Shown here one piece after another: positions 1 through 64,000 of a stretch of DNA of 64,000 nt. Within the stretch, counting starts at the first letter, position 1. Every line of letters begins with the position of its first letter. Position numbers and translations under genes: made by a program. Source of the stretch: Patescibacteria group bacterium (GTDB taxonomy: Bacteria > Patescibacteriota > Patescibacteriia > Magasanikbacterales > GWA2-37-8); contig JBAZNA010000001.1 in the NCBI GenBank assembly GCA_041649475.1, forward strand, positions 611,308 through 675,307. Reading direction: 5' to 3'. Under the pieces are notes generated by a model, which worked only from the letters and a program-made list of their open reading frames with translations, made no database searches and was not told the DNA's origin.

Positions 1-1461
1 ACCCAGATTGAAAAAATCCCGCCGCAAAGCATAGAAGCGGAGTCCTCTCTCTTGGGCTCTATTTTATTGGATAAAGACGCAATGCTTAAAATCGCCGACA
101 TTGTTCAACCGGATGATTTCTACAAAAACAGCAACGGACAAATTTATGAGGCCATTTTGGAACTGTACCAAAAAAACGAACCGATTGATTTGTTAACCGT
201 GAGTAACCGTTTGGCTGAAAGAGGCCAGCTAGAAAGCGCCGGCGGCTACAGTTATCTGGTTTCTTTAACCAATTCGGTGCCAACCTCTTCCCATGCCGTC
301 AATTACGCGCATATCATCCATAAAAAAGCCACCCGGCGCCGGATGCTCTCCGCGGCCCAGGAAATCGGCCGGCTCGGTTATGATGAAGAAGAAGAACTGG
401 AGACCTTGCTTGACCAGGCCCAGAGACAGTTGTTTGGTGTTTCCCAAAACTACATGAAGCAAACATTTTCACCAATTCGCGGCGTCTTGGCCGAGGCCTT
501 TGACCGCATTGATGAACTTCATAAAAATAAAGGGCAATTACGCGGATTGCCGACCGGATTTGGTGACCTGGATAATTTGCTGGCCGGCTTGCAAAAATCT
601 GACTTAGTAATTTTAGCCGCTCGCCCCAGCGTCGGAAAAACTTCTTTGGCTTTGGACATTGTACGCAACGTGGCTGTTAAAAGAAAAACACCGGTCGGAT
701 TATTTTCTCTGGAAATGAGCAAGGAACAATTGGTTGACCGCTTGCTTTGTTCAGAGGCCAATGTTGACTTGTGGAAAATGCGTACCGGCCGTTTGAGTGA
801 GCGCCCGGAAGACGACGATTTTCCGCGCATCGGCCACGCCATGGGCGTACTCTCCGAAGCGCCGATTTTTATAGACGACTCCCCCAATATAAATATAATG
901 CAGATCAGAACCAAAGCCCGCCGTTTGCAAATGGAGCACGGACTGGGATTGATTGTGATTGATTATTTACAACTAATGGAATCAAGAGGCGGCGTGGAAA
1001 ACCGCGTGCAGGAAGTGGCGGAAATCACCCGCGGATTAAAGGGTATTGCCAGAGAATTGAACATCCCGGTTTTGGCTCTATCACAATTGTCGCGCAGTGT
1101 GGAAATGAGTAAGCCGGCAATTCCAAAGTTGGCGCATTTACGAGAATCAGGATCAATTGAACAAGATGCGGACGTGGTTTTGTTTATTTACCGCAAATCC
1201 GCTGACCGGGGCTACCGCATGGAAGATATTTCTCCGGATGAAAGATTTGTAGCGGAAATTCATATTGCCAAACACCGCAACGGTCCGACCGGTTTGGTGA
1301 AAATGATTTTTGACGAACCGCGGGCGTCGTTTAGAAATATGACCACGCAGTATAATTCCGGCAGTGCGCCCCAGCAACAAAATCCGGCTCCGCAACCGCA
1401 GGTATTAAAACCAAAATCGGCGTTTATACAAAATACCAATCCGGAATTACCTCCGGTATAA
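1..1461 (+). CDS. dnaB: Replicative DNA helicase DnaB, 5'-truncated by window edge (reading frame is open from nt 1; the listed ORF start at 52 is a TTG inside the gene)
   Basis: DnaB N-terminal domain motifs (IEAE.S.LGSILLD) are visible. The C-terminal RecA-like domain carries Walker A ARPSVGKTSLALD and Walker B LIVIDYLQLM. The frame continues upstream to nt 1. Confidence 0.9.
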   Translation, partial: TQIEKIPPQSIEAESSLLGSILLDKDAMLKIADIVQPDDFYKNSNGQIYEAILELYQKNEPIDLLTVSNRLAERGQLESAGGYSYLVSLTNSVPTSSHAVNYAHIIHKKATRRRMLSAAQEIGRLGYDEEEELETLLDQAQRQLFGVSQNYMKQTFSPIRGVLAEAFDRIDELHKNKGQLRGLPTGFGDLDNLLAGLQKSDLVILAARPSVGKTSLALDIVRNVAVKRKTPVGLFSLEMSKEQLVDRLLCSEANVDLWKMRTGRLSERPEDDDFPRIGHAMGVLSEAPIFIDDSPNINIMQIRTKARRLQMEHGLGLIVIDYLQLMESRGGVENRVQEVAEITRGLKGIARELNIPVLALSQLSRSVEMSKPAIPKLAHLRESGSIEQDADVVLFIYRKSADRGYRMEDISPDERFVAEIHIAKHRNGPTGLVKMIFDEPRASFRNMTTQYNSGSAPQQQNPAPQPQVLKPKSAFIQNTNPELPPV

Positions 1462-1471
1462 ATTTAAACAT

Positions 1472-1765
1472 ATGTCAATGTTTTCAAAATTAAAACAGTT
1501 TAAAGACATGCGCGATCAGGGTAAAAAACTGCAGGGCGCACTCTCCGGCGAATCAGTGACCACACAAAGCGGCGGCGTGGCCGTAACCTTAGACGGCAAT
1601 ATGCAGATGACCGGCATTGCTATAGACGACGAATTGCTAAATCCCGCCAGAAAAGAAAAACTGCAGAACTCAATTAAAGACGCTTACGGCGACGCTCTCA
1701 AAAAAATCCAAAGAATCATGGCTAATAAAATGCAGGCCATGGGCGGATTTCCAGGATTAAAATAA
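1472..1765 (+). CDS. ybaB: YbaB/EbfC family nucleoid-associated protein
   Basis: 97 aa with a typical YbaB sequence (MQMTGIAIDDELL...KDAYGDALKKIQ). Lies between dnaB and recR, as in the conserved dnaX/ybaB/recR neighbourhood. Confidence 0.8.
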   Translation: MSMFSKLKQFKDMRDQGKKLQGALSGESVTTQSGGVAVTLDGNMQMTGIAIDDELLNPARKEKLQNSIKDAYGDALKKIQRIMANKMQAMGGFPGLK

Positions 1766-1787
1766 CTGCCGGCGCGGACGCGGTTTT

Positions 1788-2390
1788 ATGTACTCCAAAT
1801 CCATAAATAATTTGATTGAGGCCTTCAGACAACTGCCTTCGGTCGGCCAGCGCACTGCCGAAAGGTTTGTTTTTCATTTATTAAAATCCGGTAAAAAAGA
1901 AGTGGGCGAACTTACCCTGGCTTTAAAAGATTTAATTGATAATATTAAGAGTTGTGAAGTGTGCTGGGATTTCAGCGACGAAAATCCCTGCCGGATTTGC
2001 GCCAACAAAAACCGCGAGCAGGATATAATGTGCGTGGTCGCTGACCCGCAGGATGTTCCGGTGATTGAACGCACCAATGCTTTTGCCGGGTTATACCATG
2101 TTTTGCGCGGAGTGATTGAACCGGGCGATGAAGACGGTCTGGATAAATTAAAAATCAAGGAATTATTCGGGCGAATAAAAGCTCAAAAAAATCTGAAGGA
2201 AATCATTCTGGCGTTGAACCCTGATTTGTCCGGCGAAACCACCATGCTCTATTTGGACAAAGAAATTAAAAAAATAAATCCAAAAATAAAAATCTCCCGC
2301 CCGGCGCGCGGTTTACCTATGGGAAGCGACTTGCAATACGCTGATGAAATAACCTTAGGAAGCGCGTTGAAAAATAGAACGGTGAAATAA
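1788..2390 (+). CDS. recR: Recombination protein RecR
   Basis: 200 aa with HhH motif LPSVGQRTAERFVFHL, a C4 zinc finger (CEVC...CRIC) and a Toprim domain. Confidence 0.9.
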   Translation: MYSKSINNLIEAFRQLPSVGQRTAERFVFHLLKSGKKEVGELTLALKDLIDNIKSCEVCWDFSDENPCRICANKNREQDIMCVVADPQDVPVIERTNAFAGLYHVLRGVIEPGDEDGLDKLKIKELFGRIKAQKNLKEIILALNPDLSGETTMLYLDKEIKKINPKIKISRPARGLPMGSDLQYADEITLGSALKNRTVK

Positions 2391-2416
2391 AAAAGACCCC
2401 ATGTGGGGTCTTTTTA
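2390..2416. terminator. Bidirectional rho-independent terminator between convergent recR and rplU
   Basis: Sequence AAAAGACCCCATGTGGGGTCTTTTT: a 7-bp GC-rich stem with 4-nt loop, flanked by an A-run and a T-run. Confidence 0.65.
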
Positions 2417-2418
2417 GT

Positions 2419-2724
2419 TTACATTATCTTCACTTGGCTATATCTCTGTCTTTGTCCGTGCGCTTTATGGTATCGCACTTTGCGTTTGAATTTCTGCACC
2501 AAGAGTGTTCGGTTTTTGCCTTGTTTTTCCAAAGTCGCTTTAACTGTAACACCTGACAGATACGGCGCGCCGATTTGGACATCACCGCCGTCGTCATTGG
2601 CAGTAAGCAAAACCTCATCAAACACAACCTTCTCCCCTTCTGCCTGGGGCAACTTTTCTATTTTTAAAACTTCACCGGTTTTAACCAAGTATTGTTTTCC
2701 ACCGGTTGCAATTACTGCGTACAT
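2419..2724 (-). CDS. rplU: 50S ribosomal protein L21
   Basis: 101 aa matching the L21 family: MYAVIATGGKQY.V..G....IEKL. Confidence 0.9.
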   Translation of the reverse strand: MYAVIATGGKQYLVKTGEVLKIEKLPQAEGEKVVFDEVLLTANDDGGDVQIGAPYLSGVTVKATLEKQGKNRTLLVQKFKRKVRYHKAHGQRQRYSQVKIM

Positions 2725-2771
2725 ATATGAAAATATTATCTTAAATTGTGTGGCCTAGTATATATGAAAAC

Positions 2772-3242
2772 CTAAATTTTGTCAAACACCACCTCATCCC
2801 CTATTTTTATCCCGGTTTTATCCATAAATCCGGCCGGAAGCTCCAAAACCATGTTTGACGGCTGGCTGGAGAAAAACGGAGTCAGCTGGGCCTCGGTTTT
2901 ACCCGGTTCGGTCTGGATATTTGGCGCAATCTCAACAATTTTATTGCCATTTAACCAGACAATATCCAAAGGAAATCTCATATCCCTCATAACCATGGTG
3001 TGCTGACCAAAATCCGGAAAAACAAACAGCATGCCACCGTAGTTGCCCATATCTTTTTTATTACTCCAGCCCTCCACCTGGTGCGCCGGGGTGTTGGCAA
3101 CCAAAACCTTCAAAACCTCACCGCCGATTTTAACATTCGCTTTCGGCCACATAGATTGATATATCTTAAAAACTATCGCAATTACCAGTATAACCGCAAA
3201 GAAAATTAAATGCCATTTTTTAAGAGGTTTTGATTGTGACAT
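2772..3242 (-). CDS. DUF192 domain protein (membrane-anchored, uncharacterised)
   Basis: N-terminal TM helix plus a conserved DUF192 core (FPLDIVWLN...IVEI). Confidence 0.55.
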   Translation of the reverse strand: MSQSKPLKKWHLIFFAVILVIAIVFKIYQSMWPKANVKIGGEVLKVLVANTPAHQVEGWSNKKDMGNYGGMLFVFPDFGQHTMVMRDMRFPLDIVWLNGNKIVEIAPNIQTEPGKTEAQLTPFFSSQPSNMVLELPAGFMDKTGIKIGDEVVFDKI

Positions 3243-4227
3243 ACGCCATTAATAATACCAAAAATACCAAAGCAAACAACTTTTGCTGGCTTTGAAACAA
3301 TAAAGTGGTAATGCCAAATATAAATGCTAGAGCATACATTAACAGCACGGATTGTTTATGACTCCAGCCGGCGTCCATCAGCCGAAAATGCAAATGCTCA
3401 CGATCACCTTTAAAAATTGATTGCTTGCGGCGGATGCGCGCTACAGCCACTCTGATTAAATCCAAAATCGGTATAGCCATAACCAGTAATGCAGTGGCCA
3501 CTTTACCGCCGGAAATGATTGCCAAAATTCCCAAAATAAAACCGATAAACAAACTGCCACCTTCGCCTAAAAATATTTTAGCCGGATTAAAATTAAAAAT
3601 TAAAAACCCCAGACAACTGCCGGCAAAAATGATCGCCAGCAAGCCGACATTGGGCTGAAAAAATGTCTTGGTATTTGTTAAAAAGAAAATCATCAAAGCG
3701 CCGATAAAAACTATGCCTGTGGATAAGCCGTCTAGCCCGTCTAAAATTTTTGTCGTATACATCATGCCCATCAGCCACAAAAAAGCAAAAATACCGCCGA
3801 CTATCAAACCAAAATTAATAATGCCGCCGAATGGGTTGGTAATTTTTTCCAAGCCCACTCCGCCGATGACAGCCACTAGCGCCGCCAAGGCAGTAATCAG
3901 TAACCGAAACTGCGGACTTAATTGTTTGGCATCATCAACCGCGCCCATGATAATTAAAATCAAACCGGCAGCCGCGATCCAAATCAATTTATTTTTAAAA
4001 ATTTCAATGCCGTAAATCGGGTTTAATAATAAAAACCCAACCACCAAAGAAAAAGAAATAAAAATGGCCACACCCCCCAAAAGCGGAGTTGGCCCAAAAT
4101 GTTTTTTTCGCTGTTGATCCGGCACATCCACAATTTGAAAACGCAAAGCCAATCGCCTGACGACGATGGTAAACAAAATTGATGACGCTAACGCGGCTAA
4201 AAAATATATCAAGTAAGTATAAAACAT
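3220..4227 (-). CDS. Glycosyltransferase family 4 polyprenyl-phosphate HexNAc-1-phosphate transferase (WecA/TagO/MraY family)
   Basis: Polytopic membrane protein with a DDxxQ motif and C-terminal GDREHLHFRLM, which resembles WecA HIHHRL more than MraY HHHFE. Confidence 0.7.
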   Translation of the reverse strand: MFYTYLIYFLAALASSILFTIVVRRLALRFQIVDVPDQQRKKHFGPTPLLGGVAIFISFSLVVGFLLLNPIYGIEIFKNKLIWIAAAGLILIIMGAVDDAKQLSPQFRLLITALAALVAVIGGVGLEKITNPFGGIINFGLIVGGIFAFLWLMGMMYTTKILDGLDGLSTGIVFIGALMIFFLTNTKTFFQPNVGLLAIIFAGSCLGFLIFNFNPAKIFLGEGGSLFIGFILGILAIISGGKVATALLVMAIPILDLIRVAVARIRRKQSIFKGDREHLHFRLMDAGWSHKQSVLLMYALAFIFGITTLLFQSQQKLFALVFLVLLMAYVTIKTS

Positions 4228-4229
4228 AA

Positions 4230-6959
4230 CTATTCCACGCGAATATTCCCGCCTTCGCCAATGACTACAGTATCTCTCCTTTTCAGTTTTCCGGCAAGCA
4301 ATAAATCAGCCAGCTTGTTTTCCACTCTCTCCTGTAAAACACGGCGCATGGGCCTGGCGCCAAACTCCGGATCAAAACCGGCTTCGGCCAAATAACTGAT
4401 GGCCCCATCTTCAACTTTCATTTGCACGCCTTTGACTTCCAATTCTTTAACAATTCTCTGTAACATCAATCCGGCCACTTTCTGTATCGCTTCTTTATCC
4501 AGCGGTTTGAATAATATTATGCCGTCAAAACGATTTAAAAATTCCGGCCGGAAATATTGTTTTAATTCCCCGTGCAACAATCTTTCTTTTATCGCTTCCT
4601 GTGATAAACCGGCGCGCATTTGTTCTGACACATAACTTGTGCCGGCATTGGAGGTGGCAATCAAAATTATATTGGTAAAATCAACCGCCCGGCCGGTGCT
4701 GTCTGACAGGCGCCCGTCATCCATCACCTGTAAAAACAAATTTAAAATATCCGGGTCGGCTTTTTCAATTTCATCTAAAAGCAAAAGCGCAAACGGATGG
4801 CGGCGCACTGATTCCGTCAAAATACCGCTGCCTTTTTGTCCGGCCGCGCCGATAAGCCGCGACAGACCGGATTTTTCCTGGTATTCACTCATATCCAAAC
4901 GGATCATGCGATCTTCGCCGCCAAAATATACTTCGGCAATGGTTTTTGCCAGTTCGGTTTTGCCGACGCCGGTGGGGCCGAGAAATAAAAAGTTGGCGAT
5001 TGGTCTTTTGGCGGAACGGATTTCGGCGCGGGCGCGGCGCAAAGAACTGGCCACCGCATCAACGCCTTCGTCCTGGCCGATTACCCGCTTGTGCATTTCT
5101 GCTTCCAGATTTAATAACTTGGTTGACTCGTCACTTGATACAGTGGTAAGCGGGATTTTTGTTTTTTCCGCAATCACGGCCGCCACTTCTTCTCCGGTCA
5201 CCAAAGTGTTGGCACCTTTTTTGTTATGAGCAAAACTGGCCGCTTCAGTCATTATCTCCAAGGCGCTGCCCGGCAGATATATTTCGTGGATAAATTTGGC
5301 GGAAAACTGCGCTGCCTTTTCAATCGCGTCATAAGAAAAGAAAACATTTTGTTTGTATTCCGCCTCCCCTACTTTTGATTCCAAAACCTGAATCGCTTGG
5401 TTGACATCCATCTCCGGCACATCAATTTTTGTAAACACGTTGCCCATAGTTGAATTGGCAATGTGTTTGGCAAAATCCTCATTAGTGGTGGTGGCAACGG
5501 TTAAAAACCGGCCGCTGGTTAAAAATTCCGCCAAAGTGTCGGCGACATCCAAACTACCCTCTTGCCCGCCGGCAGACACACCTATCAGTTCATGAATATT
5601 GTGGATAAACAAAATCACATTGCGGGCGCGAGAAATTTCATGCATAATATTTCGCAATCTATCAACCGCTCCGGCCGGGTCTGTACCACCCAACAATGCG
5701 GACACGCTTAAGCGCACCATGCGCTTGTCTTTGAGGCGATCCGGCACATCATCAGCCACCATGCTTTGAGCAACCCCTTCCACAATTGATCTTTTACCCA
5801 CGCCATGATCACCAACCAGCAAAACATTATGCTGACCGCCCTCAACCACCCGGTATATTTCTTCAATTTCTTTTACTCGCGCCACGCAGGGATTTAAATG
5901 TCCGAATTGCGCGAGTAAAGTTAAGTCGTCACTGAATTGATTTAAATAGGGAGTGGCCAAGGCGGTCATGGCTTTGTCCATGCCATATTTTGACCGATGC
6001 GACGCGGCCCGGGCAAATTTTACGTATTGGCGATGCAGTCGCTCCCGAATTCGCGCCCACTCAATCACATTGGCCAATTTTTGATTATTAATATCTAAAG
6101 CAAACATTATTTCCTGGATTTCCGGCGACTCTTTGACCGCGCAAATTAAAAGCTCGGTTACGCTCACATATTCCTGGTGAGCGTTATAGGCCTCTTCATA
6201 GGCCTGAAAAATTATTTGTTGGAAATCGGCCGACAGAACCGGCGCTGATTTGATTTTTTCTTCAGTTAATTCCAATTTACTGATTTGTTCTTCAAACACG
6301 CTGGCCGGAATGCCCAAACGGATAAAAATATTGCCGATGCGATTAAATTTTAACAGGGCCAAAAACAAATCAATCGGCCCGACTTCTTTTTTCCCGTATT
6401 TATCCGCCAATTTATACGCACTACCCAGGGCAGACATGGCCTCGGCAGTAAAGGTCTCAGTAATATTCAATCGTTTTTTCCACGGCACGCGCTTGATCTG
6501 GTCCCAGACATTTATATTTAAGCCCTCATCTTTTTCCGGCTGTTTATCAAACTCATACTCAAATCTTTCCACCATGCCCGTAAATTCGCCTTGTTTAATA
6601 ACGCGATACCATAAATACAATAATCCGATGACGCCGAGATAAAATAAATATGAAAAAACCATTTGCCCGGATTTATACACTCCAAATCCGACCCAGATCC
6701 AACAAGTTAGAGTAAAAACCAAAGCCGTAATCACCCGGATTTTATTAAGTATTCGCCTGCCTCTTTGTAAAGCAATGTTATAACGCGTGAGCGGATAATT
6801 CCAATACAGCCATTTACTTCGTAAATAAACACCCATCCGCGTTTCAGCGCGCTTGTTATTGGTTAAAATATTCAGTGGTGGAGATTTTTGAAAATCCATA
6901 TTCAGGTCAGGCGCCAAAAGGCAATTTAATAGAAAAAGGATGGAGAAAACCGTAGACAA
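4230..6959 (-). CDS. ClpA/ClpC-like two-domain AAA+ chaperone with N-terminal membrane-anchor extension and degenerate D1 ATPase motifs
   Basis: Clp_N repeats are present. D1 P-loop is GDHGVGKRS (consensus GEPGVGKT) and the D1 Walker B position reads FIHN instead of FIDE. D2 has intact Walker A GPTGVGKT and Walker B LLLLDEIEKA, plus sensor-2 GARP.R. There is no long ClpB-type M-domain. The N-terminal ~130 aa hold two hydrophobic helices. Start codon is uncertain (TTG at 6959, ATG at 6899 or 6829). Confidence 0.8.
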   Translation of the reverse strand: MSTVFSILFLLNCLLAPDLNMDFQKSPPLNILTNNKRAETRMGVYLRSKWLYWNYPLTRYNIALQRGRRILNKIRVITALVFTLTCWIWVGFGVYKSGQMVFSYLFYLGVIGLLYLWYRVIKQGEFTGMVERFEYEFDKQPEKDEGLNINVWDQIKRVPWKKRLNITETFTAEAMSALGSAYKLADKYGKKEVGPIDLFLALLKFNRIGNIFIRLGIPASVFEEQISKLELTEEKIKSAPVLSADFQQIIFQAYEEAYNAHQEYVSVTELLICAVKESPEIQEIMFALDINNQKLANVIEWARIRERLHRQYVKFARAASHRSKYGMDKAMTALATPYLNQFSDDLTLLAQFGHLNPCVARVKEIEEIYRVVEGGQHNVLLVGDHGVGKRSIVEGVAQSMVADDVPDRLKDKRMVRLSVSALLGGTDPAGAVDRLRNIMHEISRARNVILFIHNIHELIGVSAGGQEGSLDVADTLAEFLTSGRFLTVATTTNEDFAKHIANSTMGNVFTKIDVPEMDVNQAIQVLESKVGEAEYKQNVFFSYDAIEKAAQFSAKFIHEIYLPGSALEIMTEAASFAHNKKGANTLVTGEEVAAVIAEKTKIPLTTVSSDESTKLLNLEAEMHKRVIGQDEGVDAVASSLRRARAEIRSAKRPIANFLFLGPTGVGKTELAKTIAEVYFGGEDRMIRLDMSEYQEKSGLSRLIGAAGQKGSGILTESVRRHPFALLLLDEIEKADPDILNLFLQVMDDGRLSDSTGRAVDFTNIILIATSNAGTSYVSEQMRAGLSQEAIKERLLHGELKQYFRPEFLNRFDGIILFKPLDKEAIQKVAGLMLQRIVKELEVKGVQMKVEDGAISYLAEAGFDPEFGARPMRRVLQERVENKLADLLLAGKLKRRDTVVIGEGGNIRVE

Positions 6960-7281
6960 CAGCGAGCGGCAACGCCAGCCATACTAAAAATAAAAGCAAA
7001 CAAACCGCCAGCCAGAACATTAAACCGATGGTTCTGATAATTATTTGAAAAAACCGCATGATAAAACTGATGATTCTGCCCTGGATGTCATACTGGCCAA
7101 ACATTGGCACAAAAATATTGGCCAGCCACAAACCGGGCGCCAGATTTTGATTGCCGCTTCTAAATAAATTTAAACACCACTTGGCCGCGTGCAAAGTTCC
7201 TTTCGTATACCACCAAAGCGGAAAATAAAAAAAATCTAAAATTATTTCTAGAAAAAGCCTTTGAAAAACTATCAAAAACAT
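6907..7281 (-). CDS. Small polytopic membrane protein, hypothetical
   Basis: 124-aa hydrophobic ORF. Overlaps the annotated 5' end of the Clp-like ORF by about 50 nt. Confidence 0.35.
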   Translation of the reverse strand: MFLIVFQRLFLEIILDFFYFPLWWYTKGTLHAAKWCLNLFRSGNQNLAPGLWLANIFVPMFGQYDIQGRIISFIMRFFQIIIRTIGLMFWLAVCLLLFLVWLALPLAVVYGFLHPFSIKLPFGA

Positions 7282-7303
7282 ACAACAGTATTATACCACA
7301 CTT

Positions 7304-10300
7304 TTACCTCATCATCTCCACAATCTTCGCCCGGGTCTTCGGTCCGAAGATGCCGTAGCCGTAAATGGAGGGGCTGGTGATTTTGTATTTAAGCTGGAAT
7401 CTCTGCACGGCTTTTTTGGTGGCAGAATCGAAATAGCCGGTGATTTTAGCTTCCGGATAGATGGCTTTGTTCTGGGCGAGGATGGTTTGGAGGACTTTGA
7501 CGTCTGTGCCGGATGAACCCAGTTGCAGGCTTCTGGTAAAAAGGTACTTGGGTGAGGAGGTGGGCAGTTGGTAAGTTTTGGTGAGATAGCCTCTGGTTAT
7601 GGTATCAAACCGGCCAATGGTGGTGGAAGCGATAGTGTTGGCGGTTTGATAGTTCTTTACTGCATTTTTGGTTAAAGGGCCATAGTAACCGGTTTTCAGC
7701 TTCTGGGGATAGATGCCGGGTATTTCAGAGAGGATGTTTTGCAATATTTTGACATCATAGCCGATGTTTCCGACATAGAGATTTCTGCCAAAGACGGTGG
7801 ATAAGATAAGCTTGGAGAGATCAGATAAAACCGAGGTAACTACAGTGATTGGGGTGGAGGTGGTGGTTGTGAGATTGGTGTTGCTGTTATTGTTGTTTTG
7901 CTGATTGGTTGAAGTGGAAAAAAGGTTAAACAAAGTGGAGGTGGAGAGGGAGGAAGTGGAGAGAACAGCCCCCGACCCCGACGAAATTGGAAACACCACG
8001 CTGGGACCGCCGCCGCCGTTTTTATGAATAGTGACCGGAATAGAGACAATGGCGATGCCTTCATAACCGGAGTCAGAGCTGGAAGCGGTGTTAGAGATAG
8101 TGACATTGTGATTGCCGGTAAAGGTACTGCCATTGGCGGCCATGGTGACGGTTTGAGCTGTATACCAGGTGGTGGAGGTGAAGGTTAAGGTGGAGGGATA
8201 AAAGACCATCTGGGTGCTGGTGGGAGCGGAGACAGTGATAATGACACTAGCAGAGGGCTGTGCGGCCAAAACAATGCTGAAGGTGTCGGTCATGCCGTCT
8301 TCCCAGACATTGGTGCTGGCTTTCTGGGAGACGGTGACGCCGGCGCCGGTGGTGTGGGTGTTGAGGAGGATGGATAGAGAACCGGTGAAATCTACCACAG
8401 CCAGATCGGGTTTAGAATCTTTATTAAGATCATCAGCAGTCACCCAATATACCTGACCGCCTATGGCATACGTTGTGGCTGAACCAAAGGTGCCGTTGCC
8501 TAAACCTAAAAGAACAGAAACAGAGCCATTCCCGCCGCTTCCTATATTGGCCACAGCTAAATCTTCATTACCGTCTTCATTAAAATCTTCCGAGGCTATA
8601 CCCGTCGGGGATGTGCCAACCGTATAATTTGTCGCCGAACCAAAGGTGCCATTGCCGTTGTTTAAAAGAATGGAAACGGTGGTACCAGGGTTTGAAGAAT
8701 CATAAAGAGTATTGTTATTGGCCACAGCTAAATCAAAGTAGCCGTCTCCATTAAAATCAGTTGTAGCCGTGTAAAATGGACCAGCACCAACAGTATAAGG
8801 TGTGGCCGCGCCAAAAGTGCCGTTGCCGTTGCCTAAAAGCACAGAGACGGTACTGCCCATACCACTAGGCGCAATCAAATCAATTTTACCATCAGAATTA
8901 AGATCAGCGGCTGAAACCGTAACAATTCCCATGCCAACCGTATAATTTGTCGCCGAACCAAAGGTGCCATTGCCGTTGTTTAATAAAACATAAACATCTG
9001 TACCTACGAAATCTCCTTCTATCAGATCGGATTTATTATCTCCATTAACATCAGCGGTAGTTACCCAAAGCCCCCCAGACGCAGCACCATAAGGAGTCAA
9101 ATCTCTGAATGTGCCGTCACCATTACCAAAAACAACAGAAACAGTCCCTGCCGTATAATTGGCAAAAGCCAAATCAAGGTGGCCGTCAGAATTAAAGTCA
9201 GAGACAGCCATACCACCGACATAAGTTTCCATGGGTACACTACCTAATGCGGAGAACGAGCCGTCACCATTGCCAAGGACAACAGTAAGGGTGCCTGTTA
9301 ATAAACTACCAACTACCAGATCTGTGTTTCCATCTTCATTAAAATCAGCGGCCACAGTATGAACAGGATATGAATCAACATCATAAGCAACCGGATCGGC
9401 AAATAAAGAACTTGAAAATAGTCCTCCCCTATTCCCAATTAAAATTGAATAACTGCTAGCAGAAGAATCTGCCACAACAATATCCGGCCAAAAATCTCCA
9501 CTGAAGTCAGTCGTTAATACAGTAAGGGGTTTGGTGCCAAGAGAATAGGCAGTGGAAGTGGCAAAGGTGCCAATACCGGTGCCAAAGAGAGTAGAGATGG
9601 TATTAGCGCTATAGTTGGAGGTGATAAGATCTCTTTTGCCGTCACCATTAAGGTCGTAATTGGTTATTGATCTGGGAGAGGCACCAACAGCGTAGGTGGT
9701 GTTTTGAAGGGTAAATGTTCCGGAACCTGAATTTAAAAGAATGGATACGGTATTAGAGGCGCTATTAGCAGTGACAATATCATATAAATTATCCGAATTG
9801 AAATCATAGGTAGTGATTGAGTAAGGAAAAGTTCCATCGCCAATATTGTAATTTACTGCCGCCGAAAAAGTGCCGGTAACAGAAGAATTTAAAAGAATAG
9901 AGACAGTACTGCTGCTAAAGTTGGCCACGGCCAAATCATTTTTATTGTCAGAATTAAAATCAGCGGAAATGATTGATATTGGCTTGCTGTTGACACTGTA
10001 GTTAGTGACTGATCCAAAAGTGCCGTTGCCAACTCCGAACAAGACAGAGACATTGTCTGAACCATAATTGGCGACGGCTAAATCGGTCTTGCCGTCAACA
10101 TTAAAGTCACCGGTAGTTACAGAATAGGGAGAAGAAGAAACAGTGTAATTAGTGGCTGTGCCAAAAGTGCCGTTACCGACACCGAGGAGAATGGAGATGT
10201 TATCACTGCCGCTATTGGCCACGGCCAAATCCAGATAACTATCACTATTAAAATATCCTAAAACAATGGCTTTGGGGCTGGTGCTGACATTGTAGTTAAC

Positions 10301-13300
10301 GGCTGACCCAAAGGTGCCATCGCCAACTCCAAGAAGAATAGAGACAATGTTGCTTGAACCTTTGGAGATGGCCAAATCCTGATAGCCGTCGCCGTTAAAA
10401 TCTCCATAAACCGTGGAAGTGGTAGTGCCACTGGTGTCATTGTCGGTGATGGTAGCGGTGACAGAAGAAACGGAGATGTTGTTATACATTACATCTGTAC
10501 TGGTGGCAGTATGAGTAATGGCGCTGGTATGATTTCCTTCTACCAAAGCATCATCTATAGCCGAAGCCATGACGGTTTGAGGAGTGTTCCAATTGGAGGA
10601 GGTAAAAGTCAGACGAGCTAAACTGGTGGTAACCTGGGTAGTGGAGGCGGTGACGGAAATATTGACATTAGCCGTGGGTTGGGAAGTAAGAACCACAGTA
10701 TAAGTATCCGTCAGGCCATTTTCGGATATATTGGTTGAACCGCCGGATTGGGTGAGAGTGACACCGGCAGTGTCATTATCAGTGTAGGTGCCTATAATAC
10801 TTTGCGTAATGAAACCTTCAAAACGGGAATCAGTGCTGGAAACAGAATGGGCAATGGTGGCAAAACGCCTTCCGGTTGCCACACTATCATCTGATGCTGT
10901 TATAGTTACTGTCTGGGGCGTATCCCAATTAGCGGAAGTAAAAGTAAGAGATGACACATCTGTTGAAATATATGAACTTATAGGGCTTACATGCACAATC
11001 ACATTGGCGGTTGGCTGACCATCAAGCACCACACTGTAAGTATCTGCTCCGCCTTCATTTATAACAGTTGATCCGCCTGATTCTGCAATCGTTACAGAAG
11101 ATGAAGTATAGGAATTAAATAATATATTAACAAGAGGATCTCCGTATCTTTCCGAAGCGGCCGCCAAATCAACCTTACCATCATGATTAAAATCAGCCGC
11201 AGTTAAAGGACCGTGATACAGGGCATAACTTGGACCACTATACGTCTTAACAAAATAAGATGTTGGGGGTGCGAAGCTCCCATTGCCATTATTTAATAAT
11301 ACATTGACTTTGCTTGAGGGAACGGCGAGATCATTTACTCCATCATTATTAAAATCAGCCGCCACCAATGAATAAAGCGCGGTAGATGTTACAGTGTAAT
11401 TTACCGAGGCCGAAAAGGTCCCGGTTGGCGTTCCATTGAGAAAAACCGCAATATAACTTAAAGAGCCGTTTGTTACGGTAGAGGCCGCCAAATCAATCTT
11501 TCCGTCATTATTTAAATCAGAAGATGTTATGTTGCGTGGGTAATAAGAGCCACTCACTGGAATACTTATACCCGACTGGAAAGTACCGTCGCCTATGCCC
11601 AGCAAAACAGTCACATTAGTACTTGAATAATTTGCAACAGCCAAATCAGTAAAACCATCTCCGTTAAAATCACCCGCAGTTATTGAATAAGGACTGGAAC
11701 TCGCGCTATAACTTACCGCGGCATTAAAGGTACCGTCACCTACACCTAAGAACACAGATACATTATTACTGGTCTTATTGGCTGTGGCCAAATCTTGTTT
11801 ATTATCTCCGTTAAAATCAGCGGCTGTTAAAGAACGGGGGTATGTGCCGGCACCATAGTTTGAAGCCGCACCAAAAGTTCCATCTCCCACGCCTAAAAGC
11901 ACAGAAACATTATTACTGTCATTATTGGCAGATGCTAAATCAATGTTATTATCTCCGTTAAAATCAGCGCTGGCCACCGAGCTTGGGCCGGTGCCTACCG
12001 CAAAGCTTGTTTTTAAACCAAAGGTGCCTGTGGCGGTACTAAGCAACACGGAAACCGTATTACTTCCATGATTGGCAACGGCTAAATCAAAATTTCCATC
12101 ATCATTAAAGTCATCATTAATCAACTGCCGATCATTATAAAACAAGTACATGGGTAAATTTCCATCTTCCGGAACATAGTGCGGAAGCACAAAATTTCCG
12201 GATCCATAATTATATAAAACAGATACATTACCATAACTATAAGCTTGAGTCACAGCAACAGCCAAATCATTTTTCCCATCATTATCAAAGTCAGCGCGGG
12301 TTATAGCTGTAACTGGACCATACAACTGATACACGGTGGAAGATCCAAAGGTTCCGTCGCCGTTGCCGAACCTGGTATCAAACGAACCATTTTCGTTGCC
12401 AACCAACAAATCTTCCTCACTATCATCATTTAAATCTGCAACTAAAAGAGAGCCGTAATAACCCCATGAACCAACACTTATTGCTGAACCCATCAAATAA
12501 TCCGTAGAAGAGGCGAAAGTGCCGTCACCTGCTCCTAAAAGAATGGAAACTGTGTTACTAACAAAACTGGCCGCGGCTATATCCATTTTTCCGTCGTCAT
12601 TAAAATCATTAGTTTTTACATCTTTTGCATAAGGGTTGACTATAAAATAAGTTGATGAATTAAACGTGCCGTCTCCATTTCCCAAAAGAACAGCCACCGA
12701 ACTACTTGTATAAGTAGACACCACCAAATCAACCTTATTATCACCGTTAAAATCAGCTGTAGTCGCATAATACGGATTTCCTACCAGGGTATAATTTACA
12801 GCTGACTGGAAAGTGCCGTCGCCTCTATTCAATAAAACCGAAACCGAAGGAGTGACTTGGGTAAGGTTTGGCACCGCTATATCAGGATAGCCGTCATTAT
12901 TAAAATCGTCTGATACTAAATGCCAAGGATAAGTAACTACCGAATAATTGCTGGCCGCCAAAAAACTACCGTCTCCCCTGCCCAAAAAAATTGAAACATT
13001 GCCGGCACCTCTGTTAGCGGTGGCCAAGTCCATATACCCGTCTAAATTGAAGTCATCCGCGATAACCCCCGTTGTTCCCTCACCACTCTGTGAAGTCGAA
13101 GTTGCCAGAAAGGTACCATCCCCTTGATTTAAATAAATATGAAGAGTATCGGTATCATCAAAAGGAACGGCCACATCAATTTTCCCATCACCATTAAAAT
13201 CACCGCTGGCAATGGTGGTTATATAGCCGATCCCTGATCCGAGAGTAATATCATCCCTAGTTTTGAATACCTCCGCGGCTGCCCACACATACCCCACCGA

Positions 13301-13396
13301 TGCCAAAATTACCGCATACATAAAAATAGCCAAAAAAATGGCTGCGGCTTTTTGTTTTACATCTGTATAATCCTTAATCGGCTTAAAAGCAGTCAT
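7304..13396 (-). CDS. Giant cell-surface protein: signal-anchor, about 30 FG-GAP/VCBS repeats (integrin-alpha-like beta-propellers), three Ig/cadherin-like domains, Asn-rich linker, two C-terminal peptidoglycan-binding (PG_binding_1) domains
   Basis: 2030 aa. The repeat unit DFNxDGxxDLAVAN...VSVLLGxGDGTF recurs with a period of about 55 aa. Segments such as TVTITASDDSVATG resemble Ig/Calx-like modules. The C-terminus carries two LxxGxxGxDVKxLQxxL...GYFGxxTxxAVxxFQ peptidoglycan-binding modules. Confidence 0.85.
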   Translation of the reverse strand: MTAFKPIKDYTDVKQKAAAIFLAIFMYAVILASVGYVWAAAEVFKTRDDITLGSGIGYITTIASGDFNGDGKIDVAVPFDDTDTLHIYLNQGDGTFLATSTSQSGEGTTGVIADDFNLDGYMDLATANRGAGNVSIFLGRGDGSFLAASNYSVVTYPWHLVSDDFNNDGYPDIAVPNLTQVTPSVSVLLNRGDGTFQSAVNYTLVGNPYYATTADFNGDNKVDLVVSTYTSSSVAVLLGNGDGTFNSSTYFIVNPYAKDVKTNDFNDDGKMDIAAASFVSNTVSILLGAGDGTFASSTDYLMGSAISVGSWGYYGSLLVADLNDDSEEDLLVGNENGSFDTRFGNGDGTFGSSTVYQLYGPVTAITRADFDNDGKNDLAVAVTQAYSYGNVSVLYNYGSGNFVLPHYVPEDGNLPMYLFYNDRQLINDDFNDDGNFDLAVANHGSNTVSVLLSTATGTFGLKTSFAVGTGPSSVASADFNGDNNIDLASANNDSNNVSVLLGVGDGTFGAASNYGAGTYPRSLTAADFNGDNKQDLATANKTSNNVSVFLGVGDGTFNAAVSYSASSSPYSITAGDFNGDGFTDLAVANYSSTNVTVLLGIGDGTFQSGISIPVSGSYYPRNITSSDLNNDGKIDLAASTVTNGSLSYIAVFLNGTPTGTFSASVNYTVTSTALYSLVAADFNNDGVNDLAVPSSKVNVLLNNGNGSFAPPTSYFVKTYSGPSYALYHGPLTAADFNHDGKVDLAAASERYGDPLVNILFNSYTSSSVTIAESGGSTVINEGGADTYSVVLDGQPTANVIVHVSPISSYISTDVSSLTFTSANWDTPQTVTITASDDSVATGRRFATIAHSVSSTDSRFEGFITQSIIGTYTDNDTAGVTLTQSGGSTNISENGLTDTYTVVLTSQPTANVNISVTASTTQVTTSLARLTFTSSNWNTPQTVMASAIDDALVEGNHTSAITHTATSTDVMYNNISVSSVTATITDNDTSGTTTSTVYGDFNGDGYQDLAISKGSSNIVSILLGVGDGTFGSAVNYNVSTSPKAIVLGYFNSDSYLDLAVANSGSDNISILLGVGNGTFGTATNYTVSSSPYSVTTGDFNVDGKTDLAVANYGSDNVSVLFGVGNGTFGSVTNYSVNSKPISIISADFNSDNKNDLAVANFSSSTVSILLNSSVTGTFSAAVNYNIGDGTFPYSITTYDFNSDNLYDIVTANSASNTVSILLNSGSGTFTLQNTTYAVGASPRSITNYDLNGDGKRDLITSNYSANTISTLFGTGIGTFATSTAYSLGTKPLTVLTTDFSGDFWPDIVVADSSASSYSILIGNRGGLFSSSLFADPVAYDVDSYPVHTVAADFNEDGNTDLVVGSLLTGTLTVVLGNGDGSFSALGSVPMETYVGGMAVSDFNSDGHLDLAFANYTAGTVSVVFGNGDGTFRDLTPYGAASGGLWVTTADVNGDNKSDLIEGDFVGTDVYVLLNNGNGTFGSATNYTVGMGIVTVSAADLNSDGKIDLIAPSGMGSTVSVLLGNGNGTFGAATPYTVGAGPFYTATTDFNGDGYFDLAVANNNTLYDSSNPGTTVSILLNNGNGTFGSATNYTVGTSPTGIASEDFNEDGNEDLAVANIGSGGNGSVSVLLGLGNGTFGSATTYAIGGQVYWVTADDLNKDSKPDLAVVDFTGSLSILLNTHTTGAGVTVSQKASTNVWEDGMTDTFSIVLAAQPSASVIITVSAPTSTQMVFYPSTLTFTSTTWYTAQTVTMAANGSTFTGNHNVTISNTASSSDSGYEGIAIVSIPVTIHKNGGGGPSVVFPISSGSGAVLSTSSLSTSTLFNLFSTSTNQQNNNNSNTNLTTTTSTPITVVTSVLSDLSKLILSTVFGRNLYVGNIGYDVKILQNILSEIPGIYPQKLKTGYYGPLTKNAVKNYQTANTIASTTIGRFDTITRGYLTKTYQLPTSSPKYLFTRSLQLGSSGTDVKVLQTILAQNKAIYPEAKITGYFDSATKKAVQRFQLKYKITSPSIYGYGIFGPKTRAKIVEMMR

Positions 13397-13420
13397 AAAA
13401 GCTGCACTTTTATGTATATA

Positions 13421-13428
13421 TTATAGCA
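13421..13428 (-). promoter_or_regulatory. Putative extended -10 promoter element (TGcTATAAT) about 25 nt upstream of the giant surface-protein ATG
   Basis: Reverse complement of ATTATAGCACA gives TGTGCTATAAT. No convincing -35 was seen. Confidence 0.3.
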
Positions 13429-13505
13429 CAATTTTATCCACAAAAAAATCCCCTACTCTTGGGGAAATTATGTTAGGGAAGATTTTGCTAAATAAGATTT
13501 ATTCT

Positions 13506-13871
13506 CTACTGCTTTGCCACTGTCACATCCTTTATGCCGACACTCAAATACTTTATCCCGCCGGCCGCCACCATATCCATCTTTGCCAATCTTTCCTGTA
13601 TATTGCTTAGCGAACTATTTTCGGCGATTTGGATGTTGGTTTTTTCAATGTCCTGTTCCAGAGCCGCGGTTTGTGTTTCCAATTTGTGCAATTCATAGCC
13701 GCTGGTGGTTGAAGATGTAGTTTTAAATACATAAGCAGCACCAACAAGCACAATCACTCCCACAAAAACAAAACGAATCGTATTTCCATCAATCCATTTG
13801 GGCAAACTCAAAAATCGTAAAGCATTGATGAAATTATGATATTTGAATTGAATTTGCCTTTTAATAGTCAT
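13506..13871 (-). CDS. ftsL: FtsL-like cell-division membrane protein (septum formation initiator family)
   Basis: 121 aa with a single TM helix followed by a coiled coil. It sits immediately downstream of rsmH, as in the dcw cluster. Confidence 0.45.
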   Translation of the reverse strand: MTIKRQIQFKYHNFINALRFLSLPKWIDGNTIRFVFVGVIVLVGAAYVFKTTSSTTSGYELHKLETQTAALEQDIEKTNIQIAENSSLSNIQERLAKMDMVAAGGIKYLSVGIKDVTVAKQ

Positions 13872-14776
13872 AATTTTTCTATTATGCGTAGTTTCGCGCT
13901 TCTTGATTTGGGATTATTTTTTACCTCCTCACTTGTCGGCGCAATTGGTTTTTTATTAATTAATTTGGCTGTTTTTGCCCCCGCGAAATATTGTTTTACG
14001 ATTCTGTCTTCGAGCGAATGAAAACTGATTACTGCCAGTCGTCCGCCCGGAGCCAGAATTTCAATTGCTTGCGGCAATGTATTTTTTAAATTTTCCAGTT
14101 CATGATTGACTTCTATGCGCAAGGCCTGAAAGATCTTTGTGGCCGGGTGTATATCGCCTATTCGCGGCACATCCTTATCAGTGTGTAACTCTTGCCTATA
14201 AACCTCTAAAATCGTTTCCACCAGCTGGCCAACCTTTTCAAACGGAACTTGTTTTCTTTTTTCTTTTATGGCCTGGGCAATTTCCGCACTGAATTTTTCT
14301 TCTCCGTATAATTTGAAAATTTTATTTAAATCAACTTGACTGTAAGTGTTTAAAATTTCGGCGGCTGTCAGCGATCCGTTTTGTTTAATTTCATAGCGCA
14401 TGTCCAGCGGTTCATCCGGCAAATTGAAGCTCAATCCTCTGCCCCGCTCTTCAAACTGCGGCGTTGACCAGCCCAAATCCATTAAAATCCCGTTAACTTC
14501 AAAGAACTTATTTTCTTCAGCTATTTTTTTTAAATTTGTAAAATTGTCTCTGATTAAAATCGCCCGCTCTTGCCAACTGTATAAAAACCTTTTTGCCCGC
14601 AGAACCGCTTCAATATCCGCGTCTATTCCGAGCAATCTTCCGTTCGGCCCGATACGCTCCAAAATCGCTTCGCTGTGGCCCGCATCCCCTAAAGTACAAT
14701 CCACAATATTCGCCCCGGGCTTTAAAGCCAGTGCCTCAATCGCCTCCTTTAGTAATACGGGGACATGGCGGCTCAT
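13868..14776 (-). CDS. rsmH: 16S rRNA (cytosine1402-N4)-methyltransferase RsmH (likely true start at the internal ATG, MSRHVPVLL)
   Basis: Shows the N-terminal HVPVLL motif and the SAM-binding GxG DCTLG.GGHS-like motif. Ordered after mraZ on the minus strand. The ORF track extends it to 14908. Confidence 0.9.
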   Translation of the reverse strand: MSRHVPVLLKEAIEALALKPGANIVDCTLGDAGHSEAILERIGPNGRLLGIDADIEAVLRAKRFLYSWQERAILIRDNFTNLKKIAEENKFFEVNGILMDLGWSTPQFEERGRGLSFNLPDEPLDMRYEIKQNGSLTAAEILNTYSQVDLNKIFKLYGEEKFSAEIAQAIKEKRKQVPFEKVGQLVETILEVYRQELHTDKDVPRIGDIHPATKIFQALRIEVNHELENLKNTLPQAIEILAPGGRLAVISFHSLEDRIVKQYFAGAKTAKLINKKPIAPTSEEVKNNPKSRSAKLRIIEKL

Positions 14777-14789
14777 AATTTGGAAAAAA

Positions 14790-15221
14790 TTAAACTCCCA
14801 ACTCGGCCATTCGTTCGGCGATAGCGCCGCTTTCGGCTTCGGTTGTGCCTTTATACTTTGACCAGTTCTCCTGGTCCCAAATTTCCAATCGATTGTAAAG
14901 ACCGGCAATAACCACTGATTTTTTTAAACTTGCGAACTTTCTTAAATATTCCGGCAGGATCGCCCGGCCCTGCGAGTCAAGATCAACATCCATGGCTCCG
15001 GCCAGCATCAGGCGTGAAAACGCGCGGCTGTTGGCCTGGCTGATCGGGAGTGCGGCTAATTTTTCCGCCAACTTCGCCCATTCGGTTTTTGTATAAAGAA
15101 ATAAACAATTGTCTAACCCTCTGGTGACCACCGCGCCCTTTGCCAATTCACGTCTAAACTTGGCCGGTATTGCCAGCCGTCCTTTGTCATCAAGATTATG
15201 TGCATATTCTCCAATAAACAT
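14790..15221 (-). CDS. mraZ: Transcriptional regulator MraZ (true start likely MFIGEY)
   Basis: Duplicated MraZ/SpoVT-AbrB halves (DDKGRL..P and DSQGRI.LP). The ORF track extends it to 15278. Confidence 0.85.
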   Translation of the reverse strand: MFIGEYAHNLDDKGRLAIPAKFRRELAKGAVVTRGLDNCLFLYTKTEWAKLAEKLAALPISQANSRAFSRLMLAGAMDVDLDSQGRAILPEYLRKFASLKKSVVIAGLYNRLEIWDQENWSKYKGTTEAESGAIAERMAELGV

Positions 15222-15355
15222 ACCGGGCAATAAATTTTGTGGGATATGTTGTCCCCACTTTTTTCCACCTATTCCCATTTTACTCCACTACAAAACACAA
15301 GTCAACAATATCCACCAAAATTATACCGCTAAATTTTGGCTAAAATATAACAAAA

Positions 15356-15378
15356 CAGTCCCGACTTAGTCGGGACTG
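15356..15378. terminator. Hairpin CAGTCCCGAC-TTAG-TCGGGACTG downstream of the beta-CASP RNase gene
   Basis: Perfect 10-bp inverted repeat located between the RNase stop and the mraZ start region. Confidence 0.45.
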
Positions 15379-15401
15379 TGGATAAGTAACCAAATTTTTT
15401 G

Positions 15402-16757
15402 CTAAACCTCAACCTCTAACCCAAAATTCACCACTGTCGCCTTCACGCCCAAATCCCCTGTCAATCTCTTTGCCAGCGCTTCAGACGCATTCGGTTCGCC
15501 GTGATTTATAAAAACTTTTTTTGGCAGAGATGTTCCGCCGCCGACCCAATCCAATAATTTATTCTGATCGCCGTGCGCGGATAAGGCGCCAATCGCTTTC
15601 ACCTGGCAGTGCACCGGAATTCTCTCGCCCATAATCTCCACCGGCGACTCGCCGTCCAAAATCCGGCGGCCCAAAGTTCCCTGGGATTGATAACCCACAA
15701 TCAACAAAGAATTTCTTTCATCAGACAAATAACGCATGGCATGATGCACTATGCGTCCGCCGTTCATCATACCGGCACCGGCGATAATTATTTTCGCGCC
15801 GGGCGTTTGATTTATGCGTTTTGATTCTTCTTTGGTTTCGGTCATCATCAGGCCCGGAAATTGGAACAAATCATCCCCGTCTTTAAATAATTTTTCCGCT
15901 TCTTCGTCATAATACTCCGGAAACTCACGATAAACTTTGGTGGCATTTATGGCCAAGGGACTGTCCAAATATATCGGCACACGCGGCAACCTTTGTTTTC
16001 TATCAACCAAATCATTTAAATCATACAAAAGCTCCTGGGTTCTTTCCAAAGAAAAAGACGGGATCATCAAAACCCCGCCGCGGCCCAAACCGTTTATAAC
16101 CAAATTTTCAATTAACTGTTGTCTTGCCTCGGTTGATTCATGCAATCTGTCGCCATAAGTTGATTCACACACTAAAGCATCCACATCAGCCGGTAAAATT
16201 TCCGTATCCCGCAGAATCGGCACATTAACATTGCCGATGTCGCCGGAAAAAACAACTCTTTTTCCTTCGGTTTCAAACAAAACAAAAGCCGAACCAAAAA
16301 TATGGCCGGCATCAAAAAACTTGAATCTTATGTCCGGAGCCAACTCAAACTCCTCTCCGTAATCAACCTCTTTAAACTGTTGCATCACAGCCGCTATATC
16401 CGGCTCTTCATACAAAACCTTGTGTCCGAATTTGCGCTGGTTATAATTCATCACCTCTAAAGCGTCCTCCAAAATAAGGCGGGTCAGCTCAATTGTGGCC
16501 GGAGTAGCATAAAAAAATCTGGTGTAGCCGCCCTTTATGAGCAATGGCAGACGGCCAACATGATCCAAATGAGAATGGGTTACAATCACTGCCGATAATT
16601 CCTTGGGGTCAAATCCAAGCGGATTAAAATTTTTCTCTTCATTGAATTGACCACCCTGAAACATTCCGCAATCAATTAAAATCTTCTGCCCGCCGGCTTC
16701 AAACAAATTGCAGGACCCGGTTACCTCCCTGGCCGCGCCGTAAAAGGATATTTTCAT
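15402..16757 (-). CDS. MBL-fold beta-CASP ribonuclease (RNase J / CPSF-like)
   Basis: Contains the HSHLDH metal-binding motif followed by beta-CASP and RNA-metabolising MBL C-terminal motifs. 451 aa. Confidence 0.75.
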   Translation of the reverse strand: MKISFYGAAREVTGSCNLFEAGGQKILIDCGMFQGGQFNEEKNFNPLGFDPKELSAVIVTHSHLDHVGRLPLLIKGGYTRFFYATPATIELTRLILEDALEVMNYNQRKFGHKVLYEEPDIAAVMQQFKEVDYGEEFELAPDIRFKFFDAGHIFGSAFVLFETEGKRVVFSGDIGNVNVPILRDTEILPADVDALVCESTYGDRLHESTEARQQLIENLVINGLGRGGVLMIPSFSLERTQELLYDLNDLVDRKQRLPRVPIYLDSPLAINATKVYREFPEYYDEEAEKLFKDGDDLFQFPGLMMTETKEESKRINQTPGAKIIIAGAGMMNGGRIVHHAMRYLSDERNSLLIVGYQSQGTLGRRILDGESPVEIMGERIPVHCQVKAIGALSAHGDQNKLLDWVGGGTSLPKKVFINHGEPNASEALAKRLTGDLGVKATVVNFGLEVEV

Positions 16758-16839
16758 AGTTTGTGCATATCTTTACCTTTGAACTATCTTACATTAAAAA
16801 TCTATACAAATCAATATCTTTTTGTTATAATATTTCCAT

Positions 16840-17538
16840 ATGCGACGTAATATCGATAATATTGAGATTGTTGAACCGCCATTTGAAGAACTGACAAAAA
16901 AATATTCCACCTTTTCCGCGGTTAAACGCACTTGTCTGGCCGGTTGCGGCTGTTTGGTTATCTTTATAATCGGGATAATTATTTTATTAAAAGTTTTAAT
17001 GGGCGCCGGGCCGCAAAATCTTAGCAAGGTGCCGGCCAATTTTCCTGCTGATATACCTGTCTATGATAAAGACAGTATTCAAAGAATCACCTACGTTTCC
17101 GGAAATTATAAAAACAAAGGCATAGAAATCGCGGCGATTTTTCCAAAAATAATTCTGTCTCCCCTGCTGATGTCTCTGGAAAACAAGCAACCGGCCAGTT
17201 CCACAAATAGTGGTGGATTTTCCATTGGCAATCTGTGGCAGTTGCTTACAGCACCGATAAGCGACCACCGGGACACGGTTCAAATAGAATGGCGGAGTTT
17301 GGCTGCCGACCCGTTCTTTATCGTCGGATATTACAAAACCGAACTGCAAAAAAATAATTACAATATAGATCTGGAAAGCGAAGGCAATGATGTCAGACAA
17401 TTTTCTTTTAGCCGCGGCGACATAAACGGTTCTCTTTATGTGGAAAGTGGCGGCGGAAAAGCCGGCACCAATGATATGATTTTAACGGTCAATATCGGCA
17501 GCGGGGTTGCCACCGGTACGCCCGCAAGCGCGCCTTAA
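16840..17538 (+). CDS. Hypothetical membrane-anchored protein
   Basis: One N-terminal TM helix and no recognisable domain. A TGTTATAAT -10 like element lies just upstream, at about 16823-16831. Confidence 0.4.
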   Translation: MRRNIDNIEIVEPPFEELTKKYSTFSAVKRTCLAGCGCLVIFIIGIIILLKVLMGAGPQNLSKVPANFPADIPVYDKDSIQRITYVSGNYKNKGIEIAAIFPKIILSPLLMSLENKQPASSTNSGGFSIGNLWQLLTAPISDHRDTVQIEWRSLAADPFFIVGYYKTELQKNNYNIDLESEGNDVRQFSFSRGDINGSLYVESGGGKAGTNDMILTVNIGSGVATGTPASAP

Positions 17539-17539
17539 T

Positions 17540-19159
17540 ATGCTGGGAAAATTTTTGAACGGACAATCAAAAAGCATAACCGGCGCGGCCATAATTATTG
17601 CCGCGGCCACCTTGCTTAGCCGCGTAGTCGGTCTTTTTCGCGATCGAATTTTTGCCCATTATTTTGGCGCCGGCCCGACTATGGATGCCTACTATGCCGC
17701 GTTCAAAATTCCCGATTTGGTTTACAGTTTGCTTATTGTCGGCGCTTTAAGCGCGGGTTTCATTCCCACTTTCACAAAATTATTTACCAATAGCGACGAT
17801 AAGTCCCCGGCATGGCAATTAGCCAATAATGTTTTAAACATTACCGCTGTTTGCTTGGCCGGATTAAGTTTGTTGGGGATAATTTTCACTCCGTTTATTG
17901 CTCCTCTAATTGCTCCGGGGTTTTCTTCCGCAACCAGAGATTTGGTGGTTAATTTTACCAGGATAATGTTCGGTTCAACATTTTTGCTCGGACTATCAAT
18001 GGTAGTGGGCGGAATTTTGCAATCTCTGCGCAGTTTTGTATTGTATTCTTTGGCGCCGATATTTTATAATCTGGGCATTATCTTAGGCGTGGTTGTCCTG
18101 GTACCGGCCATGGGTATAACCGGCTTGGCCTGGGGTGTTGTTTTGGGTGCGGCTCTACACTTTGGAGTGCAAACCTTTAGCGCTTACGCCAACGGCTATC
18201 GTTGGAAATGGGTTTTAAACTGGAAAGATAAAAACACAAATTTGATCTGGCGGCTGATGATTCCGCGCACTATGGGTTTGGCCATCAGCCAAATTAACTT
18301 GGTTATCGTAACTATTTTGGCATCGCTCTTACCGGTTGGCAGCGTGGCCATTTTTAATTACGCCAATAATTTACAAGGCGTGCCCACCGGCATTATCGGC
18401 ATTCCTTTTGCTTTAGCCGTATTCCCGGTGCTCTCCGCGGCCATTGCCAAAAATGACAAAGAAGAATTTATAAAAAATTTATCTTCCACCATCAGACAAA
18501 TTTTATTTTTAATTATTCCGATTTCAATAGTTGTTTTACTTTTGCGCGCCCAGTTGGTTCGGGTAATTTTAGGCAGTGGTGAATTTGATTGGACCGCCAC
18601 CATACACACAGCCAATGCCCTGGCGCTGTTTGCCTTAAGCTTATTCGCACAATCTTTAATCCCGTTATTCGCCCGGGCCTTTTACGCTTTATCAAATACA
18701 AAAACACCGTTTATAATCGGAGTTATATCTGAATTAATCAGTATCATTTCGGCGTTAGTATTAATGAAGCCGTTGGGGGTCTCCGGATTGGCTTTGGCAT
18801 TTTCTATCGGATCGATTTTAAACTTTTTCATGCTGGCCATTGCCCTGCGCGGGGTTTATAAAACGCTTGATGAAGAAAAAATATTCGCTTCATTTTTTAG
18901 AATCGCGATTGCGGCTATTCCCATGGCTCTGGTTATACAACTGCTGAAATATCCGCTGGCTGATATTTTTGATCAAACCCATTTTTGGGGCATTTTCGGA
19001 CAGGGATTTGTGGCGGGAATAGCCGGTCTGGCGGTTTATGTGGTTTTATGTTATATATTGAAAGTACCCGAACTTATACAACTAAAAGACAGTTTAAAAA
19101 AGCGCTGGTTACAGGCCAGGAATATCCCGACTGAAGAATCAATTACTAGCGGGGAATAA
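17540..19159 (+). CDS. murJ: Lipid II flippase MurJ (MviN)
   Basis: Polytopic protein with the MurJ N-terminal signature (AA.LLSR..G..RD...A.YFGAG...DAY..AF.IP) and about 14 TM segments. The ORF track extends the start to 17507. Confidence 0.85.
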   Translation: MLGKFLNGQSKSITGAAIIIAAATLLSRVVGLFRDRIFAHYFGAGPTMDAYYAAFKIPDLVYSLLIVGALSAGFIPTFTKLFTNSDDKSPAWQLANNVLNITAVCLAGLSLLGIIFTPFIAPLIAPGFSSATRDLVVNFTRIMFGSTFLLGLSMVVGGILQSLRSFVLYSLAPIFYNLGIILGVVVLVPAMGITGLAWGVVLGAALHFGVQTFSAYANGYRWKWVLNWKDKNTNLIWRLMIPRTMGLAISQINLVIVTILASLLPVGSVAIFNYANNLQGVPTGIIGIPFALAVFPVLSAAIAKNDKEEFIKNLSSTIRQILFLIIPISIVVLLLRAQLVRVILGSGEFDWTATIHTANALALFALSLFAQSLIPLFARAFYALSNTKTPFIIGVISELISIISALVLMKPLGVSGLALAFSIGSILNFFMLAIALRGVYKTLDEEKIFASFFRIAIAAIPMALVIQLLKYPLADIFDQTHFWGIFGQGFVAGIAGLAVYVVLCYILKVPELIQLKDSLKKRWLQARNIPTEESITSGE

Positions 19160-19180
19160 GGCGGGTGAAGAATAGAAAAC

Positions 19181-20986
19181 ATGTCAATTCAAACAGATAA
19201 AATCAGAAACTTCTGTATTATTGCTCACATAGACCACGGAAAATCCACACTGGCGGATCGTTTTTTGGAATACACGGGCACGGTCTCTAAGCGTGACATG
19301 AAGGACCAACTTTTGGATTCAATGGATCTGGAGCGCGAACGCGGGATAACTATAAAGCTCACGCCGGTCAGGATGAATTATAAAGAATATATTTTAAATT
19401 TAATTGACACCCCGGGCCATGTTGATTTTAATTATGAGGTCTCACGTTCACTGGCCGCGGTTGAAGGCGCGGTGCTGTTGGTTGATGCTTCACAAGGCGT
19501 ACAGGCCCAAACAATTGGCAATTTGTATCTGGCTCTTGAACAAAATTTAACCATCATTCCGGTAATCAACAAAATTGACATGCCGATTGCCAATGTGGAA
19601 AAAACCAAAGCCGAAATCATCCACTTAATCGGCTGTAAGCCCGAAGAAATTATTTTGGCCTCCGGCAAAACCGGCCAGGGGGTTGAGGATATTTTAAACG
19701 CCATTGTGGACCGCATTCCCCCGCCCCAGGATAATTCTACTAAAGAAACCCGGGCTTTAATTTTTGATTCTGAATATAATGATTATAAAGGCGTGATCGC
19801 GTCAGTCGGCATGGTTGACGGCGAACTAAAAAAAGGCGACAAAATATTTTTACTGGGCACCCGCGCCGAAGCGGAAATTTTAGAGATTGGTTATTACACC
19901 CCCAAATTCAAACCCATGGAAAATTTGCGCAATGGTGAAATTGGCTATGTAGTCACCGGTCTAAAAGAATTAAAAGATTGCCGGGTTGGCGATACCATCA
20001 CAAAAATTACCGGCGAAATCAAAGAGATTCACACCGCACAGCTTCCGGGCTACAAAGAAGTCAAGCCCATGGTCTATGCCGGAATTTTTCCCAAAGAAGG
20101 AGACAACTACCAACTGCTTCGCGATGCCATAGATAAATTAAAATTAAACGACGCTTCCCTGTTTTATGAACCCGAACACTCGCTCGCGCTCGGGTTTGGT
20201 TTTCGCTGCGGATTTTTGGGCTTACTGCATTTGGATATTTTTCAAGAAAGATTACGGCGCGAACATAACTTAGACATAATCATCACCGTGCCCAGCGTGG
20301 CTTATAAAATTTTTAAAACCGGGGGTGAAGAAAAAATTATCCACAGCCCCCAGGAAATGCCCGACCCCAACCATTTGGAAAAAACCCAGGAACCATGGAT
20401 GCGATTGGATATTATCACCCCGAAAGATTTTGTCGGAAATGTGATGTCGCTTATTTCTGAACGCAAGGGAAAATACATCAATACCGAGTATTTAAGCTCT
20501 GACACCGACCAGCGCGCCATGCTTCATTATGAGATCCCCCTTGCCTCGCTTATCACTGACTTTTATGATAAACTTAAAACAGTCACTTCCGGCTACGCGT
20601 CCATGAATTATGAGTTTAAGGACTACGAGGAAACCGACGTGGTTAAACTTGATATTATGGTGGCCGAAGAGCCGGTGGAAGCGCTCTCTACGCTGGTTTG
20701 GCGAGATCAGGCCTATAAAACCGGTAAAAAAATCGTTGAGTCCCTAAAGGACTCATTGCCCAGACAACAATTTGTGGTAAAAATTCAGGCCGCTGTGGGT
20801 GGAAAAGTTATTGCGGCAGACCGTTTATCCGCTTTGCGAAAAGATGTATTGGCAAAAATGAGCGGCGGCGACTATACCCGCAAAATGAAGTTGTTGCAAA
20901 AACAGAAGAAAGGGAAGAAACGATTAGTGGCGCACGGCAAGGTGGATATCCCAACCGAGACATATTTAGCGGTATTAAAAAGATAA
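19181..20986 (+). CDS. lepA: Elongation factor 4 (LepA)
   Basis: GTPase motifs AHIDHGKST and DTPGH, plus the LepA-specific C-terminal domain. Confidence 0.95.
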   Translation: MSIQTDKIRNFCIIAHIDHGKSTLADRFLEYTGTVSKRDMKDQLLDSMDLERERGITIKLTPVRMNYKEYILNLIDTPGHVDFNYEVSRSLAAVEGAVLLVDASQGVQAQTIGNLYLALEQNLTIIPVINKIDMPIANVEKTKAEIIHLIGCKPEEIILASGKTGQGVEDILNAIVDRIPPPQDNSTKETRALIFDSEYNDYKGVIASVGMVDGELKKGDKIFLLGTRAEAEILEIGYYTPKFKPMENLRNGEIGYVVTGLKELKDCRVGDTITKITGEIKEIHTAQLPGYKEVKPMVYAGIFPKEGDNYQLLRDAIDKLKLNDASLFYEPEHSLALGFGFRCGFLGLLHLDIFQERLRREHNLDIIITVPSVAYKIFKTGGEEKIIHSPQEMPDPNHLEKTQEPWMRLDIITPKDFVGNVMSLISERKGKYINTEYLSSDTDQRAMLHYEIPLASLITDFYDKLKTVTSGYASMNYEFKDYEETDVVKLDIMVAEEPVEALSTLVWRDQAYKTGKKIVESLKDSLPRQQFVVKIQAAVGGKVIAADRLSALRKDVLAKMSGGDYTRKMKLLQKQKKGKKRLVAHGKVDIPTETYLAVLKR

Positions 20987-21111
20987 ATACTCATTTCGCT
21001 TATGAAACCAAAAACAGCCAAAAAAATCTGGTTTGTCATTTCACTGATCGGCATTCTGGCAATGCTGCTTTTTACAATGTTGCCGGCATTTCAATAATTT
21101 GCGCCCGGACT

Positions 21112-21510
21112 ATGCGTTTGCTCCGTAAATACCAACTGGACATAATTTTCTTATTTTTTGCCTTTCAAATATACATTTGGCTGGGTTTTATTGCTTTAAA
21201 TAAATATTTACTGATTGATCCCCGCGACTACGAATGGTACATCGTCGGGCCGTTTATAATTTTATACTTTCTTTATATCTGGCAAATCAGAAATAAAATT
21301 AATATTTCAGAAAGAAGACAGGTAACCGGAAAAAGTTTAATTTATTGGATCGCCCTGGGAATACTGCTTTTTGCCACCTATGGCGGACCAATCCCGGCCG
21401 CGGAATATTGGTCCATTGACGCCTTCTTTATAATGTTTACACTGTTTCTAGCCGACTCATACTGGGATTTTAAAAAAATGACTCTAAAGGAAATCGCCAA
21501 CACCAAGTAA
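21112..21510 (+). CDS. Small polytopic membrane protein, hypothetical
   Basis: 132 aa with 3-4 hydrophobic helices. Confidence 0.4.
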   Translation: MRLLRKYQLDIIFLFFAFQIYIWLGFIALNKYLLIDPRDYEWYIVGPFIILYFLYIWQIRNKINISERRQVTGKSLIYWIALGILLFATYGGPIPAAEYWSIDAFFIMFTLFLADSYWDFKKMTLKEIANTK

Positions 21511-21514
21511 CTCT

Positions 21515-23293
21515 ATGCCCAAAAAATGGATTATCAGTTCTCCGCCGTCAGCGGATTTTATAAATTCTCATCCGGAGTTGCCGCCGATTATCGCCCGCCT
21601 GCTTTGGAATAGAAATCTTCATGCGCAGGAGCAAATTGATGAATTTTTAAACCCCGACTACTCCCAGGATATTCATGATCCGTATTTATTTAAGGACATG
21701 AAAAAAGCGCTGGAGATAATTTTTAAAGCGATCAAGGCGCAAAAAAATATTGTCGTGCATGGCGACTATGACGCCGACGGCGTCTGTGCGACCGCAATTT
21801 TAGTCAGCACGCTAAAAAAATTGGGTGCGCAAAATGTCAGCGTCTTTATTCCCCACCGCGAAATTGACGGCTATGGCTTAAACACCAATACCGTGGAATC
21901 TTTGTCCGCGCAAAAAACCGATTTAATCATCACTTGCGACTGCGGCATCAGTAATTTTGAAGAAGTAGCTTTGGTAAAAAAGAAAGGGATGCAAATTATT
22001 GTAACTGATCATCACACCGTGCCGAAAAAAAATCCGGCGGCGGACGCGATTATTCACCCCTTGGTTGATAAGAACTACCCGGATAAGGGCTTGTGCGGCG
22101 CCGCCGTGGCCTTTAAACTGGTTCAAGGCCTGCTTAAAAAACACACCGAAGATAACGACACTTTGCCGGACGGACAAGCTCATGAGGCCTTTGAAAAATG
22201 GCTGCTTGATTTGGTGGCTATTGCCACCATCGGCGACATGGTGCCGCTCCTTGGCGAATCCCGCACCCTGACCAAATACGGACTTACGGTTTTAAATAAA
22301 ACCAGAAATATCGGTTTAAAAAAATTATGTGTTGTGGCCGGCATTGCCGACGAAAAAGGCCAGAGCAAACGCGGCGCTTATGACGCCCACAGCGTCAGTT
22401 TTCAAATCGTACCGCGACTGAACGCCGCCGGGCGCATGGATCACGCCAATACCGCCTATGCCCTGCTCATGGCCACGGACGAAAAAGAAGCGGAGGCCTT
22501 GGCCGCGCAGCTTAATAAAAATAATACTGACCGCCAAAAACTGACCGAACAATATGTCAGCGAAGCGCGCAAACAAATAAAAGAAACCCACCAGGAAAAT
22601 AACAGCGTGCTTTTTGTTTTGGGCCAGAACTGGCCAACCGGTATTTTCGGGCTGGTTTCCGGAAAATTAAAAGATGAATTTTATAAACCGGCTATAGTCA
22701 TGGGCGAAGCAAAAGACGAGATCAGCGGTTCGGGCCGAAGCATAAAAGAATTCAATTTGATTGCGGCGCTTCAATCCATGCCTGAAATTTTTGAAAAATT
22801 CGGCGGCCATCCGCAGGCCTGCGGTTTTGAATTAAAAAGCAAAGATAAACTGGAAGAATTTAAAAATAAATTATCTAAAGCGGCCGCTTTGCAGACCGCC
22901 GGCGTTGAACTTCTGCCGCAAATAAATATTGACGCCGAGGTTGATTTGGATGAAGTGAATTGGAAATTATATGATCTGCTGCAAAAATTTGAACCGTTTG
23001 GCATGGCTAACGAAGAACCGGTGTATACGGCCGGCTCGCTCACGCTCGCCGGTATTGAACCGGTCGGTCAGGACGGCAAGCATCTGCGCCTGATGGTAAA
23101 ACATAATTCCCAGGTGATTAAAAAAACCATTGGCTTCGGCTTGGGCGACAGCAACAGAAATGAAACCAACTGGAAAGAAATCCTCAAACCCGGCGACAAA
23201 ATTGATATGGTTTTTACGGTCGGCGTAAATGAATGGAATGGAAATAGAGAACTACAACTTACGATAGAGGATATAAAGAAAACAAAAGAGTGA
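21515..23293 (+). CDS. recJ: Single-stranded-DNA-specific exonuclease RecJ
   Basis: DHH motifs (HGDYDADG, DHH), a DHHA1 domain and a C-terminal OB-fold-like domain. Confidence 0.85.
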   Translation: MPKKWIISSPPSADFINSHPELPPIIARLLWNRNLHAQEQIDEFLNPDYSQDIHDPYLFKDMKKALEIIFKAIKAQKNIVVHGDYDADGVCATAILVSTLKKLGAQNVSVFIPHREIDGYGLNTNTVESLSAQKTDLIITCDCGISNFEEVALVKKKGMQIIVTDHHTVPKKNPAADAIIHPLVDKNYPDKGLCGAAVAFKLVQGLLKKHTEDNDTLPDGQAHEAFEKWLLDLVAIATIGDMVPLLGESRTLTKYGLTVLNKTRNIGLKKLCVVAGIADEKGQSKRGAYDAHSVSFQIVPRLNAAGRMDHANTAYALLMATDEKEAEALAAQLNKNNTDRQKLTEQYVSEARKQIKETHQENNSVLFVLGQNWPTGIFGLVSGKLKDEFYKPAIVMGEAKDEISGSGRSIKEFNLIAALQSMPEIFEKFGGHPQACGFELKSKDKLEEFKNKLSKAAALQTAGVELLPQINIDAEVDLDEVNWKLYDLLQKFEPFGMANEEPVYTAGSLTLAGIEPVGQDGKHLRLMVKHNSQVIKKTIGFGLGDSNRNETNWKEILKPGDKIDMVFTVGVNEWNGNRELQLTIEDIKKTKE

Positions 23294-23357
23294 GAGAAAA
23301 AGTTTTGAGCACTAGGCGTATGCCTTGGCGAAAAACTTTTTCTCTCACTCTTTTGTT
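23283..23357. repeat. Palindromic intergenic repeat element, copy A (arm 24 bp, core GAGCACTAGGCGTATGCCTTGGCG, inverted arm)
   Basis: Left arm AAAAGAGTGAGAGAAAAAGTTTT is perfectly complementary to the right arm AAAACTTTTTCTCTCACTCTTTT. The recJ stop codon lies inside the left arm. Copy A is flanked by T-runs and sits between convergent genes. Confidence 0.8.
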
Positions 23358-23366
23358 TTTTAAGTA

Positions 23367-23678
23367 TTATCTATTCTTAATCTCATTCTCCAGCTTCCCC
23401 CATCTCTTTTTCAGTTCCTTCACCAATCCCGCTTTTACATCCATAGCCATCTCGCGCTTATTCGCGTACTCCTCGGTGGCACGCTCCACCAACGCGTCAT
23501 ACATTTCTTTGGTGGGCCCCTCCAGCTGTTTCATGCTTTCTTTGAGCTGCATAAACAAAGCATCGGCATGTTCCATTATTTTATCTCTCATCTCTTTTCC
23601 TTTTGGCGTAACATTGAGCCACATCAAAGCCGCGCCTAAAATGCCGCCCAACAAAAGTCCTTTCTTAAATCTGCCCAT
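23367..23678 (-). CDS. YtxH-like membrane-anchored coiled-coil protein
   Basis: N-terminal GLLLGGILGAALMW helix followed by a charged helical region, which is the YtxH architecture. Confidence 0.45.
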   Translation of the reverse strand: MGRFKKGLLLGGILGAALMWLNVTPKGKEMRDKIMEHADALFMQLKESMKQLEGPTKEMYDALVERATEEYANKREMAMDVKAGLVKELKKRWGKLENEIKNR

Positions 23679-23704
23679 ATAATAATAAATTATTATTAAA
23701 CAAT

Positions 23705-24568
23705 TTATTGAGCTGGAGTAGCGCAGTCAGCGCTTCCGGTGTTTGCGCCGGCAGTGTAGCCAAAGCCCGCCGAATATGAGGTGTTGTCTAATGTGGTATT
23801 ACATTCTGACGGCTGATTGGTAAAACTGGCGCAGATTGCCTCTTTTACGCCCTCGGCCGTACGATTGGCATCCGCCTGTGTGCCGTTGATAACCAAGGTC
23901 GGCGACCCCTGCACGCCATATTGTGTATTCAAATCAGTATAAATCGGATATAAAGGATACTGGCCGCTAAGCCAAGTGCTCTGATCATTATACTTATCCA
24001 TTATACCATAAGTTTTGTTGGTGGCATCAACACAACTGTTTAATTTGGAAACATCCACGCCGGCTGAAGTCAGACACGACTGAAAATCATCCTTGCCGGT
24101 AAAGCATTTCAGGTAAGAAATATATTTTGTCGGCTGTTCTTTTTGAATACAATATTGCCTGGTATTCTCTTCAATTTCTTTTAAGCCGTGCATGGCATAA
24201 TCAACAAATTTTACAGTGATGTCGGCTTTATTTTTTAATAAATCCCAAGCCGGCAAATAGGCCTTTTCCATCTGCAGTCCATACGGGCAATAGGCCATAA
24301 CAAACAATTCAACCTTCGGTTTGGCTGATTTGGTCACAGTCGCGGCGGCCGGAGTTTGCGGTGTCTGGTTGGTATTGGCTGTATTAGCGGCCACAACCTC
24401 ATTACCGGTTCCTTTTGCTGTTGTGCTATCAGCCAATCCGCCTTTTAACATTACAGCGCCTAACACCACAAAACCAACGGTACCAAGAAGCAGAACGCCG
24501 CCGATGGCGCCAACCAGCAGAGCGCTTTTGGGCTCCAAACTGGCAAAAAATGTCTTTTTTTCGTCCAT
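23705..24568 (-). CDS. Membrane-anchored thioredoxin-fold (DsbA-like) thiol:disulfide oxidoreductase
   Basis: TM helix, a Thr/Ala/Asn-rich linker, then a CPYG active-site motif within a thioredoxin-like fold. Confidence 0.55.
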   Translation of the reverse strand: MDEKKTFFASLEPKSALLVGAIGGVLLLGTVGFVVLGAVMLKGGLADSTTAKGTGNEVVAANTANTNQTPQTPAAATVTKSAKPKVELFVMAYCPYGLQMEKAYLPAWDLLKNKADITVKFVDYAMHGLKEIEENTRQYCIQKEQPTKYISYLKCFTGKDDFQSCLTSAGVDVSKLNSCVDATNKTYGIMDKYNDQSTWLSGQYPLYPIYTDLNTQYGVQGSPTLVINGTQADANRTAEGVKEAICASFTNQPSECNTTLDNTSYSAGFGYTAGANTGSADCATPAQ

Positions 24569-24577
24569 AGATAAAAA

Positions 24578-25090
24578 TTATTTATTTATTAAAATTTTAG
24601 ATGCTAGATTATTATATGCCATTTCGTAGTCAAGCGCAAGCTGTTTTTCCTTCCTTTCATCAATAACTAGATCTGCCGCTTTTAACAAACGCGGAACATA
24701 ATAAACATTATACAGCTGTATCAACAAACTGAACAGGTCAGCAGTAATAATATTACGATGGCGGGTAACTAGCAAAGGAATCTCGGGGTGCAAAACTTTC
24801 CACTTCAGGATTTTTCCGGCCAGGCCAAATAGCGGCGTGTGTAAATGAACAATATCAAATTTTTCTAAGGATGAAATTATGTCACTGACATTTTCAGTAC
24901 CGGCCAAGCTGTGCGATGAAGCAACTTTTTGAACCTCACGCTCCATTCTTCGGGAAGTGTTTCCGTACTGCAAAGTAACCGCTTCAGTTTCAATTCCCAA
25001 CTTATATAAGTCCTCCACCAGCTTAAAGGCCTCTGATTTTATCTGATCAAAGTACTCAAAGGCGGCGGGAATTATATGGATGACTTTCAT
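24578..25090 (-). CDS. Glycosyltransferase family 4 N-terminal domain only (truncated paralogue of the downstream GT4)
   Basis: 170 aa. Its N-terminal motifs (MKVIHIIPAAF and KFDIVHLHTPLFG) parallel those of the GT4 at 25896-27005 (MKIAHIVSTFPP, EFDLVHLHYPFYG). No catalytic C-terminal domain is present. Confidence 0.5.
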   Translation of the reverse strand: MKVIHIIPAAFEYFDQIKSEAFKLVEDLYKLGIETEAVTLQYGNTSRRMEREVQKVASSHSLAGTENVSDIISSLEKFDIVHLHTPLFGLAGKILKWKVLHPEIPLLVTRHRNIITADLFSLLIQLYNVYYVPRLLKAADLVIDERKEKQLALDYEMAYNNLASKILINK

Positions 25091-25096
25091 GTTTAA

Positions 25097-25909
25097 CTAA
25101 AGTTTCTTCATTGTTATGTGTATGTTCGGAGATGGAATCCTAGAAAATATCACTGATTCCAAATATATCAAACTATTTACCAATTTTTTAATCACGCCAA
25201 TCCCCTTGCCGTCTAACTGCGAAAAATATTTTTCATTATTCATTTGCTCCACACCTTGTTTTTTTGCCGCCCTATCCATTAAATAAAAGGATAAAATTCC
25301 TACCCACTGTCCCAAAACATGCTCACTGTATCTTACCTTTGCTTTTTTAAACCCGGCCTCTGCCAATTTTTTTAAAAGCTCTTTACGGGAAAAATAATTT
25401 ATATGCCCGGCATATTTTTTTGTCAGATCTTTTTTTAAACCAAAATTTTCCAAACAATGCCAATAGGAAAGCCAGTCGCCTTCGCAGGGCACAAAACAAT
25501 AAAATACTCCGCCAGTTTTTAAAACCCTTTTAATTTCCGACAAAACCGCGTCCACGTCCTCAACATGCTCCAACACGTCATAAATCAGCACGGCTTCAAA
25601 AAAATTATCCGCGTAAGGCAATTTTGCGCTTTCGTTTAAAGCGTAAGTAACGCCGTCATTTTCTTTTTTAGCCAAACTTATCGCCGACTCACTGATATCA
25701 CAGCCGTAACATTCCAATTCCGGACGAAGTTTTTTTATCGTTCTGATAAACTGGCCGGCCCCGCAACCCAATTCCAAAACACTTCCGGCCGCCGGCACGC
25801 CGCGCAAAGCCCGCAAACTTTGCTTTAAGCGAAAACTGGTCGGCGAACTCCATTTTAAATTCGCCACACCCTGTCCCCAGACGGATTTTTCGTAATCAAA
25901 CATCTCCAT
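25097..25909 (-). CDS. Class I SAM-dependent methyltransferase
   Basis: Motif I LELGCGAG, motif II near DISE, and a post-I acidic region. Confidence 0.8.
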   Translation of the reverse strand: MEMFDYEKSVWGQGVANLKWSSPTSFRLKQSLRALRGVPAAGSVLELGCGAGQFIRTIKKLRPELECYGCDISESAISLAKKENDGVTYALNESAKLPYADNFFEAVLIYDVLEHVEDVDAVLSEIKRVLKTGGVFYCFVPCEGDWLSYWHCLENFGLKKDLTKKYAGHINYFSRKELLKKLAEAGFKKAKVRYSEHVLGQWVGILSFYLMDRAAKKQGVEQMNNEKYFSQLDGKGIGVIKKLVNSLIYLESVIFSRIPSPNIHITMKKL

Positions 25910-27005
25910 AAACAGCTTCTAGTTTTTCAACATGCGTATCCCAGCTATATTTTTCAATTATTTTTTTGCGGCCATTTTCGCCCATTTGTTTTTTGGTTTC
26001 CGCCGGCATGGCCAGCACCTGTAAAATTTTAGCGGCCAAATCATCGGCCGATCCTTTGGCAAATAAAAGTCCGTCAACCCCGTCGGTAATTCTGTTTCTG
26101 ATGGCCGGAATATCAGTGCCGACAACCGGCACTCCGCAGGACATAGCTTCAGAAACAACCATGCCGAATGATTCATAATCAGACGACAAAACAAAGCAAT
26201 CGGAAATATTATAATAATCAGCCAAAAGCTGACTGTTGGCGCAAGCGCCGACAAATCTCACTTGGGAATAAATGCCCAATTCATTCGCCATTTTTACATA
26301 TTTATCCAATTCATATCCCCCACCGACAACCACCAGCGCGATATTGGAGTCATTTATTTTTTTAATCGCTTCCAGCAAGAGGTCCAAGCGTTTGAGCGGA
26401 ATCGGATTGCCCACAAATGAAATAATTTTTTTACCGCTCAAATCCTGCAAATCAACTTCGGATAAATCAACGCTCATTGGTTTAAAAATTTTCGTATCAA
26501 CGCCGTTGGCAATCTCTGCCACATTTTCCGGTTTCACTTTTTTGGCATACTGCACGGTTTTAAAATAATCACTGTCAACCACAATGACTTTTTTCGCCCG
26601 GGAAAAAATAAACGGCGGCCAAACCAGATCATACATTTTTTGTAAAACGGATTTTATGCCGGTTGTTTGGGCATCCATGTGATAAGTGAGCACAAACGGC
26701 TTACGGCTGAAACAAAGCCATTCGGCGGCGCCATAAAACGGATAATGCAAGTGCACCAAATCAAATTCTTTTAAATGCCACGCTAATTGCGGGATTTCAC
26801 CGGCATCGCCGTATTTAAACAAAGCCGGAATCCGAACTACTGAAAATGAATTGATGGTATCATCATAAACCGTGTCCGGATATTTTAAAGTGAACACGGT
26901 CACATCGTGTCCTTTGTCGGACAACAAATCCGCCTCATGCCAACAGACACTGCCCATGCCGCCCAAATGCGGCGGAAAAGTTGAAACAATATGGGCGATT
27001 TTCAT
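25896..27005 (-). CDS. Glycosyltransferase family 4
   Basis: Two-domain GT-B fold with the E.FG...EAM..G.PVV signature. Confidence 0.85.
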   Translation of the reverse strand: MKIAHIVSTFPPHLGGMGSVCWHEADLLSDKGHDVTVFTLKYPDTVYDDTINSFSVVRIPALFKYGDAGEIPQLAWHLKEFDLVHLHYPFYGAAEWLCFSRKPFVLTYHMDAQTTGIKSVLQKMYDLVWPPFIFSRAKKVIVVDSDYFKTVQYAKKVKPENVAEIANGVDTKIFKPMSVDLSEVDLQDLSGKKIISFVGNPIPLKRLDLLLEAIKKINDSNIALVVVGGGYELDKYVKMANELGIYSQVRFVGACANSQLLADYYNISDCFVLSSDYESFGMVVSEAMSCGVPVVGTDIPAIRNRITDGVDGLLFAKGSADDLAAKILQVLAMPAETKKQMGENGRKKIIEKYSWDTHVEKLEAVYGDV

Positions 27006-27014
27006 ACTTTATAT

Positions 27015-27350
27015 TTATACTTTATCTTTGGTTTTTTCCTCAAGAGCGTTTTGTCTTGTCAGTTTGGTGATATTCCTGTTCATTTGTTCTATTTTTATCA
27101 TCAGGCGAAAAATTACGAAGAAAAGCAGAGTGAGCGCGACATAAACTACCAAATCGGCGCCGCGGCCGATGCCGACCAATTTTGCCAAATAAGCGGCTGA
27201 ATTGGGGAGCAGAACCACCACGCCGGCGGCAAGCCAAAACAACACCCAGACCGACAAACCGCGCCAGCTTAATTCACCGGCCTGATAACGGCTGATTACT
27301 TTAATAATGGCGAAGATGAAAAAAATGATTAAAAATACTTGGATAAGCAT
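27015..27350 (-). CDS. DUF2304 small membrane protein (GT2 partner)
   Basis: 111 aa with 3 TM helices. It lies immediately downstream of the GT2 gene, which is the usual DUF2304 context. Confidence 0.55.
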   Translation of the reverse strand: MLIQVFLIIFFIFAIIKVISRYQAGELSWRGLSVWVLFWLAAGVVVLLPNSAAYLAKLVGIGRGADLVVYVALTLLFFVIFRLMIKIEQMNRNITKLTRQNALEEKTKDKV

Positions 27351-27351
27351 A

Positions 27352-28014
27352 TTATTTTAATAAACGGGCTTTAAAAAGATCCCATAATATTTTTACACCA
27401 CCAGCGGGTCCTTGTCCATAACCGTGGTAAGTCACCCGCACGGGAAATTCCCTAAAAGTCAGTCCGGCTTTTTTTATTTGTTTAACAATCTCCGAATTAT
27501 GCGCCATGCGATCCTGGGTAATTTTTATTTTTTCCAGAGCTTTTCTTGATAATACACGAAAACCATTGTGAACATCCGAGAGCTTTACGCCTGTAAAAAT
27601 TTTATTAATCGCCCGTGCAACCGGAAAGATAATATATTTTTTTGACCACGGCATCTGCGAGCGCCCGTCTAAAAATCTTGATCCGAAAATAACGTCAACA
27701 TTATTTTTATTCATCGTCTCCAGCGCCGGACTTATATCAGCCGGATCAAACTGCCCGTCAGCGTCAAAATGCACGACCGCCTCCGCGCCGCGACTTATGG
27801 CAAACTCGTCGCCGGTTTGTAGGGCCGCACCCTGTCCCCTGTTTATTTTATGTTTTAAGGCGTAGACGCCGGCAGCCGTCGCCGCTTGAAAAGTTTGGTC
27901 GGCTGACCCGTCATCAACAACTACGATATTTTTAAACCCATGATTAAAAAGGCCGCTGATTACGCGGCCGATATTTTTTTCTTCATTGTAGGCCGGAATA
28001 ACTATAAAAACCAT
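27352..28014 (-). CDS. Glycosyltransferase family 2 (dolichyl/polyprenyl-phosphate sugar synthase-like)
   Basis: N-terminal IVIPAYNEE motif, plus VVDDGS.D.T and DAD motifs. Confidence 0.8.
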   Translation of the reverse strand: MVFIVIPAYNEEKNIGRVISGLFNHGFKNIVVVDDGSADQTFQAATAAGVYALKHKINRGQGAALQTGDEFAISRGAEAVVHFDADGQFDPADISPALETMNKNNVDVIFGSRFLDGRSQMPWSKKYIIFPVARAINKIFTGVKLSDVHNGFRVLSRKALEKIKITQDRMAHNSEIVKQIKKAGLTFREFPVRVTYHGYGQGPAGGVKILWDLFKARLLK

Positions 28015-28029
28015 AACCGGTAATTGTGT

Positions 28030-29052
28030 CTAGTAATTATGATCAAATAGCATTGCCTCTTTATTGGCAATGGTATAATCTACGGTTTTCTCAAGCCCGT
28101 CCTGCAAACGCACCAAAGGCATCCAGCCCAGAGCTGATTTTGCGTAGGCCAAATCCGGCGCGCCCTTGCGGGTTAAAAACAGCAATGGTTTTTCAAAGCG
28201 AATTTTTGAACCGGAATTGGTGGCCTCAATAATCATTTTGGCCACATCCGCGTATTTTACCACTTTGTCATGGCCCAGGTTCACTATGTTTACATCAGGC
28301 GCGCTATCCATCAGCCGCACCAAGCCGTCAATTAAATCAGTCACATAGCAAAGTGAGGTGGAAAAATTTTCATCGCCATAAACAACCAGATCCTTGCCGT
28401 CCAAGGCATTGATGATAAAATCAGGAATCAGCTGGCCTTCAAAAAGTTTCATGTGCGGGCCGTAAACCGTAAACACCCTGGCGATCTTGGCGTCTATACC
28501 GTGCACTTGCCGGTATGTGGCCACGCAGGTCTCGGCAAAACGCTTGCCTTCATCGTAACAGGCGCGCGGAGACAAGTGATCAACAATTCCCTGATCCGTT
28601 TCTTTAAAAACATCTTTGCTGTCGGTTGCGTTGCCATAAACTACCGAGCTAGAGGTAAAAACATATTTAGCGTGATATTTTACCGCCAAATCCAAAGTAT
28701 TAATCATGGCCGAAGAATTTGACCACAGCGACTGCATTTTTAATTTTTCAAAATCATTCGGGCTGGTCGGACAGGCCAGGTGATAAATTTCCTGTATGCC
28801 CTGAAATTTAACCCTGAACTTGTCCAGCTCTTCAAATTTTTCTAAATCAATCGGCTGATTAACGTCAAATTTAATAAATTCAAAATCCGGATATTGCAAT
28901 AAGTGATTGATGTTGGCCGGATTGGAATTGGAAAAATCATCCAGACAAATAACTTTTGCTTCCTTAAGCAGGCGTTCGCACAAATGCGAACCGATAAATC
29001 CCGCTCCGCCGGTTACGAGGACGTTTTTTTTCTCAAAAATTGGAGTATCCAT
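28030..29052 (-). CDS. NAD-dependent epimerase/dehydratase, UDP-glucuronate decarboxylase (UXS)-like
   Basis: Rossmann motif GGAGFIGSH and YDEGKR.AE catalytic motifs, typical of UXS/ArnA-decarboxylase enzymes. Confidence 0.75.
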   Translation of the reverse strand: MDTPIFEKKNVLVTGGAGFIGSHLCERLLKEAKVICLDDFSNSNPANINHLLQYPDFEFIKFDVNQPIDLEKFEELDKFRVKFQGIQEIYHLACPTSPNDFEKLKMQSLWSNSSAMINTLDLAVKYHAKYVFTSSSVVYGNATDSKDVFKETDQGIVDHLSPRACYDEGKRFAETCVATYRQVHGIDAKIARVFTVYGPHMKLFEGQLIPDFIINALDGKDLVVYGDENFSTSLCYVTDLIDGLVRLMDSAPDVNIVNLGHDKVVKYADVAKMIIEATNSGSKIRFEKPLLFLTRKGAPDLAYAKSALGWMPLVRLQDGLEKTVDYTIANKEAMLFDHNY

Positions 29053-29112
29053 AAATATCTAAATTATATATAAGCGATAAGTATTTTATCATTTTTAGCT
29101 AAAATTTGCAAT

Positions 29113-30519
29113 TTACTCCACATCGCGCATCCAGCTCTTGCTTTCCAGGTCAACAACGAACTGCACTAACTGTTTATTTTGGGTGGCCTTAATCAAAACC
29201 TGTTCGCCGCTCTTCCAATAGTTTCCAACTCGCACCGCGCTTACATCCGTAACACCGTTCGCGCTCCACAGGGGCTGTTTGTTGCCCTTAAAGTCCACTG
29301 TTTCCAAAGTTAATTTTTTCTTTTTTAAATTCACAAAAATCAAGCCGCCGCTATAAACGTCCCATTTTAAGGGCGGCTTAATTATCCGGCTGACCACGGC
29401 CTTGGCCACAGCCCGGCCGACGTTAAGGCGGCCATAACCCAATTGACCGATAAATTGTGGATTTAATCCGTCAATGTCATCAGCTGTGCTTAAAAGATCG
29501 GCGATTATTTCTTTTGCGTCCCAATCGGGCCTGATTGATTTAACCAGGGCCGCGGCTCCGGCCGCGAGCGGAGCTGAAAAAGAAGTTCCATACCAGGCAC
29601 CGTCAAACTCTTTTGTGTAACCGTTTGCCGGCGACAAAAGCTCTGTGCTAAAAATTCCTTCCCCGGGAGCCGACAAATCAACACAACTGCCGTAATCAGC
29701 AAAATCGCTTAATTTATCTTTTAAATCCACTGCTGTCACGCCCAAAATCCAATTATCCAGGTCTCCGGAATCGGCACAGATTGGGTAGTGCTTGTTTTTG
29801 CTTAAATCACCATCACCGAACAAGCGGTCATTTCCGGCTGCCGAAACAATTAGCACGCCTTTTTTATAGGCATTCTTTAAACTTTGTTCAAAAACCGAAT
29901 CATTCACATCACCGATTATGCTTAAACTGATAATACCGGCTCCATTGGCCACGGCATAATCAACTGCCTTAGCCACACTAATCAAAGCGCCGTTGCCGCT
30001 GCTATCCATCACGCGCAAAGGCATAATTTTTACATTCCAATTTACACCCGTTCCGTCAATGCCGTTATTTCCGACCGCGCCGATAAGTCCGGCCAAAACC
30101 GTGCCGTGAACCACTGCTTGCGAATCATCGGATTGTTTAATGGCCGACAGGGTTACGTCGTTATTATCTTCAACAAAATTCCAACCATAGACATCGTCAA
30201 CATATCCGTTGCGATCATCATCAACACTGTTATTTGGAATTTCCTTGGTATTGGTCCAAATGTTATTTTCTAAATCCGGATGATCAATATCAACTCCGGT
30301 GTCAGTAACCGCCACAACCACGCTTTTAGTGCCGGTTGTATAACCCCAAGCTCCGGGAGCATTGATTTGTTGCAAATACGGCGCCTGTAAAGCATACTTA
30401 GGGTCGTTGGGCGCCTGGGCCTTGGCCGCAGAAACAAACAAAAATGGCAAAATTAAAAAAATAACAGCCAGCGTGATTTGGCTTGATTTTTTAAGCAAAA
30501 AGTAGTACGATTTAGGCAT
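29113..30519 (-). CDS. Secreted subtilisin-like serine protease (peptidase S8)
   Basis: Signal peptide plus the catalytic triad motifs VAVTDTGVD (Asp), HGTVLAG (His) and GTSFSAP (Ser). Confidence 0.85.
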   Translation of the reverse strand: MPKSYYFLLKKSSQITLAVIFLILPFLFVSAAKAQAPNDPKYALQAPYLQQINAPGAWGYTTGTKSVVVAVTDTGVDIDHPDLENNIWTNTKEIPNNSVDDDRNGYVDDVYGWNFVEDNNDVTLSAIKQSDDSQAVVHGTVLAGLIGAVGNNGIDGTGVNWNVKIMPLRVMDSSGNGALISVAKAVDYAVANGAGIISLSIIGDVNDSVFEQSLKNAYKKGVLIVSAAGNDRLFGDGDLSKNKHYPICADSGDLDNWILGVTAVDLKDKLSDFADYGSCVDLSAPGEGIFSTELLSPANGYTKEFDGAWYGTSFSAPLAAGAAALVKSIRPDWDAKEIIADLLSTADDIDGLNPQFIGQLGYGRLNVGRAVAKAVVSRIIKPPLKWDVYSGGLIFVNLKKKKLTLETVDFKGNKQPLWSANGVTDVSAVRVGNYWKSGEQVLIKATQNKQLVQFVVDLESKSWMRDVE

Positions 30520-30543
30520 ATTTGGCTTTAATTATTATACCAC

Positions 30544-31920
30544 ATGTACCGCTTTAAACAATTCACCTTATTTTTAGGAGACATGGCCGGACTGTTTTTG
30601 GGCCTTTATTTGGCTGTCTATCTGCGAAATTTGGCCCTAACCGGGCACAAACTGTCAGATTTGTTAGCGCCCATGACCATACTGTTTATTCTGGCCGCCG
30701 TCATTTTGTTTATCGCCGGCCTATACGACATCACTAAGGCCAAAAATAACTTCAAATTTTTCCAAAAAATCATTATCGCGGCGCTCTCCTGGATGGTTAT
30801 CGGCGTCCTTTATTTTTACATCAGACCGCAACAAAACGTATCGCCAAAGACCATACTTCTGCTCACGGTTGTTATCGGTTTTGGTATAATTTCTGGTTGG
30901 CGGTTTCTTTATAATAAATTTATCTCCACCAATGTCTGGCAGTTGAACGTGACTTTTGCCGGAATTACCGACGAAGTGAAAGAATTGATCAAATTTATAC
31001 AAAACGAACCGCAAAGCGGATATTTCGTGGTTGGAATTATTTCCAGAAATGAAGCGGATAAAAATATTTTTCCGGACTTGCCGTTTGGAAAAACCATTGA
31101 AGAAATCAAATTACAAAATCAAACTCGGCCGATTAATCTGATCGTCCTGTCCCCGCAACTAACCAGCGATGAAGAACTCCTAAAAAATCTATACAAAAGT
31201 TTGTTTGAACAAATCAGCATAGTCAGTTTGGCTGATTTTTACCAGACGCTGATGGCCCGCATTCCGCCGTTTACTTTTTCCGAGGGCTGGTTTATCGCCC
31301 ATTTGCAGGAACAGCAGAAAAAAATTTATGATCGTATAAAAATACTGGCGGATTATTTATTCGGCGTCATCATCGGCCTGTTCTTTGCGATTACCTACCC
31401 GTTCATTGTCCTGGCCATAAAACTTGATTCCAAAGGCGCAGTATTTTTTTCACAAAAAAGAATCGGCCGGGGCGGGGCGCAGTTTACGATTTATAAATAT
31501 CGCACCATGAAAAGTTTAGCCGCCGACGGCAGCGCCGAAACGCAGGGTCCGCAGTTTGCCGCCACCGCCGACAATCGCGTCACCGAGGTGGGAAAATTTT
31601 TGCGCGCCACCAGGCTGGATGAAATCCCGCAATTTATTAATATTTTAAAAGGCGAAATGTCAATCATCGGCCCCAGACCGGAACGGCCGGAATTTGTAGA
31701 ACAGCTCACGCAAAAAATGCCTTACTATCCTTTAAGGCATCTGATAAAACCGGGCTTAACCGGCTGGGCCCAGCTCCACCGATCATATTACGGAACCATA
31801 GAAGAAAATCTGCGAAAATTGGAGTATGATTTGTATTACATCAAAAATCGGGGCTTTATGCTTGATCTCTCAATCGCCTTGCACACGGTAAACACGGTCT
31901 TAAAAATGATGGGAAGATAA
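30544..31920 (+). CDS. Polyprenyl glycosylphosphotransferase (WbaP/initiating sugar transferase, Bac_transf domain)
   Basis: N-terminal TM region followed by a C-terminal Bac_transf domain (KRIGRGG..F.IYKYRTM, DEIPQF.NILKGEMS.IGPRPE). Confidence 0.85.
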   Translation: MYRFKQFTLFLGDMAGLFLGLYLAVYLRNLALTGHKLSDLLAPMTILFILAAVILFIAGLYDITKAKNNFKFFQKIIIAALSWMVIGVLYFYIRPQQNVSPKTILLLTVVIGFGIISGWRFLYNKFISTNVWQLNVTFAGITDEVKELIKFIQNEPQSGYFVVGIISRNEADKNIFPDLPFGKTIEEIKLQNQTRPINLIVLSPQLTSDEELLKNLYKSLFEQISIVSLADFYQTLMARIPPFTFSEGWFIAHLQEQQKKIYDRIKILADYLFGVIIGLFFAITYPFIVLAIKLDSKGAVFFSQKRIGRGGAQFTIYKYRTMKSLAADGSAETQGPQFAATADNRVTEVGKFLRATRLDEIPQFINILKGEMSIIGPRPERPEFVEQLTQKMPYYPLRHLIKPGLTGWAQLHRSYYGTIEENLRKLEYDLYYIKNRGFMLDLSIALHTVNTVLKMMGR

Positions 31921-33555
31921 TTATAAAGATAACTTCGCCGCTTTGATCAGACCGACAAACAACGGATGCGGCTCAAGCGGACGGGATTTAAACTCCGGAT
32001 GAAACTGACTGGCCACAAAATACGGGTGGTCCTTTAGTTCAATAATTTCAACCAGGTTAGCTTCCGGATTGACACCGGCGATTTGCATACCGGCTTTGGT
32101 CAATCTCTCGCGATAATCATTATTAAATTCATAACGATGACGGTGGCGTTCGCTCACAATCTTTTTGCCGCCATAGGCCTTAAAAACCCTAGTGCCCTTC
32201 ACCAAGACGCATTTGTACGCACCCAAGCGCATAGTGCCGCCGTAATGATTATTTTTTACGTTCTCCGCCTGCTTGTTATTTATATGAATAATCGGCTCCG
32301 GGGTCTTGGCATCTATTTCCGTGGTGTGCGCCCTGGCCAAACCCAAAACATTGCGCGCAAATTCAATGCTGGCCAGTTGCATGCCGTAGCATAACCCTAA
32401 AAACGGAATCTTGTGTTCTCTGACATATCTGATGGCCGAAATAATGCCTTCCACTCCGCGCGCGCCAAACCCGCCCGGCACAATCAGAGCATTATAAGAA
32501 CTCAACTCTTTTAGTTTGGCCGGATTCTTTTCATATTCCTCACTGTCAAGCCATGTTAGTTCCGGTTTCAGGCCATTATGCCAACAGGCGTGCTTAATTG
32601 CTTCAATTACCGAGATGTAGGAATCGGCTAAAGTAAAATTGCCGGTGCCAAAATATTTTCCCACCACCGCGATTTTTATAACCGTTTCCGCTTTTTTCAT
32701 TTTACGGATAAAGTCGCGCCATTTTTTTCCGTCTTTTGGTCTCGGTTTTAATTGTAATTTTTTTAAAAGCAAATTGCTGAAATTTTGTTTTTCAAATAAA
32801 TCCGGAATTTCATAAATGGTTTTTACATCCGGCGCGGCAATCACATCTTTTTCGCTGCGCAGACCGCAAAACAGGGCCAGCTTTTCCCGTCTGGGCTTGT
32901 CCAGCTCCAGCCGGCCACGGGCGATGATAAAATCGGCCTGAATACCGCTGCTGTTTAAGGTTCTGGCCGCGTACTGGGTCGGTTTGGTTTTCATTTCTCC
33001 CAAGTGCCCGGGAATCGGCAAATAACTGACCAGCACAAAAACCACATTGTCCGGTTCTTTAAGCTTCATCATGCGGGCGGCTTCCAAAAACAAAATATTT
33101 TGATATTCCCCGGCGGTGCCGCCGATTTCTATAATCATCACGTCGGCCTTGGCCTTTTTTGCCGCCGCCTTTATCCGGCCCACGACTTCCATGGGAATAT
33201 GCGGCACCACCTCCACGCACTTGCCTTTGTAATACATGCTCCGCTCTTTTTCAATCACGCTTAAATACACCCGGCCGGTGGTCATGTAATTTATTGAGTA
33301 AATGTTTGTGTCTAAAAATCGTTCGTAATTGCCCAGGTCCTGATCGGTCTCATCGCCGTCTTCGGTCACATAAACCTCGCCGTGTTCAATCGGATTCATC
33401 GTGCCGGCATCAACATTGATATACGGATCAATTTTTATGGCCGAAACATTAAGACCCTTATTTTTCAAAATTCTGCCGATTGACGCTGCTGATACCCCCT
33501 TGCCGACCCCGCTTAAAACTCCGCCTATGATAAAAATATACTTGGTTTTGGCCAT
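31921..33555 (-). CDS. pyrG: CTP synthase
   Basis: N-terminal synthetase domain (GGV.SG.GKG) and C-terminal GATase domain (GLCYGMQ). Confidence 0.95.
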   Translation of the reverse strand: MAKTKYIFIIGGVLSGVGKGVSAASIGRILKNKGLNVSAIKIDPYINVDAGTMNPIEHGEVYVTEDGDETDQDLGNYERFLDTNIYSINYMTTGRVYLSVIEKERSMYYKGKCVEVVPHIPMEVVGRIKAAAKKAKADVMIIEIGGTAGEYQNILFLEAARMMKLKEPDNVVFVLVSYLPIPGHLGEMKTKPTQYAARTLNSSGIQADFIIARGRLELDKPRREKLALFCGLRSEKDVIAAPDVKTIYEIPDLFEKQNFSNLLLKKLQLKPRPKDGKKWRDFIRKMKKAETVIKIAVVGKYFGTGNFTLADSYISVIEAIKHACWHNGLKPELTWLDSEEYEKNPAKLKELSSYNALIVPGGFGARGVEGIISAIRYVREHKIPFLGLCYGMQLASIEFARNVLGLARAHTTEIDAKTPEPIIHINNKQAENVKNNHYGGTMRLGAYKCVLVKGTRVFKAYGGKKIVSERHRHRYEFNNDYRERLTKAGMQIAGVNPEANLVEIIELKDHPYFVASQFHPEFKSRPLEPHPLFVGLIKAAKLSL

Positions 33556-33559
33556 AAAT

Positions 33560-34000
33560 TTATTTTGCTGACACTATAATTATAATATCCGCTTCCAAAC
33601 CGTGACGAAACTTTATCTTGGCTTTAAACTCCCCCGCTTCTTTTATGGGCTTCATCACAATTTGATTTTTATCCACGGAAAAACCTGATTTTTTCAAAAT
33701 TTCGGAAACTTTCTGCGGACCGACGGCCGCGTAAAGCGAACCACCGTCGCTGACTTTTTCCTTCAGTTCGGTTTCCCAGCCGTCTAACTTTTCAGCCAGC
33801 TCCTGTTGTTCGCGCAAATCTTTTTCATGATCCTTGGCTTCCTTTGTGCTTTTGGCCTGCAAATCAACCATAATTTTTTTGGTGGCCGGCACGGCTAAAT
33901 TTTTGGCAAACAGAAAATTGCGGGCATAACCGTCGGCTACGTCTTTGACTTCGTTTATCTTGCCCAGCCCGGGAACATTTTGAATTAAGATTACCTTCAT
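33560..34000 (-). CDS. rplI: 50S ribosomal protein L9
   Basis: N-terminal [27 protein letters not shown]. Confidence 0.85.
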
Positions 34001-34048
34001 ACCCCTATTGCTTTAGCTAACAATTAGTAGTAGTATACTACATACTTA

Positions 34049-34951
34049 TTGCAAAAATCAAACATGAAAAATATGGAAAGTCAACAATCGGAAACCCTGC
34101 CTTTTAAATCCGGATTTGTCACCCTGGTGGGTCGTTCAAACGTGGGCAAATCAACCCTGCTTAATACGCTGGTCGGGACCAAAATCGCCGTCGTAACCGA
34201 CAAACCCCAGACCACACGCAATATTATACACGGAGTACTCAACTACCCGCAAGGACAGGCGGTTTTTATTGATACCCCGGGTGTTTTTAAACAAAACAGA
34301 AGCGCTTTATCAGGCATTCTAACCCAACGGGTTTGTGAAGCAATCCAAAATATAAATCTGATAATTTATGTTGTTGATCCGACCAAAAGTTTGGGCGCCG
34401 AGGAACGGGCCACTTTGGCCTTGATCAGGAATTTAGCCATTCCCAAGCTGCTCGTGATAAACAAATCAGATCTGCCGGAAAAGGAAAAGGTCTATCTGGA
34501 AAATTATCGCGAATTGAGTGATCAATTTGCCGCGGTCTTTGAACTTTCGGCTTTGCGTAATAGCCATGTCCAGCCCTTGCGCGATAAGGTTTTGGAATTT
34601 TTACCTGTTGGTGAAGCAATTTATCCGCCCAATCAACTGACAAACGTGGATGAACGTTTTTGGGTGGCGGAAATTATCAGAGAAAAAATTTTTAAAGCCC
34701 TGCGCAAAGAAGTGCCATACACCACGCATGTTGAAATTGAAGATATTGAAGACAAACCGGACATGTTTGTCATTAAAGCAAACATTTATACCACTGACAG
34801 CAGGTACAGAAAAATGATTGTCGGCGCCGGCGGCCGGGCCATAAAAGAAATCGGCATTGCCGCGCGCAAAGAACTGGAAACAGCCCTGAATAAAAAAGTA
34901 TTTTTAGAGCTTGAAGTTGAGGTTGATAAACACTGGGAAACTAGGGTGTAG
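34049..34951 (+). CDS. era: GTPase Era
   Basis: G1 motif GRSNVGKST, G3 DTPG, G4 NKSD, and a C-terminal KH domain. The true start may be an internal Met. Confidence 0.9.
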   Translation: MQKSNMKNMESQQSETLPFKSGFVTLVGRSNVGKSTLLNTLVGTKIAVVTDKPQTTRNIIHGVLNYPQGQAVFIDTPGVFKQNRSALSGILTQRVCEAIQNINLIIYVVDPTKSLGAEERATLALIRNLAIPKLLVINKSDLPEKEKVYLENYRELSDQFAAVFELSALRNSHVQPLRDKVLEFLPVGEAIYPPNQLTNVDERFWVAEIIREKIFKALRKEVPYTTHVEIEDIEDKPDMFVIKANIYTTDSRYRKMIVGAGGRAIKEIGIAARKELETALNKKVFLELEVEVDKHWETRV

Positions 34952-36221
34952 AAGTCGGGGTCAAAATTTCCATCGCCTTACTTAAAACCGTATCCTGACC
35001 AACTACTTCTTTACTCCAATCAACACTCATAACAATATCCGGAGTGACACCTTCTTTGTTTATATTTTTTCCGCTGGGTGTAAACCATTCAGCCACGGTC
35101 AACTTCAAAGCCGAACCATCCGGGAACGGCTCATAATCTTGTACCGATCCCTTGCCAAAAGTTTTTTCACCAATAATGGTGGCGGCTTTGGTGTCCTGTA
35201 AAGCGCCGGCCACAATTTCCGAAGCTGAAGCCGAACCCTTATCCACCAAAACTACGGTTTTCATACCGGCCAATCGGTGATCACCCAGAGTTTGGTGTTC
35301 ATTGTTTAAACCGTCAACACCCTTTTCGCTGACAATCACACCCGTCTTAATCCATTCACTGGCCACATACACGGCCGAGTCCAAATATCCGCCCGGATTG
35401 CTTCGCAAATCCAAGATTATTCCCTTAGCGCCCTTGGCCTTCAAATTTTTTATGGTTTTATCCAATCCGGTATTGGTACTATCATTAAATTGTAAAAGCC
35501 GGATATAAGCAATATTATTCGGCTTCATTTCGTACATCACTGACGGCACATTGATTTTAGCCCTGGTAATTATAATATCCTGTGATTTGGTGGCACCGTC
35601 TCTGGCAATAGTCAACTTCACCTGGGTGTTGGCTTTGCCTCTGATTTTGCTAACCGCCGTATTCACATCCATGCCAAAAGTACTTGTCCCATCAATCGCC
35701 AAAATGCTGTCACCCGGCCGCAATCCGGCTTTTTGGGCCGGCGAATCAGGCAAAGGCGCGATCACCATTAATTGATCATTTTTAATACCAATTTCAGCGC
35801 CGATACCTTCAAGCTCGCCGGACAAATCTTTGGCAAATTCTGTAGCTGCTTGCGGAGGAAAATACAAAGAATACGGATCGCCAAGCGAAGCCACCAAACC
35901 CTGAATAGCGCCATAAAACATGTCCGCATCCTTGACCGGCTGTTTTACATACTGGCTTTTTATCTGATCCCAGACCGTCCAAAATTGAGTGAAATCAACA
36001 CTATCCGAATGATTAACAGTTCTGTCTAAATTTATTACTTTGCTAATTTGCACATTGCCGGAATCATCTGTTATCTGATGATTGACATACCAAACCCGGC
36101 CGACAATAACACCCAAGCCAAAAGAAATGATAAACAAAATCACGGAAATATAAATGCCGATATATTTCTGCGCGCGGGTTTTTATTGGACTGGTTACGGG
36201 GTTATTGATGGGACTTTCCAT
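34941..36221 (-). CDS. ctpA: Carboxyl-terminal processing protease (peptidase S41, CtpA) with PDZ domain
   Basis: TM anchor, a PDZ domain (GLRPGDSILAIDG) and S41 motifs (ILDLRSNPGG, catalytic Ser/Lys). Confidence 0.85.
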   Translation of the reverse strand: MESPINNPVTSPIKTRAQKYIGIYISVILFIISFGLGVIVGRVWYVNHQITDDSGNVQISKVINLDRTVNHSDSVDFTQFWTVWDQIKSQYVKQPVKDADMFYGAIQGLVASLGDPYSLYFPPQAATEFAKDLSGELEGIGAEIGIKNDQLMVIAPLPDSPAQKAGLRPGDSILAIDGTSTFGMDVNTAVSKIRGKANTQVKLTIARDGATKSQDIIITRAKINVPSVMYEMKPNNIAYIRLLQFNDSTNTGLDKTIKNLKAKGAKGIILDLRSNPGGYLDSAVYVASEWIKTGVIVSEKGVDGLNNEHQTLGDHRLAGMKTVVLVDKGSASASEIVAGALQDTKAATIIGEKTFGKGSVQDYEPFPDGSALKLTVAEWFTPSGKNINKEGVTPDIVMSVDWSKEVVGQDTVLSKAMEILTPTSTP

Positions 36222-36237
36222 AATGGCAAAGATAAAT

Positions 36238-37542
36238 TTATTTATTTTTTATTATTTTTATACTGGCCCCGGCTTTATTTAGCGTTTCGTATAAATTTTC
36301 ATAACCGCGGTCAATCACATAGGTACTGCGCAAAAGTGATTTTCCCGGCGCGGCCAGCATGGCAATTAAGACATTGACGGCCGGCCGCAGTGCCGGCGGG
36401 CAAATCACTTCATTGGGCTTGAACTTGGTCGGGCCTTCCACCCAGACGCGGTGCGTATCTATCAGAGTCACATCCACGCCAAACTTTTTTAATTCCAAGC
36501 TATAAATCGCCCGGTCTTCATAAACCCAGTCATGGACCAGTGTCCGGCCTTTGGCTTTGGCCAAAATGGGAATAAACAAGGGCAGATTATCAATATTTAA
36601 ACCCGGAAACGGCCGGCACTCAATCTTATCCGGCAAGCAAACAAGCTTGCTGGGTATGATTTCTATGTCCGCCACCGCAAATTGGCCGTTGGTGGATTTC
36701 CTTTTATTTAAAATTTTATACTTTTGTCCCATCACCTCAAGCTTGCACAATTCCAGTTCCAAAAATTCCAGCGGGCAATTGGAAACGGTCAAATGCGAAC
36801 CAGTGACAATCGCGGCCGAAATATAGGTCATGGCCACAATTGGATCCGGCATTATCGGATAACTTGCCATCGGACGCAATTTACTGACGCCGTCAATTGT
36901 TAAAGTGGTGGTGCCGATGCCGCTAATTTTTGCTCCGGCTTGATTTAAAAAATAACACAAGTCCTGCACCATGTAATTGGCCGAAGCCATCTTTATAATA
37001 GTTTGACCCGGCGCCAAGACCGCGGCCATAATCGCATTTTCAGTTGAAGTATCCCCCGATTCATACATCACAATATTGGCGGCTTTAAGGGCGCCATTTT
37101 TTACCTCATAGAACTTCGGCTTTGACGCCACTTCCACTCCATACGCTTGCAGGGCAAACAAGTGCGGCCTGACCGTGCGCTGACCCAGCCGACAGCCGCC
37201 TGATCTATATAATTTATAACTGATTTTTCGCGACGCCAAAGCGCCCAGCAAAAGCAAAGACGATCTGGTTTTTTCTGAAGCGGTGGCATCAATTTTTTCA
37301 AAATTCAAACCACCGGTTGTGTCTATGGTTAAATCAGAGCCATTTTGAATCACCTTCGCGTCCATGCTAAGTAACAGTTCACACATCCGGTTCACTTCTT
37401 CAATTTGCGGCACATTTTTTAAAACGGTCTTGCCGTCTATCATTAAACTGGCGCACATTATGGCCACGGCCGAATTTTTGGCCGACTGGTTTTTAATCTC
37501 GCCATGCAATTTTTTTCCGCCGTTTACGATTAAATAAGGCAT
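36238..37542 (-). CDS. murA: UDP-N-acetylglucosamine 1-carboxyvinyltransferase
   Basis: EPSP-synthase fold with the MurA N-terminal signature (I.GG..L.GE....AKNSA.A.M.ASL) and an active-site Cys region. Confidence 0.9.
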   Translation of the reverse strand: MPYLIVNGGKKLHGEIKNQSAKNSAVAIMCASLMIDGKTVLKNVPQIEEVNRMCELLLSMDAKVIQNGSDLTIDTTGGLNFEKIDATASEKTRSSLLLLGALASRKISYKLYRSGGCRLGQRTVRPHLFALQAYGVEVASKPKFYEVKNGALKAANIVMYESGDTSTENAIMAAVLAPGQTIIKMASANYMVQDLCYFLNQAGAKISGIGTTTLTIDGVSKLRPMASYPIMPDPIVAMTYISAAIVTGSHLTVSNCPLEFLELELCKLEVMGQKYKILNKRKSTNGQFAVADIEIIPSKLVCLPDKIECRPFPGLNIDNLPLFIPILAKAKGRTLVHDWVYEDRAIYSLELKKFGVDVTLIDTHRVWVEGPTKFKPNEVICPPALRPAVNVLIAMLAAPGKSLLRSTYVIDRGYENLYETLNKAGASIKIIKNK

Positions 37543-37599
37543 AATTTTGACTAGAAGGGCTTTTTAGGTTAAGATAATTATACTCAAATTTCAAACTAA

Positions 37600-38979
37600 A
37601 TGCAACTTTTACGCTTAAGTATGGAATACCCGGGCACTAAATTCACTTATCCCATCAGGCGCGCCACTCTAATTTTCTTTATTGCGTTTTTTATAATTGC
37701 TTCGCCGATTATCATAATGTACACGGCCGGCTACAGGTATGACTGGGCCAATGGACTGCTCAAAGAAACCGGAGCGATTAGTATTGATGTAGAACCGCCG
37801 CAGGCCAGTGTTTATCTAAATGGCATAAAATTAAAAGATAACATGCCGATTCGCCTGAATAATATCGCACCCGGAAGATACGGCCTAAACATCAGTGCGT
37901 CCGGCTATTACGATTGGGTAACGGAAATTGACGTAAAAAACAAACAAACCGTTTACATCAAAGAAATTTCTCTGCTTAAAAAAAATAGACCGCAAATCCT
38001 GATATCCGGAAACATGCAAACATTCGCTCTGTCCGATGACTATAAATATATAATTTATACCACACAAAAAACCAACAACACCGAAATTTGGCTTTGGAAC
38101 ACGGCCGATCATTCGGCCGCAATTCTAACAAAAATTAACACTCTAAATCCGCTTAAAATTTCCTGGTCAAAAAATGGCGACTACGCCGTAGTGTCCAATC
38201 AAACCTCTCCATATACCACGCTACTGCTCTTGAACGCTAACAATCCCCTATCAATAACAAACATCTCCGCCAACACCGCCCAGGCAATAGAAAAATATCA
38301 GTGGGATCCGCAAGGTTTGGCCTTATATTTTTCCACAAAAAACAATATAATTTCCTACGATCCCCAAAATCAGCAAACACAAATTGTAACTAAAAACAGT
38401 TACCTGGATTGGTACATGTATCGCGGCGGGCTCCTAACCCTGCAAATTAACACCACCAGCAAACAATATAAAATCATTTCAGATACTCTGGGATTTAAGT
38501 CCGCCTTTAATTCAATGGCTTACACCGGTTCGGATGATTTGGCCCGCAATCAATACAAGATCGCTATGGCCGATGCCGGTAAAGTTCTTTTAAAAAACAC
38601 CCGCACCGCGGAGATGGAACTGGTGACGGCAAACAACGCCTTTCAAATTTCCGGCGATAAATTCCTGGTATCAAAATATAACAACTGGCTGATTGTTTGG
38701 ACGCCTTGGGAACTGTGGACATACAGCGACGGAGCCAGTGAACCGAACCTGTTAAACCGATCCGGAGAAAATTTACAGCAAGCGATTCCGCTTGATCAGT
38801 ACAACACCTTGGCTTTGGTTTGGGCAAATAAAACCACTGCCCTTTTCCCCTATTATCTGGTATCGCATGATTTATTTAATGACAAAATAAACATTGCCGA
38901 TGCCGATACTGATAAAAAAATCTTATATTATATTGATAATACAAAAGGAAACGAAGGTATTTGGAGTTTAGAATATTAA
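37600..38979 (+). CDS. Membrane-anchored PEGA-domain protein with C-terminal beta-propeller-like domain, hypothetical
   Basis: TM helix, a PEGA domain (ISIDVEPPQASVYLNG...PGRYGLNISASGY) and WD/TolB-like repeats. Confidence 0.5.
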   Translation: MQLLRLSMEYPGTKFTYPIRRATLIFFIAFFIIASPIIIMYTAGYRYDWANGLLKETGAISIDVEPPQASVYLNGIKLKDNMPIRLNNIAPGRYGLNISASGYYDWVTEIDVKNKQTVYIKEISLLKKNRPQILISGNMQTFALSDDYKYIIYTTQKTNNTEIWLWNTADHSAAILTKINTLNPLKISWSKNGDYAVVSNQTSPYTTLLLLNANNPLSITNISANTAQAIEKYQWDPQGLALYFSTKNNIISYDPQNQQTQIVTKNSYLDWYMYRGGLLTLQINTTSKQYKIISDTLGFKSAFNSMAYTGSDDLARNQYKIAMADAGKVLLKNTRTAEMELVTANNAFQISGDKFLVSKYNNWLIVWTPWELWTYSDGASEPNLLNRSGENLQQAIPLDQYNTLALVWANKTTALFPYYLVSHDLFNDKINIADADTDKKILYYIDNTKGNEGIWSLEY

Positions 38980-38992
38980 AAAAATTTAACCT

Positions 38993-39394
38993 ATGAAACT
39001 GAGTATTTATTCAGATGGCGGGGCGCGCGGAAATCCGGGACCGGCCGCCGCAGGCATTGTTATAAAAAATGAAGCCGAAAAAACCGTGGCTGAATTTGGC
39101 GAATTTTTGGGTGAACAAACCAATAATTTTGCCGAGTACTCGGCTCTGATTTTAGGACTAAAAAAAGCCAAAGAGTTGGGCGCCGCTGAAGTGGAGTGTA
39201 TTTTGGACAGTGAACTGGTGACCAAACAGATGCGCGGCGAATACAAAGTACGCGAGCCCAATTTGCAAAAATTATTTGTCCAGGCCTATAACGCGGCCAG
39301 TCAGTTTAAAAAAGTGGCATATAAACACACTCTGCGGGCCGGAAATAAGGAAGCGGACGACTGGGTAAATAAAACTTTAGACCAAATAAGGTAA
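38993..39394 (+). CDS. rnhA: Ribonuclease HI
   Basis: RNase H fold with catalytic residues within DGGARGNPGPAA, E in NNFAEY, D in LDSEL and a C-terminal D. Confidence 0.85.
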   Translation: MKLSIYSDGGARGNPGPAAAGIVIKNEAEKTVAEFGEFLGEQTNNFAEYSALILGLKKAKELGAAEVECILDSELVTKQMRGEYKVREPNLQKLFVQAYNAASQFKKVAYKHTLRAGNKEADDWVNKTLDQIR

Positions 39395-39395
39395 T

Positions 39396-39465
39396 AAAAG
39401 AGGGAGAGAAAAAGTTTTTCGCCAAGCTTCGCTAGTGCTCAAAACTCTTTCTCTCCCTCTTTTTT
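39396..39465. repeat. Palindromic intergenic repeat element, copy B (core in inverted orientation: CGCCAAGCTTCGCTAGTGCTC)
   Basis: Arms AAAAGAGGGAGAGAAAAAGTTTT and AAAACTCTTTCTCTCCCTCTTTT have 1 mismatch between them and match the arms of copies A and D. The element lies between convergent rnhA and the secreted-protein gene. Confidence 0.8.
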
Positions 39466-39471
39466 AGTTAA

Positions 39472-40152
39472 TTACTGTTTAATCAAACGTACCGTTTTGG
39501 CCGTATAAACAGTTTTGGTATTGCTGTTAATCAGTCCGCTGACCGCAACGGTGCTGCTCACGGTAAAATTTGACAATGTCGGATTGGTGACTTTGGCCAC
39601 TTTGAACTTTGTGTTAGCATCGGTCTTTACTGTCACTACAGTCGCGTTGTGTTTGCCATAAGCGAACACAAAACTTCCGCTGGCTGTGTCTATGGAAACA
39701 ATTTTGCCGGTTCGTGAAAATACATGAATGGAATTATCTTTTACAAGCTGGGCGGTCACCGTGCCGTCTTGGTTGGTCTTAGCTATAACGCTCACCGCGT
39801 CGCCAATTTGCAATTCAGACAATCCGGATTTGGCATAAAATTCTCTTATTACTCTGGTAGTGGAAGTAATCTGAATTGTTAAATTCTGGGTGGACGTAGG
39901 ATACGCACCGGTCCAATTTTTTAATTTCTTTGGTAACACTTTGTTAACGGTGATGACCATACTGGTAGGCGCGGTTGTGCCGGCCAAACTCACAATTTTG
40001 CCGGTCAAGGTAACGGCGCGGCGGGTAAATTTAGCCGCAGCAACCAACTTCGCCGGTTTTATTTTTGCATGTTCAGTGTTTTGCGCCAATGCCGGGGCTA
40101 CCAACATAAACGAAAACATGCTGATCAAAACTATTGTAAATATTTTTTTCAT
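39472..40152 (-). CDS. Secreted hypothetical protein (possibly DUF5666-like), last gene of the heat-shock/ECF operon
   Basis: Signal peptide and a Thr/Val-rich beta-strand composition. Follows directly after the anti-sigma-like gene. Confidence 0.4.
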   Translation of the reverse strand: MKKIFTIVLISMFSFMLVAPALAQNTEHAKIKPAKLVAAAKFTRRAVTLTGKIVSLAGTTAPTSMVITVNKVLPKKLKNWTGAYPTSTQNLTIQITSTTRVIREFYAKSGLSELQIGDAVSVIAKTNQDGTVTAQLVKDNSIHVFSRTGKIVSIDTASGSFVFAYGKHNATVVTVKTDANTKFKVAKVTNPTLSNFTVSSTVAVSGLINSNTKTVYTAKTVRLIKQ

Positions 40153-40160
40153 ATGGCTAA

Positions 40161-40760
40161 TTAATTATTATAATTATTATCCCTATTTATTTGCCTGTCC
40201 GACCTATGCAGGCCTTCATTAAATTTAAAATTTGAATTATTTTTTAATTTATTTTTTATTTCCGTGCGTAATTTGAGAACTTTGTTGTTTTGAGGATTTA
40301 TTTTTTCCAATTTTTTGTCCACCTTCTGCAATTTATCGGCAACCTTTTGTATTTGCTTATCAACAGAATCAAGCTTTTGTCCGCGCTTTTTAATTACCAC
40401 GGCTTCGGCCTCGCGCTTATCAATTTGTTTTAACAAAAATTTAGCTTTGGCTTCCGGAGTCACCTGCACTGTTTCTTCAACTTTTTCAATCTCCTGTTTA
40501 ATCGGGTAAAGCGGAGTGCCTTCAGTTACATCCGGACTGGTGTAAGCATAGGAGCCGGTAACCAAACTGGCGCCGATAATAACAACAGAAGTAAAAGCAA
40601 CCGCTCTTTTAAACCAAACGGTTTGGTACCAATTCAGTTGAGTCGCGTATTTCTTTTGCCAAGCCGAGTCCAATTTGGCTTTTAAAGCAATTTTAAATTT
40701 ATTGTCCGGCGACAAATCCCTCTGTGCTTTCCATAAATTGTATCTGGCTTTGAAGTTCAT
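40161..40760 (-). CDS. Anti-sigma-factor-like single-pass membrane protein (DUF5667-like)
   Basis: Cytoplasmic N-terminus, TM helix, extracytoplasmic coiled-coil K/E-rich region. Located immediately downstream of an ECF sigma factor. Confidence 0.4.
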   Translation of the reverse strand: MNFKARYNLWKAQRDLSPDNKFKIALKAKLDSAWQKKYATQLNWYQTVWFKRAVAFTSVVIIGASLVTGSYAYTSPDVTEGTPLYPIKQEIEKVEETVQVTPEAKAKFLLKQIDKREAEAVVIKKRGQKLDSVDKQIQKVADKLQKVDKKLEKINPQNNKVLKLRTEIKNKLKNNSNFKFNEGLHRSDRQINRDNNYNN

Positions 40761-40763
40761 AAT

Positions 40764-41285
40764 TTACTCGTTTTGGGCGAATTTAGAAAGTTTTTTTATG
40801 GCCCGATGGGCCGCTACTTTAACCGCCGTTTCCGTCATGCCTTTCATTTCCGCGATTTCTAAATAGCTATACCCAAAAATATAATGAAAGGTTACAATTT
40901 CACGGGTATTTTCGTCTAATTTGGCTAATAATTCATAAATTTCTTTTTTTATTGATTCTTTTTTAAAGGCGCGCGAGGCCAAATTCAGCCAAAAACTATC
41001 AACATTTTCGTCTGTTTCTTCCGGCAATGAGCCGACCGGCTTTTTATCCCGGTAGTAGTTAGCCATGTGATTTTTGCAAATTGTCATGATCCAGGCGGAT
41101 TGGCTGATTTTTGGGTCATAGGTCTCAAAATGCTCCAGGGCTTTCATAAAAATTTCCGATACCAAATCCTCGGCCAGTTCTTTATTGGCGCTAACGCGAA
41201 AAAAGACAAAGCGGTAAACTTTGTCTAAATGGGTTTGATAGAATTTTTCAAAATCGTGCTTTTTCACACTATCATTATAACTCAC
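40764..41285 (-). CDS. ECF-type RNA polymerase sigma-70 family factor
   Basis: Region 2 ([17 protein letters not shown]....AEDLVSE.F.K) and region 4 HTH ([28 protein letters not shown]). The start overlaps dnaJ by 11 nt. Confidence 0.8.
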
Positions 41286-42426
41286 TTTTCAAATCATCCA
41301 AAATCTTACGGGCGTTTTTGTTTAAATGTTTGGGCACGCGGATTTTTATTTTCACATACTGGTCTCCCCTGCCGTTGTCATTTAAATGCCCAACGCCTTT
41401 ATTTTTTAATCTGATCAATTGCCCGGATTCGGTGCCTTCCGGAACCACTAACCGAGTTTGCCCTTCAAGTGTTTCAATATTTATGGTGTCGCCGAGCACA
41501 GCTTGCGGAAAATTTATTTCGGCCTCGATGTAAATATCATACCCCTCGCGTTTGAATCCTTTTAGCGGCCTGACGTGAACCAAGACATACAAATCACCGG
41601 ACGAACCGCCGCGGCCTGCCGCTTCGCCGTGGCCGGAAAGGCGGATTGATTGACCATCATCAATGCCAGCCGGAATTTTTACTTTTATTTCCGAGTTGGA
41701 AGTGATCACGCCCGAGCCGTTGCAGTGTTTGCATTTTTTACTCGGCTTCTCGCCTTGGCCGTGACAATCCGGGCAAGTGGTGACGGTCTGCATTGTGCCC
41801 AAAAATGTCCGTTGGTTTTGCACAACTTGTCCTTGGCCGTGACAGGTCGGACAATTTTCCATCTTACTCCCCGGCTCGGCGCCAGTGCCACCGCAGACAT
41901 CACATTTATTTTGTTTTCGCAGTGATATTTGTTTTTCCACGCCAAAGGCCGCTTCTTTAAAATCTATCTGCGCGTCAATTTGAATATCGCGGCCGCGGCT
42001 TTGTCCACCGCGCCTGGAACCTCCTCTGGAACCGCCGCCGCCAAAACCGAACAAGTCCCCAAACATGTCGTTTAAATCCATCCCGCCAAAATCAAAAGAA
42101 AAATTTTGGAAACCACCCTGGCCACCGGCGCCGCCCTGACCGCGGGCTGCGCGCATGAAATCTTCCCATGTCATGCCCTGACCAAAACCGCCCTGCTGTT
42201 CAAAATCAGAGCCAAACTGATCATAGCGCTTGCGTTTTTCCGCGTCACCCAAGACCTGATATGCCTCATTCACTTCTTTGAATTTGGCCTCGTTCCCGCC
42301 CGGTCTGTCCGGGTGATGTTCCATGGCCGCCTTCTTAAAGGCCTTTTTTATATCATCTTGTGAAGCGTTTTTATCAACTCCGAGAATTTTGTAATAATCT
42401 TTTCCCATAACGAAGTTACTAGCCAA
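41275..42426 (-). CDS. dnaJ: Chaperone DnaJ
   Basis: J-domain with HPD, a G/F-rich region, four CxxCxGxG zinc-finger repeats and a C-terminal domain. Confidence 0.95.
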
Positions 42427-42428
42427 AG

Positions 42429-42749
42429 TTACCTTTTCAGCCCGATATTAATTTCTGATTCCACTTCTCTTCTTAATTCTTCATAAAATTCTAAATTTTC
42501 TTTAGCAAAATCAACATCTTTCCAGTTGGGGTTATCTTCCGGCGGAATCCATTTAGTATTTTCGGCCATCTCTTCTTTAAGACCATCCTTTAAATCTTTC
42601 ATCAAATCCGAATTTTTTCTAACCGCGGCTATTGTGCCCCCTCTATATTGGGGTGTAGCAATTGCGCATCTTCCACAAAGCCCATGAGAAATTGGCTCCC
42701 CTGATGTACCAGCTTTTTCTCTTCCACAAACCATGCAAATGGATTTCAT
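42429..42749 (-). CDS. Small zinc-ribbon protein (CxxC-x15-CxxC) inserted between dnaK and dnaJ, hypothetical
   Basis: 106 aa with N-terminal CMVCG...CGRC and an acidic C-terminal helical region. Confidence 0.45.
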
Positions 42750-42752
42750 ATA

Positions 42753-44666
42753 TTATTTTTTATCATCAACAACCTCGCCCTCAATCGGGCCTTCTTCTTT
42801 CTTGGGACCTTGATCACCGGGGTTTGGGCCGGCCTGCGCCCCACTTTGTCCGGCCTGCCCCTGCTGGTACATCTTGGCGCCAACAACCTGCGCGGCTTTG
42901 GATAATTCTTCAGCCGCCTTTTTCATGGCCTCAACATCATCTTTATCTTTAACTTCCTTCATCTTGACCAGCGCCTCACTCACCGCTTTTTTCTCGTCAT
43001 CGGTAACCGCGATTTTCTTTTCCTCAATTTCTTTCATCATTTTTTCGGTTGTATAAACCATGGTGTCGGCCAAATTTCTGGTTTCAATCAGTTCCTGCTT
43101 TTTCTTATCTTCGGCCGCGTGCGCTTCCGCGTCTTTTCTCATGCGTTCAACTTCGTCTTTTGACAAGCCCGAAGATGACTCAATCCTGATTGATTGTTCT
43201 TTGTTGGTGGCCTTGTCTTTGGCTTTGACGTTCAAAATGCCATTAGCATCAATATCAAAACTCACTTCCACCTGCGGCACACCGCGCGGAGCCGGCGGGA
43301 TTCCGTCCAGGATAAACTTGCCAAGAGTTTTATTATCACCTGCCATCGGACGCTCTCCCTGCAAAACATGAATTTCCACTGCCGGCTGATTATCGGCCGC
43401 CGTAGAAAAGACCTGTGATTTGGAAGTCGGGATGGTGGTATTTCTTTCAATGAGTTTAGTCATCACACTGCCAAAGGTTTCAATGCCGAGAGATAATGGC
43501 GTGACATCTAAAAGCAAAACATCTTTGACATCGCCTTTTAACACCCCACCCTGCACAGCCGCGCCAACCGCCACCACCTCATCCGGGTTCACACTGATAT
43601 TTGGCTTTTTGCCAAAAAACTTTTCCACAGTCGCGAGAACCAGGGGCATACGGGTCATACCGCCAACCATCACCACTTCATGTAAATCATTCGGAGTCAG
43701 CTTGGCATCGTCAAGCGCTTTGCGCACCGGCCCTAAAGTTTTCTCCACCAATTCCCCGACTAATTCTTCCAATTTTGATCGGGTCAGTTTCATCACCATG
43801 TGCTTTGGACCGCTTGAGTCAGAAGTAATAAACGGCTGATTGATTTCCGATTCCTGGGCCGTTGAAAGTTCAATCTTGGCTTTTTCGGCCGCTTCTCTTA
43901 TGCGTTGAAGTGCCAATGGATCTTTACTCAAATCAATCCCCTGGTCCTTTTTGAATTCATCCAAAATCCATTGAATAATCACCTGGTCAAAATCATCGCC
44001 GCCCAGATGAGTATCGCCGTTTGTTGAGAGCACCTGAACATTATCCGGCGCCACTTCCAAAATGGAAATATCAAAAGTTCCGCCGCCCAAATCATAGACC
44101 GCAATTTTTTGTTCGGTTTTTTTATCAAAACCATAAGCAAGCGCGGCCGCGGTCGGCTCGTTGATAATTCGCAGAACCTCCAAACCGGCAATTGCTCCGG
44201 CATCTTTGGTGGCCTGACGTTGTGAATCATCAAAATATGCCGGCACGGTAATTACCGCTTCAGTGATTTTTTCTCCCAAGCGTTCTTCGGCGTCAGCTTT
44301 CATCTTTCCCAAAATCATGGCCGAAATTTCCTGCGGGGAATATTCTTTGCCTTGCATCGCAACCTTCACGCCGCCGCCGGCATTAACAATTTTATACGGC
44401 ATGAGTTTAAGGTCGCGCTGGACTTCGGCGTCTTCCCATCTGCGGCCAATCAAACGCTTGATTGAATACAGCGTGTTTTCCGGATTGGTGACGGCCTGGC
44501 GTTTGGCCAGTTGGCCAACCAGCCGCTCGCCATTTTTGGAAATGGCCACAACCGACGGCGTGGTGCGCGCGCCTTCTTTATTTTCCAAAACCTTTGGCTG
44601 GCCGCCTTCTATAATGGCCATGCATGAATTAGTTGTACCGAGATCTATTCCGAGAACTTTGGACAT
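42753..44666 (-). CDS. dnaK: Chaperone DnaK (Hsp70)
   Basis: Full-length Hsp70 with motifs [18 protein letters not shown] and the EEVD-less bacterial C-terminus. Confidence 0.97.
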
Positions 44667-44701
44667 AATTTTAAAATAAGTTAATTTTTAATTATTTATT
44701 T

Positions 44702-45019
44702 TTATGATTTTTCGGCTTTTGGCGCGGTAATTTTCAAAACTCCATCCTGAAATTCGGCGCTGACCTTATCTTCCAACACTGCTGTCGGCAAAGCCACTTC
44801 CCGGTAAAACGCACCGCTTCTAATTTCTTTGCGGTAATAATTTTTTTCATCAACCTCATGTTCGTTTTTTGATCCGCCTTTAATCACCAACACGCCTTTT
44901 TCTACACTTATACTAACATCTTCCGGCTTGATTCCGGCCAAAGGCAATTTCACCACTACATCCTTGTCGGTTTCATACATATCCATTGCCGGCACAAATG
45001 CCCAAGGAATGATATTCAT
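44702..45019 (-). CDS. Hsp20/alpha-crystallin family small heat-shock protein
   Basis: 105-aa alpha-crystallin domain with the A.F.DGVL.I..PK motif. Confidence 0.85.
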   Translation of the reverse strand: MNIIPWAFVPAMDMYETDKDVVVKLPLAGIKPEDVSISVEKGVLVIKGGSKNEHEVDEKNYYRKEIRSGAFYREVALPTAVLEDKVSAEFQDGVLKITAPKAEKS

Positions 45020-45046
45020 ATAAATTAAAGTTAAAAGTCAGTTAAA

Positions 45047-45924
45047 TTATTTAGCAATTATTACTCTGGCGGGCCTAACTACCCTATCTCCCATTTTATA
45101 ACCGCCAGAAACCTCTTTCAAAATCGTGTCTGCGTCAACCTCTTCATTTTCTTCCTCGCCAACCGCTTCGTGATATTTCGGATCAAACTTTTCGCCCACA
45201 GTTTTTATTTCCTCCAAATTATGCGCTTTCAAAATATCTCCAAACTGCTTCATTATATGTCCAACTCCTTCTGACCATTGTTTCCAGCCATTTTCTTCAT
45301 TCATCTGCTCCCGGTGCGCAAACGCCTTTTTAAAATTTTCATAAACCGGTATGAATTCTTCCAAAATTTGCAGTTCGCTCATTTTCACCCACTCACCGCG
45401 TCTGGCCGCAATTTCATTCTGTAAATTTTTGTAATCGGCCAAAGCCCTCTGCCAACCCTTTTTATATTCTTCAGTTTCCAGCATTTTTTTATACATTTTT
45501 ACATTTTCTTTAATCGTCTCATGTATATCTTTCTTTTCCAGAATTTCATCCGGTGAAAGCCAAACTACTTCTGTCCCTTCCTCACCATCTAATTTAATTT
45601 CATTTTTATTTGATACTAGATCAACCAAATAATTTAAGGCAATAAAATGATCCTTACCATCTTTATAATCTTTATCATGAACAAGATCAAAAGCATTTAA
45701 CAGACGTGGGTTTTCCACAACTGCGCCGGTTTCTTCTTCAACTTCGCGGAGTAGTGCATCCTGAACTTTCTCTCCCCACTCCACATGTCCGCCTGGGATT
45801 GTTAATTTATTCTGCCATTTTGGGCTTTTCATTAAGAAAAATTTTCCATCCTGGCTAAGTATCATTGCCCCGGCCGATACCCATGGATATTTCTTTTCTT
45901 CTTTTTTATTTTGGTCATCTGACA
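45047..45924 (-). CDS. grpE: Nudix hydrolase-GrpE fusion protein (N-terminal Nudix domain, C-terminal GrpE nucleotide-exchange-factor domain)
   Basis: Nudix box GGHVEWGEKVQDALLREVEEETGA. C-terminal GrpE motifs: coiled coil, FDPKYHEAV, GYKMGDRVVRPARV. Occupies the grpE slot of the hrcA-grpE-dnaK-dnaJ operon. The true start is probably the ATG near 45924; the GTG at 45964 would sit inside repeat element C. Confidence 0.75.
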
Positions 45925-45935
45925 TATATTGTATA

Positions 45936-46002
45936 GGTAGATATTTATTAAGCATTTTGAGCACTAGCGATAGCTTGGCGAAAAATGCTTAATAAATATC
46001 TA
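45936..46002. repeat. Palindromic intergenic repeat element, copy C (core GAGCACTAGCGATAGCTTGGCG; divergent arms)
   Basis: Perfect 22-bp arms GTAGATATTTATTAAGCATTTT and AAAATGCTTAATAAATATCTAC flank the conserved core. Lies between hrcA and the Nudix-GrpE gene. Confidence 0.8.
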
Positions 46003-46016
46003 CATGTGAAATAATG

Positions 46017-46703
46017 TTAAATAATCTCTAAAACTTTTTTAAGTAAGACAAAATTATGCTTGTAATCCATCCGCTTCGGTCCCAGCAAGGCAATCAAACT
46101 TTTTCCGTTGCCGCCAAAACGCGCGGACAAAACGCTTAAAATCGGGCCGAACGGATGCTCCTTGCCGATAAAATATTTCGGCTCTTCGTCAACTTTATCA
46201 AAAAAATCTTCCAGACATTCTTCGCAGTGATCAAAAATGCTAGAAATATCCGCCACTAAATTCAATTCTTTAAATTCGGGCTTATTAAATAAATTTGACA
46301 GACCGGTATAATATATTTTTTCCAAAGAAAAGGCCAGAATAACGGTTTCATTTGAAAGTTCAACCAATGACTTAGCCAGATTTTTTCTGGAGATTTCGTA
46401 ATCAGAATCGCTTTTGGCCGCATTGGAAATAAAACTGGCATCGCGTTTTGAGATTCTCAAATTATCCGCTTTTAAATTATCAATATAATGATGATAGCCC
46501 TTTTCGGTTGGCACGCGGCCGGCCGAGGTGTGAGGATGGGTTAAAAATCCTTCTTCTTCAAGCGCGCGCAGTTCATTGCGCACCGTAGCTTCGCTTAATT
46601 TTAAACCGCCGGCGGAAATCAAAAAACGTGAGCCGATTGGCTCGGCATTAGCAATATAGTTTTCCATGACGAGGTTAAAAAGTTTTTCTTTGCGAGTATC
46701 CAT
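46017..46703 (-). CDS. hrcA: Heat-inducible transcription repressor HrcA (short form; true start ATG at about 46703)
   Basis: N-terminal winged-HTH region (SRFLISAGGLKLSEATVRNEL..LE..GFL..PHTSAGRVPT) and a CIRCE operator 17 nt upstream. The ORF track extends it to 46757. Confidence 0.85.
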   Translation of the reverse strand: MDTRKEKLFNLVMENYIANAEPIGSRFLISAGGLKLSEATVRNELRALEEEGFLTHPHTSAGRVPTEKGYHHYIDNLKADNLRISKRDASFISNAAKSDSDYEISRKNLAKSLVELSNETVILAFSLEKIYYTGLSNLFNKPEFKELNLVADISSIFDHCEECLEDFFDKVDEEPKYFIGKEHPFGPILSVLSARFGGNGKSLIALLGPKRMDYKHNFVLLKKVLEII

Positions 46704-46719
46704 AATATTGATACGGATT

Positions 46720-46746
46720 TTATCACTCAAAGCTTCCGAGTGATAA
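46720..46746. promoter_or_regulatory. CIRCE operator (TTATCACTC-N9-GAGTGATAA), HrcA binding site
   Basis: Perfect 9-bp inverted repeat with a 9-bp spacer. Each half differs by one position from the consensus TTAGCACTC-N9-GAGTGCTAA. It overlaps the -10 element of the upstream promoter, as in classical dnaK/groE promoters. Confidence 0.85.
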
Positions 46747-46773
46747 TATACCACCAAGCAAAAAAGCCGTCAA
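46745..46773 (-). promoter_or_regulatory. Sigma-A type promoter of the hrcA-grpE-dnaK-dnaJ operon (TTGACG-17 nt-TATATT)
   Basis: Read on the minus strand: -35 TTGACG, a 17-nt spacer, and -10 TATATT running directly into the CIRCE left half. Confidence 0.7.
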
Positions 46774-46800
46774 GAGGGGCACCATAGGCGAAAAATAAAT

Positions 46801-46857
46801 AAAAAAAGTCCCAACGAAACTCTGTCGGGACCGGACTGGGCGCCTCTATGAGCGCCC
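46801..46857 (-). terminator. Tandem hairpin rho-independent terminator downstream of the high-GC gene
   Basis: Hairpin GGGCGC-N8-GCGCCC sits right after the stop codon. It is followed by GTCCCGAC-N8-GTTGGGAC and a T7 run on the minus strand. Confidence 0.6.
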
Positions 46858-47538
46858 TTAGTTGTGCGGGGTACGCCGTCGGCGGCTGGCCGGGACGGAG
46901 ATCTCCAGCACCAGGGTGTTGGCGTTGATCTCCACGATCATACGCTTCTCCAGCTCATGCTGGCGGCGCTCCTCCTCCGGGAGCGATGCCGTGTAGAGCT
47001 CCTCTGCTGTCTTCTCATCCAAGGGGAGACCGGCCTGCTTCATCTCCGCGAACAGAACGGCTGCCTCCATGACCGTAACCGTGTTCTTGCCGGCCGCACC
47101 ACGACAGTAGCCGAAGCCGGCTTCCAAACTGTGGACCGGGTTGCTGGCCCGCTCACCGTTCTGGGTCATGACGTTGCCGTGCGGGTACTTGAACGGGCAG
47201 TTGGAACTGGAACAGGTCTGAAACTTGAACCGGGGCGTGATACCCTCCGTCGGAGGCGGTGCACAGCCCGCCATTCGCTCACAGACAGCGGCGAAGTCGG
47301 GCAGGAGTCCGGCGTCCCTCATCACGGCCTCCACCGCCGGCGCCTCATCGCTGGTGATCATTCCGCTCTTGATGGCCTTGTACAGAAACGCCTTGCCATC
47401 GGCCAGACAGATGACTGGATGGGGTTCAAGATCCTCATCCGTCACGAAACAACCGTAGGCAATACCGAGGATTTCCAAGAACAAGTCCTGGATACCCTTA
47501 AGGAACATCATAGACATGGTCGCCTCCCATTTCTCCAA
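46858..47538 (-). CDS. Hypothetical Cys-rich protein encoded in an abrupt high-GC (about 60%) segment; probable horizontally acquired gene
   Basis: 226-aa ORF with a diverse amino-acid composition and a strong SD (GGAGG) 6 nt upstream of the ATG. The antisense frame is also open, but its product is R/G/L-rich, typical of a high-GC antisense artefact. No family was recognised. Confidence 0.55.
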   Translation of the reverse strand: MEKWEATMSMMFLKGIQDLFLEILGIAYGCFVTDEDLEPHPVICLADGKAFLYKAIKSGMITSDEAPAVEAVMRDAGLLPDFAAVCERMAGCAPPPTEGITPRFKFQTCSSSNCPFKYPHGNVMTQNGERASNPVHSLEAGFGYCRGAAGKNTVTVMEAAVLFAEMKQAGLPLDEKTAEELYTASLPEEERRQHELEKRMIVEINANTLVLEISVPASRRRRTPHN

Positions 47539-47582
47539 AGTTGATAAGCTAAAAATACAGCTTTATACCAAAAATGTCAACA

Positions 47583-47651
47583 AAAAGAGGGAGATAGGAA
47601 GTTTTGAGCACTAGCGCCAGCTTGGCGAAAAACTTCTTATCTCCCTCTTTA
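47583..47651. repeat. Palindromic intergenic repeat element, copy D (core GAGCACTAGCGCCAGCTTGGCG)
   Basis: Arms AAAAAGAGGGAGATAGGAAGTTTT and AAAAACTTCTTATCTCCCTCTTT have 1 mismatch between them. The element lies between the SPFH gene stop and the high-GC gene start. Confidence 0.8.
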
Positions 47652-47660
47652 TTATTGGTA

Positions 47661-48233
47661 TTATTGACTAATCTTCCCTATTTCACTCAACAAAATATTT
47701 TCCACGTAAATCCCGCGTGCGTAAAATATGCGCTCCAGTTCATTCTTGAGTTCCATTTCCACCGCATCTCTCTTTGTAGCCACAATATCCTGATAATCAA
47801 ACTTGGAAAAAACCATGCGGATGCGGCTTCTAATGGTCGGTCGCACAATTTTTGAAACAAAATCCTCGCCGATGGTCTGCCAAATGGCCGGGATTTGGTG
47901 CACGTCTAACCGCAACAAAATAGTGCCTTCAGCGCTGATTCTGTGGCCGTCTTTGGTCACGGCCGCGATTGGAATATCACCCAGGGCTTTTTCATTTACC
48001 GCATTAAACTGCCTGTTAATATTGTATTCCAAGGTTTGGGTGTTGAACAATTTAGCTTTTTGCCAAAACGGAATTTTTAAATGCAGCCCCGGTGTTAAAA
48101 CCTTTTTCAAAACTCCCCTGCCCAAATCGTAAACGCAGGCCACATATCCGGGTGGAACGTGAATAAACAAGCCCTTTAAAACATCCTCCATTACGAACGA
48201 ATACATTAACTTATCCAATGAATCCTCGGACAT
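47661..48233 (-). CDS. SPFH/Band 7 domain protein (no N-terminal TM anchor)
   Basis: Band-7 core motifs (KIPFWQKAKLFNTQTLEYNIN...AVTKDG..I...TILLRL). Confidence 0.65.
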   Translation of the reverse strand: MSEDSLDKLMYSFVMEDVLKGLFIHVPPGYVACVYDLGRGVLKKVLTPGLHLKIPFWQKAKLFNTQTLEYNINRQFNAVNEKALGDIPIAAVTKDGHRISAEGTILLRLDVHQIPAIWQTIGEDFVSKIVRPTIRSRIRMVFSKFDYQDIVATKRDAVEMELKNELERIFYARGIYVENILLSEIGKISQ

Positions 48234-48241
48234 ATTTTAAA

Positions 48242-48937
48242 TTAATTAGTATTTTTGATTGGAAACAGCATTTTTCTAAACAGCGCTATGGTATCAGAAA
48301 AAATCATGGTTGTCAAAATGAAAAGCGACTTGACCATGGGCAAAACCCAGAGTGCGGCAAAGGTAAAAGCCGGGAATAAAAACAAAAAGACCGCCTCTCC
48401 GGGCGTCCATTTATGTTTGCGGTGATCTATCAGGTTTGAAATAAACAAATAACCGGCCGCGATTCCGGCCCAAATGCTGTCATGTATTTGACCAACGTAA
48501 AATCCGTAAAAATCAGTATTAATCTTGCCCGGAAATTCAATCCAGGGATATAAAAATTTAATAACCTTGTCGCCGGTAATACCCCGCAAGAACACCTGAT
48601 AAAGTAAAACTAAAACCAATAATTGAATCCCTATGGTGAGCGCTTTGGCCCAAGGCGACACCCGGTGTTTTTTCATTATATTTCTAATCACCTCTTTTTG
48701 CGCCACCTGATCATTTTTAAAAGATGCGGCCGCCTCGCGCGCTTCTTTTTCCATTGTTTGTTTTCTGATAACATCGCGTTCAGAAATAATGGTTAAAGGC
48801 AATAGTATGACGCGTAAAAAAATAGTGAGCCAGACCACGGCCCAACCCAAATTTTGATTGGCTATGTTTAAATAGATCCAAATCAGGGCGTTAAACAGCG
48901 GCTGATAAAGAAAAGTGATCCAAAAATAACTGAACAT
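48242..48937 (-). CDS. yidC: YidC/Oxa1 family membrane protein insertase (short form)
   Basis: 231 aa with about 5 TM helices. Conserved segment FLYQPLFN...GWAVVWLTIFLRVILLPLT resembles the YidC TM2 motif. Confidence 0.65.
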   Translation of the reverse strand: MFSYFWITFLYQPLFNALIWIYLNIANQNLGWAVVWLTIFLRVILLPLTIISERDVIRKQTMEKEAREAAASFKNDQVAQKEVIRNIMKKHRVSPWAKALTIGIQLLVLVLLYQVFLRGITGDKVIKFLYPWIEFPGKINTDFYGFYVGQIHDSIWAGIAAGYLFISNLIDHRKHKWTPGEAVFLFLFPAFTFAALWVLPMVKSLFILTTMIFSDTIALFRKMLFPIKNTN

Positions 48938-48980
48938 AACGCTATAATTCTACCATAAAACCGGGAATTTGGCAATCAAA

Positions 48981-49724
48981 TTATATATCCATTTCCAATC
49001 CGTCTAAAGCAGCCGTTGAATTAGGGAATATGCCTTTAGCCACCTGCTCGGCCTGTTTACGCAGACCTAATGTATTATAACCATTCGCGCCAAAATGAGT
49101 AAGAACTAATTTTTTAACATTGGCTTTTTGGGCGAGTTCGGCCGCCTCTTCCGGACCGGTATGACCCCAGGCATTATCCACCTTGTGTTTAAACGAACAT
49201 TCATGAATTAACAAATCGCAGTCCTGCGCCAGCAAAAAATCATTTTCACAGATGGCGGTGTCTGAACAATAACTGATAATTTTTTTATCTAAAAACAATC
49301 TGTAGCCCATGGTTGAATCAACATGTTTGAGCGCTCTTGAGATAAATTTTATTGGTTTTTGATGTTCACCTTCTTTTAACCCGATTAATTTTACGGAGTA
49401 CGGCAATTCTTTAAGCGGCATCATGTACGGATGATTCAATAAATTTTGTAAAAATTTCTCCATCTTTTTGGGAAATAAAATCGTCAGTCCCTGTTTGAAA
49501 TCAAACTTGGGCAGGGTGTGAAAACCGCAGGTATGGTCCAAATGCAGATGAGTTATAAAAACATAAATCGGTTTGTCACTTTTGATATATTTATCCAATT
49601 TCGCAAAACCAAAACCGGCGTCAAGCACGACATATGCCTCGGGCGCGTCAATTATGGCGCAAGGTGTATTGCCGGTACTGGTGTTGTCAAACCAACCGTT
49701 GGTGCCTAAAAAAGTAAGTTTCAT
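48981..49724 (-). CDS. MBL-fold metallo-hydrolase (RNase Z/ElaC-like short form candidate)
   Basis: HLHLDH metal-binding motif, plus downstream His/Asp ligands (DTAI..., HECSF, LTHF). Confidence 0.6.
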   Translation of the reverse strand: MKLTFLGTNGWFDNTSTGNTPCAIIDAPEAYVVLDAGFGFAKLDKYIKSDKPIYVFITHLHLDHTCGFHTLPKFDFKQGLTILFPKKMEKFLQNLLNHPYMMPLKELPYSVKLIGLKEGEHQKPIKFISRALKHVDSTMGYRLFLDKKIISYCSDTAICENDFLLAQDCDLLIHECSFKHKVDNAWGHTGPEEAAELAQKANVKKLVLTHFGANGYNTLGLRKQAEQVAKGIFPNSTAALDGLEMDI

Positions 49725-49742
49725 AAGAAGTTATTTGAAAAA

Positions 49743-50372
49743 TTATTTACCCACATTGGATAACTTTATCCATTTATTCGCCTGCAAATGCCAATCGGCA
49801 ACCTCAGCATCCTGTAGAGTTTCCCAAATTTTCTTGGCTGAATCAGTATATAATTTTTCATCATAAACTAGTTGGCGAAACTTTTCCATTTTCGCCGGCA
49901 ATTTAGAACCACGCTCCTCCAGTTCCTTAAGTTCCAAATCAACATCCAAATTATCAGCGTCTTTAACAATTTTTGCTTCAATGGTTTCCCGGGCTTCATA
50001 TTCTTTTAAAATCGTTTCATGCAAATCATTAAGCAAGGTGCCGCCAAATAAATCTTGTGCCGCTTTTTCTTCGTCGGCTTTGACGTATACTTTTTGCACA
50101 TAACCAAGATCAGAAGTTCTCGTTTCAACAATATCATGAACTAAAGCCATCTTTATAATTTTTTCTTCACTTTTTACCCCTTCCATTCGGGCAATCATAA
50201 GAGCGAGCCAGACCACTCTGATAGTATGCTCGAGCACGCTGGCACAATCCATGCCAAGATGCTGCCCCCAACCCCTTTGCATATTTCTTAGCGAGCCAAC
50301 CTCAAATAAAAAATCCAGATCTTTTTTATTCATAAACGAGGCGCTTATTTTTTTATCACCACGATTGTGCAA
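49743..50372 (-). CDS. HD-domain phosphohydrolase (YfbR-like 5'-deoxynucleotidase family)
   Basis: HD motif H...RV...ALVHDIVE and downstream conserved D residues. Confidence 0.7.
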   Translation of the reverse strand: MHNRGDKKISASFMNKKDLDFLFEVGSLRNMQRGWGQHLGMDCASVLEHTIRVVWLALMIARMEGVKSEEKIIKMALVHDIVETRTSDLGYVQKVYVKADEEKAAQDLFGGTLLNDLHETILKEYEARETIEAKIVKDADNLDVDLELKELEERGSKLPAKMEKFRQLVYDEKLYTDSAKKIWETLQDAEVADWHLQANKWIKLSNVGK

Positions 50373-50590
50373 TTGGCCAAAAGCGCGGCCAAAGCGCCGA
50401 CCGCGGCCAAAACCGGTAACAGCACCGTGCCCACCACGCCGATGGTTAAAGGAATTTCTATAACCGAATCCCCTTTGTCGTTTTTAATAATAATCTTTCG
50501 GGCATTGCCTTCGGCGATGATTTCTTTGATTTTTTTGACAATATCTTCGCCGGAAACCTTAAACTCCTCCTTTTGTTCATTTTGGTCCAT
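50345..50590 (-). CDS. DUF4342 domain protein
   Basis: 81 aa with the VSGEDIVKKIKEIIAEGNARKIIIKNDKGDSVIEIPLTIG pattern of DUF4342 plus a C-terminal hydrophobic helix. Confidence 0.5.
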   Translation of the reverse strand: MDQNEQKEEFKVSGEDIVKKIKEIIAEGNARKIIIKNDKGDSVIEIPLTIGVVGTVLLPVLAAVGALAALLANCTIVVIKK

Positions 50591-50613
50591 ACAGTTATTT
50601 GTTAGATGAATAT

Positions 50614-50853
50614 TTAATAATTATATCCTAAAAGGCGCTGCCTTTGCAAATAAAGCCGCTCAATTTCTTTGGCCAACAAATAATCTTTTTCAGTCACCTT
50701 ACCACCGGCATCATGCGTTTTGAGATCAAAAATAATTTTGTTGTAATAGATGTGAATATCCGGGTGGTGATTTATTTCATTACAGTATGGCGCCAGTTTA
50801 TTTACGAAACTGACGGCTTCTGAAAAATCTTTAAATTGATATTCTTTAGTCAT
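50614..50853 (-). CDS. Pterin-4a-carbinolamine dehydratase (PCD/DCoH) family protein
   Basis: Conserved HHPD motif (EINHHPDI) and surrounding PCD core. The start is probably the internal MTKEYQ; the ORF track extends it to 50979. Confidence 0.7.
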   Translation of the reverse strand: MTKEYQFKDFSEAVSFVNKLAPYCNEINHHPDIHIYYNKIIFDLKTHDAGGKVTEKDYLLAKEIERLYLQRQRLLGYNY

Positions 50854-51121
50854 CTTGGGAATCGTTAATCTCGTTTTCAAGCTGATCACTTCCAAGCCGA
50901 CTACTGCGTTCTGGCGTAGAGGTTGAAACATGTTCGTTTTCAGATGTTGAAGTGGAAACACGTTCTCTTTCACTGTCATCGCCTTTTGCAGTCACACTAT
51001 ATTTTGGGTGATTCGCAGTCCCCGGCAAAGGCGTGGCCACTTTGGCCAACGACAGAACCGGCAAAAGAACAGACGCGCCCGCTAAAAGCGAAGCTGATGC
51101 ATACTTTATAATATTTTTCAT
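50846..51121 (-). CDS. Small secreted Ser/Thr/Glu-rich protein, hypothetical
   Basis: Signal peptide, then a low-complexity acidic region. Confidence 0.35.
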   Translation of the reverse strand: MKNIIKYASASLLAGASVLLPVLSLAKVATPLPGTANHPKYSVTAKGDDSERERVSTSTSENEHVSTSTPERSSRLGSDQLENEINDSQDD

Positions 51122-51192
51122 AAAATTAGTAATTAAATATAAAAATCATACCTACTTAGTAGGTTATCAGAGCATAAAAATATTGTCCAGTC

Positions 51193-51957
51193 CTATCTAA
51201 AAAATACGAGGAGTAAAATTACGGCGCCCAGGAACAGCCGGTACCAGAAAAAAACCGCGTATCCGCGCTTCTCCAAAAATCTCAATAAATATTTAATGGC
51301 CAAAAAACCGCTGATGGCTGAAGCCAAGATTCCGATCAGAAGCGGCGCATTAAAATCCGACTCAAATAAATGCGGCAATTTCACCAGAGCCGCGCCGGCG
51401 ATTATTGGCGTGGAAAGCAAAAATGAAAATCGGGCCGCGCTGATTTTGTTTAATTTTCTGGCCAAACCGGCAGTGATAGTGGCGCCTGACCTTGAGATAC
51501 CGGGAATAATAGCCAAAGTTTGGGCCAAACCAATCCAGATGGCATCTTTTAAATTCACTTCTTTAATATCTTTGCCATCTTTTGATTTTTTATCAACGAA
51601 GTATAAAACAATACCGGCCAAAATTAAAGTGCAGGCAATAATAATCGGCGACCGAAAAACAGTTTCAGCTTTGCTTTCCAGCAAGACCCCAAAAATCGCG
51701 CCCGGAATCGTGCCAATAACTAGCCACAGTAACATGCCATTTTTCCAATTTTTGAAAATATCTAACCAGTCCCTCCAAAAAAATGCCAGCACAGCCAATA
51801 ACGTGCCGACATGCAAGGCCACATCAAAAGATAGACCCGGATCAGGCCAATTAAAAAAATATGGAATTAAGATGAGGTGCGCTGTGGATGAGATCGGCAA
51901 AAATTCGCCAATCCCCTGCACCAGACCCAAAATTAGGGCTTGAAAAATGGTTAACAT
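51193..51957 (-). CDS. uppP: Undecaprenyl-diphosphatase UppP (BacA)
   Basis: Signature GLVQGIGEFLPISSTAH and a PGISRSG.TI motif. Confidence 0.9.
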   Translation of the reverse strand: MLTIFQALILGLVQGIGEFLPISSTAHLILIPYFFNWPDPGLSFDVALHVGTLLAVLAFFWRDWLDIFKNWKNGMLLWLVIGTIPGAIFGVLLESKAETVFRSPIIIACTLILAGIVLYFVDKKSKDGKDIKEVNLKDAIWIGLAQTLAIIPGISRSGATITAGLARKLNKISAARFSFLLSTPIIAGAALVKLPHLFESDFNAPLLIGILASAISGFLAIKYLLRFLEKRGYAVFFWYRLFLGAVILLLVFFR

Positions 51958-52049
51958 AAGAAATATTATAGACCCTTTTTATGATTCTTGCAAAAATGAT
52001 ATTGTTGTGTTAGTTTTAAGGCAAACCTTTACGTAAATGGAGGGAAGTC

Positions 52050-52691
52050 ATGACCCAGCGAGAGATCCTGGATCTGTTCGCGTCTCTGGGCGCCATCATA
52101 ACGGGCACCCACGTGGTGTACAAGTCACATAAGCACGGCAGTACCTATGTCAACAAGGACGCCATCTACCCCCACACCAGGGCGATTTCCGTCCTCTGCC
52201 GGAGGATCGCCAATGACTGCGCCTTGACCAAAGCGGGCATTGAAGTGGTGGTCGGCCCAGCCATGGGAGGCATCATCCTGTCCCAGTGGGTGGCCCACCA
52301 CCTCTCTACATTCGGCACAGATGAGGTCCTAGCCGTCTACGCCGAGAAGAATGGGGATGACTTCATCATCAAACGCGGCCAGGACAAGCTGCTCAAGGAC
52401 AAACGGGTCGTGGTGGTGGAGGACGTCCTGACCACCGGCGGATCGGTGAAGAAGGTGGTCCAGGCCGTGCGCGACTGCGGCGGACACGTGGACTGCGTCT
52501 TCGCCCTCTGCAACCGCGGCGGCGTGACCGCCAGCATGATCGACGCGCCCATCCTCTGCTCCCTGGTCAATGTCACCATGGACGCCTTCGACCCGGCGGA
52601 CTGCCCGCTCTGCCGCGGCCACGTGCCGATCAACACCGAGGTCGGTCACGGGGCCGAGTTCCTGGTCGCGCATCCCGAGATGAAATTCTAA
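52050..52691 (+). CDS. pyrE: Type I phosphoribosyltransferase, orotate phosphoribosyltransferase-like (high-GC island)
   Basis: PRPP-binding motif VVVVEDVLTTGGS. 213 aa, about 62% GC, with a strong SD (GGAGGG) before the ATG. Confidence 0.7.
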   Translation: MTQREILDLFASLGAIITGTHVVYKSHKHGSTYVNKDAIYPHTRAISVLCRRIANDCALTKAGIEVVVGPAMGGIILSQWVAHHLSTFGTDEVLAVYAEKNGDDFIIKRGQDKLLKDKRVVVVEDVLTTGGSVKKVVQAVRDCGGHVDCVFALCNRGGVTASMIDAPILCSLVNVTMDAFDPADCPLCRGHVPINTEVGHGAEFLVAHPEMKF

Positions 52692-52726
52692 CCCTGACAG
52701 GACCACACAACTGGAAGGAGAAGGCC

Positions 52727-53446
52727 ATGTCCGATAGGTGCAATCCCGCCAACGAGGCGGTTAACCCGATCGTGGTCGCGCTCGACGGCAAAAGCTGGGA
52801 TGAGATCCTGACGCTCATTCTCCAGCTCCGGACCACGGGCTGTATCCTCAAGGTCAACGACCTGCTCTTTGCCGAGGGCATCAACAACCTCCTGCCGAAG
52901 CTCTCGGCCCACGGCCGCGTGATGGCCGACCTCAAGTGCCACGACATCCCCAACACGGTGGAAAACACCGTCAAGCGCTTGCGGGCCTGCCCGCCCTGGG
53001 CAGTGACCATCCACGCTTCGGCCGGCATGGAGGCGCTCGAGTCGGCCGTCAAGGTGCTGGAGGACACCCCCACGAAGGTGCTGGCCATCACCGTGCTCAC
53101 CTCCATCGATCCGGTGGCCTGCCAGGAGATCTACAACCGCAACCCCCTGGATCAGATCCTGAACCTGGCGAACATCGCCAAGGAGGCCGGCGTCCACGGC
53201 TTTGTTTGCTCGCCGGAGGAGGTCGGGCAACTCAAGAGGGTGTACCCGAAGATGACCTACGTCGTGCCGGGCATCCGTTCGCCCGGCATCAACCCTGGCG
53301 ACCAGAAGCGTATCTCTACGCCCAAGGCCGCGATGGAGGCCGGCGCCAACCACATCGTGATGGGGCGCCAGATCCTGAACGCGCCGAACCCGGTGGAGGA
53401 GGTTCGCCGGGTACTCAAGGAGGAACTGAACATCGAACTGAAGTAG
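52727..53446 (+). CDS. pyrF: Orotidine-5'-phosphate decarboxylase (high-GC island)
   Basis: OMPdecase motifs: IVVALD, K in ILKVND, DLKCHDIPNTV, VPGIR, and a GANHIVMGR phosphate-binding loop. Confidence 0.85.
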   Translation: MSDRCNPANEAVNPIVVALDGKSWDEILTLILQLRTTGCILKVNDLLFAEGINNLLPKLSAHGRVMADLKCHDIPNTVENTVKRLRACPPWAVTIHASAGMEALESAVKVLEDTPTKVLAITVLTSIDPVACQEIYNRNPLDQILNLANIAKEAGVHGFVCSPEEVGQLKRVYPKMTYVVPGIRSPGINPGDQKRISTPKAAMEAGANHIVMGRQILNAPNPVEEVRRVLKEELNIELK

Positions 53447-53449
53447 TGA

Positions 53450-53488
53450 CGGGGGCACTCTGCGCCATCGCGGAGCCGCCCCTTTTTT
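53450..53488. terminator. GC-rich hairpin plus T6 terminator at the 3' boundary of the high-GC pyrEF island (between convergent genes)
   Basis: GGGGGCACTCTGCGCC...GCGGAGCCGCCCC followed by TTTTTT. Confidence 0.55.
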
Positions 53489-53505
53489 AATTTATTATAA
53501 AAATC

Positions 53506-54618
53506 TTATTTCCAAAAAACAAAATCAGCCGCTTTGTCTTCCGGCTCAACAAACCTTATCACTTTAATCATTTGGTCGCTGGTGATGGTCCAATCAATAC
53601 CTTTGCCGGCCGGAAAAACTAAACGATAGGGATCACCGGCATCCGTAAGGCAGTTTGGGCAGACCACCCGGCTATCTGTCTTAAAATTAATTTTTTCATT
53701 GTCCGTTTCAACTTTTGTAAATTGGATGTCTTTCTGGAGCGGTTCAAGCAATTGCAGATGATAAATATATTTCTTACTGGACGGATCAAAACGTGAAGTA
53801 AAATCACCCGCTTTGTTGTAGCGATCCACAAAAGTAAGCGACTGCTGTGTATAAACGAGAGGCAAATCCCCGCCGATCGCGATATTCACATTCTCCGTCC
53901 GGTCACGCAATCTTACTTTACCAAAAAACGGATAAACCAAAAGCGTTGCTGAAACAATAAATAAAGAAATGAAATAAAAAAAATTGCGCCAAACCGTGCT
54001 GGTTTTAAAATAGACAAAAATATTGCCTAAAACATTTCTAATCGCAAGAGAAATGAAAATAAGCGGGGCGATGCTAAAAAATGTTGATATTACATAAAAA
54101 TTAAAACCATTAAGCCGAATTTCTTTTAAACCGCGAAAAATTCCCCAATCAAGGGGCGGAATAGGAACAAAATAAATGCCAAGGGCAAAAATTAAAAAAA
54201 TAATATTGGCCACCGGATGATATTTTTTACCAAACCACAGGAACAAAACAAACACCGCAAAAAGAATAATTGTCGGGAGGGATAATATGTTTAAAAAAAG
54301 AGGAATAGTGGACAAAACCAGTAAAACCGCAAACAGCCGGTTAAAAACCATCTCCAACGTGGTTAAAGCAAACTGACTTTGCTTTGGCACCGTTACCGGT
54401 GTGACCACTTCCGGACGCGACTTCATTCTTTTGGAAATCGGCGCAAATATAGCCCACACAATTCCGGCCACAAAAATAAAAACGCAGATAAAAAAGATGA
54501 TGGCGGCAATTCCTTCCAACCCATTACCAGGAAAAATTGTTTTATTGGCTAAAACAAAAAAATCCAATAATAATAAAATTATTGAACCGATGATGAGATG
54601 AGAGGGGTGAATTTTCAT
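53506..54618 (-). CDS. Polytopic membrane protein with C-terminal extracytoplasmic domain, hypothetical
   Basis: About 8 TM helices over 250 aa, then a soluble C-terminal domain of about 120 aa. Confidence 0.4.
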   Translation of the reverse strand: MKIHPSHLIIGSIILLLLDFFVLANKTIFPGNGLEGIAAIIFFICVFIFVAGIVWAIFAPISKRMKSRPEVVTPVTVPKQSQFALTTLEMVFNRLFAVLLVLSTIPLFLNILSLPTIILFAVFVLFLWFGKKYHPVANIIFLIFALGIYFVPIPPLDWGIFRGLKEIRLNGFNFYVISTFFSIAPLIFISLAIRNVLGNIFVYFKTSTVWRNFFYFISLFIVSATLLVYPFFGKVRLRDRTENVNIAIGGDLPLVYTQQSLTFVDRYNKAGDFTSRFDPSSKKYIYHLQLLEPLQKDIQFTKVETDNEKINFKTDSRVVCPNCLTDAGDPYRLVFPAGKGIDWTITSDQMIKVIRFVEPEDKAADFVFWK

Positions 54619-54624
54619 AGTTTC

Positions 54625-54990
54625 CTAAACTTTTTGCAAAACCACTGACCGAAATTTGCAATCCACAATGGCTTTATACCCAAACTTGGTCAATAAATTA
54701 ATACCAGCCAAAGGTGAACTTTCGGAAATTAACACTTCAACATATTTTGTTTCTCCCTCCATTGCCGCAACTGCCAGAGCAACCGGCACGTCAACCACAT
54801 CACCATTGGCAATCTGCGTCTTGGTAACACCAGCAACTTTCACACCGAGTTCTTCGGCTATTTGGGGCGTCACTTGCAAATCTCCGGTAAATCCAGTGTC
54901 CAAAATAACAAAAGGAACTTGCACTGATCGTACCCAAGCCACGACCACTTTAATCCATGGCGTATTTTCAACAAACCCTCCTTTTATCAT
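54625..54990 (-). CDS. Retropepsin-like (clan AA) aspartic protease
   Basis: Catalytic motif ILDTGFTGDL within a 121-aa protein. Confidence 0.6.
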   Translation of the reverse strand: MIKGGFVENTPWIKVVVAWVRSVQVPFVILDTGFTGDLQVTPQIAEELGVKVAGVTKTQIANGDVVDVPVALAVAAMEGETKYVEVLISESSPLAGINLLTKFGYKAIVDCKFRSVVLQKV

Positions 54991-54993
54991 AAA

Positions 54994-55269
54994 TTATTTA
55001 TGCTTAAATGATCTGACCGTTGTTTCAGCAGAATCAAAACCTATTTTAACAACATAAAATACTTTATCAGGGTGATGCTCTCGCGCCAATCTTAACGCCT
55101 CAGCACTGGTTTCGCCCAAATATACACCCTTACTATCAATGTCAATGGCCAAAAATTTTCCACGTTCTTGGGGATCATATTTTACCTTGATCTGTTCATA
55201 AATTTTTTCTCCCTCATCAGCAATTTTCTGGATATCGGCTTTGTTAATGAACTCTTCATCGTTACTCAT
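54994..55269 (-). CDS. Small hypothetical protein (DUF5678-like), partner of the retropepsin-like gene
   Basis: 91 aa. Separated from the protease gene by 3 nt, so probably co-transcribed. Confidence 0.35.
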   Translation of the reverse strand: MSNDEEFINKADIQKIADEGEKIYEQIKVKYDPQERGKFLAIDIDSKGVYLGETSAEALRLAREHHPDKVFYVVKIGFDSAETTVRSFKHK

Positions 55270-55407
55270 AGATAGCTAGTTAAAAGGAAAATTATATAAT
55301 CAGTATATCATAAAGATTAAAAAAATGAATAATTTTATAATACTCCTAACGACCTTAGGAAAAGATAAATTTAGAGTAAAATTTTGATAAAAAGACCCCT
55401 GTTGGAT

Positions 55408-55493
55408 GCGGAAGGGGCGAGATTCGAACTCGCGATGGCTTGCGCCAAACCGCCTTTCCAGGGCGGCGCCATAGACCAACTAGGCGACCCTTC
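55408..55493 (-). tRNA. tRNA-Ser (anticodon GGA), class II with long variable arm; CCA not encoded
   Basis: Manual cloverleaf folding gives a 7-bp acceptor stem GGAAGGG/CCCTTCC. The D-loop carries GG. The 5-bp anticodon stem has loop CU-GGA-AA. The 15-nt variable arm has a 4-bp stem. The T-arm is GCGAG-TTCGAAT-CTCGC. Coordinates are ±2 nt. Confidence 0.9.
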
Positions 55494-55501
55494 CAGTTTG
55501 C

Positions 55502-56296
55502 CTAAACTTCGTAAGTAGCTGAAGTTTTCCGCTTAATCTTATGCCAAAACAAAGCCAAAGTCAACCCGATCACAACCGCAATCATCCCCCACTGCGCCGG
55601 AGTCAAATAAAAATACCGGACATCAGCGCCGGGCAAATCGCTGGCACGCAAAAAATCCAGAAAAAATCGCACCACCGCATAACCCAAAAAAGACAAACCA
55701 GCCGCCAAGCCCCAACGAATTTTTACCAATTTCTTAAACAGCACAAAGAAGATGATAAAAAGTCCAAATCCAAGTATAGAATCCATGAGTCCCAGATCAA
55801 ATCTGGCTCCGCCCGGATAATTCACAGCCAAAAAGAAATTTGTCAGCTTTCCCGGATGATCATTTATCATATAACAACCAATCCGGCCAATTCCCCACCC
55901 CAGCCACAAACTCACGGCCGCCACATCAAAATACGGCAGAAGTTCGCGCCAGGAAAATTTTTTTATTTTTGCAAAAATCCAAACTGCCATTAAGGCGCCC
56001 ACAAACCCGCCCAAAGAAGACGCTCCGCCATTCCAAAATTTTATAATCTCCGCCGGATGCAAAACATAATAATACGGCTCATAAAAAACTACATGAAAAA
56101 CGCGCGCCATAATAAACGCGCCAATCACTGCCCAAGTAGCCAAATCCAGCATCACCACTTCGGAAAGTATATACTTTTGCGACAACTTATACGCCAAAAT
56201 AATGGCCGCCACCAAACCCAAAGACACCCATAGTCCCCACACTTGTATAGGGACCGGGCCTAAATCAATTGTGCTGAAATGAAAATACGGAAGCAT
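55502..56296 (-). CDS. lgt: Prolipoprotein diacylglyceryl transferase
   Basis: Polytopic membrane protein with the Lgt signature region (GGASSLGGF.G...GRIGCY.N.). Confidence 0.85.
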   Translation of the reverse strand: MLPYFHFSTIDLGPVPIQVWGLWVSLGLVAAIILAYKLSQKYILSEVVMLDLATWAVIGAFIMARVFHVVFYEPYYYVLHPAEIIKFWNGGASSLGGFVGALMAVWIFAKIKKFSWRELLPYFDVAAVSLWLGWGIGRIGCYMINDHPGKLTNFFLAVNYPGGARFDLGLMDSILGFGLFIIFFVLFKKLVKIRWGLAAGLSFLGYAVVRFFLDFLRASDLPGADVRYFYLTPAQWGMIAVVIGLTLALFWHKIKRKTSATYEV

Positions 56297-56317
56297 TTTA
56301 TTTACGATGTGAGTGAG

Positions 56318-56345
56318 AGAAGAGCAAATGTTTTTGCTCTTCTGA
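56318..56345 (-). terminator. Hairpin AGAAGAGCAAA-TGTT-TTTGCTCTTCT downstream of the LOG gene
   Basis: 11-bp perfect stem located 30 nt after the stop codon. Confidence 0.5.
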
Positions 56346-56373
56346 ACGAACGAGTAAATATATCCCGCAGGGT

Positions 56374-57726
56374 CTACTTTTTTAAGTATGGCAAAATTTC
56401 GTCCGGCCGATTTATCAATCGCAAATAATCTTCATCCAATTGGGAAATGGTTTTATACTCCTGATGCAAATTATGAATAATATCCAAAAGCGGCTGCCAA
56501 AATTCCTGGCCATATAACAAGGTTGGTATCGGCGCAATTTTTTTGGTTTCCTGCAAAGTGAGCATTTCAAACAATTGATGCATTGTGCCGAATCCGCCCG
56601 GAAAAAACACAAACGCCTCGGAGGGCGCGGTGATAATTAATTTTCTCACAAACGGAAAGAAAAAACTGATTGATTTGGACAAATAACTATTTATTCGTTC
56701 TTTTCCTTCCACGCGCATGGTGATGCCGATGCTCTCTCCGTTTTTTTCAAATGCGCCCTTGTTAGCCGCTTCCATGATGCCCGGACCGCCGCCGGTCAAA
56801 GTTAAGTACTGATGCTGTGCTAAAAGTTTTCCCATCTCATAGGCCGCGTTGTAATAGGTCGTACCCGGCAAAATGCTTTTCGTTCCCAAAATAGTTACGT
56901 CGCGGGAAATTTTTGTCAAAAATTCAAAACCGTCAACCAGTTCGGCCATAATCCTGAAAATCCGCCAATCAAGTCCGCCCTGGCACAAGGGGCTATCATC
57001 CCCCACTTTACAAAAATTGGAGCGATCAGAAGATGTTTTAATTATTTCAAAGGCCTCTTCGGCAGTGCCAACAATATGCCACTTATCCAGATCAGCTTCG
57101 TTTATGGCGTGTATTTCTTTGGAGGATTTATTCCGCAAAAAATCAACCACCGGCTGCCAAAACTCGCGGCCGACTAAAACCACGGGCACTTTTTCCATAT
57201 GCCCCATTTCCATAGAATCAACCACTTCAAAAAATTCATCAAACGTGCCGAATCCGCCCGGAAAAAACACGAAAGCATTGGCCGGCGACGTCAGCATCAC
57301 CTTGCGGGTGAAGAAATAATAAAGAGCGATTGATTTTTTTACGTAAGGGTTAACCCGCTGTTCCAGCGGCAGTTGGATATTTAAGCCGACTGATTCGCCG
57401 CCGGCTTCAAACGCACCTTTGTTGGCCGCTTCCATGATGCCCGGACCGCCGCCGGTAATGGTGGTAAATCCGTTCTTGCCCAACAACTTTCCCAGCTCTT
57501 CCGCAATTTTGTAATATTTATTATTGCTCGGGATGCGGGCCGAACCCAAAATGGTAACCTCTTTGGAAAAGCCGGCCAAAAATTGATAACCTTCCACAAA
57601 CTCGGTCATGACTTTAAAAATTCTCCAGCTGTCGCGGTAGTTGACCACTTCACCGGCAGTGGCAATAGGAGGGGCCAGAAGCGCCGGAACCGCGTTTTTT
57701 TCTTTGGTAGCTTTGGGCATAAACAA
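56374..57726 (-). CDS. Tandem-duplicated LOG family protein (two cytokinin riboside 5'-monophosphate phosphoribohydrolase / TIGR00730 domains in one polypeptide)
   Basis: Two copies of the PGGxGTxxE and GGGPGIMEAANKGA motifs. Identical 32-nt and 26-nt segments recur exactly 660 nt apart (near 56765 and 57425, and near 56585 and 57245). Confidence 0.75.
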   Translation of the reverse strand: MFMPKATKEKNAVPALLAPPIATAGEVVNYRDSWRIFKVMTEFVEGYQFLAGFSKEVTILGSARIPSNNKYYKIAEELGKLLGKNGFTTITGGGPGIMEAANKGAFEAGGESVGLNIQLPLEQRVNPYVKKSIALYYFFTRKVMLTSPANAFVFFPGGFGTFDEFFEVVDSMEMGHMEKVPVVLVGREFWQPVVDFLRNKSSKEIHAINEADLDKWHIVGTAEEAFEIIKTSSDRSNFCKVGDDSPLCQGGLDWRIFRIMAELVDGFEFLTKISRDVTILGTKSILPGTTYYNAAYEMGKLLAQHQYLTLTGGGPGIMEAANKGAFEKNGESIGITMRVEGKERINSYLSKSISFFFPFVRKLIITAPSEAFVFFPGGFGTMHQLFEMLTLQETKKIAPIPTLLYGQEFWQPLLDIIHNLHQEYKTISQLDEDYLRLINRPDEILPYLKK

Positions 57727-57729
57727 AAA

Positions 57730-59154
57730 TTATTGTTCAAGTTTGTTGCCAATATTTAAAACGATTTCCTCTTTCAGACGCGGGCCGGTAATTTGCACCC
57801 CGACCGGCAGACCGGCAGAATTTTTTTCCGCAAAAACGTTTAAAGCCGGCATACCCGCCACGGCGGCCGGAGAAACCATTACGTCAGCCATATACAGAGC
57901 GAGCGGATCGTTAATTTTTTCACCAATGCCAAAAGCCGCAAACGGCGAAGTTGGTGTAATCAGTGCGTCAACTTTTGTAAACACCTCGTCAAAGTCCTTT
58001 TTAATCAAAGTTCGAACGGTCTGCGCTTTTTTGTAATATGCGTCATAATAGCCGGCCGAAAGCGCGTAGGTGCCAATTAAAATTCGGCGCTTTACCTCTT
58101 CCGGGAAACCTTGCTCGCGCGAACGGGCATATAAATCATATAAATTTTTATTTGGTTTGCGCACGCCGTAACGAACACCATCTAAGCGTCCCAAATTTGA
58201 ACTGTCTTCGCTGGGAACAATAATATAGTAAACCGCGATTGAATATTTGGTGTAGGGCAAACTGACATCAACAATTTTACAGCCCAACTTTTTTAATTTT
58301 TCAATTTGTTTAAAAGTGATGGCTTTGACTTCATCATCCAAACCCTCGGCCTCAAAATATTCTTTGGGAATGCCGATTTTCATGCCTTTCAAATCTTTTT
58401 CAATAGTTTTTGTATATTTTGGGACTTTGTCCGTCACGGTCGTGGCGTCAAGCGGATCATTGCCGGCGATTAGTTCCATAACCAAAGCCGTGTCGTAAAC
58501 GGTTTTCGTAATCGGACCGACTGTATCCAAAGAAGAACCCATCGGCATAATTCCGTATCGGGAATTGCGACCATAACTTGGACGCAGACCGTCAACTCCG
58601 CAAAAACTGGCGGGCTGGCGAATTGAACCGCCGGTATCTTCGGCAATGGAATAAATACACATGTGATCAGCCACGCTGGCCGCCGACCCGCCCGATGAAC
58701 CGCCGGCCACTTTGGTTAAATCGTGCGGATTTTTTACCGGACCATACATGCTGTTTTCATTGCTGGCGCCGTGGCCGAAGGCGTCACAATTTGTTTTGCC
58801 GATTAAGACCCCGCCCTGCGCCCGGATTTTTTTTATCACCGTGGCATCGTAAGGCGGAATATAATTATCCAAAATTTTGGCCGAGCCGGTTGAACGCACG
58901 CCGGCCGTGCAAATCGCGTCTTTTACAGAAAATGGAATGCCGGTTAAAACCGTGGCCTCACCTTCAGCAATCAAACCATCGGCCACTTCGGCATCTTCCA
59001 AAGCGCCTTCTTCGTTTATAGTGATAAAGGCATTTATCTCTTTATTTCTTTTTGAAATTTTTTTTAAGCAGGCCTCGGTGAGTTCAACTGAAGTAAAATC
59101 GCCTTTTTTCAAGCCCTCGGCCGCTTCTTTAATTGTCAGTTCGTTTAAGTTCAT
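57730..59154 (-). CDS. gatA: Glutamyl/aspartyl-tRNA amidotransferase subunit A
   Basis: Amidase signature GGSSGGSAA and Ser-cisSer-Lys catalytic residues. Confidence 0.95.
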   Translation of the reverse strand: MNLNELTIKEAAEGLKKGDFTSVELTEACLKKISKRNKEINAFITINEEGALEDAEVADGLIAEGEATVLTGIPFSVKDAICTAGVRSTGSAKILDNYIPPYDATVIKKIRAQGGVLIGKTNCDAFGHGASNENSMYGPVKNPHDLTKVAGGSSGGSAASVADHMCIYSIAEDTGGSIRQPASFCGVDGLRPSYGRNSRYGIMPMGSSLDTVGPITKTVYDTALVMELIAGNDPLDATTVTDKVPKYTKTIEKDLKGMKIGIPKEYFEAEGLDDEVKAITFKQIEKLKKLGCKIVDVSLPYTKYSIAVYYIIVPSEDSSNLGRLDGVRYGVRKPNKNLYDLYARSREQGFPEEVKRRILIGTYALSAGYYDAYYKKAQTVRTLIKKDFDEVFTKVDALITPTSPFAAFGIGEKINDPLALYMADVMVSPAAVAGMPALNVFAEKNSAGLPVGVQITGPRLKEEIVLNIGNKLEQ

Positions 59155-59165
59155 ATGGGCGCTGA

Positions 59166-59465
59166 TTAATTTTCCTCTTCAGCAAAAACGGCGGGCACTA
59201 CTAGTTCATTTTCCCGCACCTCCGGCATCTGCCCGATTAAGTCCTTTTTAATTTCACTATCTCTTGGCACATCCTCGCGCACCACATCTTCCAAACCCGT
59301 CACCTGCGAAGTTTGTTCCACGCCTTTGGTATTAACCTCATTTAAAATTTTCATATAATCCAAAACCGCGGAAATTGTTTCCGCGTGGCGCTTTTCCTCT
59401 TCGGCTGTTAAATTTAACCGCGCCAAAGTGGCAATCTTCTTTACCTCTTCTATCGAGATGGACAT
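59166..59465 (-). CDS. gatC: Glutamyl/aspartyl-tRNA amidotransferase subunit C
   Basis: 99 aa with the GatC motif V.K.A.LARL.L..EE. Confidence 0.85.
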   Translation of the reverse strand: MSISIEEVKKIATLARLNLTAEEEKRHAETISAVLDYMKILNEVNTKGVEQTSQVTGLEDVVREDVPRDSEIKKDLIGQMPEVRENELVVPAVFAEEEN

Positions 59466-59584
59466 AATGGCTATATTTTACTGGAATTACAAGAGTTTGG
59501 CAAATGACAAGTTTTAAAAAAAGAAGCTCCGCACGCGAACGCGCACGGAGCATGTCTGACCTCATTCGTCATTTGTTTTCTCGC

Positions 59585-59845
59585 CTACCCCTCCACGAAC
59601 ACAGTCCCAAACGTCAGACGTTCGCCTTCCGGCGTCCGGATTCCCTCCTGGATCTGCTTGTGCCACTGGTTCTTGGCCCGCCACCAGTCAGCGCTTCTGA
59701 CTTTGGTGTTGTGCCAATGTCCATTGCGCCAAATCAAATAGTGGGCCTTGTGCCTCCCGGGTTTTCTGGACATCACCCGCAGTACTTCGCCTACAAAGCG
59801 TGGAGCAATACCATCAGCTGTCTGCATTATCTTGACTAAAGCCAT
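59585..59845 (-). CDS. Small hypothetical His/Trp/Arg-rich protein in a locally GC-elevated (about 55%) segment
   Basis: 86 aa with a strong SD (GGAGG) before the ATG. The composition is atypical for this genome. No family was recognised. Confidence 0.4.
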   Translation of the reverse strand: MALVKIMQTADGIAPRFVGEVLRVMSRKPGRHKAHYLIWRNGHWHNTKVRSADWWRAKNQWHKQIQEGIRTPEGERLTFGTVFVEG

Positions 59846-59882
59846 GAGGTTGCCTCCTCTTTGGAAAACTTTTTGCCATTAT

Positions 59883-61070
59883 TTAACCACTAGAAGAAGA
59901 GTTTGTCAATTTTGGGGCTGTGGAAAAGGTAAACATCACCGCCGCTATAGCCGCCATAATCCCGCCAAAATAAAACGGCGCGCTCGGGCTAACTTTTGTC
60001 CACAAAAGTCCGGCGATGATTGAAGCAAATAACACACAAATTCCAACGACCATCTGCTGGGCGCCAAAAGCCGTACCGGATTTTTCCGTCGGTACCATCG
60101 TTGACATATAAGCGCGGCTTATTCCGTCGGTCAGGCCTATGTAAATTCCATAAAGAGGAAATAAAATCCAAATAAATACCGGGCTCTGAATAAACCCAAA
60201 CAACAGATAAACAATCGCAAACAGCCAAAGCCCGACTGCTAAAACTTTTTTCGGGCCGATTTTGTCGGTAATCACTCCGGCCGGGTATGAGAAAATAGTG
60301 TAAGCAATATTATACAAAACATAAGCCCCCACCGTGAGCGTTACATCCAAGCCCAAATTCTGCGCCCTTAAAATCAAAAACGCGTCCGAACTGTTGCCAA
60401 TGGAAAAAATCAGCATGATCAGTAAAAAATATTTAAAAGACGGACTGAAATCAGACCACTTAAATTTTAAAACTGCCGGCACCTGCGCCGGCAACACAGC
60501 TTCTCTCTTTTTTTCTTTAACCAACAAAATCAACAATAACACACCGATAACCGAAGGAATGGCAGCCAAGAAAAATACATTGCGGTAATTTTCAGAATAG
60601 ATGTCCACCAAAATCAAAGCCAGAATCGGGCCGATCACCGCGCCCATACTGTCCATGGAGCGGTGCAAACCGAATGCCCGCCCGCGTTGCTGTGGCTCCA
60701 CACTTTCCAAAATCAAAGCGTCGCGCGCGGCTACGCGTGTGCCTTTGCCGAAACGATCAATAAACCGGGCAAATAAAACAAACGGCCAGCTCTGGGCCAA
60801 ACCGATTAAAACTTTGGCGATTCCCGATAAAGAATAACCAATGGTGACAAAAATTTTTCTCTTCTTCAGTTTATCTGAAATCCAGCCGGAAAATAATTTA
60901 AACAAACTGGCGGTGGACTCGGCCACCCCTTCAATCAAACCGATAATCGCCACCGGCGCGCCCAAAATGGTTTTCAAAAAAATCGGTATGATCGGATAAA
61001 TCATTTCCGAAGAAATGTCGTTAAATAAACTCACCAAACCCATGGCCACCACGTTTCTTGGCATCTTCAT
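59883..61070 (-). CDS. MFS transporter
   Basis: 12-TM topology and the MFS loop motif G...DK.G.RK. Confidence 0.8.
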   Translation of the reverse strand: MKMPRNVVAMGLVSLFNDISSEMIYPIIPIFLKTILGAPVAIIGLIEGVAESTASLFKLFSGWISDKLKKRKIFVTIGYSLSGIAKVLIGLAQSWPFVLFARFIDRFGKGTRVAARDALILESVEPQQRGRAFGLHRSMDSMGAVIGPILALILVDIYSENYRNVFFLAAIPSVIGVLLLILLVKEKKREAVLPAQVPAVLKFKWSDFSPSFKYFLLIMLIFSIGNSSDAFLILRAQNLGLDVTLTVGAYVLYNIAYTIFSYPAGVITDKIGPKKVLAVGLWLFAIVYLLFGFIQSPVFIWILFPLYGIYIGLTDGISRAYMSTMVPTEKSGTAFGAQQMVVGICVLFASIIAGLLWTKVSPSAPFYFGGIMAAIAAVMFTFSTAPKLTNSSSSG

Positions 61071-61084
61071 ATGTCCTGGAGATT

Positions 61085-61354
61085 TTATTTTTGCTGCAGG
61101 TCTTTCTTTTTTTGTTCGTATTCTTCTTTATTGATTTCACCCTTTGCGTATCTCTCGTCCAAAATCTTGAGAGCGCTGTTTCCTTCCGGCTCATGAAACC
61201 GGCCATAATATCCGCCTCGCATTCCGGCTCTGCGCACCAGCGACACAATCGCCCAAACAATCACGACCCAAAAAATAACTATAAGAATCATCATAATTAT
61301 GCCTCCTGATCCAAAATTCATTCCCCAACCATTGTAATAGTATGGATACATCAT
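61085..61354 (-). CDS. SHOCT-domain membrane protein
   Basis: TM helix plus C-terminal LKILDERYAKGEINKEEYEQKK, the SHOCT motif. Confidence 0.6.
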   Translation of the reverse strand: MMYPYYYNGWGMNFGSGGIIMMILIVIFWVVIVWAIVSLVRRAGMRGGYYGRFHEPEGNSALKILDERYAKGEINKEEYEQKKKDLQQK

Positions 61355-61413
61355 AGAATTATACTATGTATCTACATTATCATTCTCCGAAAATTCCCGT
61401 CAAATCGGCACAG

Positions 61414-61854
61414 CTAAACTTTAATGTTCTTTAATTCTCTTCGCATGGTTCTGTAATCCGGAAAAGTTTTTGCCACCAAGGCCCAAAATCTTTTTGAATG
61501 GTTCATCTCACCCAAATGACACAATTCATGTACCACCAGGTAGTCAGCCAAGTGATTAGGTAAATATACCACCTTATAATTAAAATTCAAATTTCCTTTT
61601 TTGGAACAGCTCCCCCATCTGGTTTTTTGATTGCGAATGCTGATCTTTCTGTATTTAAACTTATAAATCTCGTTAAAATTTTTTAATTTCTCCAAAACTA
61701 AATCATACGCCCGGCCGCGCTGGCGTATGAATTCTTTTTTTGGCAGAAGACGCTTGGTTTTAGTTTTGAACCAAAATAGACGCCGACCCGCCGCCGTTAC
61801 AAGTAATATAATATGTTCCGGCCTTATTCGGCGCGGTAGCAATTGCATAGCCAT
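61414..61854 (-). CDS. YgjP/DUF45 (WLM/SprT-like) zinc metallopeptidase-like protein; 5' region overlaps the upstream gene
   Basis: HExxH zinc-binding motif (VVHELCHL.E.NHS..FW). The only in-frame ATG start codons lie about 95 nt or more inside the upstream gene, which stops at 61760. Confidence 0.5.
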   Translation of the reverse strand: MAMQLLPRRIRPEHIILLVTAAGRRLFWFKTKTKRLLPKKEFIRQRGRAYDLVLEKLKNFNEIYKFKYRKISIRNQKTRWGSCSKKGNLNFNYKVVYLPNHLADYLVVHELCHLGEMNHSKRFWALVAKTFPDYRTMRRELKNIKV

Positions 61855-62317
61855 AAGCTCCAACCGTAAATGTCTGATATTGATAAATCGCAATTTTGCG
61901 TGAAAAACCATCACGATTGTCAAGCATGAATTTTTTGCCTTTCTTCATGGTTAAAGAACCGGGAGAAGCATGACAATCAACAAACTGAAAATAATAGCCG
62001 GAATTTTTATAAATCTTTAAGGCATCAAGGTATCTTTGGGTGGCGGAAATCGGGGTAGAAACCTTGGTTGTGGATTTTTTCGCAGCGTTTGGCGTGCTGG
62101 TCGGAGTTGAGGTTGGGACAACGGCTGATGTCAAACTTGAAGTCGGGTTTAGACCTTGTTCATTTTGGTTGGGTGTGCCAATAGGCGTCTGACCATTTTT
62201 CCAAAACAAATAGACAATCAACAAAACTGCCAAAATCCCCAATCCGATTACCCAATACTTTTTATTATTGTCATGCATATTTTCTGTAGGCGTAGGTGTA
62301 GGTGTTTGCGTTTCCAT
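61760..62317 (-). CDS. Membrane-anchored secreted hypothetical protein
   Basis: TM helix, a Thr/Pro/Ser-rich linker, and a small C-terminal globular domain with Cys residues. Confidence 0.4.
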   Translation of the reverse strand: METQTPTPTPTENMHDNNKKYWVIGLGILAVLLIVYLFWKNGQTPIGTPNQNEQGLNPTSSLTSAVVPTSTPTSTPNAAKKSTTKVSTPISATQRYLDALKIYKNSGYYFQFVDCHASPGSLTMKKGKKFMLDNRDGFSRKIAIYQYQTFTVGAYGYAIATAPNKAGTYYITCNGGGSASILVQN

Positions 62318-62403
62318 AATATATAAAAAATTAAAACTTACTTAAAATGAAACCTGATTTAGTGTAGCAAAAAAACACGCTTGAGGCAAGTATTTTAAAA
62401 AAA

Positions 62404-62433
62404 CAGCCCGGTCGCATTATTTGCGATGGGCTG
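62404..62433 (-). terminator. Hairpin CAGCCC-N18-GGGCTG overlapping the KGG gene stop codon, flanked by A/T runs
   Basis: Inverted repeat with an A7 run on one side and T4 on the other. Confidence 0.4.
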
Positions 62434-62599
62434 CTTTTCCGCCTTTCCGACCGGCTCGACGGGCTTCTTCGGGTGTAAATTCATGCGCCGTCCCTCTCTG
62501 ATGCGCGGCTTGTCCGCCGATACGGGCGATCTCCCGCTGTCTGGTCGGACTCATGGAGGCGAACCCTCTTTTGCTTTTATTGGTAATTGTATATTCCAT
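62417..62599 (-). CDS. KGG-repeat stress-induced protein (YciG-like)
   Basis: Motifs GFASMSPTRQREIARIGGQA and AGRKGGKA. Local GC is elevated. Confidence 0.6.
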   Translation of the reverse strand: MEYTITNKSKRGFASMSPTRQREIARIGGQAAHQRGTAHEFTPEEARRAGRKGGKAAHRK

Positions 62600-62676
62600 A
62601 ATAGAAATTTTATAAACCTTTATAATTCATACCTAACTGGTATATATTTCTATTATCCAACATGGCCGACACGTTG

Positions 62677-63936
62677 TCAAGGCACGGGCTTCTTAAAATA
62701 ATTGACGGCGAATGAAATCAGCCGAAATAACAAAATCAAAAATGTCAGCCAAAAAATGCCTAGGGCAATTCCGGCCAAAACATCGCTTAACCAATGCACG
62801 CCCAGATACACGCGGCTGAAACCGATTAAAATAAAAAGAAAGATATTGACGCCGATGTATAGGGCTTTTAAAATTTTATTTTTAAAATAATCTTTAAAGG
62901 CATAGATCAGCAGGCCAAAAAATATGGTTGAGAGCACTGCGTGTCCGCTCGGGAAGCTATACCCCGATACGAAGAGCAGCTCCACCGGCGGCCGCGGCCG
63001 GTGAACCCAAGATTTTATCAAAATATCAAACAGCGTTCCGCCGGCTAAACTGAAAAAAAATAAAAGCGCATAATACCATTTCTTTTTTATAATCAAAAAT
63101 ACCAGTAACAACAAGACCAGCGCCAGCAATGTATAGGGGCTGGCGACAAAAGTTAAACCCAGCATTATTTTATTTAAAATCGCGCTATGGAGAAAAACCA
63201 TTTTTTGATTCACCCAAAGATCAATTTTGGTAATCAATTCACCGTCAACTACATCTTCGGTGATTTTTGAAAACAAATATATACAAATCACGTTAAAGGA
63301 AATGGCGTAAATATAATATTTTTTAAAAATATGCCGGCGTTTATTGATGAAATGATAGCCGTAAATCATAAACAATCCGGCCACTATTCCCCAAAAAACT
63401 ATGCGTCCGATATATTTTGAAGCGACCGCATAGCTGGCGCCAAAAATATAACCGATCAAGACCGAGGAAACGGCCCAGCTGATGCCGCCGATGAGGTTAA
63501 AAAACAAAAATTTTGCTAGCGGTATATCGGACAGGCCGGCGGCAAACGGGGCAAAAGATCTGGTAATTAAATTGAATCTGCCGATAATGAGTGTTTTGCC
63601 GGTATGGGTTTCCACCAACTTTTTTGTTCTTTCCAAATATTCTTCTTTGAAAAAGAAATACTTGCCGTATTTTTTTACAAAATTATAGCCGTATCTGCGT
63701 CCAATCGCATAACCCGCCAAATCACCGGCGATGGCGCCCAAAGACGCGACCGCCATCACCATAAAAATATTGAGCAATCCGATATTGGCAAAAAAACCGC
63801 CGGCAATAACAACCGTATACCCGGGCAGAAATACGCCGACAAGCGGTATGGTCTCAAGCAAAGCGGATAAAAAAATAATCCAATAACCCCAATGGCCAAG
63901 TTGAGATACAATTTGCAATAAATTAGCAATGCTCAT
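62677..63936 (-). CDS. Bifunctional DedA-family / PAP2 phosphatase-family membrane protein
   Basis: N-terminal DedA/SNARE-associated region (VGVFLPGYTVVIAGGFFA). C-terminal PAP2 motifs: KxxxxxxRP (KSWVHRPRP), PSGH, and SRxxxxxHxxxD (SRVYLGVHWLSD). Confidence 0.7.
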   Translation of the reverse strand: MSIANLLQIVSQLGHWGYWIIFLSALLETIPLVGVFLPGYTVVIAGGFFANIGLLNIFMVMAVASLGAIAGDLAGYAIGRRYGYNFVKKYGKYFFFKEEYLERTKKLVETHTGKTLIIGRFNLITRSFAPFAAGLSDIPLAKFLFFNLIGGISWAVSSVLIGYIFGASYAVASKYIGRIVFWGIVAGLFMIYGYHFINKRRHIFKKYYIYAISFNVICIYLFSKITEDVVDGELITKIDLWVNQKMVFLHSAILNKIMLGLTFVASPYTLLALVLLLLVFLIIKKKWYYALLFFFSLAGGTLFDILIKSWVHRPRPPVELLFVSGYSFPSGHAVLSTIFFGLLIYAFKDYFKNKILKALYIGVNIFLFILIGFSRVYLGVHWLSDVLAGIALGIFWLTFLILLFRLISFAVNYFKKPVP

Positions 63937-64000
63937 GAAGTTATTATAGCAAAACCCTACTTGAGAATAAAGACCTTGTCGCCAACTTTAACTTTCTGCG

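Follow-up and report, generated by a model that had tools for sequence, protein, structure and literature searches.

The window, i.e. the whole 64,000-nucleotide stretch of Patescibacteria DNA that was analysed, carries on its minus strand a heat-shock operon in which the place of grpE is taken by a gene encoding a Nudix domain and a GrpE domain in one polypeptide. The genes and features of this locus are the following:

41275 to 42426, minus strand: dnaJ (Pfam DnaJ, DnaJ_CXXCXGXG and DnaJ_C)
42429 to 42749, minus strand: orf106, 106 aa with a CxxC...CxxC pattern, between dnaK and dnaJ; no Pfam or PHROG match
42753 to 44666, minus strand: dnaK (Pfam HSP70, E 1e-258)
44702 to 45019, minus strand: hsp20 (Pfam HSP20, E 6e-21)
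45047 to 45925, minus strand: nudix-grpE fusion coding sequence, 292 aa plus stop, ATG at 45925
45050 to 45481, minus strand: GrpE part of the fusion, residues 149-292 (stalk helix, helical bundle and C-terminal beta domain)
45482 to 45886, minus strand: Nudix domain of the fusion, residues 14-148 (alpha/beta/alpha sandwich; model pLDDT >95)
45722 to 45790, minus strand: Nudix box GHVEWGEKVQDALLREVEEETGA, of the form G-x5-E-x7-RE-U-x-EE-x-G-U
45927 to 46013, minus strand: 87-nt hairpin filling the spacer between hrcA and nudix-grpE, with a 22-bp perfect stem and a 3' arm that stops 1 nt before the ATG
46017 to 46703, minus strand: hrcA, short form of 228 aa, ATG at 46703 (Pfam HrcA; partial match to TIGR00331)
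46720 to 46746, no strand assigned: CIRCE-type operator TTATCACTC-N9-GAGTGATAA, 17 nt upstream of the hrcA start (0 of 100 shuffles match)
46745 to 46773, minus strand: putative sigma-70-like promoter TTGACG-17-TATATT with an extended TG, overlapping the CIRCE element, from a consensus scan

The order hrcA, fusion, hsp20, dnaK, dnaJ, which had been claimed in the original prediction, was recovered from the ORFs and their Pfam matches, with orf106 as an extra gene between dnaK and dnaJ. The fusion is the sole GrpE or Nudix match in the 64-kb window.

The ORF is continuous on the minus strand from 45047 to 45964 and would encode 305 aa if it were started at the upstream GTG (45964). Judged from the sequence, translation almost certainly begins with the ATG at 45925, which yields a protein of 292 aa starting with MSDDQNK, because the 292-aa form is 100% identical to the NCBI protein P0001 and because its N-terminus is common to that of L001, the closest of the related loci described below: the first residues MSDDQNK and the first 22 nt of the fusion gene are the same as in the L001 grpE. 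The gene end had previously been placed at 45924, which is off by 1 nt and out of frame. That Nudix and GrpE reside in one polypeptide was correctly recognised, both Pfam profiles being matched far above their cutoffs within the single ORF. The profile searches proposed as a check, run on the 305-aa form, matched both domains: NUDIX (PF00293) at residues 29-148 with 79 bits (cutoff 21) and GrpE (PF01025) at residues 142-305 with 129 bits (cutoff 25.8). The latter match spans profile positions 7-165 of 165, i.e. nearly the whole profile, and disposes of the concern that the GrpE part might lack profile support.

Relatives were surveyed for the same fusion, as had also been proposed. In a homologue set made of the best-scoring 120 clusters at 90% identity (sources NCBI, JGI, ENA and Logan), both Pfam domains are present in 118 clusters, at 38-57% identity, and 80 species-representative genome loci divide into 37 fused and 43 unfused ones. 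A frameshift, a missed stop or a misassembly joining two genes was ruled out, since the ORF is continuous, P0001 is identical and many independent assemblies are fused. The chance that an assembly or sequencing error has merged two adjacent genes is indeed negligible: neither a stop nor a frameshift lies inside the fusion ORF, the same architecture recurs in 118 independent clusters from JGI, ENA, Logan and NCBI, and 37 species-representative genomes hold both domains in one stop-to-stop ORF; our search for support for such an artefact returned none. In public records these proteins go by the names ‘nucleotide exchange factor GrpE’, ‘molecular chaperone GrpE’ or ‘nucleoside triphosphatase’, and records naming them GrpE or nucleoside triphosphatase alone miss the fusion, an annotation that is corrected here. 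Full-text searches of the searchable literature returned no description of a Nudix-GrpE protein. Thus, Nudix-GrpE is an uncharacterised protein that is already in the databases and widespread in one Patescibacteria branch, and the fusion has apparently never been studied before.

The operator upstream of hrcA differs from the CIRCE consensus TTAGCACTC-N9-GAGTGCTAA by two symmetric mismatches. In 69 related loci, fused and unfused, the CIRCE element occurs exactly once, just 5' of hrcA. Since the element precedes hrcA here as well as in relatives, the fusion gene is part of a classical HrcA-repressed heat-shock operon, with an operator at the operon promoter and the hrcA gene directly downstream. 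In the window as in each of the 80 related loci, (nudix-)grpE has hrcA on one side and hsp20/dnaK on the other, the order in these loci being hrcA, (nudix-)grpE, (hsp20), dnaK, ..., dnaJ. As listed, the hrcA ORF has a TTG start at 46757 and contains the CIRCE-like operator; hence hrcA probably starts at the ATG at 46703. With 228 aa (relatives about 230 aa), HrcA is unusually short, and of the usual models only the first third and the last part are matched by it. Homologues of orf106 are detectable at the same position in L023, L025 and L030, and an uncharacterised 144-aa ORF is found there in L001 and L002; from its sequence, orf106 may be an uncharacterised, operon-specific zinc-ribbon protein.

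Two further features flank hrcA. The hairpin in the hrcA/nudix-grpE spacer is AT-rich, with 32-nt arms that are 88% complementary (MFE -34.2 kcal/mol, z -7.8), and occurs once in the window. Its inverted repeat is not a CIRCE element, the real one being upstream of hrcA, and its candidacy as a conserved regulatory RNA was rejected: no Rfam family matches, and the hairpin is absent from L001, the spacer of which is 5 nt. Strong hairpins appear sporadically in other long hrcA-grpE spacers, in fused and unfused loci alike, so that the spacer hairpin has no link to the fusion. It may serve as an RNA thermometer or as a site for processing or stabilisation; alternatively, a palindromic element may have been inserted there. 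Directly upstream of the operon lies an island of about 700 bp (46850-47550) with 61-64% GC, compared with about 40% for the genome, holding a 226-aa minus-strand ORF (46858-47538) that has no Pfam, PHROG or PDB match. In L001, Band_7 and hrcA are only about 220 nt apart, so that this island looks like a foreign insertion.

The locus records are titled Magasanikbacteria, Falkowbacteria or unclassified Patescibacteria, and the fusion is distributed patchily over Magasanikbacteria- and Falkowbacteria-type Patescibacteria. Many MAG records (L005, L007, L008, L013, L014 and others), some of them SPIRE-type, are titled ‘uncultured Gammaproteobacteria bacterium’ although their operon and GrpE are of the same Patescibacteria type, which makes the taxonomy in these titles look wrong. 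In a neighbour-joining tree of the GrpE domain, the Falkowbacteria-type clade is wholly fused and the Magasanikbacteria-type clade is a mosaic. Fitch parsimony on this tree requires at least 14 changes between the fused and unfused states versus about 27 with shuffled labels, a number that is rough because the neighbour-joining tree is built on about 140 residues. Among the fusions, distances of the Nudix half and of the GrpE half co-vary (Mantel r 0.57, reached in 0 of 2000 permutations), which argues that the halves were inherited together and that the fusion is old, rather than the product of many independent fusion events.

The closest relative, L001, shows how the two forms relate. It has the same flanking genes (BacA, HD, lactamase_B, YidC and Band_7) and 79% identity in the GrpE half, but its syntenic GrpE is a protein of 171 aa without Nudix: it starts with MSDDQNK and has 23 acidic residues in place of residues 8-151 of the fusion. 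This comparison defines the Nudix domain as an in-frame cassette inside the GrpE N-terminal region. The seven nearest GrpE relatives of the window protein are all unfused, and among the fusions its nearest Nudix relatives (58% identity) differ from its nearest GrpE relatives. Two histories would fit: retention of the cassette in the window lineage with loss in its neighbours, or a regain by recombination. We also considered whether an HD/DUF4202 phosphohydrolase substitutes for the Nudix domain in unfused loci by non-orthologous displacement, and rejected this, as the gene is found only in L001 and L002 among the 80 loci; in L001 (6989-7543), as in L002, it is inserted between hsp20 and dnaK. 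When the genes inserted between grpE and dnaJ were clustered over the 80 loci, no family followed the fused or unfused state.

Several relatives depart from the common arrangement. In L072, an intact standalone Nudix gene (148 aa, 1062-1505) lies directly upstream of the nudix-grpE fusion (1520-2368), whose own box has decayed to RKIKDE instead of RExxEE, the sole degenerate box among the fusions found. Retention of the domain there despite the degenerate box is a hint that the fused Nudix may have a structural function rather than a catalytic one. L065, a Magasanikbacteria locus with an unfused GrpE, has a separate 153-aa Nudix gene (8650-9108, Pfam E 2e-11) between dnaK and dnaJ. At the other extreme, L039 (5776-6810) encodes a DUF1653-Nudix-GrpE triple fusion confirmed by Pfam, which L056 and L063 share by N-terminal motif only, and P0103 (403 aa) is a Nudix-GrpE with a C-terminal S1 RNA-binding domain.

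How specific is the partnership? Used by itself as the query of a word-index protein search, the Nudix half gave two matches only, and an exhaustive search of 1.8 billion representatives gave 4093 relatives, none better than E 1e-28. Most of these stand alone and have 135-155 aa; in others the fusion partner is MazG, HIT, RpiB, DUF3850/ASCH or a tandem Nudix. Judged by these matches, the Nudix half is one of a very broad pool of minimal Nudix proteins. One may ask whether a housekeeping Nudix gene that adjoined grpE was simply fused to it during genome reduction, the two halves keeping unrelated jobs and their linkage having no selective meaning. The promiscuity of the most similar Nudix domains would agree with such an accident, as would the repeated loss of the cassette and the L072 gene order hrcA, nudix, nudix-grpE. 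We nevertheless regard it as improbable, since the architecture is retained over Magasanikbacteria- and Falkowbacteria-type lineages down to 31-38% identity and the two halves co-evolve. Moreover, separate Nudix genes are associated with this same operon in L065 and L072, and the intact fusion has received additional domains, as in the DUF1653-Nudix-GrpE and Nudix-GrpE-S1 proteins, rather than being broken up.

The N-terminal part of the fusion belongs to the Nudix superfamily (PF00293) by profile match and by its alpha/beta/alpha fold. The complete Nudix box GX5EX7REUXEEXGU reported in the original prediction is present and reads GHVEWGEKVQDALLREVEEETGA, with Ala rather than I/L/V at its last position. 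Its core, G-x5-E-x7-RE-x2-EE, does not vary among the 118 fusion homologues and is found in 37 of the 38 Nudix ORFs of the genome loci. Across 67 aligned fusions, G45/G46, E52, R60, E61, E64, E65, H93 and E116 are invariant and W122 nearly so. Relative to the window protein, identity is 33-58% in the Nudix half and 64-71% in the GrpE half, i.e. the Nudix half evolves faster. The active site of the Nudix half is nevertheless clearly under purifying selection, and the domain is predicted to be enzymatically active. As to substrate, no curated NCBIfam equivalog of a characterised Nudix subfamily reaches its cutoff with the Nudix part (NudI 45 bits vs 95, MutT 35 vs 148, RppH 25 vs 118), structural neighbours are spread evenly over substrate classes, and solved Nudix structures have at most 28% identity to it. 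The downstream residues that we take to be subfamily markers are mixed, with Y/F at +19 and, in many members but not in the window protein, Pro at +16/+17.

The C-terminal part has the GrpE fold, with a long stalk helix, a helical bundle and a C-terminal beta domain, and the fusion matches the GrpE PDB chains 4ANI, 3A6M, 9BLT and 1DKG with E-values from 2e-15 to 2e-7. None of the NCBIfam GrpE equivalogs is matched above cutoff (best NF010738, 93 bits vs 137), which we ascribe to divergence and not to non-membership because the PRK models are lineage-specific. G220 is invariant in 69 of 69 aligned family members and presumably corresponds to E. coli G122, the grpE280 site, a glycine needed for DnaK binding. 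Directly before the stalk, 33 of the 69 aligned GrpEs, fused and unfused (L017, L021, L022, L033, L067, L071, L073 and L079 among them), have a basic-FF-CxxC motif, e.g. KKSFFGKxCKDCEK, which the window protein does not have; this motif could be a pseudo-substrate binding to DnaK or an intersubunit metal site.

The AF2 model of the window protein (mean pLDDT 88.8) starts with a 13-residue polar N-terminus, followed by a compact Nudix sandwich (14-135, pLDDT >95), a single helix (136-207) in which the last Nudix helix runs on as the GrpE stalk, a second helix (212-234) and the C-terminal beta domain. Ahead of the folded Nudix there are thus only 13 polar residues, MSDDQNKKEEKKY, and the hydrophobic tail motif of canonical GrpE (IIM in E. 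coli) is absent from this N-terminus, so that substrate release from DnaK may differ from that of canonical GrpE. The continuous helix implies that, in this minimal-linker protein, mechanical coupling between the halves would be possible. Across the family, the linker from Nudix to stalk varies by 0 to about 35 residues, the window protein having the shortest; in the model of a typical member, P0007 (pTM 0.50), residues 142-156 form a low-confidence coil (pLDDT <70), and the linker is predicted to be flexible there.

These features bear on the idea, put forward in the original prediction, that chaperone cycling is coupled to a nucleotide pool or an alarmone signal. As a ligand-gated exchange factor, the fusion would work as follows: the Nudix part would sense and clear Ap4A, ADP-ribose or a (p)ppGpp-like signal and thereby tune exchange or substrate release by GrpE, via the stalk or a contact with DnaK. 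If so, chaperone cycling would follow the alarmone or energy state of the cell. The helix 136-207, which links Nudix to stalk in the window protein, speaks for such a device, as does the gene's CIRCE/HrcA heat-shock regulation. In canonical GrpE, the N-terminal tail acts on the DnaK substrate-binding domain via its hydrophobic motif (PMC12915176, PMC10803776), and it is this regulatory tail whose place the Nudix domain takes. Ap4A binds DnaK in E. coli (PMC10148737). Retention of the fused domain in L072 despite its degenerate box speaks for a sensor too, but elsewhere in the family the box is invariant. In Nudix domains that act purely as sensors, e.g. NrtR, the catalytic box has usually decayed. 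The invariance of the catalytic residues can be read in favour of coupling to a nucleotide pool or alarmone; against tight coupling, neither profiles nor structural neighbours point to a substrate class. Gating through the stalk is also difficult to reconcile with a linker whose length is not conserved and which is predicted to be flexible in P0007, and with a cassette lost or gained at least about 14 times, sister lineages having a plain GrpE in an otherwise identical operon. We therefore consider ligand gating unlikely, though less so for the short-linker protein of the window.

The reading we prefer, and hold to be rather more probable than not, is that of a bifunctional, heat-shock-co-regulated GrpE in which the halves are largely independent and fusion provides co-regulation and proximity to DnaK. 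The fusion would be the operon's genuine GrpE, i.e. the ADP/ATP exchange factor of DnaK. A predicted, catalytically competent minimal Nudix pyrophosphohydrolase of about 135 aa would be built into its N-terminus, inserted between MSDDQNK and the start of the stalk helix (EEYKxGWQRALADY) in place of the disordered tail of canonical GrpE. The gene would be transcribed with hrcA, hsp20, dnaK and dnaJ from the CIRCE/HrcA-repressed heat-shock promoter, and on this shared transcript Nudix would be made 1:1 with GrpE and rise on heat shock. Dimerisation of GrpE via its stalk would hold two Nudix domains at the stalk tip, presumably near the substrate-binding domain and linker of DnaK. The GrpE part would exchange nucleotide as usual and the Nudix part would act autonomously, probably hydrolysing a stress-related nucleoside-diphosphate-X, either a dinucleoside polyphosphate (Ap4A) or a non-canonical or damaged (d)NTP. 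What the fusion would confer is thus co-regulation and nearness to DnaK, and not an obligatory allosteric switch. We counted in favour of such modularity and autonomy the plain GrpE of L001, the 37/43 split between fused and unfused loci and the variable linker, and in favour of the reading as a whole also the standalone Nudix genes in the same operon (L065, L072). Against this reading we counted the helix 136-207, the decayed box of L072 and the missing hydrophobic tail motif.

A more specific version is that the Nudix domain hydrolyses Ap4A/Np4N, or another heat-induced nucleotide, at DnaK itself, clearing an inhibitory dinucleotide or turning it into ATP and AMP during exchange, or else that its ligand state gates GrpE. 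Ap4A builds up during heat shock and can be crosslinked to DnaK, GroEL and ClpB; its asymmetric cleavage by Nudix enzymes yields ATP and AMP (PMC10148737). We give this proposal a low probability; were it true, alarmone turnover would for the first time be seen physically connected with the Hsp70 cycle.

The interest of the fusion does not depend on that outcome. If the two activities are coupled, the protein offers an experimental handle on what stress nucleotides such as Ap4A, which crosslinks to DnaK, do to chaperones. If they are uncoupled, close species with fused and unfused forms constitute a natural experiment on the dispensability of the GrpE tail and on the bundling of stress functions in genome-reduced Patescibacteria.

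Comparison with known systems places the fusion as follows. Firstly, its operon resembles that of the B. subtilis-type HrcA/CIRCE system, with a promoter-proximal CIRCE element and hrcA first, then grpE, dnaK and dnaJ, and differs from it in the half-sites TTATCACTC/GAGTGATAA, the short HrcA (228 aa), the inserted hsp20 and small CxxC ORF, and the large hairpin between hrcA and the fusion. Secondly, its Nudix part has at most 28% identity to minimal single-domain Nudix hydrolases (the M. mazei MutT-related protein 3GRN, B. pseudomallei 4DYW, the T. thermophilus Ap6A hydrolase Ndx1 1VC8 and E. coli NudI 3OGA) and, unlike these, has a C-terminal helix that runs into the GrpE stalk. Thirdly, Nudix domains are likewise joined to a functionally related partner in other fusions, i.e. 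the NadM-Nudix NMN adenylyltransferase/ADP-ribose pyrophosphatase, the NrtR Nudix-wHTH protein and the MazG-, HIT- and RpiB-Nudix proteins. Such fusions can be catalytic, as in NadM-Nudix, or regulatory, as in NrtR. In those cases the partner is an enzyme of nucleotide metabolism or a DNA-binding domain, whereas in Nudix-GrpE it is a protein-folding co-chaperone. Finally, the GrpE N-terminal region is currently seen as a coupler of nucleotide exchange to substrate release and temperature sensing, and this lineage has put a predicted nucleotide pyrophosphohydrolase in its place. With canonical bacterial GrpE (E. coli 1DKG, G. kaustophilus 4ANI, T. thermophilus 3A6M and the M. tuberculosis DnaK-GrpE cryo-EM structure) the fusion shares the full GrpE domain, the stalk helix, the helical bundle and the beta domain, as well as the conserved Gly (equivalent to E. 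coli G122) and the CIRCE-controlled hrcA-grpE-dnaK-dnaJ operon. But where canonical GrpE has a disordered, DnaK-binding N-terminal tail (PMC12915176, PMC10803776), the fusion has a folded Nudix domain with an intact catalytic motif.

Follow-up and report, generated by a model that had tools for sequence, protein, structure and literature searches.

The pyrE–pyrF operon of the analysed DNA (the window, a stretch of 64,000 nucleotides from a Patescibacteria group bacterium) was probably built in at least three steps and not as one block: a GC-rich gene encoding orotate phosphoribosyltransferase (OPRT) fused to OMP decarboxylase (OMPDC) was resident at the locus, its OPRT half was lost, and an unrelated pyrE cassette was added. 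Judging from the sequences of the two products, the operon most likely serves, in a CPR bacterium, to make OMP from orotate and PRPP, and UMP from OMP. Each gene is preceded by its own RBS, and the operon ends with a GC-rich intrinsic terminator. In the preliminary description the same DNA was regarded as a single module recently acquired from a high-GC donor; the foreign composition and the assignment to the last two steps of UMP synthesis have held, whereas the recent date, the single module, and, for pyrF, the donor outside the lineage have not. The features of the window referred to here are as follows.

31921..33555, minus strand: pyrG, coding for CTP synthase (PF06418, 336 bits, and PF00117)
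46805..47540, minus strand: a second GC-rich single-gene cassette (RBS, 219-aa ORF from 47517 to 46858, hairpins, T7)
51193..51957, minus strand: uppP, coding for undecaprenyl-diphosphatase; the native left flank, used as the internal clock in the rate comparisons
51958..52028, no strand assigned: AT-rich native spacer, likely with divergent promoters for uppP and the pyr operon
52029..52714, plus strand: pyrE cassette of 686 bp (own RBS, predicted OPRT CDS 52050-52691, 23-nt tail)
52715..53446, plus strand: pyrF with its RBS GGAAGGAGAAGG (CDS 52727-53446), OMP decarboxylase according to family profiles
53451..53489, plus strand: GC-rich intrinsic terminator, the operon end and the right edge of the island
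53506..55269, minus strand: the rest of the variable interval, three ORFs of host-like composition
53506-54618, minus strand: a membrane ORF of 370 aa, multi-pass and without a family match
55408-55494, minus strand: tRNA-Ser(GGA) (ARAGORN; Rfam, 56.8 bits), the far boundary of the variable interval

The G+C content of the island (52035-53490) is 62.6%, compared with 43.5% in the rest of the window, and its composition is foreign to the host genome. In 200-nt windows the G+C value rises from 0.40 to 0.52-0.68 at ca. 52040 and returns to 0.42-0.45 at ca. 53490, while GC3 reaches 0.855 in pyrE (z = 6.1) and 0.900 in pyrF (z = 6.8) versus 0.463 ± 0.064 in the 57 other ORFs. The 5' edge coincides with the RBS GGAGGGAAG ahead of the ATG at 52050, and the 3' edge with the T-run (U6 in the transcript) behind the terminator hairpin of -22.5 kcal/mol (z = -2.7). 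The earlier claims of a GC-rich island and of sharp edges at the pyrE RBS and the terminator are borne out. Long ORFs are indeed present in most frames, although not in all six across the island, as had been stated. Nor is such DNA confined to this site, since the second GC-rich cassette contains an ORF (46858-47538) with a G+C content of 60% and a GC3 of 0.78. Its architecture is like that of the island, with two GC-rich hairpins and a T7 run, and ORFs of 226 aa are open on both strands at 46858-47538. Its 219-aa ORF has no Pfam match at E <= 1 and no viral relatives in IMG/VR, and in L032, a syntenic relative, band7 and hrcA have no counterpart of the cassette between them.

The terminator hairpin with its T-run is homologous in the related loci L027 and L031, the latter ending with a CCCC-T6-A tail as in the window; past the T-run each species has unrelated DNA. 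No structured RNA regulator was found at the island, the tRNA being the sole element in the Rfam scan. Two AT-rich copies of a 31-nt direct repeat, 71% identical, stand on either side of the island at 51973-52003 and 53480-53510; the repeat runs into the T-run of the terminator and could be fortuitous.

PyrF passes the curated thresholds for full-length membership in the OMP decarboxylase families: it scores 194.4 bits with NF001273 (cut-off 193), 158.1 bits with TIGR01740 (cut-off 92.3), and 148.7 bits with PF00215 (cut-off 27, E 3e-43, residues 14-228). Its segments ADLKCHDIPNT, ILKVND, VVPGIRS, and VMGRQI line up with the same residues of the solved OMPDC 3ldv; we take the OMPDC motifs DxKxxD, the KVG/KVN lysine, the PGIR loop, and GRxI to be catalytic or phosphate-binding, and the product is predicted to have OMP decarboxylase activity. 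The gene appears to be a "beheaded" derivative of a Patescibacteria-specific fused OPRT-OMPDC gene: the methionine at which it starts corresponds in alignments to the linker Met of fused homologues of 415-438 aa, and the wider PyrF clade comprises single polypeptides of ca. 415-455 aa in which an N-terminal OPRT-like PRTase domain precedes the OMPDC. OPRT models match the N-terminal domain of these CPR fusions weakly: it scores 59.9 bits, against a cut-off of 208, with NF010382, and 39.9 bits, against a cut-off of 656, with NF004034, the NCBIfam model for bacterial bifunctional UMP synthase; the CPR fusion therefore lies outside the curated bifunctional family. A derivation of the pyrF RBS from linker codons of the fusion was also considered, but the alignment is suggestive at best and no claim is made.

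All relatives of PyrF at 55% identity or more come from Patescibacteria MAGs, except for two that are doubtfully labelled ("Planctomycetota" and "bacterium"), and non-CPR sequences reach at most 43%, which contradicts the proposed high-GC donor outside the lineage. The maximum found among 5.8 billion proteins is 84%, in the sister species. The refutation envisaged in the preliminary description, best hits from the same lineage with similar G+C, holds by half: the best matches do come from the same lineage, and several of them are GC-rich islets inside low-GC genomes. Solitary beheaded pyrF genes with no adjacent pyrE are present in other lineages too (L003, L006/L008). The Hainich copy, L008, nests within the group from the uppP locus yet sits at a different locus, implying at least one relocation or transfer within the subclade. 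No PyrF relatives were found in IMG/VR, and a phage or plasmid vector was rejected, phage pyrF being at most 39% and plasmid pyrE at most 28% identical.

PyrE matches PF00156, and its top-scoring family, 70 bits ahead of TIGR00336, is TIGR01367 (pyrE_Therm), with 128.8 bits, under the cut-off of 150.25; residues 6-195 cover model positions 2-182 of 187. The PRPP-binding motif VVVVEDVLTTGGS is present, with E124, D125, T129, G130, and S132 invariant in 43 homologues, and the family profile detects the OPRT 4paw with an E of 5e-21. A single-sequence AF2 model was unusable (pLDDT 41), and one built from the alignment (pLDDT 92.5) was used instead; in a Foldseek search of the PDB its ranks 1-17 are all OPRTs, and an APRT first appears at rank 18. 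According to the profiles and the model, PyrE would be an OPRT of the Thermus/Helicobacter type with a type-I PRTase fold, OPRT-like rather than a purine or uracil PRTase, and OPRT activity of the window product is predicted. Together with the assignment of PyrF, this agrees with the earlier statement that the two genes encode consecutive steps of UMP synthesis, the last two.

pyrE is nevertheless unrelated to the OPRT domain lost from the ancestor of pyrF, having the PRPP motif alone in common with the N-terminal domain of the fused gene (E 0.26). The sister-species loci L026, L027, and L028 match the window as far as 52028 and again from 52715, pyrE being missing there, and an imperfect repeat, CAAACCT / CACAACT, is found at the two junctions. 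The notion of one module is contradicted by this separate 686-bp indel and by an origin unlike that of pyrF. The four nearest relatives of PyrE (60-63% identical, 63% being the database maximum) all lie within pyrF–pyrE operons, their pyrF partners belonging to another clade, 34-36% identical to the window PyrF. Three of the four are on contigs with 54-63% G+C, and L029 is a GC-rich islet in a Magasanikbacteria locus of 45.6% G+C; the G+C content of the window pyrE is 0.62. A gene of this type adjoins pyrF in the window, L029, L030, L037/L038, and L039, the upstream ORF of L039 being called PyrF from 70% identity to the L029 PyrF and not from a family match. In the window, pyrE and pyrF are not fused: 35 nt separate the two ORFs, and there is a second RBS. 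A remnant of a donor pyrF tail was sought in the 21 nt upstream of pyrE, and nothing recognisable was found.

uppP is well assigned (PF02673, 268 bits; TIGR00753, 220.3 bits versus a cut-off of 217.5) and has a GC3 of 0.48. In L026, L034, and L035, whose UppP is 92.5% identical to that of the window, uppP adjoins a 239-aa pyrF with no pyrE there; in L031 (UppP 83% identical) it adjoins a full 438-aa OPRT-OMPDC fusion with a GC3 of 0.85; in L032 (78%), which shares synteny with the window, an unrelated gene occupies the position of pyrF. The sister-species evidence comes from short contigs (1.3-4.6 kb) with few genes. At the orthologous site in relatives pyrF is thus not absent (L026 and L031 species), while pyrE is, in the sister species. 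A GC-rich pyrF or fused UMPS has been resident beside uppP through at least two speciation events, and its presence there in three species, at uppP dS values of 0.87 to ca. 2.4, is at odds with the recent acquisition proposed before.

The following history would account for these data. A GC-rich, CPR-specific fused OPRT-OMPDC gene (UMP-synthase-like, ca. 435 aa) would have settled beside uppP before the window species, L026, and L031 split, and either after the split of L032 or earlier with a loss in L032. The common ancestor of the window species and L026 would then have lost the OPRT half, the OMPDC starting at the linker Met. Finally, in the window lineage, a 686-bp unrelated pyrE cassette, of a type usual in pyrF–pyrE operons of mid- to high-GC genomes, would have come to lie precisely where the promoter spacer meets the pyrF RBS, restoring the two-step pathway; this last step may have been an insertion in the window lineage, or an ancestral pyrE may have been deleted in L026.

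The long residence of pyrF is supported by its divergence. In three species pairs dN is 0.106, 0.201, and 0.213 for pyrF and 0.043, 0.091, and 0.089 for uppP; the topology is identical and the ratio of dN values is ca. 2 in both genes. pyrF is therefore not a recent arrival, given this co-divergence with uppP (congruent trees, proportional dN). The corresponding dS values are 0.87, 2.36, and 2.44 for uppP, and 0.29, 0.45, and 0.46 for pyrF, whose GC3 stays at 0.84-0.90 while synonymous sites of uppP are saturated. pyrF shows a deficit of W<->S changes at four-fold sites (Fisher P = 7e-5, 2e-6, and 1e-3; with four flank genes pooled for comparison, P = 7e-4), such GC-changing substitutions being 2-3 times rarer than in host genes, while four-fold G<->C changes per site are equal to those of uppP and not depleted (small counts, 8 vs 4-10). 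For amelioration to have been neutral since the latest split, the ancestral GC4 would have had to be at least 0.98. Polarised third-position changes in pyrF comprise 21 GC>AT and 3 AT>GC, so that the gene is losing G+C and is not at equilibrium. With the flank of four pooled genes, an age of the pyrF allele of about half that of the flank is not rejected (P = 0.07), and one flank gene has a dS of merely 0.40. An independent syntenic pair, L015/L019, gives a weak signal (dS of 0.46 for UMPS vs 0.59-1.47; four-fold W<->S of 0.24 for UMPS vs 0.27). Compared with the sister species, the 5' third of pyrF is 93% identical and the remainder ca. 83%; dS is uniform along the gene (pS 0.21 vs 0.27, not significant), so a recombination mosaic inside pyrF was ruled out, and the drop in identity reflects a burst of amino-acid replacement localised to codons 121-160.

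pyrF is thus foreign in composition yet long resident. Its GC3 of ca. 0.9 is decaying slowly, most likely as a result of GC-to-AT changes reaching fixation at under half the host neutral rate; the cause, selection on composition or biased gene conversion, is the least certain part of this account. The same G+C excess recurs over the clade, the GC3 excess being one-sided in 13 of 16 independent loci of the pyrF/UMPS group. It may tentatively be proposed, although we hold it rather doubtful, that the Patescibacteria UMPS/pyrF family is kept at a GC3 of ca. 0.85-0.9 in hosts of ca. 0.35-0.5 by a gene-specific force that suppresses GC-to-AT fixation, and has been so for a time exceeding that in which neighbouring genes saturate at synonymous sites; the force would be strong biased gene conversion or else selection for composition, in the DNA or the mRNA, of pyrF/UMPS. 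If so, the island would represent a stable compositional state and not a transient scar of transfer, and the excess in the 13 loci would be the same phenomenon.

The AT-rich spacer between uppP and pyrE matches L026 in 68 of 71 nt, exceeding the conservation of the coding flank (ca. 85%). It contains sigma-70-like hexamers on both strands (plus, TTGAAA-18-TATTAT; minus, TTGCAA-17-TATAAT), and the pyr operon is probably transcribed from this spacer, shared with the divergent uppP. On the other side of the island, the variable interval includes, besides the 370-aa ORF, ORFs of 121 aa (weak retropepsin-like match) and 91 aa (weak DUF5678 match); in L027 the genes of 53506..55269 are not present 3' of pyrF. 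A search for an empty site by means of the 370-aa ORF failed, since its relatives (64% identical; L024 and L025) lie in unrelated, non-syntenic contexts and are uninformative on the island. Variable gene content in the tRNA-bounded interval is evident: between uppP and tRNA-Ser there are five genes in the window and seven unrelated ones in syntenic L032, whose homology picks up again exactly at window position 55407. The tRNA-Ser to which the preliminary description drew attention is thus the far boundary of a variable interval, but its role as an integration site, or as the anchor of an integrative island, was rejected: no integrase family match was found among the ORFs of 51958-55407, nor any repeat of the tRNA 3' end within 50900-55600. 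An integron cassette, an idea prompted by the position of the new cassette closest to the promoter, was dismissed as well; the junctions, inspected by eye, have no GTTRRRY core sites and intI is not nearby.

An abrupt G+C switch in a MAG is a classic warning sign of a chimera made in assembly or binning, a low-GC contig having been joined to high-GC DNA of another organism. Here the probability of such an artefact is negligible: the sequence is 100% identical over both junctions in an NCBI MAG contig of 963 kb, an ENA MEGAHIT contig of 633 kb, and a Logan contig, identity to the window is 100% throughout the loci of 20.7 kb and 8.7 kb from the two assemblies other than its own, and orthologous uppP–pyrF junctions are seen in two further species, in six or more other sequencing runs. 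The island is not an assembly artefact, since its junctions are common to three assemblies and orthologous in sister species; moreover, one falls at an RBS and the other at a terminator, and the spacer upstream is conserved as well. That a donor of high G+C outside the lineage recently supplied pyrE and pyrF together, as a single module still unameliorated for lack of time, is very improbable too, even though the sharp jump at the cassette boundaries, GC3 z-scores of 6-7, the variable tRNA-bounded interval, and the prevalence of GC>AT changes, predicted by amelioration in progress, would all agree with it. It conflicts with the residence of pyrF or its fused ancestor at one locus in three species in step with a saturated uppP, with the different origin of pyrE and its absence from the sister species, with database maxima as low as 63% for PyrE and, in the sister species, 84% for PyrF, and with the exclusively patescibacterial close relatives of PyrF; under neutral decay since the splits, the ancestral GC4 would have to be ca. 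1 or more.

Two alternatives keep the locus old. In one, which we consider unlikely, the pyrF/UMPS allele was overwritten repeatedly by recombination with a GC-rich shared pool, e.g. through natural competence in Patescibacteria, so that the gene is younger than its flanks and composition-preserving selection is not needed. Such refreshment would explain why pyrF dS is 2-5 times below that of flanking genes in every comparison and why the GC-rich state ends at the gene edges, as expected if homology is gene-confined; the allele at another locus, L008, shows that the gene moves, and the half-age estimate is compatible with it. Yet pyrF dN scales with uppP dN in all three pairs with the same topology, four-fold G<->C rates equal those of host genes, no mosaic blocks are seen, and the structural states (fused, beheaded, beheaded with pyrE) are species-specific and kept; a GC-rich donor with a close allele was not found among the proteins searched. 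The other alternative concerns the last step: the foreign pyrE would have replaced the OPRT half in the common ancestor of the window species and L026, the latter deleting pyrE later between short repeats. This reversed direction is a serious possibility, though less likely than not. It would avoid an intermediate having OMPDC without OPRT, requires as many events as the insertion, and agrees with the bracketing 7-nt imperfect repeat, of which L026 keeps one copy; the solitary beheaded pyrF genes elsewhere argue against it, since they imply that the OPRT-less state is tolerated or compensated elsewhere, and nonsynonymous change is equal in the two lineages (17 polarised changes at codon positions 1 and 2 in the window vs 16 in L026), giving no sign of relaxed constraint in L026 pyrF after loss of a partner. 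With either direction of the pyrE indel, stepwise assembly of the operon around a resident pyrF is the reading we favour.

The general view is that Patescibacteria do not synthesise nucleotides themselves and are host-dependent (PMC12455944). No paper linking Patescibacteria, CPR, or Saccharibacteria with orotate or OPRT was found in the literature search, and the relevant paper on horizontal gene transfer does not mention pyr genes. pyrG, with a G+C content of 0.46 and a GC3 of 0.53, is host-like, in agreement with its earlier description as native, and is the native downstream consumer of the UMP-derived pool. The conserved and repeatedly rebuilt orotate-to-UMP module suggests that some Patescibacteria scavenge orotate, beside or instead of nucleosides, which would narrow what the host or the environment must provide. 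The locus appears to record the splitting of a fused enzyme and the replacement of its lost half by an unrelated gene in the same operon position. It also calls for caution, as a sharp GC island is not in itself evidence of recent transfer, the anomaly here being older than two speciation events. If a GC-retaining force on one gene is real, this would be a tractable case for distinguishing composition selection from biased gene conversion in bacteria.

Horizontally acquired genes undergoing amelioration are described by the model of Lawrence and Ochman (1997), as cited in PMC12455944. The island resembles its expectations in the confinement of atypical composition to the cassette, the variable tRNA-bounded interval, and the net third-position GC>AT drift. 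It differs in that its composition outlasts synonymous saturation of the neighbouring gene, that four-fold GC changes are 2-3 times rarer than in host genes instead of commoner, and that neither an integrase nor att repeats, both searched for, accompany it.

In animal UMPS the OPRT domain is N-terminal and the OMPDC domain C-terminal. The wider clade of PyrF, single chains of OPRT-like and OMPDC domains, has the same order, and the orthologous locus L031 holds a full-length member. The window gene is unlike bifunctional UMP synthase in being unfused, with OMPDC alone from the linker Met, and the CPR fusions in matching OPRT models weakly with their N-terminal domain. PyrE, in turn, shares the C-terminal CPLC motif with the Thermus and Helicobacter OPRTs (4paw, HP1257), its predicted fold is closest to 4paw (TM 0.77-0.83) with 15 other OPRT chains next, it aligns over its full length to the TIGR01367 model, and its four nearest relatives always adjoin pyrF. 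It nevertheless scores under the equivalog cut-off and is at most 63% identical to any database sequence; moreover, its relatives lie downstream of a pyrF of the other clade, whereas the window pyrE lies upstream of the apparently fusion-derived pyrF. Taken as a whole, the locus is reminiscent of gene fission with xenologous displacement, from which it may differ in the order of events (an insertion, or a replacement followed by loss in L026); the likeness lies in the apparent loss of a domain of a fused enzyme and the presumed supply of the same step by an independent gene in the same operon position.

The GC-rich segment at 52035-53490 is a composite, largely old pyrimidine locus, in which a beheaded UMP-synthase gene of Patescibacteria (CPR) is combined with a xenologous pyrE. 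Its foreign look is real, yet the segment is not the single recent module seen in it by the preliminary description. The G+C content is 62.6% against 43.5% in the remaining window, and the borders are as sharp as described, with a jump at the pyrE RBS and a drop after the pyrF terminator: in 200-nt windows the value climbs from about 0.40 to 0.52-0.68 near 52040 and returns to 0.42-0.45 near 53490. The 5' edge is the RBS GGAGGGAAG before the ATG at 52050, and the 3' edge is the T-run behind a hairpin of -22.5 kcal/mol. The G+C content at third codon positions (GC3) is 0.855 in pyrE (z = 6.1) and 0.900 in pyrF (z = 6.8), versus 0.463 +/- 0.064 in the 57 other ORFs of the window. The surroundings, also correctly described as uppP and a membrane-protein gene with a tRNA-Ser nearby and a native pyrG, are as follows.

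31921-33555: pyrG, of native composition
51193-51957, minus strand: uppP, left flank of the island
52050-52691: pyrE
52727-53446: pyrF
53506-54618, minus strand: membrane ORF of 370 aa, no family match
55408-55494: tRNA-Ser(GGA), on the far side of the interval to the right of the island

The claim that the anomaly is unique in the window was wrong, as a second GC-rich ORF runs from 47517 to 46858 on the minus strand. This ORF (219 aa, GC 0.60, GC3 0.78, no Pfam match) is part of a cassette at 46805-47540 (minus strand) of the same build as the pyr island, with an RBS, two GC-rich hairpins, and a T7 run, situated between band7 and hrcA and missing in the syntenic relative L032. Other features of the window are GrpE with an N-terminal NUDIX domain (302-305 aa), encoded at 45047-45964 (minus strand), its L032 counterpart being plain and 171 aa long, and an ORF of 2030 aa at 7304-13396 (minus strand) with an odd codon-position profile (GC2 of 0.47 exceeding GC3 of 0.41).

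An assembly artefact is ruled out by identical junctions in other assemblies and by orthologous ones in two more species. The identical PyrF protein is found on three records (a 963-kb contig of an NCBI Patescibacteria MAG, a 633-kb ENA MEGAHIT contig, and a Logan contig); loci of 20.7 kb and 8.7 kb from two other assemblies match the window at 100% identity through both junctions, and orthologues of the uppP–pyrF junction occur in contigs of at least six further sequencing runs, from the two additional species.

The product of pyrF is predicted to be OMP decarboxylase (OMPDC); it matches PF00215 (E 3e-43) and NF001273 (194.4, cut-off 193), and its motifs DxKxxD, PGIR, and GRxI line up with solved OMPDC enzymes. 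pyrE codes for a predicted type-I phosphoribosyltransferase. Its best family is TIGR01367, the Thermus-type model of orotate phosphoribosyltransferase (OPRT), with 128.8 bits, under the cut-off of 150.25; a profile of 43 homologues matches the OPRT structure 4paw (E 5e-21), the best 17 PDB matches of its alignment-based AlphaFold model (pLDDT 92.5) are OPRTs without exception, and a pyrF gene adjoins pyrE in all four of its nearest relatives. PyrE is therefore treated as a probable OPRT, though not as a certified member of the TIGR01367 equivalog family.

Relatives of PyrF with at least 55% identity come from MAGs of Patescibacteria (Yanofsky-, Jorgensen-, Moranii-, Buchanan-, and Paceibacteria; two of the records carry doubtful labels), while identity to non-CPR sequences reaches 43% at most, which does not agree with the high-GC donor proposed initially. 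Most members of the PyrF clade, at 415-455 aa, are UMP-synthase-like (UMPS) fusions of a weakly OPRT-like N-terminal domain and OMPDC. The start of the window PyrF, M-S-D-R-C, aligns with the conserved linker M-Q-K/R-C of the fusions, and since it lies exactly at the linker Met, the gene is regarded as a beheaded fusion. Solitary beheaded pyrF genes without an adjacent pyrE, starting at a different linker position, are present in other Patescibacteria (L003 and L006/L007/L008; the L003 copy has a host-like GC3 of 0.39, in contrast to the others), so the OPRT–OMPDC fusion was probably split more than once across the group.

The history of the locus was followed through UppP in progressively more remote relatives.

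Sister species (L026, L027, L028, L034, L035), UppP 92.5%: GC-rich pyrF of 239 aa adjoining uppP, without pyrE
L031, UppP 83%: full fused gene of 438 aa adjoining uppP, GC 0.617, GC3 0.85, flanks of about 0.38 GC
L032/L033, UppP 78%: unrelated gene adjoining uppP, the rest syntenic from gatA to dnaK

The fused gene of L031 occupies the same position as the island, divergent from uppP, and in the sister species an 85-nt spacer separates uppP from the facing pyrF. This series places the GC-rich gene at the site before the split of the window, sister, and L031 species, and the loss of the OPRT half of the fusion in the common ancestor of the former two. All three species have homologous terminator hairpins and T-runs, and the sequence past the T-run is different in each of them. 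The entire uppP-to-tRNA-Ser interval (51958-55407 in the window, 3149-10000 in L032) is a replacement hotspot, with five genes in the window and seven unrelated ones in L032 (ABC ATPase, GIY-YIG, spermine synthase, VTT, a coiled-coil ORF of 441 aa that matches no family, and two more). Adjacent small ORFs at 54625-55269 (minus strand), one of 121 aa and weakly retropepsin-like (Asp_protease_2, E 1.3e-3), the other of 91 aa with a weak match to DUF5678, may form a two-gene accessory unit. Downstream of the sister pyrF, in the slot taken in the window by the 370-aa membrane ORF, lies a convergent partial ORF (L027, 1340-1602, minus strand) of GC 0.55-0.63, alanine- and histidine-rich (...AHAAGHAVATWHVPTHALGA...), which suggests that such GC-rich accessory genes are a repeated feature of the lineage.

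pyrE is distinct from the rest of the island. Sister-species DNA runs collinear with the window as far as 52028 (85.5% identity) and again from 52715 (86.9%), the 686 bp at 52029-52714 being an indel flanked by the imperfect repeat CAAACCT/CACAACT, which would reflect either insertion in the window lineage or deletion in the sister lineage. PyrE and the N-terminal domain of the fusions share solely the PRPP loop (E 0.26). The nearest relatives of PyrE (60-63% identity) are all encoded in pyrF–pyrE operons, and the PyrF of these is from another clade, with 34-36% identity to the window PyrF; the window operon thus joins the OPRT of one module type to the OMPDC of another, and the xenologous pyrE would substitute for the lost half of the fusion. 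Acquisition of pyrE–pyrF as one module, as first assumed, does not fit these different origins. Three of the four relatives lie in contigs of 54-63% GC and the fourth in a GC-rich islet of a 45.6% GC Magasanikbacteria locus. This fourth, independent islet (L029, 5269-6642, Candidatus Magasanikbacteria, GCA_016207245.1; GC 0.53-0.61 versus 0.33-0.47 in the flanks) is adjoined by a ParE-like toxin gene, and as its pyrF–pyrE operon represents the other module type, the GC-rich pyr islets of Patescibacteria span more than one gene family.

The trees of pyrF and uppP agree, ((window, L026), L031), and so does the scaling of dN, the ratio being about 2 for either gene.

Divergence of pyrF and uppP, and GC-changing (W<->S) differences at four-fold sites
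Window – L026: dN 0.106 and 0.043; dS 0.29 and 0.87; W<->S 14/116 and 34/97 (Fisher P = 7e-5)
Window – L031: dN 0.201 and 0.091; dS 0.45 and 2.36; W<->S 16/103 and 40/83 (P = 2e-6)
L026 – L031: dN 0.213 and 0.089; dS 0.46 and 2.44; W<->S 25/107 and 40/88 (P = 1e-3)

Proportional dN points to vertical co-inheritance of the two genes. With pyrF or its fused form at the uppP locus in three species and uppP dS reaching 2.44, the recent acquisition originally claimed is untenable for pyrF, which appears to have stayed GC-rich across at least two speciations. Its GC3 holds at 0.84-0.90 though synonymous sites of uppP reach saturation; neutral decay at host rates since the latest split would need an ancestral GC4 (four-fold sites) of 0.98-1.04. 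With L031 as outgroup, third-position changes number 21 GC>AT and 3 AT>GC in pyrF (18 and 35 in uppP), hence pyrF is losing GC, though slowly. In 20 loci of the UMPS/pyrF clade the GC3 excess over flanking genes ranges up to 0.49, with no locus clearly below its flanks; with related loci collapsed, the excess is positive in 13 of 16 (binomial P = 0.011, mean 0.15), and in the subclade of the window (four species, two loci) all members have GC3 of 0.84-0.91.

There are two candidate explanations of this persistence. A gene-specific brake on GC-to-AT fixation accords with the 2-3-fold lower frequency of W<->S differences in pyrF relative to uppP, at indistinguishable rates of G<->C differences per GC site (0.076/0.068, 0.152/0.214, and 0.141/0.186), both comparisons resting on small counts; the deficit persists against four pooled flank genes of the sister species (dS 0.40-1.04, P = 7e-4). 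Periodic overwriting by GC-rich alleles is kept in play, as a pyrF allele about half as old as the pooled flanks gives P = 0.07, the four-fold deficit is just slight in a second syntenic pair (L015/L019, UMPS dS 0.46 versus 0.59-1.47), and the Hainich copy (L006/L008), nested in the uppP-locus group, is yet located after rplT, so the gene moved at least once. A recombination mosaic within pyrF is ruled out by uniform dS along the gene. Amino-acid changes between the window and sister PyrF cluster in codons 121-160 (pN 0.285 versus 0.00-0.10 elsewhere, local pS 0.38), a pattern pointing to positive or relaxed selection in this part of the protein.

The operon is most likely transcribed from a putative promoter in the conserved AT-rich spacer common with uppP, in which 68 of 71 nt are identical to the sister species and sigma-70-like hexamers occur on both strands; each gene is preceded by an RBS, and no terminator was found between them. 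Predicted PyrE and PyrF would convert orotate and PRPP to UMP, feeding the native pyrG route. The 64-kb window holds no pyr genes besides pyrE, pyrF, and pyrG, and Patescibacteria have been reported to lack nucleotide biosynthesis (PMC12455944), therefore orotate salvage is the most economical reading of the window genes. A 450-aa protein with two tandem LOG/TIGR00730 domains (lysine-decarboxylase-like, nucleotide phosphoribohydrolase), encoded at 56374-57726 (minus strand) and 87% identical in L032, may also be relevant to nucleotide salvage. No integrase, att repeat or known RNA element was found at the locus, and no vector relatives among phage, plasmid or viral-contig sequences. The island belongs among horizontally derived metabolic genes.
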